A DNA stretch of 64,000 nucleotides, taken from NCBI GenBank assembly GCA_020137815.1, contig CM035356.1, positions 2,914,001-2,978,000 on the forward strand. Direction: 5' to 3'. A program made the position numbers and the translations under genes. Within the stretch, counting starts at the first letter, position 1; every line of letters starts with the position of its first letter. Under the pieces are notes generated by a model. That model saw nothing but the letters and a program-made list of their open reading frames with translations. It was not told the DNA's origin and did not search any database. This stretch comes from Hormiphora californensis. Its lineage: Eukaryota > Animalia > Ctenophora. Below are positions 1-64,000 of this stretch, in pieces.

Positions 1-1634
1 TGTAAACTTGTAAACTTGTAAACTTGTAATTATTATTACCTCTAAAATGTATACATTTGTTTGAGCTAAAAATACTCTTAATTTACACCAAACATTTGCG
101 ATTCCAAAGCACTGAGCATTCTTTTCTTCTTTAAGTCCCGATGTTGGCCGCCTTTCTGCTATTCTAAGCAGATTTTTATTTCGCTCGCCTGGGGAGCCTT
201 CCCAGCTTGTTTTTTCTTGATTCTTCTTTCTAAAAAACGTACCCCAGATAATAAATAAATATAACAATACACTCCCTCACTCACAAACCCCAGACCTAAC
301 CCTGACCCTTTGTTAGTCCTAGTGAGTGCTGACAAGTGCCACTCCAAACACCGAACGTTGGGTCAAAAGAAACACCTGTTTAAAAAATTTTTAAAGTGTG
401 ATTTCTAAAAAAATCACATTTCCTCAAAACTTTAAATCACGCGCCGCGCGGCGCCGCAACTGCATTGTAGTATTGCCATATTTCGCGCGTGCCATTTTAA
501 TAGACGCCGCGCTGCACGTTTTTATTCATTTCATTATTATATTTTTACCTTTTTTGCTTGTTTTTTGCTTTGATCATGTCAAGTTTTTGACTTGAGTCGC
601 CTGACACTTTGAAAAATGCTGCCTTGTCCTATCGGGGGCCAGCAACGTTTGCCAACCTGACACTGTGCTCCTGCACGTAACACATTTCTAGAATAAAAAA
701 CAATTAAATTCAATTTTTGACTTCAAAGTTTCTTTGATCATGGCGGTTTTGCTTGAAAAGGGTCAGCAGCGGCCAGCGTTTGCCAAGGGTTTTGCGTGCT
801 AAAAAGTGTTTAGGTGTAAAGCTATGAAAGCACGCTCGATCTCTGATTGATTAATCTTGTGAGTCTTCTTACTGTATGCCTGATGGACACTTTTTAAATG
901 TAACCTTACAAGTTACAAATGTAATACTTACAGCTTATCCAGCTTACTGAATGCAGAATTTTCAAATGAGCGTCTTGGGTAAAAGTATTTTGTTACACAT
1001 ATTCATTCCTGGTGTCTGGTATTTATGCCAGGCCATGTCTCCTAGTGGCAAAATGTAAAACGAATCCCAAACAACAGAATAATTTACTTGTATAAAACAT
1101 TATTTAAGTCTGACATTGAACTAAACAAACTTCAAATCTAAATAATTTAAAAATCAAGTCTCTCAATAGCTGAGCTTTATTATCGGATGCAGTTTAACTT
1201 ATTTAACTTCCTATCTCGCCCACCTCTGGGTGCTACACAGTCCTCCTTCTTTCTCTCTCTCCATTATTCTGTTGTATAAACACTTCTGTTCTCAACTGCT
1301 TGTTACATATGTCCTTTCTTGTCGTCTACTCGTTTGTGTTTCTTTAACCTGTGGAAAAATCAGTTAGTTTATATATATAGTTGTGATCTTATTGGTTTTG
1401 TTTCGACTTTTACTAGTCCGGATTTCACCTATTCGTCAACTTTTACATTTCAATCATGCACACACAACACACTATCAACTGTACTACAGTGTACATAGAA
1501 ATGTACACAGTGTATGTACGATTTCCTGCATGATTGAATTTCACACACTTAGTACTAGATGTATTAACTACATTGTAGTTTGAAAATGTTAGTTCGACAT
1601 GTTCTAAATTGTGATCCCTACCTATAATTCCTAC

Positions 1635-4245
1635 CTAATCGTGGTCCTTGATACAACAAAGACAGCAACTGAAAAGCAGACAGATCAACTGAAGGACGAA
1701 GGCAGACATCATAATTCCTGCAATTGCGTTCGTCCACTCATTCATAAAGTCCCTGATCTTCGATTGGCAACCCTGTGAAAGTTTTAATTAAGAATCCAGA
1801 ACCAAAAGTATGTGTGACGGAATTGTGTATCAGTTCTGTGTTCATTGTACCTGAGTGTAGAACTTTTGAGCTACCACCGTTTCGTTTTTAGTCAAGTCAA
1901 CGTTTTCCCCACAGTCTGCCTTCTCTTCCTTACAGCACGAGTCGGGCAGATACTGAAACACACATCCCAGATTATTCATTTGTCTGGTTAGTCCATAATT
2001 GAAAGTTGACAATACATCACGTTTCACACATGTTTGGAGAGCTATAAAAGTCCATAGAAAGTTCCTTTTGTATCTCATCCAATCTCCATGTTACTTACTA
2101 CTTTGTTATTGAGTGTTTCCGCCCAAGTGAAAGAAATACTGGCATTAGCCCAATCTTTGTATCCATATTGCCCACAACAGGACAGTCCCTGCTGGAAGAG
2201 ATCAACCGCGTCTGTGATTGTTGTGACACTGGTGTCATTCCCTCCATAGGCAAAGAACACATCTCCCACCGTCTCGTTTAGTTTCAGTTTCTCTTCCAGC
2301 TGTTCTGCTGTTCCGGTGTAGTAGAAGAGGAAGCCACCTCCGACACCCTCCGCGACAATCAGTAGGACCAGGAAAATGGAATGCTAAGAGGAGAGATGGG
2401 GGTGTGTTTAATCGCAAATAATCCTGTTGTTAATTGATTGATGAAAAGCAGCAACGGCGAAACACGCCAAGGAAACTTTATAACTATTTAATGGTCAAAT
2501 TCACTATCTAAGAGACTTGAGATACTACAATTTACCATGATAAGACATGCGGTGGTGCCCTGGACACATGCTCCACAGACACCAGTCACCCCTACAATCA
2601 GCAACATTAGTCCCAGACACAGAGTTCCAAATGTGATAAACATGGCCCTGTTAGGAGGTTAGTAAGTCAATAGAGGGATCTATAAATGTATTTATTATTT
2701 AATTCTAATTTAGACAGCATAATAAGTATCTTCTTCGATGAAAGGGATGTAGCTCAAGCGGCTACGTTTCCCAGCAGATCAACTATCATGTAACTTACGC
2801 TTGTCCGAAGATCTCTCTCATCTCACTGTAGTGGACGGCGGCGAACACACCAACCACTGTCATGACCAGGGCCAGTAACTGAAATATTATCAGCTGTTAG
2901 TTACAAAGGAAAAGAGCAAGTTTAGAGTAACAAGCTCTTCAAACCCGCAAGGTTCCTTTCTAGCCTGTTAGTTACATACCGCGCGGCCCAAAAAAAACTA
3001 AGGGTACGTTGGCCTTCTTTTCTCCCAGAAGTTTAATTTCGATCACTCTGATATTTTGTCACAATATTTGTATGGTTACTCATTCGAGGAATCCGGAGTT
3101 TCAAAACATAAAAGTGTGAAGTTCATGAATGAACCCAATTTCTCGTTTTTCGGGTTTTTCCACGTTTTCTCATGGTTAAATTCGATTTTATTCTTAAAAA
3201 TAGCAACCATGCATTAGAGTAAACAATAATAAATGGCAATCCGAGTTTTTATTAAAAATGAATCAAGTTTAGTTGGTGAAATAAATGATTAAAAAACGGT
3301 CATTTTTACCAAACATCGATTTTAACCCGTTTTGACAAGAAATTGGTAAATTCAGGCGCTAAAAATTCGTACGGCCATTACACTTGATCGATATTGATGT
3401 TAGCTAGAATTTCGGCTCTCTATCTAAAAATTCATTTTTATGACTGGAATGAATCCTAAATGAACTTGAAAACAAAAAAGGTATTCCAAACCGGAATTTC
3501 ACAGTCGCCTTTGGGTAACGATTTCCTTTCAAACGCGACTAATTTTAGCTCAATTGGACTACCACAAGAGACACAGTGGCCACTTTTCCGACACTAGGTC
3601 TGGTCAAGTGACCCCTATTGGACCGCTAGCGTCATTACTAAGTGCCAATAAGCAGGTGTAACGGTCGCGTATCACGTATCACATCTGCTAATTAGGACGG
3701 TATACCGATACAGCGTCCGTTAGAATGTAAGTTCTCTTGCTAACACGTCATAATTTGATGGGGATCACATGACCCAACCTAGGCTAGGTTAACTGGTCAC
3801 TGTGATTTTTGTGGTGATCCAATTAAGCTCAAACTGGTCGCGTTCGAAAGAAAATCGATAGCCAAACAAATTTGTAAAACTTTGGTACCAAAATATGGTC
3901 CCGTTTTGGCGTTCATTAAATGTTCATTCGGGCGGAAAAAATGAATTTTCATCCAGAGGGCTGAAACTCCGGATTCCTCGAATGAGTAACCATACAAATA
4001 TTGTGGCAAAATATCAGGGTGATAGAAATTAAATTTCTAGGAGAAAAGAAGGCCAACGTACCCTTAGTTTTTTTGGGCCGCGCGGTATTTGAGGCAGTAT
4101 GTTAAATTGTGCCCCTGGCTATACCTGAAGTGTACAATTACCCAGTCTCATAATATAATGATTCTCCACACGGAGCTCTACTCACGGTGATCAAGAAGTT
4201 CACCACAAAGAGGATGAGCCTCATAATGGCTGTTCCGCAACCCAT
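1635..4245 (-). CDS. Tetraspanin, 6 coding exons (4186-4245, 2799-2878, 2536-2647, 2099-2383, 1851-1952, 1635-1772)
   Basis: GT-AG exons splice in frame to give MGCGTAIMRLILFVVNFLIT / LLALVMTVVGVF / GVTGVCGACVQG / FQQGLSCCG / LPDSCC / GCQSKI..LQLICLLFSCCLCC. Four hydrophobic segments plus the CCG, PxSCC and GC motifs of the tetraspanin large extracellular loop. Confidence 0.93.
2979..4085. mobile_element. Non-autonomous TIR DNA transposon (TA TSD, Tc1/mariner-like) in tetraspanin intron 1
   Basis: ~125-bp near-identical inverted repeats (CCGCGCGGCCCAAAAAAAACTAAGGGTACG... at 2979-3103 and 3963-4085) flanked by TA on both sides; no transposase ORF. Confidence 0.85.
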
Positions 4246-4740
4246 ATCTCTATCTTAATGTATCTATCTGTTTTTAGTTCTTAGTGTATCTCTGTTTTCT
4301 TATCTCTATCTTAGTAATCTCTGTTTTTCTTGAGACACGTCTATCTTAGTATTCTCTGTTTTCTTCAAAAATTGGTTCTTGAGACACGTTGTGTAGTTGA
4401 CTCTCTGTAAAGTGTGTTCCGACGCTCCAACTGAGCGTGTTGTGTGTATAGATTTGCAGGAAACGCAACGTATAGAAACAAAATAGGGGCAAATTCTTGT
4501 TATAAGGTAACAAGGGGGGTCTGAAAATAGAGGTAGTCACGTGACCCCCATTACCATGGTAACAGGAAGTCACGTGGTGGGAATACTGCTTCCTGATTGG
4601 CTGGCCACTGGATGGAAATTGTGTCAGCCAATCTGAAAAGAGGGAGGGTATCATGCTTGTATAGATAATAAATCAGGGATAAAAATTTAACAGCTGCTGA
4701 GCTTCTTACCAATTATAGTCCCCCTGATATAGGATCAGAC
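4246..4740. promoter_or_regulatory. Divergent promoter region between tetraspanin and Amt
   Basis: ATGs ~495 bp apart, head to head. Contains GTCACGTGAC (4536-4545), GGAAGTCACGTG (~4565-4576), TTACCATGGTAAC (~4551-4563) and two oppositely oriented CCAAT boxes (~4596, ~4628). Confidence 0.6.
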
Positions 4741-4921
4741 ATGTCGGGGGAGATCATATCTCTTGTGATAGATGGGCAGGAGCAAGATCTCAGCTGGATT
4801 GAACTGGCTGAACGGTTGAACAGAACCGGTCACGTTACCGCTGCTTCTGAGAATTGGCTGGTTGTGCGTGCGGTTCAGGTAACCAACAATTAGACAGACA
4901 GACAGACATACAGACAGACAT

Positions 4922-5019
<98 letters not shown>

Positions 5020-5028
5020 TGACTGACT

Positions 5029-5092
<64 letters not shown>

Positions 5093-8000
5093 TGTCATTC
5101 AATCTGATATATCAACTCTCTCTGTGTTTCAGATATTCCTAGTTCAGATAGGAATGTTGATGTTGGAAATAGGCTCTGTCAGCGCTAAGAATACCAAATC
5201 CATGATTATTAAGAACATTACCAATGCAAGCGTTGCTGCCATCTGTTTTTATCTACTAGGGTAAGTGTAGACATTGTTACTCAACAACCGTTACATTGGT
5301 TACCATGGTAACCTAGATAAGGAGAGTGTTTCGCCGGAAAATTCACCAATTGTGCGGATTGTTTAGAACACCTGATATACCGTACCGTATGCACTATGCA
5401 GGTATGGGTTCAGTTTCGGGGACCAGGGAGACGAGTTCATTGGATGGGGTGGATTTGCGACAAAGGGAGAGATGTTTAATGTTAACCAGAGTTACCATCT
5501 TGCTCACATGTTCTACAACTTTTGCCTTCTCAACCTAGTTCCCACTATTGCCTCAGGTAAGTAGACCCATATCTGATGCTTCGTTAATCGTTACGAAGTC
5601 GACCCTAATACGTTATGTGCTCGCGTGTTGAGGGGTAATTTTGCTACCAATATGATGCCGTGTATTTGGAAGTTTCCCTGAACACAATATATTTCCATTG
5701 TAACACATTCTAACAGTAGCTAAAGTCGAATTTTTTAATCAAGGGACAGGGGCCGCGCATTCAGAGGGGTCGCGCGGCTTTGTATTTGCGGTGATAATCG
5801 AGATCAAGTTCCTGGCAATCTTAAGACTTGAACCCGGAAGCGTTGGAAAGATAATTTTAAGACCTTTTCAACGCAACCAAGACCAAGTCTTTATCTTATC
5901 AGGAACAGGAGATATGAGCGAAGATGTTTAGCACGCGCAAAAAGACTTTTGTAAATGTGCGGCCCCTGTCCCTTGATTAAAAAATTCGACTATAATATTC
6001 TGCAGGTTCACTAAGTGAGAGAACCAATGTCGTTGCATATTTTGTCCTGACCCTGTTTATATCGACCCTGGTGACTCCCATCCAAATGCACTGGATATGG
6101 AGTAAGGAAGGGTGGGCAAGCTACCAGACTAGATATCTCCTCGATACGGGGGCTCTTGATTATGCAGGTATTATTATAGCCTATAATTTATAGGCAATGA
6201 TGTTTTCAAATTTAAAATATCATTCACCCGAAATGTTATCACTGCAACGATCTATAACAGTTCATTAGATCGGCACCTTGTGCCCCGAATTTCCCGTCCT
6301 AATAATCCCCTCCTAGGATCCTGTGTGATACATGTGAGTGGTGGAGTGATGGCCCTTATTGGCGCCATTGTAGTTGGTCCCCGGAAAGGACGGTTCGAGG
6401 GAGAAAGTAAGTTTTCAGAATACAATTGTTTGTTTTTTATTTTCAATTAAACTCCTAATTTTTTACCTATACCGTGAAATATCCATTTTCCCTTTACAGA
6501 AGCGAGCATCAGAATGCCATTGCAAAATGTGACCTACTCTGCGCTTGGGGCGTTTTTCATTTGGTCAGGATTCTATGGCATCAATATGGGGGCTCTCCTA
6601 ACATTCCAAGGTAATCATGCCTCATTGTAACCAAGGTAACCAATATCATGGTAACCAATGTAACGGTGATCGTGATAACCAAAGTAACGATTATCATGGT
6701 AACCAAACAGTAACCATTGTCATGATAACATTTTGCAAACAAGTATTGCCATTGTTTAAAGTGTGGTCCATGGCTGATAGTAACAGTTCAACAATGCTAC
6801 AGGTGATACGGCAGGACCTCTCGGCAGGATTGCAGTTAACACAACAATCAGCGCCACAGCCGCCTCCCTCGTCGTCACCATCCTAGGTAGGGAATAACAC
6901 CATATATGGGCATCACGTGATACACAACACTATATATGGGCATCACGTGATATAAAACACCATATATGGGCATCAGGTGATACACACCGTATATAGCAGG
7001 CATCCACAACAAACAGAAACCTCCCTAGCACGGATCAAGGAAGGCACAATTGAACCGTATAGCATTGTGAATGGTATCTGTACCGGTTTGGTAGGAAGTA
7101 GCGCTGGGTGTGCTACCATGACAACAGAGGGAGCCCTAGCAACAGGAATTCTAGCTGGTATCTTCTATTTTGGTATCTCACGACTTTTATGTCAAGGTAA
7201 ATTTTGAAACTTGCCATTTATCAGCCAATTTTGGGCTCTTTGGAAAGAAGATCAGTATAGATCGAGCTCTTCCCAAAAACTCGAACTATAATAGAGTTCT
7301 TTGACTTGATTTTCAAATACTATTTACTACCCAATGACATGTTAAATATACACCTTTCTGACCCTGCAGTACGTGTGGATGATGTCTCCGACGTGTCTCC
7401 CATTCATATTGGAGGAGGGCTTGCTGGGATTCTGACCGCTGCTGTCTTCACTACAACGGAAACATACGCTCTTGCAGGTGATATATGGTGATCAATAAAG
7501 TCGGATTTTTTGAAGTTGTTCCTTTTCTAAGCTTCCATATAATTGACCTACCTTCTACGTTACAGTGTTAGATTCGGGTGACAACACACCCTGTGGACTA
7601 CTCTACACTTGTAATGGACTGGGGTGGAGACTATTCTTTGCAAACCTTGCATTCCTAGTCACTGTTGTCGGTTAGTATTAAAAGAGATCCCCTTTTATTG
7701 TTTCATATAAGTCATAAGACTGTCCACTCTGCACCGGGCCGAAGGCTATGTGAGGCAGTGTGTGCGATGTTATAGTCAGAACCTGACAACTCCTTCAATG
7801 CTCATATTAAGAGTCATAATGTTAGCAGCTTGATTGGCACATTTCCAAGTTTTCACCCACTCACTGGTTGCTATGATACCACTCACTGGTTGCTATGATA
7901 CCACTCACTGGTTGCTATGATACCACTCACTGGTTGCTATGATACCAAATACTATTTCAGCGTGGTCGACACTAGCGGGACTGGGGATATTCCTGCCCCT

Positions 8001-8112
8001 CAGCGTTATGGGTTTACTGCGAGTTGATAAGATGACTGAGGATGTCGGCCTGGACTTTTTTACCATTACTGCCGTGGAAACTATTGACCAGTTCTCAAAA
8101 CGGAAACTTTGA
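4741..8112 (+). CDS. amt: Ammonium transporter (Amt family), 11 exons, 466 aa
   Basis: Exons 4741-4878, 5133-5260, 5402-5556, 6006-6167, 6317-6406, 6500-6610, 6803-6886, 7029-7196, 7370-7477, 7566-7670, 7961-8112 sum to 1401 nt in frame. Motifs: [76 protein letters not shown]. Confidence 0.95.
4892..5089 (+). repeat. (GACA)n microsatellite in Amt intron 1
   Basis: Direct reading. Confidence 0.97.
5723..5992. mobile_element. MITE with ~38-bp TIRs and TA flanks in Amt intron 3
   Basis: AGTCGAATTTTTTAATCAAGGGACAGGGGCCGC at the left end and its reverse complement at ~5959-5991; TA on both sides. Confidence 0.8.
6893..6992. repeat. ~31-bp minisatellite x3 (CATATATGGGCATCACGTGATACACAACAC) in an Amt intron
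   Basis: Direct reading. Confidence 0.85.
7858..7946. repeat. 22-bp minisatellite x4 (CCACTCACTGGTTGCTATGATA) in the last Amt intron
   Basis: Direct reading. Confidence 0.92.
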
Positions 8113-8662
8113 TTGTTAATTTAATATATTCTATTACAATGAAGCCCTAAATCGAAACTTTGCCTCGACACGGGCCCAGAGAAGTTGAGTTTTCAGACTT
8201 TTCTACTTTTCTACTTGATCAAGCTTGATTTAGACAATTTAATTTATTGATGCAAAGTTAAGAGACAACTTTGTTTTACTCGATGAGCACGTCTTAAGCA
8301 CGTGTGTAACCGCTCAGATGACCTCTCGAAGTGTCAGTTCTGCTGCCCTGTGAGACAAGGGCGGAATACACATCGCATAACATATAGGGGTCCTAATGAA
8401 TTAAATTATTTTCATGAACTTCTCTTTTCAATCACCGTGTTTGAAATCGGTAGGCAATGGCTGAAGTAGTGATTGCTGTTTCTTGCTTCCCTTAAATATT
8501 AACAGATCACTCTTCGATTTCTCCTCCTACTTCAGCTATTGCCAAACTTCTCTCAATTCCCAAAAAGCACTAAATAAGTGTGCCCTGACAAATCAAAACA
8601 CTCTAAATGCAGGCAATAAAACATTTCAAATCTGAATCACACTACATCAAGCTTGTACATAT

Positions 8663-9300
8663 CTAATAAACAGATCTAATTAGCCGTCTTAGAAGACTCT
8701 CTCGCATGCTTGGTGGTTCGGTAAGGCTGTGGTCCTCTTTACATGGCTCACAACTACACGTTTCAATATCGTCATAGAGAACTTGCTTCATTGATCCATC
8801 CTCGCACTTAACCTGGGGAAAGAAATTAGTGAATCACGTGGCACCTAGAACTATCAGTTAATGCAATACCAACGACATCAAGATACAGAGAAACGAGGCT
8901 TTCCAAAGGATTCAAAGGGTTCAATTAGTGTTTCTGCATCGGTAAAATAGGTAAAATACGAGAAGATCTGATTACCTGTACCGGTCGTGTGGTGACGGTG
9001 GGTTGACAGCACTTGCACTGGCTTTGTACCTGTAACAATTCATTGTACTAAAATGAGATAGTAGATATGGAGCAATTAGAAAATTAACTACTCTAAATAC
9101 TTAAATCACAATTCATAAATCTATGGACTCTATCTCATACAAAATACATCAAAACATACCTTTCCATCGACAATGAATGATGAAGAACGGCAGTTCCCAG
9201 TGCAGGAAGTGGTGATATTAATTGGTTCAGGGCTCACACACCCCTCCACCTCATAGTACTTCTCCTCGACCACTCCCTGACATGGTATACACTCCTCCAC
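8663..9300 (-). other. C-terminal cystine knot (CTCK) of the mucin (exons 8663-8812, 8976-9029 and the 3' end of the giant exon)
   Basis: [34 protein letters not shown] / [18 protein letters not shown] / [24 protein letters not shown] matches the VWF/mucin CTCK cysteine pattern. Confidence 0.9.
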
Positions 9301-12300
9301 GGGTGTGGTGGATGGAGTGGTTGTGCTAGTGGTAAAGGGTGAGGTGACAGTTCTTTCTTTTTGTGAAGTTGAAGAGGGTGTGTTGGTTGTGGTTGATGGA
9401 GTGGTTGTGCTAGTGGTAGTTGATGGAGTGGTTGTGCTAGTGGTGGTTGATGGCGTTTCTGTGACTGGTGAAGTCGTAGTTGATGGAGTAGTAGTGCTGG
9501 TAGTGGTTGATGGAGTGGTAGTGCTAGTAGTGGTTGATGGAGTGGTTGTGCTAGTGGTGGTTGATGGAGTTTCTGTGACTGGTGAAGTAGTGGTTGATGG
9601 AGTGGTTGTGCTAGTGGTAGTTGATGGAGTGGTCGTGCTAGTAGTGGTTGATGGGGTTTCTGTGACTTGTGAAGTAGTGGTTGATGGAGTGGTTGTGCTG
9701 GTAGTGGTTGATGGAGTGGTTGTGCTGGTAGTGGTTGATGGAGTGGTAGTGCTAGTAGTGGTTGATGGAGTGGTTGTGCTATTGGTGGTTGATGGAGTTT
9801 CTGTGACTGGTGAAGTAGTGGTTGATGGAGTGGTCGTGCTAGTAGTGGTTGATGGGGTTTCTGTGACTGGTGAAGTAGTGGTTGATGGAGTGGTTGTGCT
9901 GGTAGTGGTTGATGGAGTGGTTGTGCTGGTAGTGGTTGATGGAGTGGTTGTGCTGGTAGTGGTTGATGGAGTGGTTGTGCTGGTAGTGGTTGATGGAGTG
10001 GTAGTGCTAGTGGTGGTTGATGGGGTTTCTGTGACTGGTGAAGTAGTGGTTGATGGAGTGGTTGTGCTGGTAGTGGTTGATGGAGTGGTTGTGCTGGTAG
10101 TGGTTGATGGAGTGGTTGTGCTGGTAGTGGTTGATGGAGTGGTTGTGCTGGTAGTGGTTGATGGAGTGGTAGTGCTAGTGGTGGTTGATGGAGTGGTTGT
10201 GCTGGAAGTGGTTGATGGAGTGGTAGTGCTAGTGGTAGTTGATGGGGTTTCTGTGACAGGTGAAGTAGTGGTTGATGGAGTGGTTGTGCTGGTAGTGGTT
10301 GATGGAGTGGTAGTGCTAGTGGTGGTTGATGGGGTTTCTGTAACTGGTGAAGTAGTGGTTGATGGAGTGGTTGTACTGGTAGTGGTTGATGGAGTGGTAG
10401 TGCTAGTGGTGGTTGATGGAGTGGTTGTGCTAAATGTGGTTGTTACACCTTCGTTTGAACTTGTTGATGGAGTGGTAGTACTAGTGGTTGTTGATGGTGT
10501 GGTTGTGCTAGTAGTGGTTGATGGAGTGGTTGTGCTACTAGTGGTTGATGGAGTTTCTGTGACTGGTGAAGTAGTGGTTGATGGAGTGGTTGTGCTAGTG
10601 GTAGTTGATGGAGTGGTTGTGCTAGTGGTGGTTGATGGAGTGGTAGTGCTAGTGGTGGTTGATGGAGTGGTAGTGCTAGTAGTGGTTGATGGGGTTTCTG
10701 TGACTGGTGAAGTAGTGGTTGATGGAGTGGTTGTGCTAGTGGTTGTTGATGGAGTGGTTGTGCTGGTGGTGGTTGATGGAGTGGTAGTGCTAGTAGTGGT
10801 TGATGGAGTTTCTGTGACTGGTGAAGTAGTGGTAGATGGAGTGGTAATGCTAGTGGTGGTTGATTGAGTGGTAGTGCTAGTGGTGGTTGATGGAGTAGTA
10901 GTGCTGGTAGTGGTTGATGGAGTGGTAGTGCTAGTGGTGGTTGATGGGGTTTCTGTGACTGGTGAAGTAGTGGTTGATGGAGTGGTTGTGCTAGTGGTGG
11001 TTGATGGAGTGGTTGTGCTAGTAGTGGTTGATGGAGTGGTTATGACTGGTGAAGTAGTGGTTGATGGAGTGATTGTGCTAGTGGTGGTTGATGGAGTGGT
11101 AGTGCTAGTGGTGGTTGATGGAGTAGTAGTGCTGGTAGTGGTTGATGGAGTGGTAGTGCTAGTGGTGGTTGATGGGGTTTCTGTGACTGGTGAAGTAGTG
11201 GTTGATGGAGTGGTTGTGCTAGTGGTGGTTGATGGAGTGGTTGTGCTAGTAGTGGTTGATGGAGTGGTTATGACTGGTGAAGTAGTGGTTGATGGAGTGG
11301 TTGTGCTAGTGGTTGTTGATGGAGTGGTAGTGCTAGTAGTGGTTGATGGAGTTTCTGTGACTGGTGAAGTAGTGGTTGATGGAGTGGTTGTGCTAGTGGT
11401 GGTTGATGGAGTGGTAGTGCTAGTAGTGGTTGATGGAGTGGTAGTGCTAGTGGTGGTTGATGGAGTAGTAGTGCTGGTGGTGGTTGATGGAATGGTTGTG
11501 CTGGTGGTGGTTGATGGAGTGGTAGTGCTAGTGGTGGTTGATGGGGTTTCTGTGACAGGTGAAGTAGTGGTTGATGGAGTGGTTGTGCTAGTAGTGGTTG
11601 ATGGAGTGGTTGTACTAGTGGTGGTTGATGGAGTGGTAGTGCTAGTAGTGGTTGATGGAGTTTCTGTGACTGGTGAAGTAGTGGTTGATGGTGTGGTTGT
11701 GCTGGTAGTGGTTGATGGAGTGGTTGTGCTAGTAGTGGTTGATGGAGTTTCTGTGCCTGGTGAAGTAGTGGTTGATGGAGTGGTAGTGCTAGTGGTGGTT
11801 GATGGAGTGGTAGTGCTAGTGGTGGTTAATGGGGTTTCTGTGACTGGTGAAGTAGTGGTTGATGGAGTGGTTGTGCTGGTAGTGGTTGATGGAGTGGTAG
11901 TGCTAGTGGTGGTTGATGGAGTGGTTGTGCTAGTGGTAGTTGATGGGGTTTCTGTAACTGGTGAAGTAGTGGTTGATGGAGTGGTAGTGCTGGTAGTGGT
12001 TGATGGAGTGGTTGTGCTAGTAGTGGTTGATGGAGTGGTAGTGCTAGTGGTGGTTGATGGTGTGGTTGTGCTAGTGGTGGTTGATGGAGTGGTAGTGCTA
12101 GTGGTGGTTGATGGGGTTTCTGTGACAGGTGAAGTAGTGGTTGATGGAGTGATTGTGCTGGTAGTGGTTGATGGAGTTTCTGTGACTGGTGAAGTAGTGG
12201 TTGATGGAGTGGTTGTGCTAGTAGTGGTTGATGGAGTGGTAGTGCTAGTGGTGGTTGATGGGGTTTCTGTGACTGGTGAAGTAGTGGTTGATGGAGTTGT

Positions 12301-15300
12301 AGTGCTAGTAGTGGTTGATGGAGTTTCTGTGACTGGTGAAGTAGTGGTTGATGGAGTGGTAGTGCTAGTGGTGGTTGATGGAGTGGTAGTGCTAGTGGTG
12401 GTTGATGGGGTTTCTGTGACTGGTGAAGTAGTGGTTGATGGAGTGGTAGTGCTAGTGGTGGTTGATGGAGTGGTTGTGCTAGTGGTAGTTGATGGGGTTT
12501 CTGTAACTGGTGAAGTAGTGGTTGATGGAGTGGTTGTGCTGGTAGTGGTTGATGGAGTGGTAGTGCTAGTGGTGGTTGATGGAGTGGTTGTGCTAAATGT
12601 GGTTGTTACACCTTCGTTTGAACTTGTTGATGGAGTGGTAGTACTAGTGGTTGTTGATGGAGTGGTGGTACTAGTGGTTGTTGATGGACTTTCTGTGACT
12701 GGTGAAGTAGTGGTTGATGGAGTGGTAGTGCTAGTGGTGGTTGATGGAGTGGTAGTGCTAGTGGTGGTTGATGGGGTTTCTGTGACTGGTGAAGTAGTGG
12801 TTGATGGAGTGGTAGTGCTAGTGGTGGTTGATGGAGTGGTTGTGCTAGTGGTAGTTGATGGGGTTTCTGTAACTGGTGAAGTAGTGGTTGATGGAGTGGT
12901 TGTGCTGGTAGTGGTTGATGGAGTGGTAGTGCTAGTGGTGGTTGATGGGGTTTCTGTGACTGGTGAAGTAGTGGTTGATGGAGTGGTAGTGCTGGTGGTG
13001 GTTGATGGAGTGGTTGTGCTAGTGGTAGTTGATGGGGTTTCTGTAACTGGTGAAGTAGTGGTTGATGGAGTGGTTGTGCTGGTGGTGGTTGATGGAGTGG
13101 TAGTGCTAGTGGTGGTTGATGGGGTTTCTGTAACTGGTGAAGTAGTGGTTGATGGAGTAGTTGTGCTGGTAGTGGTTGATGGAGTGGTAGTGCTAGTAGT
13201 GGTTGATGGAGTGGTTGTGCTAGTGGTGGTTGATGGAGTGGTAGTGCTAGTGGTGGTTGATGGAGTGGTAGTGCTAGTGGTGGTTGATGGGGTTTCTGTG
13301 ACTGGTGAAGTAGTGGTTGATGGAGTGGTTGTGCTGGTAGTGGTTGATGGAGTGGTAGTGCTAGTGGTGGTTGATGGGGTTTCTGTAACTGGTGAAGTAG
13401 TGGTTGATGGAGTTGTAGTGCTAGTGGTGGTTGATGGAGTGGTTGTGACTGGTGAAGTAGTGGTTGATGGAGTAGTTGTGCTGGTAGTGGTTGATGGAGT
13501 TGTAGTGCTAGTAGTGGTTGATGGAGTGGTAGTGCTAGTGGTGGTTGATGGAGTGGTAGTGCTAGTGGTGGTTGATGGGGTTTCTGTGACTGGTGAAGTA
13601 GTGGTTGATGGAGTGGTTGTGCTGGTAGTGGTTGATGGAGTGGTAGTGCTAGTGGTTGTTGATGGTGTGGTTGTGCTGGTGGTGGTTGATGGAGTGGTTG
13701 TGCTAGTGGTGGTTGATGGGGTTTGTGTGACTGGTGAAGTAGTGGTCGATGGAGTGGTTGTGCTGGTAGTGGTCGATGGAGTGGTAGTGCTAGTGGTGGT
13801 TGATGGAGTGGTTGTGCTGGTGGTAGTTGATGGAGTGGTTGTGCTAGTGGTGGTTGATGGAGTTTCTGTGACTGGTGAAGTAGTGGTTGATGGAGTGGTT
13901 GTGCTGGTGGTGGTTGATGGGGTTGTGGTTGAGGGGGTAGTTGTGCTAAATGTAGTTGTTACACCTTCGTTTGAACTTGTTGATGGAGTGGTAGTGCTGG
14001 TAGTGGTTGATGGAGTGGTAGTGCTAGTGGTGGTTGATGGTGTGGTTGTGCTAGTAGTGGTTGATGGAGTTTCTGTGACTGGTGAAGTAGTGGTTGATGG
14101 AGTGGTTGTGCTAGTGGTGGTTGATGGAGTGGTTGTGCTAGTAGTGGTTGATGGAGTGGTTGTGCTAGTAGTGGTTGATGGAGTTGTAGTGCTAGTAGTG
14201 GTTGATGGAGTGGTAGTGCTAGTGGTTGTTGATGGGGTTTCTGTGACTGGTGAAGTAGTGGTTGATGGAGTAGTTGTGCTGGTGGTGGTTGATGGAGTGG
14301 TAGTGCTAGTGGTAGTTGATGGAATGTTTGTGCTAGTGGTGGTTGATGGGGTTTCTGTGACTGGTGAAGTAGTGGTTGATGGAGTGGTGGTGCTAGTGGT
14401 TGTTGATGGTGTGGTTGTGCTGGTAGTGGTTGATGGAGTGGTAGTGCTAGTGGTGGTTGATGGAGTGGTTGCGCTAATGGTGGTTGATGGGGTTTCTGTG
14501 ACAGGTGAAGTAGTGGTTGATGGAGTGGTTGTGCTGGTAGTGGTTGATGGAGTGGTAGTGCTAGTGGTAGTTGATGGAGTGGTTGTGCTAGTAGTGGTTG
14601 ATGGAGTGGTAGTGCTAGTGGTGGTTGATGGGGTTTCTGTGACTGGTGAAGTAGTGGTTGATGGAGTGGTAGTGCTAGTGGTGGTTGATGGTGTGGTTGT
14701 GCTAGTAGTGGTTGATGGAGTTTCTGTGACTGGTGAAGTAGTGGTTGATGGAGTGGTAGTGCTAGTGGTGGTTGATGGGGTGGTTGTGCTAGTGGTGGTT
14801 GATGGGGTTTCTGTGACTGGTGAAGTAGTGGTTGATGGAGTAGTTGTGCTGGTGGTGGTTGATGGAGTGGTAGTGCTAGTGGTAGTTGATGGAGTGGTTG
14901 TGCTAAATGTGGTTGTTACACCTTCGTTTGAACTTGTTGATGGAGTGGTTGTGCTAGTGGTAGTTGATGGGGTTTCTGTGACTGGTGAAGTAGTAGTTGA
15001 TGGAGTGGTGGTGCTGGTAGTGGTTGATGGAGTGGTTGTGCTAGTGGTAGTTGATGGAGTGGTTGTGCTGGTGGTGGTTGATGGAGTGGTAGTGCTAGTG
15101 GTGGTTGATGGGGTTTCTGTGACTGGTGAAGTAGTGGTTGATGGAGTGGTAGTGCTAGTGGTTGTTGATGGGGTTTCTGTGACTGGTGAAGTAGTAGTTG
15201 ATGGAGTGGTTGTGCTGGTAGTGGTTGATGGAGTGGTTGTGCTAGTAGTGGTTGATGGAGTGGTAGTGCTAGTGGTAGTTGATGGAGTTTCTGTGACTGG

Positions 15301-18300
15301 TGAAGTGGTGGTTGATGGAGAGGTTGTGCTAGTGGTTGTTGATGGAGTGGTAGTGCTAGTGGTGGTTGATGGGGTTTCTGTGACTGGTGAAGTAGTGGTT
15401 GATGGAGTGGTTGTGCTGGTAGTGGTTGATGGAGTGGTAGTGCTAGTGGTAGTTGATGGAGTGGTTGTGCTAGTGGTGGTTGATGGAGTGGTAGTGCTAG
15501 TGGTGGTTGATGGGGTTTCTGTGACTGGTGAAGTAGTGGTTGATGGAGTGGTTGTGCTAGTGGTGGTTGATGGAGTGGTTGTGCTAGTAGTGGTTGATGG
15601 AGTGGTTGTGCTGGTAGTGGTCGATGGAGTGGTAGTGCTAGTGGTGGTTGATGGAGTTTCTGTGACTGGTGAAGTAGTGGTTGATGGAGTGGTTGTGCTA
15701 GTGGTTGTTGATGGAGTGGTTGTGCTAGTGGTGGTCGATGAAGTGGTTGTGCTGGTGGTGGTTGATGGGGTTTCTGTGACTGGTGAAGTAGTGGTTGATG
15801 GAGTGGTAGTGCTAGTGGTGGTTGATGGAGTGGTTGTGCTAAATGTGGTTGTTACACCTTCGTTTGAACTTGTTGATGGAGTGGTAGTGCTGGTAGTGGT
15901 TGATGGAGTGGTAGTGCTAGTAGTGGTTGATGGAGTGGTTGTGCTAGTGGTGGTTGATGGAGTGGTTGTGCTAGTGGTGGTTGATGGGGTTTCTGTGACT
16001 GGTGAAGTAGTGGTTGATGGAGTGGTTGTGCTAGTAGTGGTTGATGGAGTGGTAGTGCTAGTGGTAGTGGTTGATGGAGTTTCTGTGACTGGTGAAGTAG
16101 TGGTTGATGGAGTGGTTGTGCTAGTGGTTGTTGATGGAGTGGTTGTGCTGGTGGTGGTTGATGGAGTGGTAGTGCTAGTGGTGGTTGATGGGGTTTCTGT
16201 GACTGGTGAAGTAGTGGTTGATGGAGTGGTTGTGCTGGTAGTGGTTGATGGAGTGGTAGTGCTAGTGGTGGTTGATGGAGTGGTTGTGCTAGTGGTAGTT
16301 GATGGGGTTTCTGTAACTGGTGAAGTAGTGGTTGATGGAGTGGTTGTGCTGGTAGTGGTCGATGGAGTGGTAGTGCTAGTGGTGGTTGATGGAGTGGTTG
16401 TGCTAAATGTGGTTGTTACACCTTCGTTTGAACTTGTTGATGGAGTGGTAGTGCTGGTAGTGGTTGATGGAGTGGTAGTGCTAGTAGTGGTTGATGGAGT
16501 GGTTGTGCTAGTGGTGGTTGATGGAGTGGTTGTGCTAGTGGTGGTTGATGGGGTTTCTGTGACTGGTGAAGTAGTGGTTGATGGAGTGGTTGTGCTGGTA
16601 GTGGTCGATGGAGTGGTAGTGCTAGTGGTGGTTGATGGAGTGGTTGTGCTAAATGTGGTTGTTACACCTTCGTTTGAACTTGTTGATGGAGTGGTAGTGC
16701 TGGTAGTTGTTGATGGAGTGGTAGTGCTAGTAGTGGTTGATGGAGTGGTTGTGCTAGTGGTGGTTGATGGAGTGGTTGTGCTAGTGGTGGTTGATGGGGT
16801 TTCTGTGACTGGTGAAGTAGTGGTTGATGGAGTGGTAGTGCTGGTAGTGGTTGATGGAGTGGTTGTGCTGGTAGTGGTTGATGGAGTTTCTGTGACTGGT
16901 GAAGTAGTGGTTGATGGAGTGGTTGTGCTAGTGGTTGTTGATGGAGTGGTTGTGCTAGTGGTGGTTGATGGAGTGGTTGTGCTAGTAGTAGTTGATGGTG
17001 TGGTTGTGCTGGTAGTGGTTGATGGAGTGGTTGTGCTGGTAGTGGTTGATGGAGTTTCTGTGACTGGTGAAGTAGTGGTTGATGGAGTGGTTGTGCTAGT
17101 GGTTGTTGATGGAGTGGTTGTGCTAGTGGTAGTTGATGGGGTTTCTGTAACTGGTGAAGTAGTGGTTGATGGAGTGGTTGTGCTGGTAGTGGTCGATGGA
17201 GTGGTAGTGCTAGTGGTGGTTGATGGAGTGGTTGTGCTAGTAGTAGTTGATGGAGTGGTTGTGCTAGTGGTGGTTGATGGAGTGGTTGTGCTAGTGGTGG
17301 TTGATGGGGTTTCTGTGACTGGTGAAGTAGTGGTTGATGGAGTGGTAGTGCTGGTAGTGGTTGATGGAGTGGTTGTGCTGGTAGTGGTTGATGGAGTTTC
17401 TGTGACTGGTGAAGTAGTGGTTGATGGAGTGGTTGTGCTAGTGGTTGTTGATGGAGTGGTTGTGCTAGTGGTAGTTGATGGGGTTTCTGTAACTGGTGAA
17501 GTAGTGGTTGATGGAGTGGTTGTGCTGGTAGTGGTCGATGGAGTGGTAGTGCTAGTGGTGGTTGATGGAGTGGTTGTGCTAGTAGTAGTTGATGGAGTGG
17601 TTGTGCTGGTAGTGGTTGATGGAGTTTCTGTGACTGGTGAAGTAGTGGTTGATGGAGTGGTTGTGCTAGTGGTTGTTGATGGAGTGGTTGTGCTAGTGGT
17701 AGTTGATGGAGTGGTAGTGCTAGTCGTGGTTGATGGGGTTTCTGTGACTGGTGAAGTAGTGGTTGATGGAGTGGTTGTGCTAGTGGTTGTTGATGGAGTG
17801 GTTGTGCTAGTGGTAGTTGATGGGGTTTCTGTAACTGGTGAAGTAGTGGTTGATGGAGTGGTTGTGCTGGTAGTGGTCGATGGAGTGGTAGTGCTAGTGG
17901 TGGTTGATGGAGTGGTTGTGCTGGTAGTGGTCGATGGAGTGGTAGTGCTAGTGGTGGTTGATGGAGTGGTTGTGCTAGTAGTAGTTGATGGAGTGGTTGT
18001 GCTAGTGGTGGTTGATGGAGTGGTTGTGCTAGTGGTGGTTGATGGGGTTTCTGTGACTGGTGAAGTAGTGGTTGATGGAGTGGTAGTGCTGGTAGTGGTT
18101 GATGGAGTGGTTGTGCTGGTAGTGGTTGATGGAGTTTCTGTGACTGGTGAAGTAGTGGTTGATGGAGTGGTTGTGCTAGTGGTTGTTGATGGAGTGGTTG
18201 TGCTAGTGGTAGTTGATGGGGTTTCTGTAACTGGTGAAGTAGTGGTTGATGGAGTGGTTGTGCTGGTAGTGGTCGATGGAGTGGTAGTGCTAGTGGTGGT

Positions 18301-21300
18301 TGATGGAGTGGTTGTGCTAGTAGTAGTTGATGGAGTGGTTGTGCTGGTAGTGGTTGATGGAGTTTCTGTGACTGGTGAAGTAGTGGTTGATGGAGTGGTT
18401 GTGCTAGTGGTTGTTGATGGAGTGGTTGTGCTAGTGGTAGTTGATGGAGTGGTAGTGCTAGTCGTGGTTGATGGGGTTTCTGTGACTGGTGAAGTAGTGG
18501 TTGATGGAGTGGTTGTGCTAGTGGTTGTTGATGGAGTGGTTGTGCTAGTGGTAGTTGATGGGGTTTCTGTAACTGGTGAAGTAGTGGTTGATGGAGTGGT
18601 TGTGCTGGTAGTGGTCGATGGAGTGGTAGTGCTAGTGGTGGTTGATGGAGTGGTTGTGCTAGTAGTAGTTGATGGAGTGGTTGTGCTAGTGGTGGTTGAT
18701 GGAGTGGTTGTGCTAGTGGTGGTTGATGGGGTTTCTGTGACTGGTGAAGTAGTGGTTGATGGAGTGGTAGTGCTGGTAGTGGTTGATGGAGTGGTTGTGC
18801 TAGTAGTAGTTGATGGTGTGGTTGTGCTGGTAGTGGTTGATGGAGTGGTTGTGCTGGTAGTGGTTGATGGAGTTTCTGTGACTGGTGAAGTAGTGGTTGA
18901 TGGAGTGGTTGTGCTAGTGGTTGTTGATGGAGTGGTTGTGCTAGTGGTAGTTGATGGGATTTCTGTAACTGGTGAAGTAGTGGTTGATGGAGTGGTTGTG
19001 CTGGTAGTGGTCGATGGAGTGGTAGTGCTAGTGGTGGTTGATGGAGTGGTTGTGCTAGTAGTAGTTGATGGAGTGGTAGTGCTAGTAGTGGTTGATGGGG
19101 TTTCTGTGACAGGTGAAGTAGTGGTTGTGCTGGTAGTGGTTGAAGGAGTGGTTTTGCTAGTGGTGGTTGATGGGGTTTCTGTGACTGGTGAAGTAGTGGT
19201 TGATGGAGTGGTTGTGCTAGTAGTAGTTGATGGAGTGGTAGTGTTAGTGGTGGTTGATGGAGTGGTTGTGCTAAATGTGGTTGTTACACCTTCGTTTGAA
19301 CTTGTTGATGGAGTGGTTGTGCTAGTGGTTGTTGATGGTGTGGTTGTGCTGGTGGTGGTTGATGGAGTGGTTGTGCTAGTGGTGGTTGATGGGGTTTCTG
19401 TGACTGGTGATGTAGTGGTTGATGGAGTGGTTGTGCTAGTAGTGGTTGATGGAGTGGTAGTGCTAGTGGTGGTTGATGGTGTTGTTGTGCTGGTAGTGGT
19501 TGATGGAGTGGTTGTGCTAGTAGTGGTTGATGGAGTTTCTGTGACTGGTGAAGTAGTGGTTGATGGAGTGGTTGTGCTAGTGGTTGTTGATGGAGTGGTT
19601 GTGCTAGTAGTGGTTGATGGAGTGGTTGTGCTAGTAGTGGTTGATGGGGTTTCTGTGACTGGTGAAGTAGTGGTTGATGGAGTGGTTGTGCTAGTGGTGG
19701 TTGATGGGGTTTCTGTGACTGGTGAAGTAGTGGTTGATGGAGTGGTTGTGCTGGTAGTGGTTGATGGAGTGGTAGTACTAGTGGTTGTTGATGGAGTGGT
19801 AGTGCTAGTAGTGGTTGATGGAGTGGTTGTGCTAGTGGTGGTTGATGGAGTGGTTGTGCTAGTGGTGGTTGATGGGGTTTCTGTGACTGGTGAAGTAGTG
19901 GTTGATGGAGTGGTAGTGCTAGTGGTGGTTGATGGAGTGGTTGTGCTGGTAGTGGTTGATGGAGTGGTAGTGCTAGTGGTGGTTGATGGAGTGGTTGTGC
20001 TAGTGGTAGTTGATGGGGTTTCTGTGACTGGTGAAGTAGTGGTTGATGGAGTGGTTGTGCTGGTAGTGGTTGATGGAGTGGTTGTGCTAGTAGTGGTTGA
20101 TGGGGTTTCTGTGACTGGTGAAGTAGTGGTTGATGGAGTGGTTGTGCTGGTAGTGGTCGATGGAGTGGTAGTGCTAGTGGTGGTTGATGGAGTGGTTGTG
20201 CTTAATGTGGTTGTTACACCTTCGTTTGAACTTGTTGATGGAGTGGTTGTGCTGGTAGTGGTCGATGGAGTGGTTGTGCTAGTGGTGGTTGATGGGGTTT
20301 CTGTGACTGGAGAAGTAGTGGTTGATGGAGTGGTTGTGCTAGTGGTTGTTGATGGAGTGGTTGTACTGGTAGTGGTCGATGAAGTGGTTGTGCTAGTGGT
20401 GGTTGATGGGGTTTCTGTGACTGGAGAAGTAGTGGTTGATGGAGTGGTTGTGCTAGTGGTGGTTGATGGAGTGGTAGTGCTAGTGGTAGTTGATGGGGTT
20501 TCTGTGACTGGTGAAGTAGTAGTTGATGGAGTGGTAGTGCTAGTGGTAGTTGATGGAGTGGCTGTGCTAGTGGTAGTTGATGGGGTTTCTGTGACTGGTG
20601 AAGTAGTGGTTGATGGAGGGGTTGTGCTGGTAGTGGTTGATGGAGTGGTAGTGCTAGTGGTGGTTGATGGAGTGGTTGTGCTAGTGGTAGTTGATGGGGT
20701 TTCTGTGACTGGTGAACTAGTGGTTGATGGAGTGGTTGTGCTGGTAGTGGTTGATGGAGTGGTAGTGCTAGTGGTGGTTGATGGAGTGGTTGTGCTAGTG
20801 GTAGTTGATGGGGTTTCTGTGACTGGTGAAGTAGTGGTTGATGGAGTGGTTGTGCTGGTAGTGGTCGATGGAGTGGTAGTGCTAGTGGTGGTTGATGGAG
20901 TGGTTGTGCTAGTGGTGGTTGATGGGGTTTCTGTGACTGGTGAAGTAGTGGTTGATGGAGTTGTAGTGCTAGTGGTAGTTGATGGGGTTTCTGTGACTGG
21001 TGAAGTAGTGGTTGATGGAGTGGTTGTGCTGGTAGTGGTCGATGGAGTGGTAGTGCTAGTGGTGGTTGATGGAGTGGTTGTGCTTAATGTGGTTGTTACA
21101 CCTTCGTTTGAACTTGTTGATGGAGTGGTTGTGCTGGTAGTGGTCGATGGAGTGGTTGTGCTAGTGGTGGTTGATGGGGTTTCTGTGACTGGAGAAGTAG
21201 TGGTTGATGGAGTGGTTGTGCTAGTGGTTGTTGATGGAGTGGTTGTACTGGTAGTGGTCGATGGAGTGGTTGTGCTAGTGGTGGTTGATGGGGTTTCTGT

Positions 21301-24300
21301 GACTGGAGAAGTAGTGGTTGATGACGTGGTTGTGCTAGTGGTGGTTGATGGAGTGGTAGTGCTAGTGGTAGTTGATGGGGTTTCTGTGACTGGTGAAGTA
21401 GTGGTTGATGGAGTGGTTGTGCTAGTGGTGGTTGATGGAGTGGTAGTGCTAGTGGTAGTTGATGGGGTTTCTGTGACTGGTGAAGTAGTGGTTGATGGAC
21501 TGGTTGTGCTGGTAGTGGTCGATGGAGTGGTAGTGCTAGTGGTGGTTGATGGGGTTTCTGTGACTGGTGAAGTAGTGGTTGATGGAGTGGTTGTGCTGGT
21601 GGTGGTTGATGGAGTGGTAGTGCTAGTGGTGGTTGATGGGGTTTCTGTGACTGGTGAAGTAGTGGTTGATGGAGTGGTTGTGCTGGTAGTAGTTGATGGA
21701 GTGGTAGTGCTAGTGGTAGTTGATGGAGTGGCTGTGCTAGTGGTAGTTGATGGGGTTTCTGTGACAGGTGAAGTAATGGTTGATGGAGTGGTTGTGCTGG
21801 TAGTGGTTGATGGAGTGGTAGTGCTAGTGGTGATTGATGGAGTGGTTGTGCTAGTGGTAGTTGATTGGGTTTCTGTGACTGGTGAAGTAGTGGTTGATGG
21901 AGTGGTTGTGCTGGTAGTGGTCGATGGAGTGGTAGTGCTAGTGGTGGTTGATGGAGTGGTTGTGCTTAATGTGGTTGTTACACCTTCGTTTGAACTTGTT
22001 GATGGAGTGGTTGTGCTGGTAGTGGTCGATGGAGTGGTTGTGCTAGCGGTGGTTGATGGGGTTTCTGTGACTGGAGAAGTAGTGGTTGATGGAGTGGTTG
22101 TGCTGGTAGTGGTCGATGGAGTGGTAGTGCTAGTGGTAGTTGATGGGGTTTCTGTGACTGGTGAAGTAGTGGTTGATGGAGTGGTTGTGCTGGTAGTGGT
22201 TGATGGAGTGGTTGTGCTAGTGGTAGTTGATGGAGTGGTAGTGCTAGTGGTAGTTGATGGGGTTTCTGTGACTGGTGAAGTAGTGGTTGATGGAGTGGTT
22301 GTGCTGGTAGTGGTTGATGGAGTGGTAGTGCTAGTGGTGGTTGATGGGGTTTCTGTGACTGGTGAAGTAGTGGTTGATGGAGTGGTTGTGCTGGTGGTGG
22401 TTGATGGAGTGGTAGTGCTAGTGGTGGTTGATGGGGTTTCTGTGACTGGTGAAGTAGTGGTTGATGGAGTGGTTGTGCTGGTAGTAGTTGATGGAGTGGT
22501 AGTGCTAGTGGTAGTTGATGGGGTTTCTGTGACTGGTGAAGTAGTGGTTGATGGAGTGGTTGTGCTGGTAGTGGTTGATGGAGTGGTTGTGCTAGTGGTA
22601 GTTGATGGAGTGGTAGTGCTAGTGGTAGTTGATGGGGTTTCTGTGACTGGTGAAGTAGTGGTTGATGGAGTGGTTGTGCTGGTAGTGGTTGATGGAGTGG
22701 TAGTGCTAGTGGTGGTTGATGGGGTTTCTGTGACTGGTGAAGTAGTGGTTGATGGAGTGGTTGTGCTGGTGGTGGTTGATGGAGTGGTAGTGCTTGTGGT
22801 GGTTGATGGGGTTTCTGTGACTGGTGAAGTAGTGGTTGATGGAGTGGTTGTGCTGGTAGTGGTTGATGGAGTGGTAGTGCTAGTGGTGGTTGATGGAGTG
22901 GTTGTGCTAGTGGTAGTTGATGGGGTTTCTGTGACTGGTGAAGTAGTGGTTGATGGAGTGGTTGTGCTGGTAGTGGTCGATGGAGTGGTAGTGCTAGTGG
23001 TGGTTGATGGAGTGGTTGTGCTTAATGTGGTTGTTACACCTTCGTTTGAACTTGTTGATGGAGTGGTTGTGCTGGTAGTGGTCGATGGAGTGGTTGTGCT
23101 AGTGGTGGTTGATGGGGTTTCTGTGACTGGAGAAGTAGTGGTTGATGGAGTGGTTGTGCTAGTGGTTGTTGATGGAGTGGTTGTACTGGTAGTGGTCGAT
23201 GGAGTGGTTGTGCTAGTGGTGGTTGATGGGGTTTCTGTGACTGGAGAAGTAGTGGTTGATGGAGTGGTTGTGCTAGTGGTGGTTGATGGAGTGGTAGTGC
23301 TAGTGGTAGTTGATGGGGTTTCTGTGACTGGTGAAGTAGTGGTTGATGGAGTGGTTGTGCTGGTAGTGGTTGATGGAGTGGTTGTGCTAGTGGTAGTTGA
23401 TGGAGTGGTAGTGCTAGTGGTAGTTGATGGGGTTTCTGTGACTGGAGAAGTAGTGGTTGATGGAGTGGTTGTGCTGGTAGTGGTTAATGGAGTGGTAGTG
23501 CTAGTGGTGGTTGATGGGGTTTCTGTGACTGGTGAAGTAGTGGTTGATGGAGTGGTTGTGCTAGTGGTGGTTGATGGAGTGGTTGTGCTAGTAGTAGTAG
23601 ATGGGGTTTCTGTGACTGGTGAAGTAGTGGTTGATGGAGTGGTTGTGCTGGTAGTGGTTGATGGATTGGTAGTGCTAGTGGTGGTTGATGGAGTGGTTGT
23701 GCTAGTGGTGGTTGATGGGGTTTCTGTGACTGGTGAAGTAGTGGTTGATGGAGTGGTTGTTGTGGTTGATGGAGTTGTGGTTGTTGGAGTGGTGGTTGTG
23801 GTTGATGGAGTTGTGGTTGTAATGTCATTGTGACTGGTTGTTACTGGAGTGGTTGTGCTGGGTGTAGTGGTTGAAGAAGTAGTGGAGGGAGTTTCTGTGA
23901 CTGGTGAAGTAGTGGTTGATGGAGTGGTTGTGCCGGTAGTGGTTGATGGAGTGGTTGTGCTGGTAGTGGTTGATGGAGTGGTTGTGCTGGTAGTGGTTGA
24001 TGGAGTGGTAGTGCTAGTGGTAGTTGATGGGGTTTCTGTAACTGGTGAAGTAGTGGTTGATGGCGTGGTTGTGCTGGTAGTGGTTGATGTAGTGGCAGTG
24101 CTAGTGGTGGTTGATGGAGTGGTAGTGCTAGTGGTGGTTGATGGGGTTTCTGTGACTGGTGAAGTAGTGGTTGATGGGGTGGTTGTGCTAGTGGTGGTTG
24201 ATGGAGTGGTAGTGCTAGTGGTGGTTGATGGCGTTTCTGTGACTGGTGAAGTAGTGGTTGATGGAGTGGTGGTTGTGACTGGTGAAGTAGTGGTTGATGG

Positions 24301-27300
24301 AGTGGTAGTGCTAGTAGTGGTTGATGGGGTGGTAGTGCTAGTTGTGGTCGATGGAGTGGTAGTTGATTGAGTTGTGGTTGTAATGTCATTGTGACTGGTT
24401 GTTATTGGAGTGGTTGTGCTGGGTGTAGTGGTTGAAGAAGTAGTGGAGGGAGTTTCAGTGACTGGTGAAGTAGTGGTTGATGGAGTGGTTGTGCTAGTTG
24501 TGGTTGATGGAGTGGTAGTGCTAGTGGTGGTTGATGGAGTGGTAGTGCTAGTGGTGGTTGTGGTTGAAGAAGTAGTGGAGGGAGTTCTAGTGACTGGTGA
24601 AGTAGTGGAGGGAGTGGTTGTGCTAGTGGTAGTTGATTGAGTTGTGATTGTCGTTGATGGAGTGGTCGTGACTGGAACAGTAGTTGAGGTTGGACTTGTT
24701 GGTGTTGTCTTTTCCTCGGTTTCTTCGACACATATCTGTAGCTTTGGCCGATGTGTTGACTCTTTACTTTCCATTGACGAGAATTGGAGGGTAATTCCAG
24801 TCATACGTTTCTCCTTATCCATGAAGGATGCCAATAGAATTCCTTGTGATGACCTACCAAGTATCAAGGTTTGTATTAGAATCAGCCAACAAAATTATAC
24901 TTTTAAAGTTTCATTGTTGGTTCTCTTACCCTCATAATATTCGTACAATACCTGATGCACGACTCGTATTGTACCTGTCTCGCGGTGTGCCAGACCCCCT
25001 GTGTCTCAGATGGGGTCGCGGCGCCAGACAGTATTATACCTGTTGAGATTCTGCTGTGGAATTGTAAAAGTGTAATAACCGAGAAGTTCACCCTCACTAA
25101 TTTCCATCTCATCCAGAGGGTTGTCATAGTGCGTAGATGTCATATGTTTTGCCCAATTATCCTGAGAGAGGGAGAGATTACAATCGAGTTAGTTTCACTT
25201 TGATGCGGCTACGATCCTATGTGACCGCTCTCTTGGAGTCGGATAGATTATGATTATCAGATAATGAGAATTCTCGAGGGTGATTCATGTCGAGTGTAAC
25301 ATCATGTCTCTTGCTATCTGCAGGCTATACTTACATAAGCATGAGGGTTTTTAGCGTCCCATTCCGAAGGTATTGGATAAACCTGAAAGAAATCATTGTT
25401 TGGTCAATTAAGGGTTTGGTAGCTTAGTGGTATAGCTTCGAGCATGTATCTCTGAAGTTCCCTGGTTCAATTTTCGGTCAAACCCAGTACCCACCCATAC
25501 CTGCACTTGGCGACGGGTAATGAACGGTGTTTCGTTCCGATTCTTTCGTGCGCCAAAGTTCTCCAAAAACAAGACCAAAGCACCATCATCCACAATCTTT
25601 GGTTCGTTAAAATCCTGAAAAATTTATGGAATAGGGAACAGTGTCAAATACAGGAGAGAAAACATTTTCAGTAAACATGTTATCAAATGTGTGTTCACTG
25701 TGCATTGTGCAAAGTATGTACAATTACAAACCTTGAGAGCTGTGTCAAAGTCGAATTTGATGAAAGATCGAATTGCCTTCGTATGATTCTTTACTGCTGC
25801 AGATCCGGTGTTTCCGACCTCTAGATACCGTTCCATGTCATGCCTGTTATCAGGGTACCTCGCAATGGCATAGGTATCTTCCAAGACAGGAACACTAACC
25901 AACTCTCCAGTCTCACATGTTTTCTCGGGTTCAAGTAGCTCTAGAGATAATATATCAAGGTTGGGTTTATGGGTGTAAAAATTGGAGGATGGGATTCTGA
26001 AATCAGTCTGCCGGCTCTCAATCTGGATGAGAGCGACGTGAGATATGGACAGTCTGTGTAGCATGGCAACTGTTGTGTGATTTGTGCTAGTAGGCATATG
26101 TGATTTATGTCTCAAGTAACGTACCGTAGCACACTTGAACGCCCCCAAAGTGCTCTCCTTTAGCGATATCGTTTGGATGCTCCTGGTATTCCTCAGAATC
26201 CTTGCTGTAAAATGCCAGAGCCCTCTCAGAGCCACTACCGTCTGAAGTACAAGAGTTTCATACACTGCACTTTGAAGGTAGAGTTGGTATAACTTTGGTT
26301 ACGAAGTCACCCCTATTAGTAATAGCTGCTATTACGCTCGCGTTGAGGGGTAATTTCGTTACCAAGGTATAACTATAGTTTTTTACAGATCACATAATAT
26401 ACTTTCATATCTTGAATGTTGCACCTACCAAAGAAGTATCCCTTGCTGACACCGTGGCTAATAGCTGCCAGGTCTCCCTTAATGTTAACCCTCTGGTAAC
26501 GAGAATTATAATTTATCTTGTCGTAGAGAACAGTAAGAGATGTGTTGAAGGATGTGAGATCATCTGATGATATGGAATCCTCTCCCCAGGGGTTAGCATT
26601 GGTAACCGAAGATTCATCCCACTCCTGTGTGGATTTATGAAATTATAAATCGGACAACTCACTGGCTGTGGTTAGGCCGGAAGTAAGACTCCTTGGAGCG
26701 TTTGAGGCGATATGCTTTGCATCTAGTCCGAATCGCAGCACTAACAAACAAACAAACAATTCACTAGCTGAGTCGTTAAATTTGAAACTCCTCTAAAGTG
26801 ATTCATTAAATTGCATAATGATCTAGTCTCTAGATTGATTGTTCCCATACCTTTCCAATACCATGAACGTTGAATCTCTCAGCGGTTGTAACATCATGTG
26901 AACCGTCCAGAATTCGGAGAAACATAAAAAGATGGGCGATCTTTACCTTGGTGTCACTTTTCTTTAGCAGTGACTGCAACCTGGCAGAATAAGTCATCGG
27001 TCAAGGTCACCTATCACTTGACTCAACCCATTACAATGACGCCGACGACAGACGGATAGGACGGTACCGTTTGAGCCAGGCATCACGAAAGTGATTTGCA
27101 GTGCGAGGTACAGTAGAGTGTTGGGTTTTGAAATCATGTTTTTGGCATAGCAATGACTAGACGTATTTTTTCACGCTGATTCCGAATCTGTCATCAGATT
27201 TGATCTACGATAACGTCATCCCTTTCCGCGGTCCTTTTAAAGGAACTTCTATTGCGCTGCGTTTAGTGCTGACACTATATCACGTGCGCACAACTCGGGA

Positions 27301-30300
27301 TGTGTGAGAGCCCCGTTACAGTCAAGATTGATCGGGACATAGCCGACTATTATACCAATAGTTTGAGCTATATATAAAATTTCCGTTTCAATTGCCTTTT
27401 CCGGACTGTAAAAATGATCCAAGAGAGTGAAATGGGCAATTAAGCCCACACAATTTCCTGAAACTGAACCTGGGATCAAGATCTAATAAACCGGATGTCT
27501 TCCAGTTGGGCTATTACAAATCCGTTGGGTAAGTAGGATGTACCCAATCTTAATCACTTTGAGCCGGGGCTATATGTCTCAAACACGTGACATACCACGT
27601 GTTATGAGATCGGGATTTGTAGTTGCACTGTTTGCTCGAGAAGTTATTCACAGTTTGACAACCTCTATGACGTTTGGAACTTTTAACGATTTCATTGGGT
27701 GCGACAGGATTGACCCATTGCAGCCACATCTTGTAATAACCAAGCGGAACGCTCTTGCCCATTACCTTGCTGTTTTGACTGAGGATCAGCTCGCCTCAGG
27801 AAATAATCGAGTGCCAACTGCCAATGCTCTTACCCAGACTGCACATGTTGTTTTGGAGCTTTTTTCAAACAACGGTGCAACTACCGTGACAGAGAAATCC
27901 ATTAAAAAGTAAGGGGGAACATGGTGTCTGATCGAAATCCGAGCGCTACCAGTAAACCGGAGTGACAGGAAATTCCATAAACCTAAACTGAATTTTAAGG
28001 CAGAATCACTTTTTGACCTTACTATCCTCAAGAAGGTATGTGACAACATTAACATTAATATATGTTTAGTAAAAACTAATTAAAATCAGCTGACAGGAAA
28101 GCGACACGTTTCATATACTTGAACTTCGTCACATAAATAATACGACTAACGTCTGTTTTCTCTAGGACCGTGCTGAGTTCTCTGGCCAGTGGACGTTTTT
28201 ATCTGACACGGGAAAGGTCTGCCTGGTTCATGAGCCCCCAATTGTCCGAGGAGAGGATTTGGAACAGTACATCACAAATCCTCTGGTTACTACAGTTCCG
28301 TGCCACACACAACATGTGGAACGGAACGTGGCCCTCACCTCAATGTGTGTTGGTCGAGTAACCGGGCACATGAACCAGGTAGGTATGGCCCTGTCCGTTA
28401 AGAGGCAACGTGAGGAGCATCCGGGAAAAATTCGAGCGAGAAAACTTCAATGTCAAATGGAGCAACTTGCATCTCAGGGACTTTGAATTTTGATTGATTG
28501 GTTGAATGTTACTCGGTTGTTTTATGGGACAATTAACATTATTTTAAAAGCCTTATTTTGCCAAATATTATTTACCCTGAATCAGGTGAAATTAACTTTA
28601 ATGTTTCAATCTAGCTTCTGTGAAGTGTGAAGTTTAACTATGAGCTGCTAGTTTAAATTTCCATTTGATTGTTTCAAAAAATAAAGAAATTGATTTTAGT
28701 ATAATATCAGCTGCAGCACTCACCGGTACTCTGTACTACCAAGCTTAAAAGTTTCCCCATCTCGAGTTATGTGCTTGCGTGTAAGATCGAGAGCGCAGCT
28801 AATTAGCGAGAGATCACGTGATATAGTGCCAGCACTAAAACGCAGCGCAATAGAAGTTCCTTTAAAAGGACCGCGGAAAGGGATGACGTTATCGTAGATC
28901 AAATCTGATGACAGATTCGGAATCAGCGTGAAAAAATACGTCTAGTCATTGCTATGCCAAAAAAATGATTTCAAAACCCAACACTCTAAGGTACAGTAAA
29001 ACCAACCAACCAACAATTTCCCTGTGTACGGGATACAACTGAAAGTGGGAATATCCGTACCTCGAACTACCAGTGCAGCACAAGAGGCAGCTTGGTAACG
29101 AAATTACCCCTACCTTGCCTTACTACAAATCAGATTCCTCCTATGAGGGGTTATTTCGTTACCAACAAGAGGTGCCCAAAACTTGAGTCGCTTGACACTG
29201 TGTCAGAAAGTATGAACAATTGAACCCAAAACTAACCAGGTGTAATCATAGTCTACAACAAAGGAGTTGTGTGGTGATCCCCCGAGGGCCAGCTCAGGAT
29301 CATAGTTTCCAACCGGGGAGGGTTTTAATGTTGCATCTTTTTTGATCGGCAGCCAGTGCTCCATATAACCTGGTGAGGGGGTCGTTAACACACCGCTTTT
29401 AGTGTGAATCTGGTACCCCAATTAAGGGAATGAAAGGGACTAGGAAATTCCTAGTGGGAAGTCCTTGATATAGATACTCCCCTTTATCTGCATCTTACCG
29501 GGCGGGCACTTGATGTCTCCATTGATGGTGTTTGAACTAGTGGTTGACATCATCGTTGTAGTTGGAGATGGTGTGGTTGTGCTAGTACTGGGTGTCTGGG
29601 TGACTGGTGACGTTGTGCTGGGAGTCTGGGTGACTGGCGAAGTTGTACTGGGGATCTGGGTGACTGGCGAAGTTGTACTGGAGGTAGTTGATGGAGTGGT
29701 TGTACTGGGGGTTGATGGAGTGGTTGTACTGGGGGTAGTTGATGGAGTGGTAGTGCTAGTGGTAGTTGATGGAGTGGTTGTACTGGGGGTGGTTGATGGA
29801 GTGGTTGTGCTTGGGGTAGTTGATGGAGTGGTTGTGCTTGGTTTGGTAGTTGAGGGCGTCCGTGTGACTGTAGTGGTAGGTGTACGGGTTGAGGGTGTTG
29901 TGCTTTGAGAACAGTACATGGCGCTTAGTTTAGAGGTATCCTTTGAGATCTTCAGGAGGTGACCGTTAACCTTTTCATTCACCGCTGCCAGCATAAGGCC
30001 ATGCTGCATCTTGGATACTCTCTCTGAGAATAGTTGGACATTAGTTTTGATGTAGATGGGTTGTTATGATCGGCACACGGTTCAGTACCAGTATGATATA
30101 ATATGGGCACGTGCATTGTCTTGCGTGTCATTTGATAGTTTAGATTCTAATTACCTGTTTTGATGTCTAGTTTCTTGACAATTCGGCCGTCTACCGCTGA
30201 GTAACTGAAGCTTCCCTCAACGTTTGGATACCTGAGATAGAATTTGAGATAATGGAATAAAACAAGAGACAAGAATCTAGATATTCAGCTTATTGCAGCA

Positions 30301-31764
30301 TGACGGAACGACGTGTTTTTAGCATGTCCAACACTACCTGTCAGTTTTAAGATCATCTCCCATCCACTTATCCCAAGGATAGTTCTCATTGACATTGCTG
30401 GCGTCCCATTCTCTCCGTACTATGTATGCGGACACCTTCCGGGGCACAATCTCCTCGTCTCGGGCTATAGCGATCTCTGAACGGACTGTGCCGACCACGG
30501 GTATCTAGACGGGTGGGAGTTGATTAGGAGGGATTTAGAGGGGTGGATGGAAGGGTAAAATGAGCTTAGCTGTTACCGCTGCAGATCAGTTACAACTTTC
30601 AAACAGTTACAAACCTGAAGACAGATGTGGTTTATCTGTTCTCCCTCTGGTAGATCCAGTAAGATAAGGGACCTGTAGGGGCCATTGAGACCCTCAGTTC
30701 GGCCCAGGTACAAGAACGGCTCCTGGCTATGATCCGCCACGTCGTTAGTATAGTAGGTGGAGTTGATGATAGGGATGCTGGTTATTTGTTGAGCTAGGGG
30801 GAGAGAGAGAGAGAGATTTAGTATTCTTAAAATCCTCCCTTATATAAAGTTCAGTTTTCAAACAATAAAACATACTTCACTCATACCTGGATCAGGGCAT
30901 TCGCACTTGTCAATAATGTTGAGTGGAGTGGTAGTCGGGGACGTCGTAGTGCTCTGCCATGTCGTAGATGTTTGAGTCGTCGGAGAAGTGGTTGAGGAGG
31001 GAGTTGAGGGAGTTGTGGTTGATGGAGTTGTGGTTGTAATGTCATTGCGACTGGTTGTTACTGGAGTGGTTGTGCTGGGTGTAGTGGTTGAAGAAGTAGT
31101 GGAGGGAGTGTTAGTGACTGGTGAAGTAGTGGTTGTGCTAGTGGTTGCGGTAGTAGTAACAGGCGTTGTTGTAGTAACTACAATAGGAGTAGTTGTACTT
31201 TTAATTGCTGAAAAAAAGAAGTCAAATCGTTATTTAACAAGTTATTACATTTCTTAATTACTCGATTAATTACTCGATTAATTATTTATAGTATGCTACT
31301 CACTCGTGGGCGTCGTACTAGGTGTAGTTGTGACAGGTGTTGTTGTTGTTGTAGACATCTTTGTCGTGCTTGTCGTCCAGGGGGTAGTGGCTAAAAACGA
31401 AAATTTGTATCTCAAATTTTGCATCCGTTACTTTGGTAACCAACGTGGTTACATGGTGTAACTCTGGTGATAATTCACCATATCATCGAGTCATGATCAC
31501 TTACTTGTTTTCTCACAGCTCTCCTCACATTTTCCATTGTTCAGGAAAAGCTCATCGGGGCAGCGACACTGCTCTACACACCTGTCACTGGGCAACATAC
31601 AGGTGGAGTTGGAACAGTCGTTCTCTGGACAAACCGGACCACAGGGATCGTAGACAAAGGGTGGCTTACAGCACAGATCTAGGGGTAACATGTTTACAAT
31701 ACTGTCTGTCTGTCTGTCTGTCTGGCTGGCTGTCTGTCTGTATATCTGTCTGTCTGTCTGTATC

Positions 31765-31833
<69 letters not shown>

Positions 31834-31834
31834 A

Positions 31835-31901
<67 letters not shown>

Positions 31902-31902
31902 A

Positions 31903-31945
<43 letters not shown>

Positions 31946-31952
31946 TTGTATA

Positions 31953-31993
<41 letters not shown>

Positions 31994-32004
31994 ATGTCTG
32001 TCTT

Positions 32005-32041
<37 letters not shown>

Positions 32042-32114
32042 TTGTATATCTGTCTGTCTGTATATTTGTCTGTATATCTGCCTGTCTGTCTGTCTGTCTG
32101 TCTGTATATCTGCC

Positions 32115-32149
<35 letters not shown>

Positions 32150-35100
32150 ATATCTGCCTGTCTGTCTGTCTGTCTGTCTGTCATACCGCACTCTCGGGTG
32201 GTGTGTCTCCAATCAATGTGAACATTGTGATCACTACACTCCCTCGCATACGTTGCTATCGCCTGAAAATAGAGGATGCCGTGAAACACTGTATTTGCCT
32301 TGTTCGACCGGCCTGTCTCACCGCACCGTGCACCTTTTACAAATGTGAAGGTGGGTTAGAACAAAACTGTATAGATGAGAATGATTTGAAACAGAAAACG
32401 TACATCACAGAGACAGGTACAGTCCCCACCGAGGTCACATCCGCACACATCATAAACACAGTTCTCGTAGTATTTCTCCACATCAACCACGTCATGACAC
32501 TCCTGCAATGAGATCATGATTGAGAAAAGGAATTAGCGATTCAAATAACACATGTTTCTGCAATTCCATATTAGCACAATTCCTACTTCCTTATAAGGAC
32601 ATTTCATATTTCCTTATAAGGACTTTACCGTGAAGAGAGGCCCCTTGATGATATCACACTGTGTTTCAGCGAATGGTGTCCTCAGGGGGTGCACCTCACA
32701 GGGATGCGAGATATCTGAGGTGACGTCAGGACACTGTTCCGACATCTTCCAGCTGAGAGAGGGAGTTACTTGTTACCCTGGTTACCACGTGGGAGTTACT
32801 TACTACCCTGGTTACCACGAGGGAGTTACTGGTTACCTTGGTTACCACGTGAGAGTTACTTGTTACCCTGGTTACCACGTGGGAGTTACTTGTTACCCTG
32901 GTTACCACGAGGGAGTTACTTGTTACCCTGGTTACCACGTGAGAGTTACTTGTTACCCTGGTTACCATGTGGGAGTTACTTGTTACCGTGGTTACCATGT
33001 GAACGCTGAGCTCCAGGTGTCTCGAGATACATTTGACATTTCTATGGTTCCTGACACCTGCCCGCCAAGTGCATTTTGTGTACCTAAGTAAAACTGTCGT
33101 TTTCCTAACAGTGTGTAGTACCTTTGCAGACACAGCTACTATGGAAACCATGCAATCTGTCCAGTGGTGGTGGTGGTACAACCTGTCCAGTATTACTATA
33201 TTACCTGTTCCCGATGACAGAGTGGGACGCGGTGACCTCTCCCTGTGATGTCACCATGTCATCTTGGGGGTTAGCGTTAAAGTTCCCGCACATACCCTCC
33301 AACTGTCCCCTCCACTGAGGATCAGCTGTCACGTACACCCGTGTTAATCCATCCCATGATACCTGGAGGAGAGCATCGGAGTTGTAGTGAATATGTTTGG
33401 TATGAATCTGCTGCAAAAGTGAGACATTGACATGGCGAGATAGTGCTGATATGTTAGTGGCTGTCTCAACATATAGAACGGAACGTTTAGTGGGAAACAA
33501 CTTACGTCAAGTCCAAAGTTGGTCATAACAAACAACTGGAATCCGACCATAGCAACGGTGTAGTCTGACTCCCTGACCGGCAACACACGCTCTTCCCCGT
33601 TAATCTCAACTGATATTGAACAAGATTATTGAGCTAAGGTCAGAGGGGGGGGGAGTAAAAGTTAACCTCAAGTCCTCAAAAACCAGAGGGTTCTCATACA
33701 CTGGAGGCGCAGTTACCCAACCCAAAACTTCCCTATATCAAATAAGGTTCAAATTTGTCTGAAATCCTGATAACACAGCGATAAGTGTTGACACAATTAC
33801 CTGTGGGAGTGTTGGTAGACCGAGCAATAATCTCATCTCCCCCAACTGTAACATAAACGGCTTTGGTACAGGTCACACCAGTAGTACCACACGGCAAGGA
33901 CTCGACCTCAACCTTAGGATATACGATTTGGGTGTCAGTATGGGTGACGAGATGACGTGATGTTTTAATATAGAGTAGTACAGTTTTAAAAGCTGGGCTG
34001 AACACCAGCCGTCCCAATATAGGGGTCGAATATATTAGGCACGTTCCCTTATGTATTGCTGTCGTGCACACTTTCGGAGGGCCAAGCTGTTAAGTAAGCT
34101 ATTAATTGGTGATACTTACGTTGAAGGTTTGGTTGCCGGTTAGGCGGGCTGCCAGGTACCGACAAGACCCCTGGAAGTCAATGAACATGCCATCAAAAGT
34201 GCGGTAGTGTGGGTCTCCTAGGAAGGAATTGGAATGGAATTATGATTTGGAAATGATATAAACAAACTTTTACTCAAACTTTTACTCAAACAAACTTTTA
34301 CTCAAACAACAAAATTAAAAAATATACCACATCCCGTGATAAATACAGGATTTACTTAATTAGATTAATTAATTAAACTATAACAAGAACTCTTAATTAC
34401 CAGATACGAAGCAGGAAGCAGGACAGTCGTCCTTGTCGCAGGTCCAATCAACTCCATCACAGGTACACGATTTACACTGTTGAGTGATGACACTTCCAAT
34501 TGGGTAGTACTGGCCACCATGGTAACACTGCCTCTCCTCAGTCGCCGCTCCAAGCAGATCTGCAGGGGGAGGGGAGTATTATAGTAGGATCACAAGCAGA
34601 TACAGATTATAGGGGAGTTTAGATCACGAACACTATTTCGCCGGATATCAGGGGACCGATTTGTAACTGGTGCGTTATTATAGAAAGATCACTATTTTAC
34701 CAGAGTAAAATATATAACGGTTACTTACTGCATTCCGAGCTGGAACATTCAAAGCGGCCTTCATTACACGTACTGAGAAGAGATTATAGTTATTGAAACT
34801 ATAATGGTAACGGACGGTAACTGTGAAGGAGATATTATCATGGTAACCATGGTAACTACTAACTATATGGTAACGTACCACGTGGTGCATCCCTTGGTTA
34901 CAGAATCTCCCTGGGTGTAGTGTGTCCCATCCAACATACAGCTACACTCACTCCTCTCAACACAACTACCATCATCACCACGAACCAGACCTGATACGTG
35001 GTAGAGAAGAATGGAGTAAATAGCTGTGAGTAGTAGTTCTGGAAGGGTCAATTAGAGAGGGGGATCTGATATTGTCACTGCACAACCCTCTAGAACATGA

Positions 35101-38100
35101 CACAGCACACGATCAGATGCGGAACCAATTAAAACTTTGTTAGTAGTTACCATCTGGACAGTTGCATCCCTGAACGCGAAGGTTTCCATCACAGATTGGC
35201 ACAACTCCAGCTCTCAAGTCGGAACAGGTAGTTTGACAGGGTGATCCTGACTCTTGAAACACCTCACCCTTCACCGGGCATTCGATCTCTGCATTGGGGA
35301 TACTATGATGAGCTATTGGGAGACACCAACTAACAGATGGCTCAGATTATCGAAGTTTGTAGACAAAAACCACACCATTTACAAACAAACGGGCAACAAA
35401 CAAACGGGTAACAAAGATAAAAAGAGGATCCCCAGCTCTTGACTAAAAACACCTTACCACACTTTGCATCGCCTCTCCAGTTGGTGGTCTGGGCTCCATT
35501 CTCAGTACACCTCCTGGCATAACTCTCCACGGCCTCACACCGACACCCTGCATGGGATCCTGGGCAGGCACACATGTCCTGAAACAAGGGGGTCGGTTTG
35601 GTACCATTGCAACCTATTCTCACTCGTGTGTGAGATCGATCTCAGTCACGTGTTACGTTGAAGTTTTAGGTGTGAAATTTTGAGGGTTGAAATTTCATTA
35701 CCAATCGCCAAATGAACTATGAACGTTTGTAGACTGGCGCGTTATCAAGTTGGCTGTTCCCAGCGCGAGCTGGGGATAGCCAACTGGAGTTTAATCGCCC
35801 GGCAGGGCGATTAAACTGGTTTAAATCCCGACGCCGATCCCGAGGCGCCAGCCGAGGGTGAGGGGGAGGTGATTTAAACCTATAACGCGATAGGCTAACA
35901 AACGTTCATAGTTTATGAAACCCGATAGTAATTACACACAAATAAGAGACACAACACAAGGGGTAACACACAAGGACTACTGGCAAATAGTCAACAGACA
36001 CTCTCAAAATGTGTGTAGACTTAGTGTCTACTGTTCCTAACATGTTTGAGAAAGAGAGAGAAAGATTAGGGGCAAAACACACAGTGAGAGATATTGAACA
36101 GTAAAAGAGAGAATGAGAGAGAGAAACGAATGGAATGCGACTATTTTGCCTCTTGATGAGAGAGATAACATTGAAAAGTGTTGCAGATGTGTTCCCCTCT
36201 CTGTTATTGACAGAACTGTGTGTTTACACACATTTTCATTACTTGGAAATTTACACGCATGTTATGGAAATGAAGAGAAACGCGTGAAAATGGGCACTGG
36301 TCTGATAAAGAGCGAGCAGGGTGTTAAATCCCCCATCTCGCAGTTAACGTGTGCGCGTAAAATGTTCAAACGACTGATAAATCAACTATCGGGTTTCATA
36401 AAAGTATGAACAGTTCAACTGACTGGACAGTGGTCAACAACTAATATATGTACGTGTTATTCCCATATTGTTAGGGGATACATTGTGTCTATACCTGCAG
36501 GCATCTCTCGTAGAAAGGCTCTGGATCAACAACATGGTGACAGGTAGTGAATGAATCACTCCTAATCACCGCACAACTAGCGTGGGCCCAATTAGCGCTC
36601 TCCTTCTGACCATCACAGGGTTGCTCCGAGGGGTTGAAGGTACGGCAGGTGGTCGGTTCGGTACACCAACTATTGGTAAACTCGGCCAGGGTTGTGGGCA
36701 GGGAACTGGTGGGTAGAATATTCTTTAGAAACAAACCAGGCTCTACAATATAATCAGGATCCGTATGTATATCGTAAGTGAGATGAAGTCAATGCCTATG
36801 TTCTTGTCAGCGAGAATTATCTTGCTGACCCTTCCTTGCACACTTCGCTCAGTGAGTGGAAGGGGCAGAGTGGTCACTGACTCCCCCACTAGGCTCAGAC
36901 AATATAACGCTTACATTTCTAATATGAACATATCGATCCCCAGCTACTAGCTATTACCTGACTTGCTATTCTGCTATTACCTGAATCTTGAAACGAAGTC
37001 ATCGCTCGATCGACCATTGAAACTACCACACAGACCACACACCTGTCCTTGTAACTCATCGGGGACTGTAATCTGGTGGAGAAATTATGAAGGACTTAAT
37101 ATTATGTAGGTGAACAAACTGTACTACTGTACTAGTGTGCAGTTTTAGTTGGGACCGCATGCAGTTTCGTTGGGCAACACCATATATAATATGGACAATT
37201 GAGACTCGTTGGATATCGGGATCAATAAATTCAGTCGAATTATCATGAGACTCATATCAAGCTGGAAACCAAACATTTTTAATCAAATTATTATTACCAT
37301 CAATTGGTGAGAGCCATCCCATCGAATTTTAATGTTGTTAAAGAGAGTGAGAGTAAGGAAGAGAGAAGATGCTCTCTCGGCCTTGAGGAACCTGTTGTCC
37401 CAAGGGACAACGTGCTCGTCACCATTGGTTACCACCTATGGGATGGAGATATTGGTTACCATTGGTTACCACCTATAAGATGGAGATATTGGTTACCATT
37501 GGTTACCACCTATGAGAAGGAGATATTGGTTACCATGGTTATCATATGCCATATAATTAGTTGGATAATCTACACGGTGTTTCATGTTTGAACAAAATGC
37601 ACTGTATAATTCTAATTTCTAACTTGGGGTTCACAGCTGTACCTGTGTAATCCCAATTACAGAAAACCTCTGACCGGCCACAGTGATACTCAATTCCCTG
37701 CTCTTTCCATCGACTAATGGGAGATATTATAGGTGTTGAGGTTTGGTTTGAGGGGAAGGGGCAATTATCTAAACATTTCAGAAATTCTAATAATATTGTA
37801 GTATACTGGGTGCTGCAACAAAACTAGGAGCTGTATCCCCGTACCATTATTTCCATGGTGACGAAAGGGGGTCTACCATTCTGGGAGCTGCAATCTTTCT
37901 ACACGGGTACCTATTTGTCTGCGAGTGGTGACACTGAATCCTTGTCCCATGTTAGCATCAACAGGACTACCATGCTCACAGTTAGCAATCATCACATACT
38001 CCTCGTCTCCATAGAAACTGAATTCTGTGTGGTCCAGGGTTGTGTAGTGACCAAACCCGGAAACAGCGCACTCCGAACCGCATCCGGGGCTCTTTGAACA

Positions 38101-41100
38101 TTGCCATCGTCCCGACACACAGAAACTGAAGTGGAAGATTATAAGAGTTGTTGGATATATGAGTCGTGTGAACGACTGAGGAGGGCTCGAGAACTATAAG
38201 ATTCAAGAAAGGAGTGGGAATGGCAGTCTTCACTTACCACTCATTACAGCCGTGTGTTCTTGAGTCGCCGCTTCTGTAGATCTGCCCATTGTGAGAACAG
38301 GAACACTGGGACACTGGTACACACATGCTACCTGAATTCTCATCTAAACAGGGGGGGGGGGGGGGTGATATTGGTACACACATACTACCTGAATTCTCAT
38401 CTAAAGGGGGGGGGGGTGATGTTGGCACACACATACTACCTGAATTCTCATCTAGGGGGGGGGGGTGATGTTGGTACACACATACTACCTGAATTCTCAT
38501 CTAAATGGGGGGGGGGGTGATATTTAGTTTTGAAGAAAATTTTCTGGCATCTGTTTATTTGGATTACTTTGGATGATTCTCACAGTAACAAAGACGGTGG
38601 TCAGTGACTAACTCTAAGAGCGATTGGGTTTGCCAGATAGTTTGTAGATTAGTTGCTAGCTAATTATAGCTAATTATAGCTAATTATAGCTAATTGTTTG
38701 TATTACCTCTTACAGTCCCTGGTGGGCAGAAGCACCCCTCTGAACAAGACAGCCCACACTCCTCCTGATGTTGATAATTCCCACACGTCACGGGGCATGC
38801 CCTTCCACAGGAGCTGTATATCTGGTTACCGGGGCAACTAACCCCGCATCCTGCTGAGGATCCCGCTGACCTCCAATCAATATCCACCCCTGTAGTCCTG
38901 GCACACTCGGTGAAGAAGTGGGAGAGTAGGGAGCAGGTCTGGAGGCCGGGAGGGAGGAGAGAGCAGGTGGTGAGGAGTGAGGGAGGAGAGGGACAGATGT
39001 GGGATAGCTGAGTTATTGCCTGAAAACTATTTCGGGGTTAGAGAAATGGTGAGCATATAGAAAAAGTTATAGCATTTTCCCTGCCCTGGGTGAAAGCCGA
39101 AGGCATTTGCCCGGATGATCTTTCTAGCACTGTGTACTGTAGGGTTTAGAAATCTCGTGTGGCGGTAAGCCGCAAAGTTGATCAAAATTTGTCATGGGGT
39201 GATTAAAAACTGGGCTCTTCCACTGCAAAGTTATTTACTGTTGAAATGAACGCTTTGAACACTTCATCCCTTACAGGATTTGTAATGATCAGCGGATTTT
39301 CAACGTTTGCTGCCACTCAGAGGAGCTAGTGCCAATAAAAACAAGGTAAAACACCCCGTTATATTTAGTTGAGCGGGCCCTCTTTCTCGACTAAAACGGG
39401 AAACAAGTTATTCAAGTTCAAGTGATTGCACTCAGATCTGGTCGGTGTGGCCAGACATTGAATTGTTCATTGAATTGTTCATACTCCAGCCAGACAGGGC
39501 ACGAGTCGGTCACAAAGTTTATCATACATAACTGGAACGCGCCTAACAAGTTTCCTGTGACACTCCGCGCGTTTGTGTGATATTTTTCCCACGGTCGCGA
39601 CCATGGGAAAATAACAAATTTCACGAAATTGAAACCGGAAATGATTAATCCCCAGTTCACCTAAATTTTAGTGATTCATATCCTACCCTTCTCAGGCAAG
39701 TTGTGGACCCCTTGATACATGTTGTAGCAACCCAAGTACCGGGGAATAGCATTCTGTCCGCATAATTACAGGTAATTAGATAATTACCACATGGACTCCT
39801 ACTTAGCAAAATAGTTTGTCAATATATAATGTAGGATTTTATTATGCCTATAAGTTGTACCTGAAAACTTATAACACGAGACCGAAGGTCGAGTGTTATA
39901 AGTACAACAATAATGATCCGAGACCACAGGTCGAGGCAGATTCTTGTACTTTAGTGCACGAGCCTGCGAGTGCCACTAAGTGTAACTACCTCACGAGCCT
40001 GCGAGTGATGTAGTTTTACTTTTTGACCGAGCCTGCGAGGTCTAAAAGTGTAAGAATCTGGGACATTATTGTTGACGTCAGGTACAACGAAAATAGGCAT
40101 AATAAAATTGCATTGTAAAATTTTTAAAACAAGAGTGAGAGACAGTTTAGGGCGTAACAATAGAACGAATTCATGATAAGGTAGCAGGCAGAGATAAGAT
40201 AACGCCTGAGATCTATAGGTAAAGAGAGTGAGAGATTAGCGAGAGTGAGAGAGAGATAAAGAATGTGTGGGTCTGGGAGTTCGTGACTGTTATCTTGATC
40301 TCGGTGTTGCAACGGCTTGAGAGTGTGACATAAAGAAAGAGAGAGAGGGAGTTCGTAAATGATTATCTTTCTAACGGTTTTTAAGTGTGACAGAAACAGT
40401 GGAGTAAGGACTTCTAAGTGCAGCAGTGTTATAAGTTTTCATGTATCACTGGGGGGTGTTATAAGTGAAAACTTATAACACTGGGGGGGTGTTATAAGTG
40501 AAAACTTATAACACTGGGGGGTGTTATAAGTTGTACAAGCAGTGCTACCTAAAGAATTATATTATATCTCAAAATTTTACAATGACAATTACAGATCGCA
40601 TATATATTCACCTTACAAGCCTCACTTCCCTCTTCTGTTGATAATTCTCTGTCATCTCTCTGGCAGTCTCCTGAAAAGTGAAAAACGACATTTTAGTGTA
40701 GAGTCCATTATCAGTTAGAGTTTTACTGTTGATGGGATCCCATTCAGTTAGAGTTTCCCCTTATAATACATACATGTCACTACAATACTCTTTAGTAAAT
40801 ACACCTATATGCACATACAATGTTACCTTTAGACCAAGCCTGAATGAACTCCTCCTCATTCATTGTATCTCCAAATGGATCTACAAAATCGTTGTCAGGA
40901 TTCAGATCGAAGTCACCACACAATCCACAGGTGTTCTGTTCGTGTTCACTGTCTACACTAACCAGCACATTGTCAACACCGTCCCATCGAACTGACAGGT
41001 CCTGAAGAGAGGGGTTGCTATGGTTACGGGGGGAGAGGGTTGCTATGGTTGCCGGGGGGGGGGGTTCTATGGTAACCGGGGGGGGGGGGGTGCTATGGTT

Positions 41101-42816
41101 ACCAGAATACATGCACTGATCATGAACTCACGGCAGCGGTTAGAAAGATTGAGAAGCCAACTTGTTGAACAATGATCTCCCCTGAGCTGTGGGGTAGGAC
41201 CACCAACTCGTCGTTAAACGTCACCCCATCAGACCTCATCTCAACCCGGTGGGATGTGTAGTATACCACTACCTGCAGGAGTACCAGTTAGCGGGGAGGG
41301 GGGGGTAGAGACATATGAAGTATCAGTTAGCAGGGGGGAGTAGAGGCATATGAAAATATGGACAAGATGTATCGAGAGCGATCAGGCGGCAAAAGTGTGA
41401 CAAATGATAAAGCACACGCAGGTAGAATTATTTGAAATCTGACTCATTCCAAAGCTAGGATTCTCAAAATGTGACCCATATTCCAAAGCGAGGATTATGT
41501 AAAATGTGACCCATATTCGATTAGGATTATCAATACCTGTTCTACTCTTGAGGAGTTCACTCCACGCTCCAGCACTACCCGGAATTTCTGTTCCTCCGAA
41601 CAGTCTTTAGTCAGGATATGACTGCAACCCTGAACAGGGACACCATACTCCACCCCATCATATGTGCTCACTCCTCCCGACCAGTAGGAACATTCTCCTG
41701 AGAATTGGGGTTGAGATTAGGGAGGTTTGAGTAAACTAGCTCCTAAATTATAGGGTTGAGATTCGGGAGGTTGACAAAACTATAGCTCCTAATTCCTAAA
41801 TTATAGGGTTGAGATCACCACAATTGTGTTTCTTGGCCTGGGATTGGCCCCGGGGCGCTTGCCAGCGCTGTGATTCGGTTGATCTGACTGAACTAGCTCC
41901 TAAATTATAGGGTTGAGATTCGAGAAGTTTGACAATTTTAGAATTGATATATCAGGGAGTTGAACTCACCATTGCACTTTGACCTGTCACAAACCACTAC
42001 TCCATCCTGACATGAACAAGTCTCACACCCACTGGTTAAAATACCACCCTCTCCACTACAGAGAGCTGCCTTCTGGGGGTCCTGGTTGGGTCCGTGGGCC
42101 ACACTGTCACAATTCTCCCCCGTCCAACCTGGGCAACATTCCCTCGTGGATTCCCTCTTTACCGGAACACGCCTAGGAATTAGGAAAAGCTGATATCATC
42201 TGAATCTATTTTTTATATTCTGTCATGCGATCAGAACAGATAAAATTAAACTATAGATGCACTGATTCGATATACTGAAAATTAGAGAATTAATATATCA
42301 TGTCAATGGTGAAATTATGACTGAAATTATGATTCATACTTTATCCGATGACAAGCCTCTGTAGAATTTTCTGATTTTATCTGACACCTCCCAACTGCTA
42401 TCACTCGAACTGATTCATCTGTCTAGTTTTTAGGGAACAGGAGTTTGTTTAGTTCTACAGATGAAATTTGGAGTCCTAAGACCTAAATTTCGTTTATGAG
42501 TTTATAAGATGCAAACTGAGTTGTAAATTGTATAAACCTTTGTCAGATGAGTGTTATACGTACACCAGTTTCCGACATTTTCGTCTGACCTGAGATAAAA
42601 TAGAAATATTACAACCAGAACATGATAGATAGGCCAGGGATCAAAAGGAGGAACGCTAGAAAAGTGGATTATGAAAAGTGGATTCAGATTAGTGGAAATA
42701 TCAAAAGAATATGACAATATTTATATTATAACCAACCTGACTCCTTTGAGCGAAGTGACAAGTAAAGTACAGCATATTGTTACTAAAACTGTCACAACGT
42801 TGACCTGACGTAACAT
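8663..42816 (-). CDS. Giant secreted gel-forming mucin-like protein: signal peptide, EMI-like, 3x(VWD-C8-TIL), PTS, 3x DNRLRE-like, giant PTS, CTCK (>40 exons, roughly 7,300 aa)
   Basis: Start [25 protein letters not shown] (ATG 42816). VWD motifs [39 protein letters not shown]8 motif [19 protein letters not shown] and [22 protein letters not shown]. 15.7-kb PTS exon. C-terminal knot CTGNC..CKCCQP..C.DG..CSCEPC, with stop TAG at 8663-8665. Some internal exon boundaries are approximate. Confidence 0.9.
9160..24853 (-). repeat. Single 15,694-nt coding exon: PTS tandem array of 27-bp (PSTTTSTTT), 33-bp ([11 protein letters not shown]) and 51-bp ([12 protein letters not shown][F/L]STTT) units
   Basis: ORF 9130..24867 has no frameshift; acceptor ttggtag|G at 24853 and donor AAG|gtatgt at 9160. 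Confidence 0.93.
24720..25941 (-). other. DNRLRE/CBM96-like domain 3 of the mucin
   Basis: Spliced: [88 protein letters not shown]. Motif order matches my recollection of the DNRLRE consensus. Confidence 0.7.
27114..28988 (+). mobile_element. hAT-superfamily (hATm-like) internally deleted DNA transposon
   Basis: Perfect 8-bp TSD AGGTACAG (27106-27113 and 28989-28996) and ~173-bp near-identical TIRs starting TAGAGTGTTGGG. Degenerate transposase remnants: [34 protein letters not shown]. Confidence 0.85.
29092..29165. mobile_element. ~70-bp hairpin MITE-like repeat; related copies at ~5589-5650 and ~26295-26365
   Basis: TTGGTAACGAAATTACCCCT...AGGGGTTATTTCGTTACCAA; the same right arm recurs in two other introns. 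Confidence 0.6.
29910..30793 (-). other. DNRLRE/CBM96-like domain 1 of the mucin
   Basis: [43 protein letters not shown] / [22 protein letters not shown] / KKLDIKT / [15 protein letters not shown]. Confidence 0.62.
31703..32182 (-). repeat. (GACA)n microsatellite filling mucin intron 31679-32186
   Basis: Direct reading. Confidence 0.97.
32760..33001. repeat. 30-bp minisatellite x8 (GGGAGTTACTTGTTACCCTGGTTACCACGT), intronic
   Basis: Direct reading; abuts the acceptor of a mucin D3 exon near 32750. Confidence 0.95.
35713..36402. mobile_element. Unclassified repeat with two abutting inverted-repeat pairs
   Basis: AACTATGAACGTTTGT..CGCGTTAT (35714-35745) pairs with 35882-35913; TTTATGAAACCCGATAGT (35912) pairs with 36385-36402; internal CCGAGGCGCCAGCCGAGG. 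Confidence 0.5.
38310..38522 (-). repeat. 49-57-bp tandem repeat x4 spanning a mucin splice acceptor
   Basis: Cn..AG|ATGAGAATTCAGGTAG(C/T)ATGTGTGT repeated with AG at 38344, 38401, 38452 and 38501. Confidence 0.88.
39850..40537. mobile_element. Unclassified intronic repeat with inverted ends and short internal hairpins
   Basis: TGAAAACTTATAACAC (39862) versus GTGTTATAAGTTTTCA (40426); GACCGAAGGTC and GAGCCTGCGAG motifs; tandem GTTATAAG units at the right end. Confidence 0.5.
41970..42589 (-). other. EMI-like domain at the mucin N-terminus
   Basis: Phase-compatible exons 42538-42589, 42340-42422 and 41970-42172 give [26 protein letters not shown]. Confidence 0.65.
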
Positions 42817-42859
42817 CGCACGTACAGTATGAAAGGAAAAAGAAGTTGAAAAATACTGC

Positions 42860-42905
42860 GATCCACCCTCATGGGACGTGATTGGAGAAGTCACGTGACC
42901 TCCCT
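42860..42905 (-). promoter_or_regulatory. Putative mucin proximal promoter: GTCACGTGAC (42890-42899) next to a CCAAT box
   Basis: About 75 bp upstream of the ATG at 42816; ATTGG at 42881. Confidence 0.5.
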
Positions 42906-43005
42906 ACTCAGAGGGTGGTGCCCCGATTACAAGCGGAGACAGGTGCCTCCTTCTCCTCCTCATCCAGATTTTATTATCTCCCAACCACACGGAACTCCCT
43001 GGAGA

Positions 43006-43009
<4 letters not shown>

Positions 43010-43044
<35 letters not shown>

Positions 43045-43130
43045 CGAGATAGATAGATATAGAGAGATAGATAGCTAGTAGATAGAGATAGAGAGAGAGA
43101 GAGATCTAGAGAGATAGCAGATAGCTAGCT

Positions 43131-43209
<79 letters not shown>

Positions 43210-43275
43210 CTATCTCTCTCTCGCTCTCTCTCTCTCTCGCTCTCTCTCTCTTCTCTCTCGCTCTCTCCCTCTCTC
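43010..43275. repeat. Head-to-head (GA)n/(GATA)n and (CT)n microsatellites
   Basis: Direct reading; orientation flips near 43130. Confidence 0.9.
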
Positions 43276-43519
43276 TGCTCGTTGGTTTTCTTTTTTCTTC
43301 GATCTCTCTCCTCTCGCAAATCCCCCCCAATGACGTGCAGAAGACTCAGTAAACAGGGATGTAACAATGATTACCCCTTCACTTTCAGGAGATAAATAGT
43401 ATAGAACAACCCCATTGCATGGCATGGCACAAACACATTGTCTGAAAGTGGAGCTGGATTTGGAATAGAATATTCTCATATCTCATTGTCAATGTATTTT
43501 GTCAGCTATCTTGTTCTGT

Positions 43520-43800
43520 CCGGTGGCGTCGACTCGATATGAGCGCACTGTCGCTTAGACGCTTGTCAGCGCAGAATTCGTTGGTAAATTTGCGCGTACT
43601 CTGACGTCCAAGTGACAGTAACGCGCGAAAATATTATTTATTAACTTCACTGCGTAGAATCAACACTTGAGGACGCCGCGCGGAGGAAAAACAAAGTTTT
43701 CGGGCGGCGCCGCTCGAAATCTTTTTCCAGCTTTTATTCGCGGACTGTCCGGAATTCAAGCCTTTACTCAATGGGAACTGGGAAAATGCTGACAATCGGT
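43520..43800 (+). promoter_or_regulatory. CpG-rich putative promoter with E2F-like sites
   Basis: High CG density; TTTGCGCG (~43589) and GCGCGAAA (~43623); TGACGT. Confidence 0.35.
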
Positions 43801-44871
43801 AATGTAATGATCTCAATTTTTAAAAACAGTATATATGAACGGTAAACCTTGTCGTGATTGAATTGCGTGGAAAATTAGCGTGGAAAATTTGAGATCTAGT
43901 TCAAAAACTGTTAACTGCGAGCCATAGCGGCTGTAAGAGCTGCATCCTCAATCACTACGGCGTGAAAAACAGCTATTGACGAAGACTCTAATAACATAGG
44001 GATCTGATTATACTCTTCCGCGACCGTCTCGGAATCGGGAATCAAAACTGAAGTTCCTACCTCACCCACGAGTACACAAACCTCGAAAGCAACAAAACTA
44101 CAACTTTTTGCCGGGTAACAAGGCTATGAAACACCCTGCCAAACACAGTGGTAAAGCCGAATTCGGGTTTTCCTTTATTAAATATTTTTCTAAACACATG
44201 ACACAAAGGGGATGTTCCCCCTATTTCAATGAAATTACACCAGATGACCGATACGAACGTGAACTTTTCTCTACACGAGTTTTCTTAAAAGGATCCAATG
44301 GCAACTAGTTATTGAGCACGTTTTTTTCTAAACGAGTTTTTCTCTAATAAACTTTTTCCCTGGTTCAGTCGTACAGTTCTAATATGACTTTTGAAAATCT
44401 TATTTATCTTTGAAAATCTGGGCACCGAGGACGTCTCTTCGATCAACAGAGTGCAACCATGATTGGATAGAATTCAAATGATTGGATAGAATTCAAATGA
44501 TTGGATAGAATTCAAATGTTATATGTATTACTTTGCCTGGCTAGACTGTGTTTCGGAGGGTTAGAACATAACAAATATTACTATGTAATATGGAAACAAA
44601 ATTTTAAGAACCACATGGGTCGCAGAGGATTTGGTTTTCGTATTCCCCAAACAATATGACCAACAACTTGCAGTTTACAATTTCGGTTTTTGTTTTCGTC
44701 TTTTGTTTACAAAAGAATACACACGTCGTCGCTACGTAGGTGTGTGTACTGACGGTGTGTGTGTTCTCTCTGCTTGATGGCATATCAGAGTGCAGGACTT
44801 TTTAAATAGCCCTCCTCCTCACTGCCTCTATTTTCTCTGTACGTGTATCTGTCTCTCTTTCGCTCTCACTG

Positions 44872-44911
<40 letters not shown>

Positions 44912-44926
44912 TCCTCTCTCACTCCC

Positions 44927-44983
<57 letters not shown>

Positions 44984-45059
44984 TTCTTTCTGTCTCCCTT
45001 CTACTCCTCTCTCTCTTCTCTCTTACTCATGCATGATGTATGCGTTTAGCAAGGGACCC

Positions 45060-46790
45060 ATGAGTAAATCCACTACTCCCACTGACCTCCGAGCTGCATT
45101 CAGAAGAGGTGGTCGGTTTGGTGAAACTACTTATGGAGCTGTCCCAGGGTTTGTCCAAGCTAATATTGTGTGTCTTCCTGAACATCTGGCTGGTGATTTC
45201 CAACAGTTTTGCTTGGCAAATTCAGGTCCCTGTCCCTTGTTATTCCAGTCGGAACCTGGTGAGGTCACCGCACCACCATTGGCAGATAACTCTGACATTC
45301 GCACTGACTTATCGGCATATTTGGTAACCCGAGATGAGGGCCACCGGGAACAAGTGGAGAGCTTACTGGGTGAGCCCTGGGAGGGCATTGTTACATTTTA
45401 TCTGGGGTGTAGTTTTTCATTTGATAGTGCACTGTTTTCCAGTGGAGTAAAGCTCAGATCAACCAATGTCGCCATGTATAAAACCAATGTACATTGTATA
45501 AAATCAGGGCCATTTGACTGTCTGCAAGTTGTCTCAATGCGAGCTATACCTTTAGACATGCTTTCAGCTGTAGTCAATATCTCCCAACGAATGAGCTATG
45601 CCCACGGTGCCCCTATTTCCATTGGAAATGGACGAGATATCGGGGTGGATCTAAACTATTCCCCAAATTTTGGGGTCAAGGTTCCCGTTCATGAGGGAGA
45701 GGTGGCGTGTTTCTGGAGCTGCGGTGTGACTGGCATCAGTGCAACATCAGGGTTACCTCTTGCATATAGCCACAGTCCAGGGTGTATGTTTGTATGTGAT
45801 GTGAAGGAGGTTGAGGGTTGGCCTGAGTATCCGGAAGCTGCCGTGGTGTGTATAAGAGATGGGTGGTATGGGTTACTTTCAAAAGATGCACTGGAAAGAA
45901 TTGGTGAAGTTGAGAGAATAATGACGGAAGATCCTGGTGGTAGAGGAATTGGACCGCTCATTTTGAGAGAATGAGTTGGTCAAGGTATGTTTGGATCTAT
46001 CGTTAAGAGGAACCAAAGTTGGCATAATTACAGGTTTTCCACTAGTTTGAAGATACTCCACGTGAAGAGAATGATGGAATTCTTGGAACTGTAGCAATAG
46101 CGGAAGCCCTCCAACGCAATGGTGTTGATGTTACTGTATTTCTTGATGAAGGAGCTGTAATTCTTGGAAAACACATCTCTAAGTTTGCATCCAGTTGTTC
46201 AGGTTACGGAGAAGGTTCTGGAATGTGATCCGCTCAGGGGGTTCTCACATATCATTGCTATTGAGCGAACTTCACCTGCTAGCGATGGACGTCACTACAC
46301 AATGAGAGGACGGGATATCACTCATTTAGTTGGTCTAGCTGGGAAACTGTTCTCAGCTGATAACCCCACAACAATTGGAATTGGCGATGGAGGTAACGAG
46401 TTAGGAATGGGAAAGGTGAAGGATGCGGTCGAGGGGAATGTGAGCCCATCCAAGATCGCATCTAACGTATCAGCGGACTACCTTCTAACGTGTGGTGTTT
46501 CTAACTGGGGTGGTGTTGCTATAGCAACCACTCTTGACATCTTGCGGAGGTGCCCTGTTCACGAGCGGTTCCGTCGCCGTGGTGTTGGGTACCCCACCAC
46601 TGAGATGGGTAGCATCCCGATGGAATGGTTTATGAAGGAGCACATGAAGGCCAACGAGGCAGGATTTAGAGACGGTATAAGTGGGGAGAAGGGAGGGGGT
46701 TCAGTGGATGGTTTGAAGGGGATGATTCATTTTGATGCGTATCAGAGAATGTGTGATCAGGTGGTTAAGGTGAAGGATACTTTCAATTAA
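45060..46790 (+). CDS. DGLUCY: D-glutamate cyclase (C14orf159-like; DUF1445 + DUF4392), intronless, broken by three +1 frameshifts (recoded gene, pseudogene or assembly error)
   Basis: QANIVCLP, NSGPCPLL, DIRTD, FYLGCSFSFD, HGAPI, FWSCGVT, HSPGCMFV, DPGGRGIG; then ITGFP, EENDG, IAIERTSPASDG, GIGDGGNELGMGKV, GVSNWGG, SVDGL. Alternative ATGs at 45033 and 45036. Confidence 0.88.
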
Positions 46791-47643
46791 ACACAATCCT
46801 CCCGGTAAATCGGGGTTTCGGTAAATCGGGGTCCGACTGTACCACGTAACGAGAGCTATATACAAGAACGATTGTTGTGTGCATGGTACGGCATATCTGT
46901 CTTGTGTGTCTGTAGGTTGAGAGGAGATGTTTCAAAGACGAGAAAAGCCGCCGAAAAAGAAGAGAAAAGGATACATTGAGTTCATATGCATGACCATTAT
47001 ATTATGCTTGCATATTTTTTCTTGCTCCTCCTTTTTCAATCTTTGTCTCTCCAATCTTCGTCATCCCCAAACCTCTATAGAGAGCTCTACCACCTTCGTT
47101 GTGGGTTGGCAAATCAAAGTGCCGCTAGATAGCAGAAAGGTGTTCCTAGGTCGGACAAATATGTGTGTGTGTCTTTATGTGTGTGTGGGTATTTGTGTGT
47201 GTGTGTGTGTGGAGGGGGGGGGGCACTAATGGGCTTATAGTTACAGAGCTAAGGTTTGTGTGGAGGGGGAGTTACCTTGGTATCATTACAAACCTTCCCG
47301 CGTATTTTCTCAATTCTCTTACCTCTCCTACATAGTGACCCCGGCCTCTCAGCTCCCCTCACCATCCCCAAAAAGCAATTAACATGTTTTATTTTGCCAT
47401 TCTCCTGTTATAATCTCTCTACATTTTCTACGCACAAACTGTGGACATGGCTGGCTACACTTTTGCAATTCACGAAAATTTAGCTTGCGATTATTCTAGA
47501 AGATAAAACGCTTGGTGCTATTCTAGTAATATTAAATTACAGGGTGTGTAATATTAAATTACTCATTGTTCTGCAGATTAACTGAGCCCCTTCGTTCTGC
47601 AAATTAATTAAAATAACCAATTCTCCCGAGAAGCTATACATCT

Positions 47644-47796
<153 letters not shown>

Positions 47797-47830
47797 CCTC
47801 TAACCAACTATCTCTGCCCCCTCAATAGTA

Positions 47831-48418
47831 ATGGCGTTCAGTGTTCTCTCCAATGTTAACAATCCTACCGAGGCCCAGCTGAGAGAGCGGCAAAAGGAAC
47901 TCTCCAAGGTGGACGGCTCCAAATATGGCAATGACTCGGCGGTCGAGATGGCTTGGGCACAGAAAGCCTTCCGACATACCGAGGTCTACTTCAAGTTGAT
48001 TTCTAATATCGAGTGCACCAAACTAAAGTTAACAAAGCACGATGATGAGATTCACAGCCAGTTTCTCATGGCGTTTCCACGGGTACCCGTGGCAGTGCTA
48101 GACGAGGACAGGATGAAAAGTGTCAGTGCCAAGAGGAGGTGGAGGGCATTCTGTAACCTGTTTGAGAATCACATCGATGATTACAATTTTGGTACTCTAC
48201 TCCGGTTGGACTGTAAGGAGGGGTACAGTGAGAGTAATACCATGCTGGTACCCAGGGTACAGTTCTTGGCCATTGAGATTGCACGCAACCGATTGGGTTT
48301 GAATATGTGTCACTTTGGGAAGAAGGCTGAGGAGAAAACGGAAGAAAAGAAGGAGGATGATGTTTCGTCAGAAAAGAAGGAGGATGATGTTTCGTCAGAT
48401 AAATCAGGAATCGAGTGA
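47831..48418 (+). CDS. PBDC1: Polysaccharide biosynthesis domain-containing 1 (CXorf26/YPL225W family), intronless, 195 aa
   Basis: GNDSAVEMAWA..LKLTKHDDEI..KRRWRAFC..DYNFGTLLRLD..VPRVQFLAIEIARNRLGLN; 27-bp duplication (EKKEDDVSS x2) in the tail. Confidence 0.95.
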   Translation: MAFSVLSNVNNPTEAQLRERQKELSKVDGSKYGNDSAVEMAWAQKAFRHTEVYFKLISNIECTKLKLTKHDDEIHSQFLMAFPRVPVAVLDEDRMKSVSAKRRWRAFCNLFENHIDDYNFGTLLRLDCKEGYSESNTMLVPRVQFLAIEIARNRLGLNMCHFGKKAEEKTEEKKEDDVSSEKKEDDVSSDKSGIE

Positions 48419-49188
48419 ACCAGCGGCATGACTAATGTTCCTTTGGACGGGTGGGATTGGGCTTTTAAAGTTAACTTATTATTTTAGCAACCGAACTCGA
48501 TTAAAAATGGGATTTTTTAACGTTTTTAGTCTTCAACTCTAATTTATTAGACATACACGCATTGCATCATTATGCAGTGGCTGTTGTCATTTTATATGGA
48601 CTATCGCTTGCATCTGTCACGATATAAAATTGTGCAATACATGACACACAGTGTGTAATGTACGGTAACAGCATACAAATGTAATCTGATTGGTGCACTG
48701 TGTATGTTGCAATATTTCTCTGTTGACCTTGTTATGACGAGATAAATGAGAGAAAGAAGAGAGAAAGAGAAAGAAGAGAGAGAAGGAAGAGAGAGAGGGA
48801 GAGAGAGAGAGGGAGAGAGAGAACATGACAATCTCTAATGTGACAGGTGATATTTCAGCAATGATAGCGTATGTGATGTTTTGCATTGTGATCTAAAACA
48901 GATTTGAAATTGAACTCGATTTGGTAAATTGATCCCTTTCCCCAGTTAGTTTTCCAAACTTTATTCCAGAATTTGTATCTCCTACCCTAATGACCCATTA
49001 TGTCGATTATATCCGAATGAGGGGTGTCCCTTTTCTTCCTCTAATTATCTCGCTGTCCCACGTCCCCTCCTTTTCTATCTCTTTCTGTCTTTTTAACTCA
49101 CTCTCTATCTCTTTATCTCTCTATCTCTCTATCTCCCTCTCTCTCTCTCCCTCTCTCTTTCTCTCTCTATCTCTCTATCTCTCTCTCT

Positions 49189-49245
<57 letters not shown>

Positions 49246-49250
49246 CCCCC

Positions 49251-49281
<31 letters not shown>

Positions 49282-49644
49282 CCTTGTTTGTTAACAGCCT
49301 TGGTGATGATCTAATACTCCCCAAATACGTGTGATGAAAATATCCTTACTTTATACTTAACTATCATATTATATGTTACTGTCTTATGGCTGTGACAGAA
49401 ATTACACGCATTTTTTATGTGTTTTTTGTGTGATTTTTCTAGAAGCTACCGCAAACACTAAATTGGATAATTACGAGCCCCCCCCCCTTTCGTGTTGTGT
49501 CTCTAGGCTGGCTCATCCCCCAACCTACGGCCAGTTTTCTCACAAAATATTTGGCTGTTTTTATAATTCAGTTCTCTCATGTGGCTGGTATCTTGGTTAG
49601 TATCATGGCCGGTACGTCTGCTACCGTAACACTCTTTTATCTCT

Positions 49645-49713
<69 letters not shown>

Positions 49714-50373
49714 TCTCCATGTCATTGATTTGATTGATCGAACGGTCTATCCAGTCTGTTTATCTCATCAGAGTGTGTGAGCCCTACTACATAGGCGTCC
49801 GGGGATCTGTAAAGAACTACGCCCACCCTATCTGTTATCTCTTCTCTTTCTCTCTCCCTTTCTCTCCATCTCCCTCTCTCTTCCTCTATCCATCTTTCCC
49901 TCTCCCTCTCTCTTCCTCTATCCATCTTTCCCTCTCCATCTCCCTCTCTCTCTCCCCATCTTTCCCTCTCCATCTCCCTCTCTCTTCCTCTATCCATCTT
50001 TCCCTCTCCATCTCCCTCTCTCTTCCTCTATCCATCTTTCCCTCTCCATCTCCCTCTCTCTTCCTCTATCCATATTCCCCTCTCCATCTTCATCTTCCTC
50101 GCAATACATCACTAATGGATTTATCGGTGTCAAAGTCTTTCCCACTTTCCAAGTCTCTCTCGATATATCTCCTGTAGCCCTCTTTCCGACTTTCTGAATC
50201 TCTCTCGATATCTGTAGCCCTCTATCCAGTAATATAACCCCCTACCCAAGAAAGGGTATAGTTATAACAGGTATGTAACTCTAAATTACACAAGGAGAGG
50301 GTCGAGCAAGTATTAGGGATGTAAGTTAGTCCCACCTGCCCCCTAAAGATCACCTTCAACACACTAGAAAGTA

Positions 50374-50588
50374 CGGGTGTCCGGACTGCTGACCGACTGG
50401 ACGCATGACCGACCAATTTTTAGGGCTACGTTTTAGGTTAATGGTTAGGGTTAGGGTGGGGTTAGGGTTAGGGTGGAGTTAGGGTGAGGGTGAGGGTTAG
50501 GGGTGTGGTTAGGGGTTAGGGGTTAAGAGATAAGGGGGATTGAATTTCATTCGGTCATGCGTCCAGTCGGTCAGGAGTCCGGGAGCCG
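50374..50588. mobile_element. 215-bp TIR element with an internal TTAGGG-like array and a 6-bp TSD
   Basis: TIR CGG..CCGGACT[G/C]CTGACCGACTGGACGCATGACCGA; AAAGTA at 50368-50373 and 50589-50594; degenerate GGGTTA repeats at ~50433-50527. Confidence 0.85.
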
Positions 50589-50767
50589 AAAGTACGAAAC
50601 ATACAAGTACAGAAATGCAGTTTTAAAAGTACAGTTTAGGAGTTGTTTACCATTTACCAGATACTTAATAAGTATGTTGTCAGACATTACTCACATCACA
50701 CAATGACACGCCTTTAACAACTTACTACACACAAAGATGTTTATCTCGAGAGTCGAGTCTCTCTCCC

Positions 50768-50821
<54 letters not shown>

Positions 50822-50891
50822 CCTCTCTCTGTCCCTCTCCTCTCTCCTTCTCTCTCTCTCGTCCTCTCTCTCTCTCTCTCTCTCTCTCTCG

Positions 50892-50929
<38 letters not shown>

Positions 50930-51266
50930 TCTCTCCCCTCTCTCAGCTCTTTCACGCCATCTTTTTCCATCTTTCTTTTTCAGCCGCTTGTCGTTCTTTG
51001 TACTCTTCGCGACTTCACTTCTATTTCTAGGAATAGGAATTCTTATTCTTCTCAGTCACCCTTCTCGTTCCTTAATCTGGTTTTAGCCCTGGTTTTTGCC
51101 TTTCTAACCTCAACATGTTCACTATGTGCAGCAATAGTAGTAAAGGCTCATGTTGATTGCATGTTAAAGGGAATGAGATCATTCCGCTCTTCCCTCTCTA
51201 TATCTCTCTCCCTCTCTCCATATATCTCTACCTCTTTCTATCTATAATAACAGTCTCTCTTGCTCC

Positions 51267-51343
<77 letters not shown>

Positions 51344-52051
51344 CCCTCATTCTTTCTTGTATCAGATAGTGAGAAGATATAATGGCAAACAATGGTGCCC
51401 GCTGCCCGGGGACGATCTTGCTACAATTCTTTAGAAAATGGTGGGGTAATAAATATAGAAATTTCATGAACCGGGTTTCTTAGAAATATGATAATTAAAT
51501 GTTCATTTCGTGCTTTGTTAGATAACAATAAGGGGTAGTGTGTCTCGATTTAGCGTTCCCCTCTCTCTCAATGGTATTTTATCAGTAAAACTCCCAACAC
51601 AGCAGAGAAAGGTCACATACGCATAACTTCTGGAGTGCTGAGGTTCTCTTTAAGATTTAAAGTTTAAATCTCTTTTTTTTCCTCTTTTCTCTTTTCTCTT
51701 AACGTCACTGGCGGCACGATCCCTCACTTTTCGTCTCCTATTACGTGAAGGACAAATGACATGAATGTCACTTTTCAAAAATGTATATATGTCTCGAAAA
51801 CAGGCGCTACATCCAACTTCCTTCTTGAAATGTGTGTGACGTGCAGAAACAAAGAGAGATAGAGGTGTTTATTTGTGTCATAGTGTGGTTTTATACAAGT
51901 TTACTTTGTATACGTACTAGGCTGTCCTCCCAGTGTATATTAACTACCACCACGCATGTCAATATATGTGTTTGTTATTTATTGGCAGACGACGCAGTTC
52001 TGTAACGTCGTCCATCCTTAGGCCGTGTTATTGCCTCCCCCGACCCAGTAT

Positions 52052-52209
52052 TAAAGTCGAATTTTTTGAAGTTGTCACCCCAAACTCGTGCGTGTTCAAT
52101 GTTTATAACTTTTTGACATCAAACCATCACCACACGTTGACATGCGCTAGGTGTGCAAAAAACGAGCACACACAGGGGTGGGGGTGACAACTTCAAAAAT
52201 CCGTTTTTA
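52052..52209. mobile_element. MITE related to the 5723-5992 element
   Basis: TAAAGTCGAATTTTTTGAAGTTGTCACCCC...GGGGTGACAACTTCAAAAATCCG; a left-arm fragment also occurs at ~7496. Confidence 0.65.
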
Positions 52210-52639
52210 GTAGCCCATCGACAGTAGACCCTAATATTGCAATACTCCCCCCTCTCTCTCTCTCTTCCCCCCTCTCTCCCCATCCCTCTCTCTCTCTCCC
52301 TCTCTCCTTATCTCCACATAGATACATGTGGGCATGTTCTGAATTTTTACGTTGCATATATTATTGTCCCGCACCTGTTTACATTAAAATATATTCTAGC
52401 CCCCTTTGTTACTGTATTCTAGCCCCCCTTGTAACTACTTGTTAGATAAATCTTCTTAGTAGAGGTCCTTTATTTTACGTCAGTAAGCCCAGAATATTCA
52501 TTGCATTTATTTTGTGCGAGCGACAAAACTAGAGACATAAAGTATGCACCATTTGCATATTTTGCTATTCTTTTTATTTATTTAGAGCCTTAAGGGTAGC
52601 CTTTATGTTCATTTTTAAAAGTTATTTAGTTGTCTAAGC

Positions 52640-52712
<73 letters not shown>

Positions 52713-53205
52713 TCTGGTTAGCAACTGTTTACCCAGGCTTAACAAACAGGCGTGTACTGTGCACTATTAGCCGTTTCCCTTCCTCTTTCACACTACGTGA
52801 GAGAGAGTGAGGGAGAGCGAGAGAGAAAAGCCTAACACACAGATTTTTAATCCGTGCACAAAATGTATTACTTTTCCTCGTCTCTCTCTCTCTTGGAGTT
52901 AATATACCGTTAGAGAGATATTAAGGAGTGATTAATAAAAACAAATTCAATGTAACAACCCTTTCTCTATCTTACTTTATTCCCACCATCCTTTACTTTG
53001 CTTTATATCCCAGGACTCCTTCGCTCTATCTCTACCAAACCTCTTATAAAGTTATAATAAACCCTCTTCAATCTCTAACCCCCCCCCCTTTCTCCATATC
53101 CTATAAAGTACTAAACCCCCTCCTTCCCTTTTAAAGGTATACAACTGTATGGCCCGGTGATCGCACTACTACTCCCTCTCTCACCACACACACACTCTCC
53201 CCACA

Positions 53206-56926
<3,721 letters not shown>

Positions 56927-57290
56927 TATGAAGAGAAACATACGATAGAGTGGTATATTGGAAGATGAGAGAGACACTGCTGCATCTCACTTGCACCCGC
57001 GTGTCCCTAAGAAAAATAGCGGGACAAGCGGTGAAAAGAGAGGGAGAGAGAGAGAGAGGGAGAATGAGAGAGAAGGGGAAGATATAATGTGTGTGAGTGT
57101 GTGTTTCAAACCGTAGAATAATCTGTAAGAGTGGAAGTGTCTATATCGCAGCGAAGGGGTGAAAGTTTTTTTTCAAATGTAGTTTTTGAAGTTCAATTTA
57201 TTGGATATAATCGGAATTTCGGGGTTTTATCCAGGACAGGAATCTGTTGAAAGTGAAAGAAAAAGTTTGAACACACACAAGGAATGATAA

Positions 57291-57474
57291 AGTGTCGCTT
57301 CTAGTGGAGAAACGGTGTCCAAACACCGTGTGCAGACGCATACGTAGCGTGCGGGTAATAAACACATGTTCAGCTTGATCTAGCTGATAAAGTGGGCTTT
57401 GGTACCCACGCGTGACTCAAACGGTGCGTCTGCACACGGTGTTTGGACACCGTTTCTCCACTACAAGCGACCCT
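57291..57474. mobile_element. Palindromic MITE, ~50-bp TIRs
   Basis: GTCGCTT[C/G]TAGTGGAGAAACGGTGTCCAAACACCGTGTGCAGACGCA and its reverse complement. Confidence 0.8.
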
Positions 57475-57575
57475 GATAGAATCTAGTAGGGGATACTAGC
57501 GTTCAGCAATACGTGCAACAAACACGTGCCCGTCTGAGAAATTACATGAAGATGCGGGATTGTGTGTGCCACGCT

Positions 57576-57667
57576 CTGTCTGTCGCGGCGGACCCCATCT
57601 GAGTGCACTATCACGCCCTCAGATCAGAATTTGAGAACCAAATCGGGGTATGGCGCCGCCAAACAGA
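57576..57667. mobile_element. Small dispersed repeat (CTGTCTGGCGCCGC..GACCCCATCTGAG family); copies at ~24975-25032 and ~58719-58746
   Basis: Shared ~28-bp arm in three places with imperfect inverted ends. Confidence 0.5.
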
Positions 57668-57865
57668 CCACGCTAGTGTCCCCTACTAAATATCGTGAGA
57701 GAGAGGGAGAGAGAGTGTTTTTTACATCCAACTCTGGTACAATGAAGAGCTACTATTAACCCGCCAGGGCGTTCTCTTGTTAAGTAACGTGAGACAAGTG
57801 TTTGTTGGTTGGTGTGTTGTTGTTTTGTTTTTTGTACTCCAGGAAGGGAAGCATTATATAAAATA

Positions 57866-57959
57866 CAGTGGGACCCCGATTTACCGGGATATGCTATCGG
57901 GGGAAGACGTTTGTCTGGTAAATCAGGGTGCCCGGTAAATCGACTGGTCGGTCCGACTG
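57866..57959. mobile_element. Tc1/mariner(pogo)-type MITE, TA-CAGT...ACTG-TA; partial copy at ~46800-46841
   Basis: CAGTGGGACCCCGATTTACCGGG / CCCGGTAAATCG..GGTCCGACTG with TA flanks. Confidence 0.7.
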
Positions 57960-58780
57960 TATTATATTAATGTACAACACTATTATAATGCGGTTTACAT
58001 AATTTTCAGGTATAAGTTATGGTTAAGTTGGGTTAAAATATTGGAAAAGATACAGCTTCTAAGGTCTTGAACAGTGTATATGTTTTTATAAAGATATCCC
58101 CCAGTAAATACAAGTTGTGAATAGGACCCTCACATTCAACCACTATACTATTCTTGGTGGCTGTATCTGTCCCGTTTTTTTTTGTGATAAAAGCAACAAA
58201 GGTGTGTATGTTTTGCAGGGTACACAGAATATGGAGTTGAGTGATGTATTATATATTATTGGTTGTGTTTATCTACACACAGGCACACCCACACCACACA
58301 CAAATTTGAGGAGAGAATTATAACTCTTCACATTTTGATGATATCCCGTGTTTATAATTGTTCCAAATCTGTGTAGTTGCTATTAAAGTGAAAGCTGGGC
58401 ACATCTCTCTTTTTCCGTGGTATATTCAAAACCACTATTGGTTTCTCTTTCTCTCTCCCTTTCACCTTAGTAGCAATTACACCGGCCGGTTAGTTAAAAT
58501 CAGCAGACTGATAGAACTGGCCGAGCTGCCAGGCCAGGGGGCATGGGGATGCGGGGGGGGGGGGGGGGGGGGATTTGGGCACTTTTCGGACTCTGAGGAA
58601 CCGCTTTACGCTGAAATATGTGTACAGTTGTCCGGCATCGTACTACTACCGAGTAGTAGTAGCCGTGCATCTTACTGACATTCAGAGCTCTGCATAGATC
58701 ATCGCACTACTGCCGTCTCTGTCTGGCGCCGCTGACCCCATCTGAGCGCACTGTTAAATAGCGCCCATTTGAGGGTCCGT

Positions 58781-61700
58781 GAGTGAAAAGGTTTCTTAGA
58801 GATTAGGTGGGTCAAAGTGAGAAGGTTTCTTAGAGATAAGGTGGGTCAAAGAGACAAAGTTTCTTAGAGATAAGGTGGGTCAAAGTAAGAAGGTTTCTTA
58901 GAGATAAGGTGGGTCAAAGTGAGAAGGTTTCTTAGAGATAAGGTGGGTCAGAGTGAGAAAGTTTCTTAGAGATAAAGCGGGTCAGAGTGAGAAGGTTTCT
59001 TAGAGATTAGGTGGGTCAAAGTGAGAAGGTTTCTTAGAGATAAGGTGGGTCAAAGTGAGAAGGTTTCTTAGAGATTAGTTGGGTGAAAGTGAGAAGGTTT
59101 CTTAGAGATAAGGTGGGTCAAAGTGAGAAGGTTTCTTAAAGATAAGGTGGGTCAAAGTGAGAAGGTTTCTTAGAGATAAGGTGGGTCAAAGTGAAAAGGT
59201 TTCTTAGAGATAAGGTGGGTCAAAGTGAGAAGGTTTCATAGAGAAAGGTGGCTCAGAGTGAGAAGGTTTCTTAGAGATAAGGTGGGTCAAAGTGAGAAGG
59301 TTTCTTAGAGATAAGGTGGGTCAAAGTGAGAAGGTTTCTTAGAGATAAGGTAGGTCAAAGTGAGAAGGTTTCTTAGAGACAAGCTGGGTCAAAGTGAGAA
59401 GGTTTCTTAGAGATAAGGTGGGTCAAAGTGAGAAGGTTTCTTAGAGATAAGGTGGGTCAAAGTAAGAAGGTTTCTTAGAGATAAGGTGGGTCAAAGTGAG
59501 AAGGTTTCTTAGAGATAAGGTGGGTCAGAGTGAGAAAGTTTCTTAGAGATAAAGCGGGTCAGAGTGAGAAGGTTTCTTAGAGATAAGGTGGCTCAGAGTG
59601 AGAAGGTTTCTTAGAGATAAGGTGGGTCAAAGTGAGAAGGTTTCTTAGAGATAAGGTGGGTCAAAGTGAGAAGGTTTCTTAGAGATAAGGTGGCTCAGAG
59701 TGAGAAGGTTTCTTAGAGATAAGGTGGGTCAAAGTGAGAAGGTTTCTTAGAGATAAGGTGGGTCAAAGTGAGAAGGTTTCTTAGAGATAAGGTGGGTCAA
59801 AGTGAGAAGGTTTCATAGAGATAAGGTGGCTCAGAGTGAGAAGGTTTCTTAGAGATAAGGTGGGTCAAAGTGAGAAGGTTTCTTAGAGATAAGGTGGGTC
59901 AAAGTGAGAAGGTTTCTTAGAGATAAGGTGGGTCAAAGTGAGAAGGTTTCTTAGAGATAAGGTCGGTCAAAGTGAGAAGGTTACTTAGAGATAAGGTTGG
60001 TCATAGTGAGAAGATTTCTTAGAGATAAGGTGGATCAAAGTGAGAAGGCTTCTTAGAGATAAGGTGGGTCAAAGTGACAAGGTTTCTTAGAGATAAGTTG
60101 GGTCAGAGTGAGAAGGTTTCTTAGAAATAAGGTGGGTCAGAGTGAGAAGGTTTCTTAGAGATAAGGTGGGTCAGAGTGAGAAGGTTTCTTAGAGATAAGG
60201 TGGGTCAAAGTGAGAAGGTTTCTTAGAGATTAGGAGGGTCAAAGTGAGAAGGTTTCTTAGAGATAAGGTGGGTTAAAGTGAGAAGGTTTCTTAGAAATAA
60301 GGTGGGTCAAAGTGAGAAGGTTTCTTAGAGATAAGGTTGGTCAAAGTGAGAAGGTTTCTTAGAGATAAGGTGGGTCAAAGTGAGAAGGTTTCTTAGAGAT
60401 AAGGTGGGTCAAAGTGAGAAGGTTTCTTAGAGATAAGGTGGGTCAAAGTGAGAAGGTTTCTTAGAAATTACGTGGGTCAAAGTGAGAAGGTTTCTTAGAG
60501 ATAAGGTGGGTCAAAGTGAGAAGGTTTCTTAGAGATAAGGTGGGTCAAAGTGAGAAGGTTTCTTAGAGATAAGGTGGGTCAAAGTGAGAAGGTTTCTTAG
60601 AGATAAGGTGGGTCAAAGTGAGAAGGTTTCTTAGAGATAAGGTGGGTCAAAGTGAGAAGGTTTCTTAGAGATAAGGTGGGTCAAAGTGAGAAGGTTTCTT
60701 AGAGATAAGGTGGGTCAATAGTGAGAAGGTTTCTTAGAGATAAGGTGGGTCAAAGTGAGAAGGTTTCTTAGAGATAAGGTGGGTCAAAGTGAGAAGGTTT
60801 CTTAGAGATAAGGTGGGTCAAAGTGAGAAGGTTTCTTAGAGATAAGGTGAGTCAGAGTGAGAGAGTTTCTAAGAGATAAGGTGGGTCAGAGTGAGAAGGT
60901 TTCTTAGAGATAAGGTGGGTCAAAGTGAGAAGGTTTCTTAGAGATAAGGTGGGTCAAAGTGAGAAGGTTTCTTAGAGATAAGGTGGGTCAAAGTGAGAAG
61001 GTTTCTTAGAGATAAGGTGGGTCAAAGTGAGAAGGTTTCTTAGAGATAAGGTGGGTCAAAGTGAGAAGGTTTCTTAGAGATAAGGTGGGTCAAAGTGAGA
61101 AGGTTTCTTAGAGATAAGGTGGGTCAAAGTGAGAAGGTTTCTTAGAGATAAGGTGGGTCAAAGTGAGAAGGTTTCTTAGAGATAAGGTGGGTCAAAGTGA
61201 GAAGGTTTCTTAGAGATAAGGTGGGTCAAAGTGAGAAGGTTTCTTAGAGATAAGGTGGGTCAAAGTGAGAAGGTTTCTTAGAGATAAGGTGGGTCAAAGT
61301 GAGAAGGTTTCTTAGAGATAAGGTGGGTCAAGTGAGAAGGTTTCTTAGAGATAAGGTGGGTCAAAGTGAGAAGGTTTCTTAGAGATAAGGTGGGTCAAAG
61401 TGAGAAGGTTTCTTAGAGATAAGGTGGGTCAAAGTGAGAAGGTTTCTTAGAGATAAGGTGGGTCAGAGTGAGAAGGTTTCTTAGAGATAAGGTGGGTCAA
61501 AGTGAAAAGGTTTCTTAGAGATAAGGTGGGTCAGAGTGAGAAGGTTTCTTAGAGATTAGGTGGGTCAAATTGAGAAGGTTTCTTAGAGATAAAGTGGGTC
61601 AAAGTGATAAGGTTTCTTAGAGATAAGGTCGGTCAAAGTGAGAAGGTTACTTAGAGATAAGGTTGGTCATAGTGAGAAGGTTTCTTAGAGATAAGGTGGA

Positions 61701-64000
61701 TCAAAGTGAGAAGGTTTCTTAGAGATAAGGTGGGTCAAAGTGACAAGGTTTCTTAGAGATAAGTTGGGTCAGAGTGAGAAGGTTTCTTAGAAATAAGGTG
61801 GGTCAGAGTGAGAAGGTTTCTTAGAGATAAGGTGGGTCAGAGTGAGAAGGTTTCTTAGAGATAAGGTTGGTCAAAGTGAGAAGGTTTCTTAGAGATTAGG
61901 AGGGTCAAAGTGAGAAGGTTTCTTAGAGATAAGGTGGGTTAAAGTGAGAAGGTTTCTTAGAAATAACGTGGGTCAAAGTGAGAAGGTTTCTTAGAGATAA
62001 GGTTGGTCAAAGTGAGAAGGTTTCTTAGAGATAAGGTGGGTCAGAGTGAGAAGGTTTCTTAGAGATAAGGTGGGTCAAAGTGAGAAGGTTTCTTAGAGAT
62101 AAGGTGGGTCAAAGTGAGAAGGTTTCTTAGAGATAAGTTGGGTCAAAGTGAGAAGCTTTCTTAGAGATAAGGTGGGTCAAAGTGAGAAGGTTTCTTAGAG
62201 ATAAGGTGGGTCAGAGTGAGAAGGTTTCTTAGAGATAAGGTGGGTCAAAGTGAGAAGGTTTCTTAGAGATTAGTTGGGTGAAAGTGAGAAGGTTTCTTAG
62301 AGATAAGGTGTGTCAAAGTGAGAAGGTTTCTTAGAGATAAGGTGGGTCAAAGTGAGAAGGTTTCTTAGAGATAAGGTGGGTCAAAGTGAGAAGGTTTCTT
62401 AGAGATAAGGTGGGTCAGAGTGGGAACGTTTCTTAGAGATAAGATGGGTCAGAGTGGGAAGGTTTCTTAGAGATAAGGTGGGTCAAAGTGAGAAGGTTTC
62501 TTAGAGATTAGGTTGGTCAAAGTGAGAAGGTTTCTTAGAGATAAGGTGGGTAAAAGTGAGAAGGTTTCTTAGAGATAAGGTGGGTCAGAGTGAGAAGGTT
62601 TCTTAGAGATAAGGTGGGTCAGAGTGAGAAGGTTTCTTAGAGATAAGGTGGGTCAGAGTGAGAAGGTTTCTTAGAGATAAGGTGGGTCAGAGTGAGAATG
62701 TTTCTGAGAGATTATGTGGGTCAAAGTGAGAAGGTTTCTTAGAGATAAGGTGGGTCAAAGTGAGAAGGTTTCTTAGAGATAAGGTGGATCGAAGTGAGAA
62801 GGTTTCTTAGAGATAAGGTGGGTCAGAGTGAGAATGTTTCTTAGAGATTATGTGGGTCAAAGTGAGAAGGTTTCTTAGAGATAAGGTGGGTCAAAGTGAG
62901 AAGGTTACTTAAAAATAAGGTGGATCGAAGTGAGAAGGTTTCTTAGAGATAAGGTGGGTCAGAGTGAGAAGGTTTCTTAGAGATAAGGCGGGTCAGAGTG
63001 AGAAGGTTTCTTAGAGATAAGGTAGGTCAAAGTGAAAAGGTTTCTTAGAGATAAGGTCGGTCAGAGTGAGAAGGTTTCTTAGAGATTAGGTGGGTCAAAT
63101 TGAGAAGGTTTCTTAGAGATAAGGTGGGTCAAAGTGAGAAGGTTTCTTAGAGATAAGGTGGATCAAAGTGAGAAGGTTTCTTAGAGATAAGGTGGGTCAA
63201 AGTGACAAGGTTTCTTAGAGATAAGTTGGGTCAGAGTGAGAAGGTTTCTTAGAAATAAGGTGGGTCAGAGTGAGAAGGTTTCTTAGAGATAAGGTGGGTC
63301 AGAGTGAGAAGGTTTCTTAGAGATAAGGTTGGTCAAAGTGAGAAGGTTTCTTAGAGATTAGGAAGGGTCAAAGTGAGAAGGTTTCTTAGAGATAAGGTGG
63401 GTTAAAGTGAGAAGGTTTCTTAGAAATAAGGTGGGTCAAGGTGAGAAGGTTTCTTAGAGATAAGGTTGGTCAAAGTGAGAAGGTTTCTTAGAGATAAGGT
63501 GGGTCAAAGTGAGAAGGTTTCTTAGAGATAAGGTGGGTCAAAGTGAGAAGGTTTCTTAGAGATAAGGTGGGTCAAAGTGAGAAGGTTTCTTAGAGATAAG
63601 GTGGGTCAGAGTGAGAAGGTTTCTTAGAGATAAGGTGGGTCAAAGTGAGAAGGTTTCTTAGAGATTAGTTGGGTGAAAGTGAGAAGGTTTCTTAGAGATA
63701 AGGTGGGTCAAAGTGAGAATGTTTCTTAGAGATAAGGTGGGTCAAAGTGAGAAGGTTTCTTAGAGATAAGGTGGGTCAAAGTGAGAAGGTTTCTTAGAGA
63801 TAAGGTGGGTCAGAGTGAGAACGTTTCTTAGAGATAAGATGGGTCAGAGTGGGAAGGTTTCTTAGAGATAAGGTGGGTCAAAGTGAGAAGGTTTCTTAGA
63901 GATTAGGTTGGTCAAAGTGAGAAGGTTTCTTAGAGATAAGGTGGATCGAAGTGAGAAGGTTTCTTAGAGATAAGGTGGGTCAGAGTGAGAAGGTTTCTTA
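58781..64000. repeat. 34-bp satellite (AGTGAGAAGGTTTCTTAGAGATAAGGTGGGTCAA), ~150 copies, runs off the window end
   Basis: Direct reading; contiguous units with no spacers. Confidence 0.98.

Follow-up and report, generated by a model that had tools for sequence, protein, structure and literature searches.

A gel-forming mucin gene of the ctenophore Hormiphora californensis with DNRLRE/CBM96-related domains between its VWD head and main PTS region

What are the three cysteine-bracketed domains that stand at the start of the PTS region of a ctenophore mucin, where did they come from, and what may they do in the gel? The gene is encoded on the minus strand of the window, a stretch of 64,000 nt of Hormiphora californensis. 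The domain order is signal peptide, three VWD-C8-TIL units, a short PTS segment, the first domain (D1), another short PTS segment, D2, D3, a giant PTS region and a cystine knot (Table 1).

Table 1. Features of the mucin gene in the window, in the direction of transcription.
Feature	Position	Strand	Basis and exons
First coding exon, predicted signal peptide	42737..42816	-	ATG at 42816 and hydrophobic stretch; signal peptide judged by eye
N-terminal head: VWC-like segment and three VWD-C8-TIL units, small exons	31505..42195	-	Pfam VWD, C8, TIL, VWC matches
PTS segment 1, two exons, ~125 aa	30906..31390	-	
D1, 183 aa, weakest DNRLRE-type domain	29911..30899	-	Exons 30793-30615, 30504-30338, 30231-30155, 30023-29911; opening Cys on preceding exon
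PTS segment 2, ~135 aa	29509..29910	-	
D2, 194 aa, DNRLRE-type domain	26129..29508	-	Exons 29369-29237, 26980-26851, 26624-26429, 26241-26125
Non-autonomous hAT-like DNA transposon in long D2 intron	27108..28994	.	Terminal inverted repeats, target-site duplication
D3, 198 aa, clearest DNRLRE-type domain	24730..25917	-	Exons 25940-25732, 25614-25501, 25382-25335, 25161-25040, 24853-24730
Giant exon: D3 end, main PTS, cystine knot start	9160..24853	-	
C-terminal cystine knot and stop	8663..9300	-	Exons to 9160, 9029-8976, 8812-8663

The scaffold was examined with Pfam on stop-free exon pieces, which matched three VWD, three TIL and two C8 units; no C8 match was obtained for the first VWD unit. 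The head exon chain 35312-31505 is open in frame through VWD3-C8-TIL, with one exon placed approximately, and the head exons upstream of 35312 are partly resolved. The main PTS comprises 5,124 aa with 59% Thr, 21% Ser and 13% Pro (together 93%); it contains no Cys and no domain. The Cys-rich C-terminal frame is open as far as the stop at 8663, and its last exon alone matched Pfam Cys_knot at E 0.0011, below the cut-off. A first-pass annotation, made from the sequence, had called the product a polymeric mucin, and the three VWD units, the long PTS and the cystine knot match the gel-forming layout. By analogy with known mucins, the protein is probably secreted, O-glycosylated and disulfide-polymerised.

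The three domains emerge when small exons are spliced, as the same annotation had proposed. Our 14-exon model, running from 31207 to 24600, encodes 863 aa without a stop. Its exons were picked by eye with no junction-spanning read, and some splice sites are weak, so the model might be partly wrong and the domains an artefact of fitting exons to the motif. We regard this as scarcely credible. All 13 introns have a GT donor and an AG acceptor; twelve measure 93-226 nt and the other 2,256 nt. The true exon order ranked first of 24 in D1 (marginally), first of 24 in D2 and fifth of 120 in D3. The D2 exon 26624-26429 recurs in another record (P0002; 58 of 65 positions identical) with both exon ends kept, and an X1 contig that ends over this exon encodes the same residue in nine of nine codons despite eight base changes. 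The exon is conserved as protein in both records, with synonymous-only divergence in the X1 contig. Further, a dispersed repeat that recurs elsewhere in the window sits in a stretch called intron by the model. Contigs of run X1, tentatively taken as RNA, showed no junction at any modelled intron; they covered 5 of 30 bins at 85% and 1 of 30 at 80%.

The domains have three or four internal introns each, the number expected for every copy from the first reading. No internal position is common to any two domains; D1 and D2 have a common phase-1 intron 3-4 residues past the opening Cys. We considered and discarded another micro-exon within the last intron of D3: the frame is kept when the flanking exons are joined directly, and a dispersed repeat lies in the stretch. 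The transposon in the long D2 intron has terminal inverted repeats of 180 bp that agree at 97% and a target-site duplication of 8 bp, a length that we take to be typical of hAT elements and on which the assignment is based.

To characterise the domains, we built an HMM profile from 121 prokaryotic DNRLRE/CBM96 domains; of its 124 source pieces, 122 match Pfam CBM96 and 123 match NF033679. D2 scored 30.1 bits (shuffle maximum 7.0) and D3 28.1 bits (shuffle maximum 6.2), and D1 reached 3.4 bits, inside its shuffle range (maximum 3.5). When the motif used for selection was masked in the profile, D3 kept 25.3 bits and D2 fell to 9.1. Profile-profile alignment by hhalign gave probabilities of 32% for D1, 88% for D2 and 94% for D3, and 95.9% (E 5.6e-9) for a profile of all three. 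In the reverse direction, 15 of 121 real prokaryotic domains were found at E<0.01 vs none of 121 reversed ones. The DNRLRE/CBM96 kinship suggested earlier is thus clear, by the profile evidence, for D2 and D3, which are significant by both methods. D1 appears tied to the family only indirectly, through its likeness to D3; an Atlas lead for D1 pointed to CBM96 at 0.84. In local alignments with 2,000 shuffles, the D1-D3 score was reached by none, D1-D2 by three and D2-D3 by 65, so that the last pair is not significant by itself.

Measured from Cys to Cys, the domains span 183, 194 and 198 aa. The description as three Cys-bracketed paralogues of ~190-200 aa therefore fits, with D1 somewhat shorter and paralogy seen for D1-D3 and D1-D2. 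The placement between PTS segments applies to D1, which is flanked by them; D2 and D3 lie in close tandem, joined by a linker of nine residues. The common motif proposed for the domains stands in its overall order and is a composite in its details: D1 lacks D(T/A) and FxSx(E/D), D2 has QS in place of RS, and in D3 no V follows WD. Of the DNRLRE motifs, D3 has D-x-Y, L-x-V-G and R-S-x-I-K-F-D in its N-terminal part and F-S-S-x-E...R-P-K-L in its C-terminal part. In motif order and length, D1-D3 resemble prokaryotic DNRLRE domains. They differ from these in their splitting by introns, in an eroded V-T-W-N motif and in having Cys at both ends, which is found in seven of the 121 prokaryotic domains. 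Each domain has two to three Cys; the third Cys of D1 is possibly unpaired.

Since the introns cut the domains into pieces of 16-69 residues, family scans miss the module. Among 12 single-exon pieces, the only units scanned, the best was the first exon of D3, which matched NF033679 with 12.8 bits (E 0.09); the curated cut-offs are 34 bits for NF033679 and 26 bits for PF24517. None of the 12 pieces matched Pfam CBM96.

The DNRLRE/CBM96 fold is common to TGF-beta prodomains. A search of the PDB with the DNRLRE profile returned seven pro-TGF-beta-family sequences (E 2e-4 to 0.02), and 20 of the 124 prokaryotic source pieces matched Pfam TGFb_propeptide. D1-D3 might then be drifted prodomain arms recruited from an animal gene, a source that requires no transfer, with a DNRLRE likeness due only to the common fold. 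This we consider very improbable: the pro-TGF-beta chains did not cover the N-terminal motifs of the DNRLRE profile, whereas D3 does, and D3 has the C-terminal motif as well. No exon piece matched TGFb_propeptide (PF00688) at E up to 1, a search of low power with such short pieces. Unlike the prodomain arm (PF00688; 4YCG, 5HLY), the mucin domains are not followed by a growth-factor domain; D1 and D3 are followed by PTS. The fold kinship had escaped the first-pass annotation. As CBM96 and the prodomains have the same fold, spliced eukaryotic DNRLRE domains bear on the origin of the prodomain.

The three copies probably descend from one ancestral domain through old duplications, and this ancestor either came down from earlier eukaryotes or entered by transfer from a prokaryote. 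An old horizontal acquisition had been suggested as possible at first. A phylogeny against prokaryotic domains, likewise proposed at the outset, placed D1-D3 together (93/68), adjoining a bacterial row (90/88, unstarred), on long branches; no starred set united D1-D3 with a prokaryotic row, and no donor was named. A single eukaryote-type clade of D1-D3 and one further domain was not rejected (p-AU 0.40), which together with the lack of a donor leaves the acquisition unsupported. This further domain is the C-terminal DNRLRE domain of a protein (P0004) encoded at locus L131 of a metagenome contig, behind a signal-peptide-like start, an EGF-like domain, VWD and Reelin-B. As in the mucin, VWD and a Cys-bracketed DNRLRE domain occur in one eukaryote-type secreted protein; it differs in being no mucin and in having a single DNRLRE domain. 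Because an unrelated eukaryote-type protein also joins the two, horizontal transfer is unproven. Ranked against the 121 prokaryotic domains, the L131 domain is no nearer to D1-D3 than these (ranks 53, 43 and 19). GC3 of D1-D3 is 0.43-0.57, inside the 0.40-0.60 of neighbouring genes, and speaks neither for nor against an old transfer.

Searches for further relatives gave little. Among 1.84 billion representatives, one near-identical exon was the only animal relative; the profile used (96 positions, two sequences) also missed every prokaryotic member, so that this search cannot show absence from animals. A word-based protein search found nothing for the first exon of D3 (25 candidates) or the long exon of D2 (13 candidates), and one protein among six candidates for a VWD exon. 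No relative was found for the D2 exon in the metagenome or viral contigs searched, for the L131 domain in the viral contigs or for the D3 exon in the phages, and sequence searches of the PDB with single exons gave chance-level matches only.

With regard to ligands, both solved DNRLRE-family structures are polysaccharide binders: 7VBO (CBM96) binds alginate according to the part of PMC9971899 drawn on here, and 8WAB binds chondroitin sulfate according to its entry title. The same part of PMC9971899 describes the function of most DNRLRE domains as unknown, and the predicted surface of one DNRLRE domain is flat and neutral (PMC12278694). A model of the L131 domain, computed with an alignment of prokaryotic members, had TM scores of 0.76 to 8WAB and 0.70 to 7VBO, which bears indirectly on the fold of D1-D3. 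Uronate binding in the manner of CBM96, as envisaged in the first-pass annotation, is not supported, since the basic groove of 7VBO is replaced and the domains are net acidic (D1 -4, D2 -9, D3 -6). By alignment, the position of Lys25 holds Tyr, Ala or Glu in D1-D3 and that of Lys27 holds Gly in all three; in register with the K-F-D motif, the position of Arg36 holds Tyr in D1 and Ile in D3 and is ambiguous in D2. D1 and D3 have an Arg one residue later, as have 62 of 121 prokaryotic domains. In the alignment, D1-D3 have not kept Asp82, the calcium ligand in 7VBO. As the basic patch is absent, D1-D3 probably do not bind alginate in the manner of CBM96.

Accounts that join an anionic ligand, sulfated or uronate, bound as in CBM96 and 8WAB, with arrival of the domains by transfer from a prokaryote are consequently weakened on both parts, by the missing Lys and Arg of the acidic domains and by long branches, the lack of a supported donor and an unrejected clade with L131. 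We judge the combination unlikely. In its favour, the sequences are closer to prokaryotic DNRLRE domains than to anything else found, D1-D3 cluster next to a bacterial row, the non-shared internal introns fit intron gain after duplication, and a single near-identical exon is the only animal relative in the large search; that search is blind to prokaryotic members too, and GC3 is neutral.

Alternatively, the domains may be protein-interaction modules of the DNRLRE fold, which bind no sugar and serve self-association or contact with another mucus protein, in the cross-linking role ascribed to CysD in vertebrate mucins. The loss of the polyanion-binding residues would fit, as would the tight tandem of D2 and D3, the extra Cys of D1 and a mucin in which CysD was not matched. 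The nearest non-CBM relatives by fold are TGF-beta prodomains, in which the common fold mediates protein-protein contacts. Against this stand the two polysaccharide-binding structures, and D1-D3 are not distributed along the PTS as cross-linking CysD is in the portion of PMC4948705 used. We rate this reading as possible but rather doubtful.

We favour, with about an even chance, a third reading, in which the gel contains non-covalent glycan-binding knobs formed by the DNRLRE-type domains next to the VWD head. Judging from the DNRLRE family, each domain would be a beta-sandwich closed by a predicted disulfide between its first and last strands, and would bind glycan. As in known mucins, polymerisation of the chains may involve VWD3 and the cystine knot, with the PTS probably forming an O-glycosylated brush; the most likely partner of the knobs would be the glycans of a neighbouring mucin or a free gel polysaccharide. 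A more speculative and unlikely reading is that DNRLRE domains have long belonged to the secreted proteins of eukaryotes, were overlooked there and were combined with VWD in protists and early animals alike; the mucin would use them to grip free polysaccharide and so form a non-covalent mucin-polysaccharide gel. If true, the mucin would be a direct candidate for the complex of mucin and glycan, joined non-covalently, that is proposed for mesoglea in the portion of bioRxiv 10.64898/2026.02.02.702917 consulted, and microbial CBM96 would have a living link to the fold of TGF-beta prodomains. The domains, of about 190 aa, are easy to express, which makes polysaccharide binding by invertebrate mucus, or cross-linking free of CysD, testable.

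How does the gene compare with known mucins? CysD domains have about 10 Cys and are repeated within the PTS; D1-D3 have far fewer and the main PTS has none. D1-D3 had been thought to take the place of CysD in vertebrate mucins. Since they flank only the first ~240 PTS residues and are confined to the start of the region, a CysD-like layout is unsupported; CysD (Mucin2_WxxW) had no Pfam match on 12 exon pieces. The frame is that of MUC6/MUC19-type mucins as outlined in the section of Lang et al. (2016, PMC4948705) used here: three VWD-C8-TIL units, a long PTS and a cystine knot, with neither a fourth VWD nor, in our gene, a CysD found. DNRLRE-type domains are unmentioned in that section, and the ctenophore gene has three between head and main PTS. 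Extra globular modules in mid-scaffold are also found in Ciona Ci-GFM1, a gel-forming mucin with a chitin-binding domain (PMC6109156, in part), and in hemolectin-type proteins with F5/F8 domains (PMC4948705, in part). In Ci-GFM1 the module is carbohydrate-binding, a precedent overlooked in the first reading. As far as these partial accounts go, both differ from our gene in the domain family, in small PTS segments and in a fourth or fifth VWD unit. The FCGBP N-terminal domain, a mucus-protein domain common to animals and bacteria (PMC4948705, same portion), is N-terminal and of an unrelated family. No published description of the present architecture was found, in agreement with the initial expectation. 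Mucins with sugar-binding modules are already known; in the cited literature the DNRLRE-type module is described only from microbes. Gel-forming mucins diversify via mid-protein modules such as CysD, F5/F8 and chitin-binding domains, to which the DNRLRE-type module adds one.

The DNRLRE-bearing mucin is a real feature, encoded by a single gel-forming mucin gene. Its N-terminus is hydrophobic. In small exons between 41716 and 31500 Pfam identified VWD and TIL units three times each and C8 twice, and on the final exon a cystine knot (E 0.0011, below cut-off). The frame is open along the exon chain from 35312 to 30887, with one exon placed approximately and the exons upstream of 35312 partly resolved. 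The PTS of the giant exon comprises 5,124 residues (59% Thr, 21% Ser, 13% Pro, no Cys), is assembled from 9- and 11-residue units, and is followed by a frame open as far as the stop. We estimate the whole mucin at about 7,400 residues. The sequencing run X1, available as contigs only, contains very deep PTS-like contigs that are 90–95% alike. Cys-rich pieces near the N-terminus include a weak VWC match; we take them to recall an EMI domain, for which Pfam gives no match.

Coordinates of the mucin gene, its domains and other elements (positions in the window unless a locus is named)
Feature	Position	Strand	Remarks
Mucin gene	42816 to 8663	-	
Cys-rich pieces	41941-42600	-	between signal peptide and VWD1
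14-exon model	31207 to 24600	-	863 codons
D1		-	183 aa, Cys to Cys, spliced 14-exon model
D2		-	194 aa, Cys to Cys, spliced 14-exon model
D3		-	198 aa, Cys to Cys, spliced 14-exon model
W-x-x-W motif	about 30350-30365	-	in D1
Giant exon	9160-24853	-	15.7 kb, open frame throughout
1.9-kb element	27108-28994		180-bp inverted ends, 8-bp target duplication; inside D2 intron
Short dispersed repeat end	26344-26366, 29091-29111, 29144-29165, about 5590-5650		copies in introns
Second short dispersed repeat	25005-25031, 57576-57603, 58719-58746		one copy lies within the last D3 intron
Tetraspanin	about 1600-2700	-	neighbour gene
D-glutamate cyclase	45033-46790	+	neighbour gene
PBDC1	47831-48418	+	neighbour gene, single open frame
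PPM1A/B-like phosphatase	53206-55408	+	neighbour gene
34-bp satellite	58782-64000		about 153 copies, 94% alike; continues past window end
P0004	L131:52-3216	+	1,055 aa; EGF-like stretch, VWD, Reelin-B, C-terminal DNRLRE

The 14-exon model has GT-AG borders in all 13 introns and no stops. The first-pass annotation had described three Cys-bracketed domains (D1, D2 and D3) set between PTS segments; the spliced domains were recovered, whereas their placing was not, as they cluster at the head end in the order D1, short PTS, D2, 9-residue linker, D3. The motif order it quoted holds as a composite of the three and not as the motif of any single domain. The similarity between D1 and D3 was reached by none of 2,000 shuffles, that between D1 and D2 by three and that between D2 and D3 by 65. 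Each domain has three or four internal introns, at positions common to no two domains. D1 contains a W-x-x-W sequence, in the consulted part of PMC4948705 the name-giving motif of CysD; since D2 and D3 are without it, its occurrence is possibly chance. The 1.9-kb element is presumably hAT-like, judging from its target duplication; a transposase-length ORF was not seen in it.

No junctions of the modelled exons were seen in reads, and the D1–D3 exons appear to be backed by three indirect lines. The protein record P0002, sole match for a two-exon profile among 1.84 billion representatives, is identical to the long D2 exon (26624-26429) at 58 of 65 positions, and the similarity breaks off at both modelled exon ends. 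A 2,428-nt contig of X1, a run only guessed to be RNA, aligns to 26519-26552, and its loose end keeps 9/9 residues despite eight base changes. A contig of equal depth (10.7) also aligns to a D1 exon, the intervening sequence being unseen. We infer that the two are one contig; if so, the spliced D1–D3 span of 2,151 nt fits (834/1,000 and 1,283/1,394 nt on the two sides), the genomic span being 6,074 nt. X1 contig joints below 95% likeness can derive from other organisms.

Lone exons are too short for many family matches: none of 12 matched Pfam CBM96 (PF24517) and one matched NCBIfam DNRLRE (NF033679; E 0.09). In the ESM Atlas, the opening exon of D3 (0.81) and that of D1 (0.84) each had CBM96 as nearest Pfam-bearing cluster, both being leads only. 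For whole domains we used a prokaryotic set of 122 loci chosen by the pattern W-D-E-x-x-V-T-W-N, giving 124 pieces (CBM96 match in 122, NF033679 in 123, TGFb_propeptide in 20), of which 121 entered the family profile and three shorter than 140 aa were left out. Under this profile D2 scored 30.1 bits (best of 500 shuffles: 7.0), D3 28.1 (6.2) and D1 3.4 (3.5), each domain with its own 500 shuffles. With the selecting motif masked, the scores were 25.3 for D3, 9.1 for D2 and −0.1 for D1 (maxima of 300 shuffles each: 3.5, 5.7 and 3.5). Comparison by hhalign gave 94% for D3, 88% for D2 and 32% for D1, and 95.9% for the three jointly (E 5.6e-9, pairwise). The reverse search at E<0.01 retrieved 15 of 121 real and none of 121 reversed domains. 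On these scores D3 counts as a firm relative and D2 as a good one. The identity proposed at first pass survives profile comparison for both, and D1, which fails alone, is a relative by paralogy.

As to function, the consulted parts of the sources report that, of the two family members with solved structures, 7VBO binds alginate through Lys25, Lys27 and most of all Arg36 (PMC9971899) and 8WAB binds chondroitin sulfate (8WAB entry title). In alignments assigned by eye, Gly takes the place of Lys27 in all three domains, Tyr, Ala or Glu stands at the Lys25 position, and the Arg36 position has Tyr in D1 but Ile in D3. In the same alignment, Lys27 and Arg36 are both retained by 8WAB. The Arg of D1 and D3 sits one residue later, the commoner arrangement in the prokaryotic set (62/121, compared with 18/121 at the Arg36 position). 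All three domains are acidic in net charge, like most prokaryotic members. Because the binding residues are not kept and the domains are acidic, we do not predict that they bind polyanions in the manner of CBM96, and such binding of uronate polysaccharide is not supported. Binding of another glycan is the most likely predicted role, with protein–protein contact next.

A VWD-motif scan of metagenomes returned 11 loci, among them L131, whose product P0004 has, from its predicted domains, a eukaryote-type and secreted-type architecture. Its DNRLRE domain scores 52.8 and 29.5 bits, over both curated cut-offs, and is bracketed by Cys at both ends; terminal Cys pairs occur in 7/121 prokaryotic domains, so that the bracket is uncommon there and not unique to the mucin. 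Against TGFb_propeptide, whose cut-off is 25.8 bits, P0004 reaches 23.7, and among PDB sequences it matches pro-BMP9 and pro-myostatin only (E 0.7–0.9). The domain model (pLDDT 87.8) gives TM 0.76 to 8WAB and 0.70 to 7VBO versus 0.47–0.51 to pro-BMP9/pro-TGF-beta2, and leans to the prokaryotic fold because it was built on 58 prokaryotic rows. The L131 domain is no nearer D1–D3 than prokaryotic domains are. In a tree of 50 rows, including 46 of the 121 prokaryotic domains (12 best-scoring, 34 random) and leaving out TGF-beta prodomains, D1–D3 cluster (93/68), branches are long, and the test does not reject a clade that unites them with L131 (p-AU 0.40). No prokaryotic donor is supported in this tree for the horizontal acquisition proposed earlier; the domains may stem from horizontal transfer or old inheritance.

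The architecture appears undescribed so far, in agreement with the first-pass annotation: judged by title, the DNRLRE/CBM96 papers listed deal with no animal protein, in a search mostly outside subscription journals and database annotations. Where the DNRLRE literature searched mentions mucin, it concerns a Streptococcus protein or uses 'mucin' only as a reference; the listings for horizontal transfer involving mucin, and for where the prodomain originated, held nothing relevant. Novelty is lowered by precedents in the consulted portions of published work, namely Ciona GFM1, a gel-forming mucin with a chitin-binding domain (PMC6109156), invertebrate mucin-like proteins with F5/F8 domains, and the FCGBP N-terminal domain common to animals and bacteria (both PMC4948705). 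What is new is the module; the gel-forming scaffold is already known. The brevity of the introns and the character of the repeats within them are reminiscent of comb-jelly genomes. Ctenophore mesoglea is rich in mucins without CysD, for which non-covalent binding to sulfated polysaccharides has been proposed, and the part of that report consulted names no CBM or DNRLRE domain for them (bioRxiv 10.64898/2026.02.02.702917). As described there, they have PTS of 20–80 residues and no C-terminal cystine knot, which is at odds with the present gene, with its far longer PTS and its knot. In having no fourth VWD, the mucin resembles MUC6 and MUC19, as far as these are covered in the consulted part of PMC4948705.
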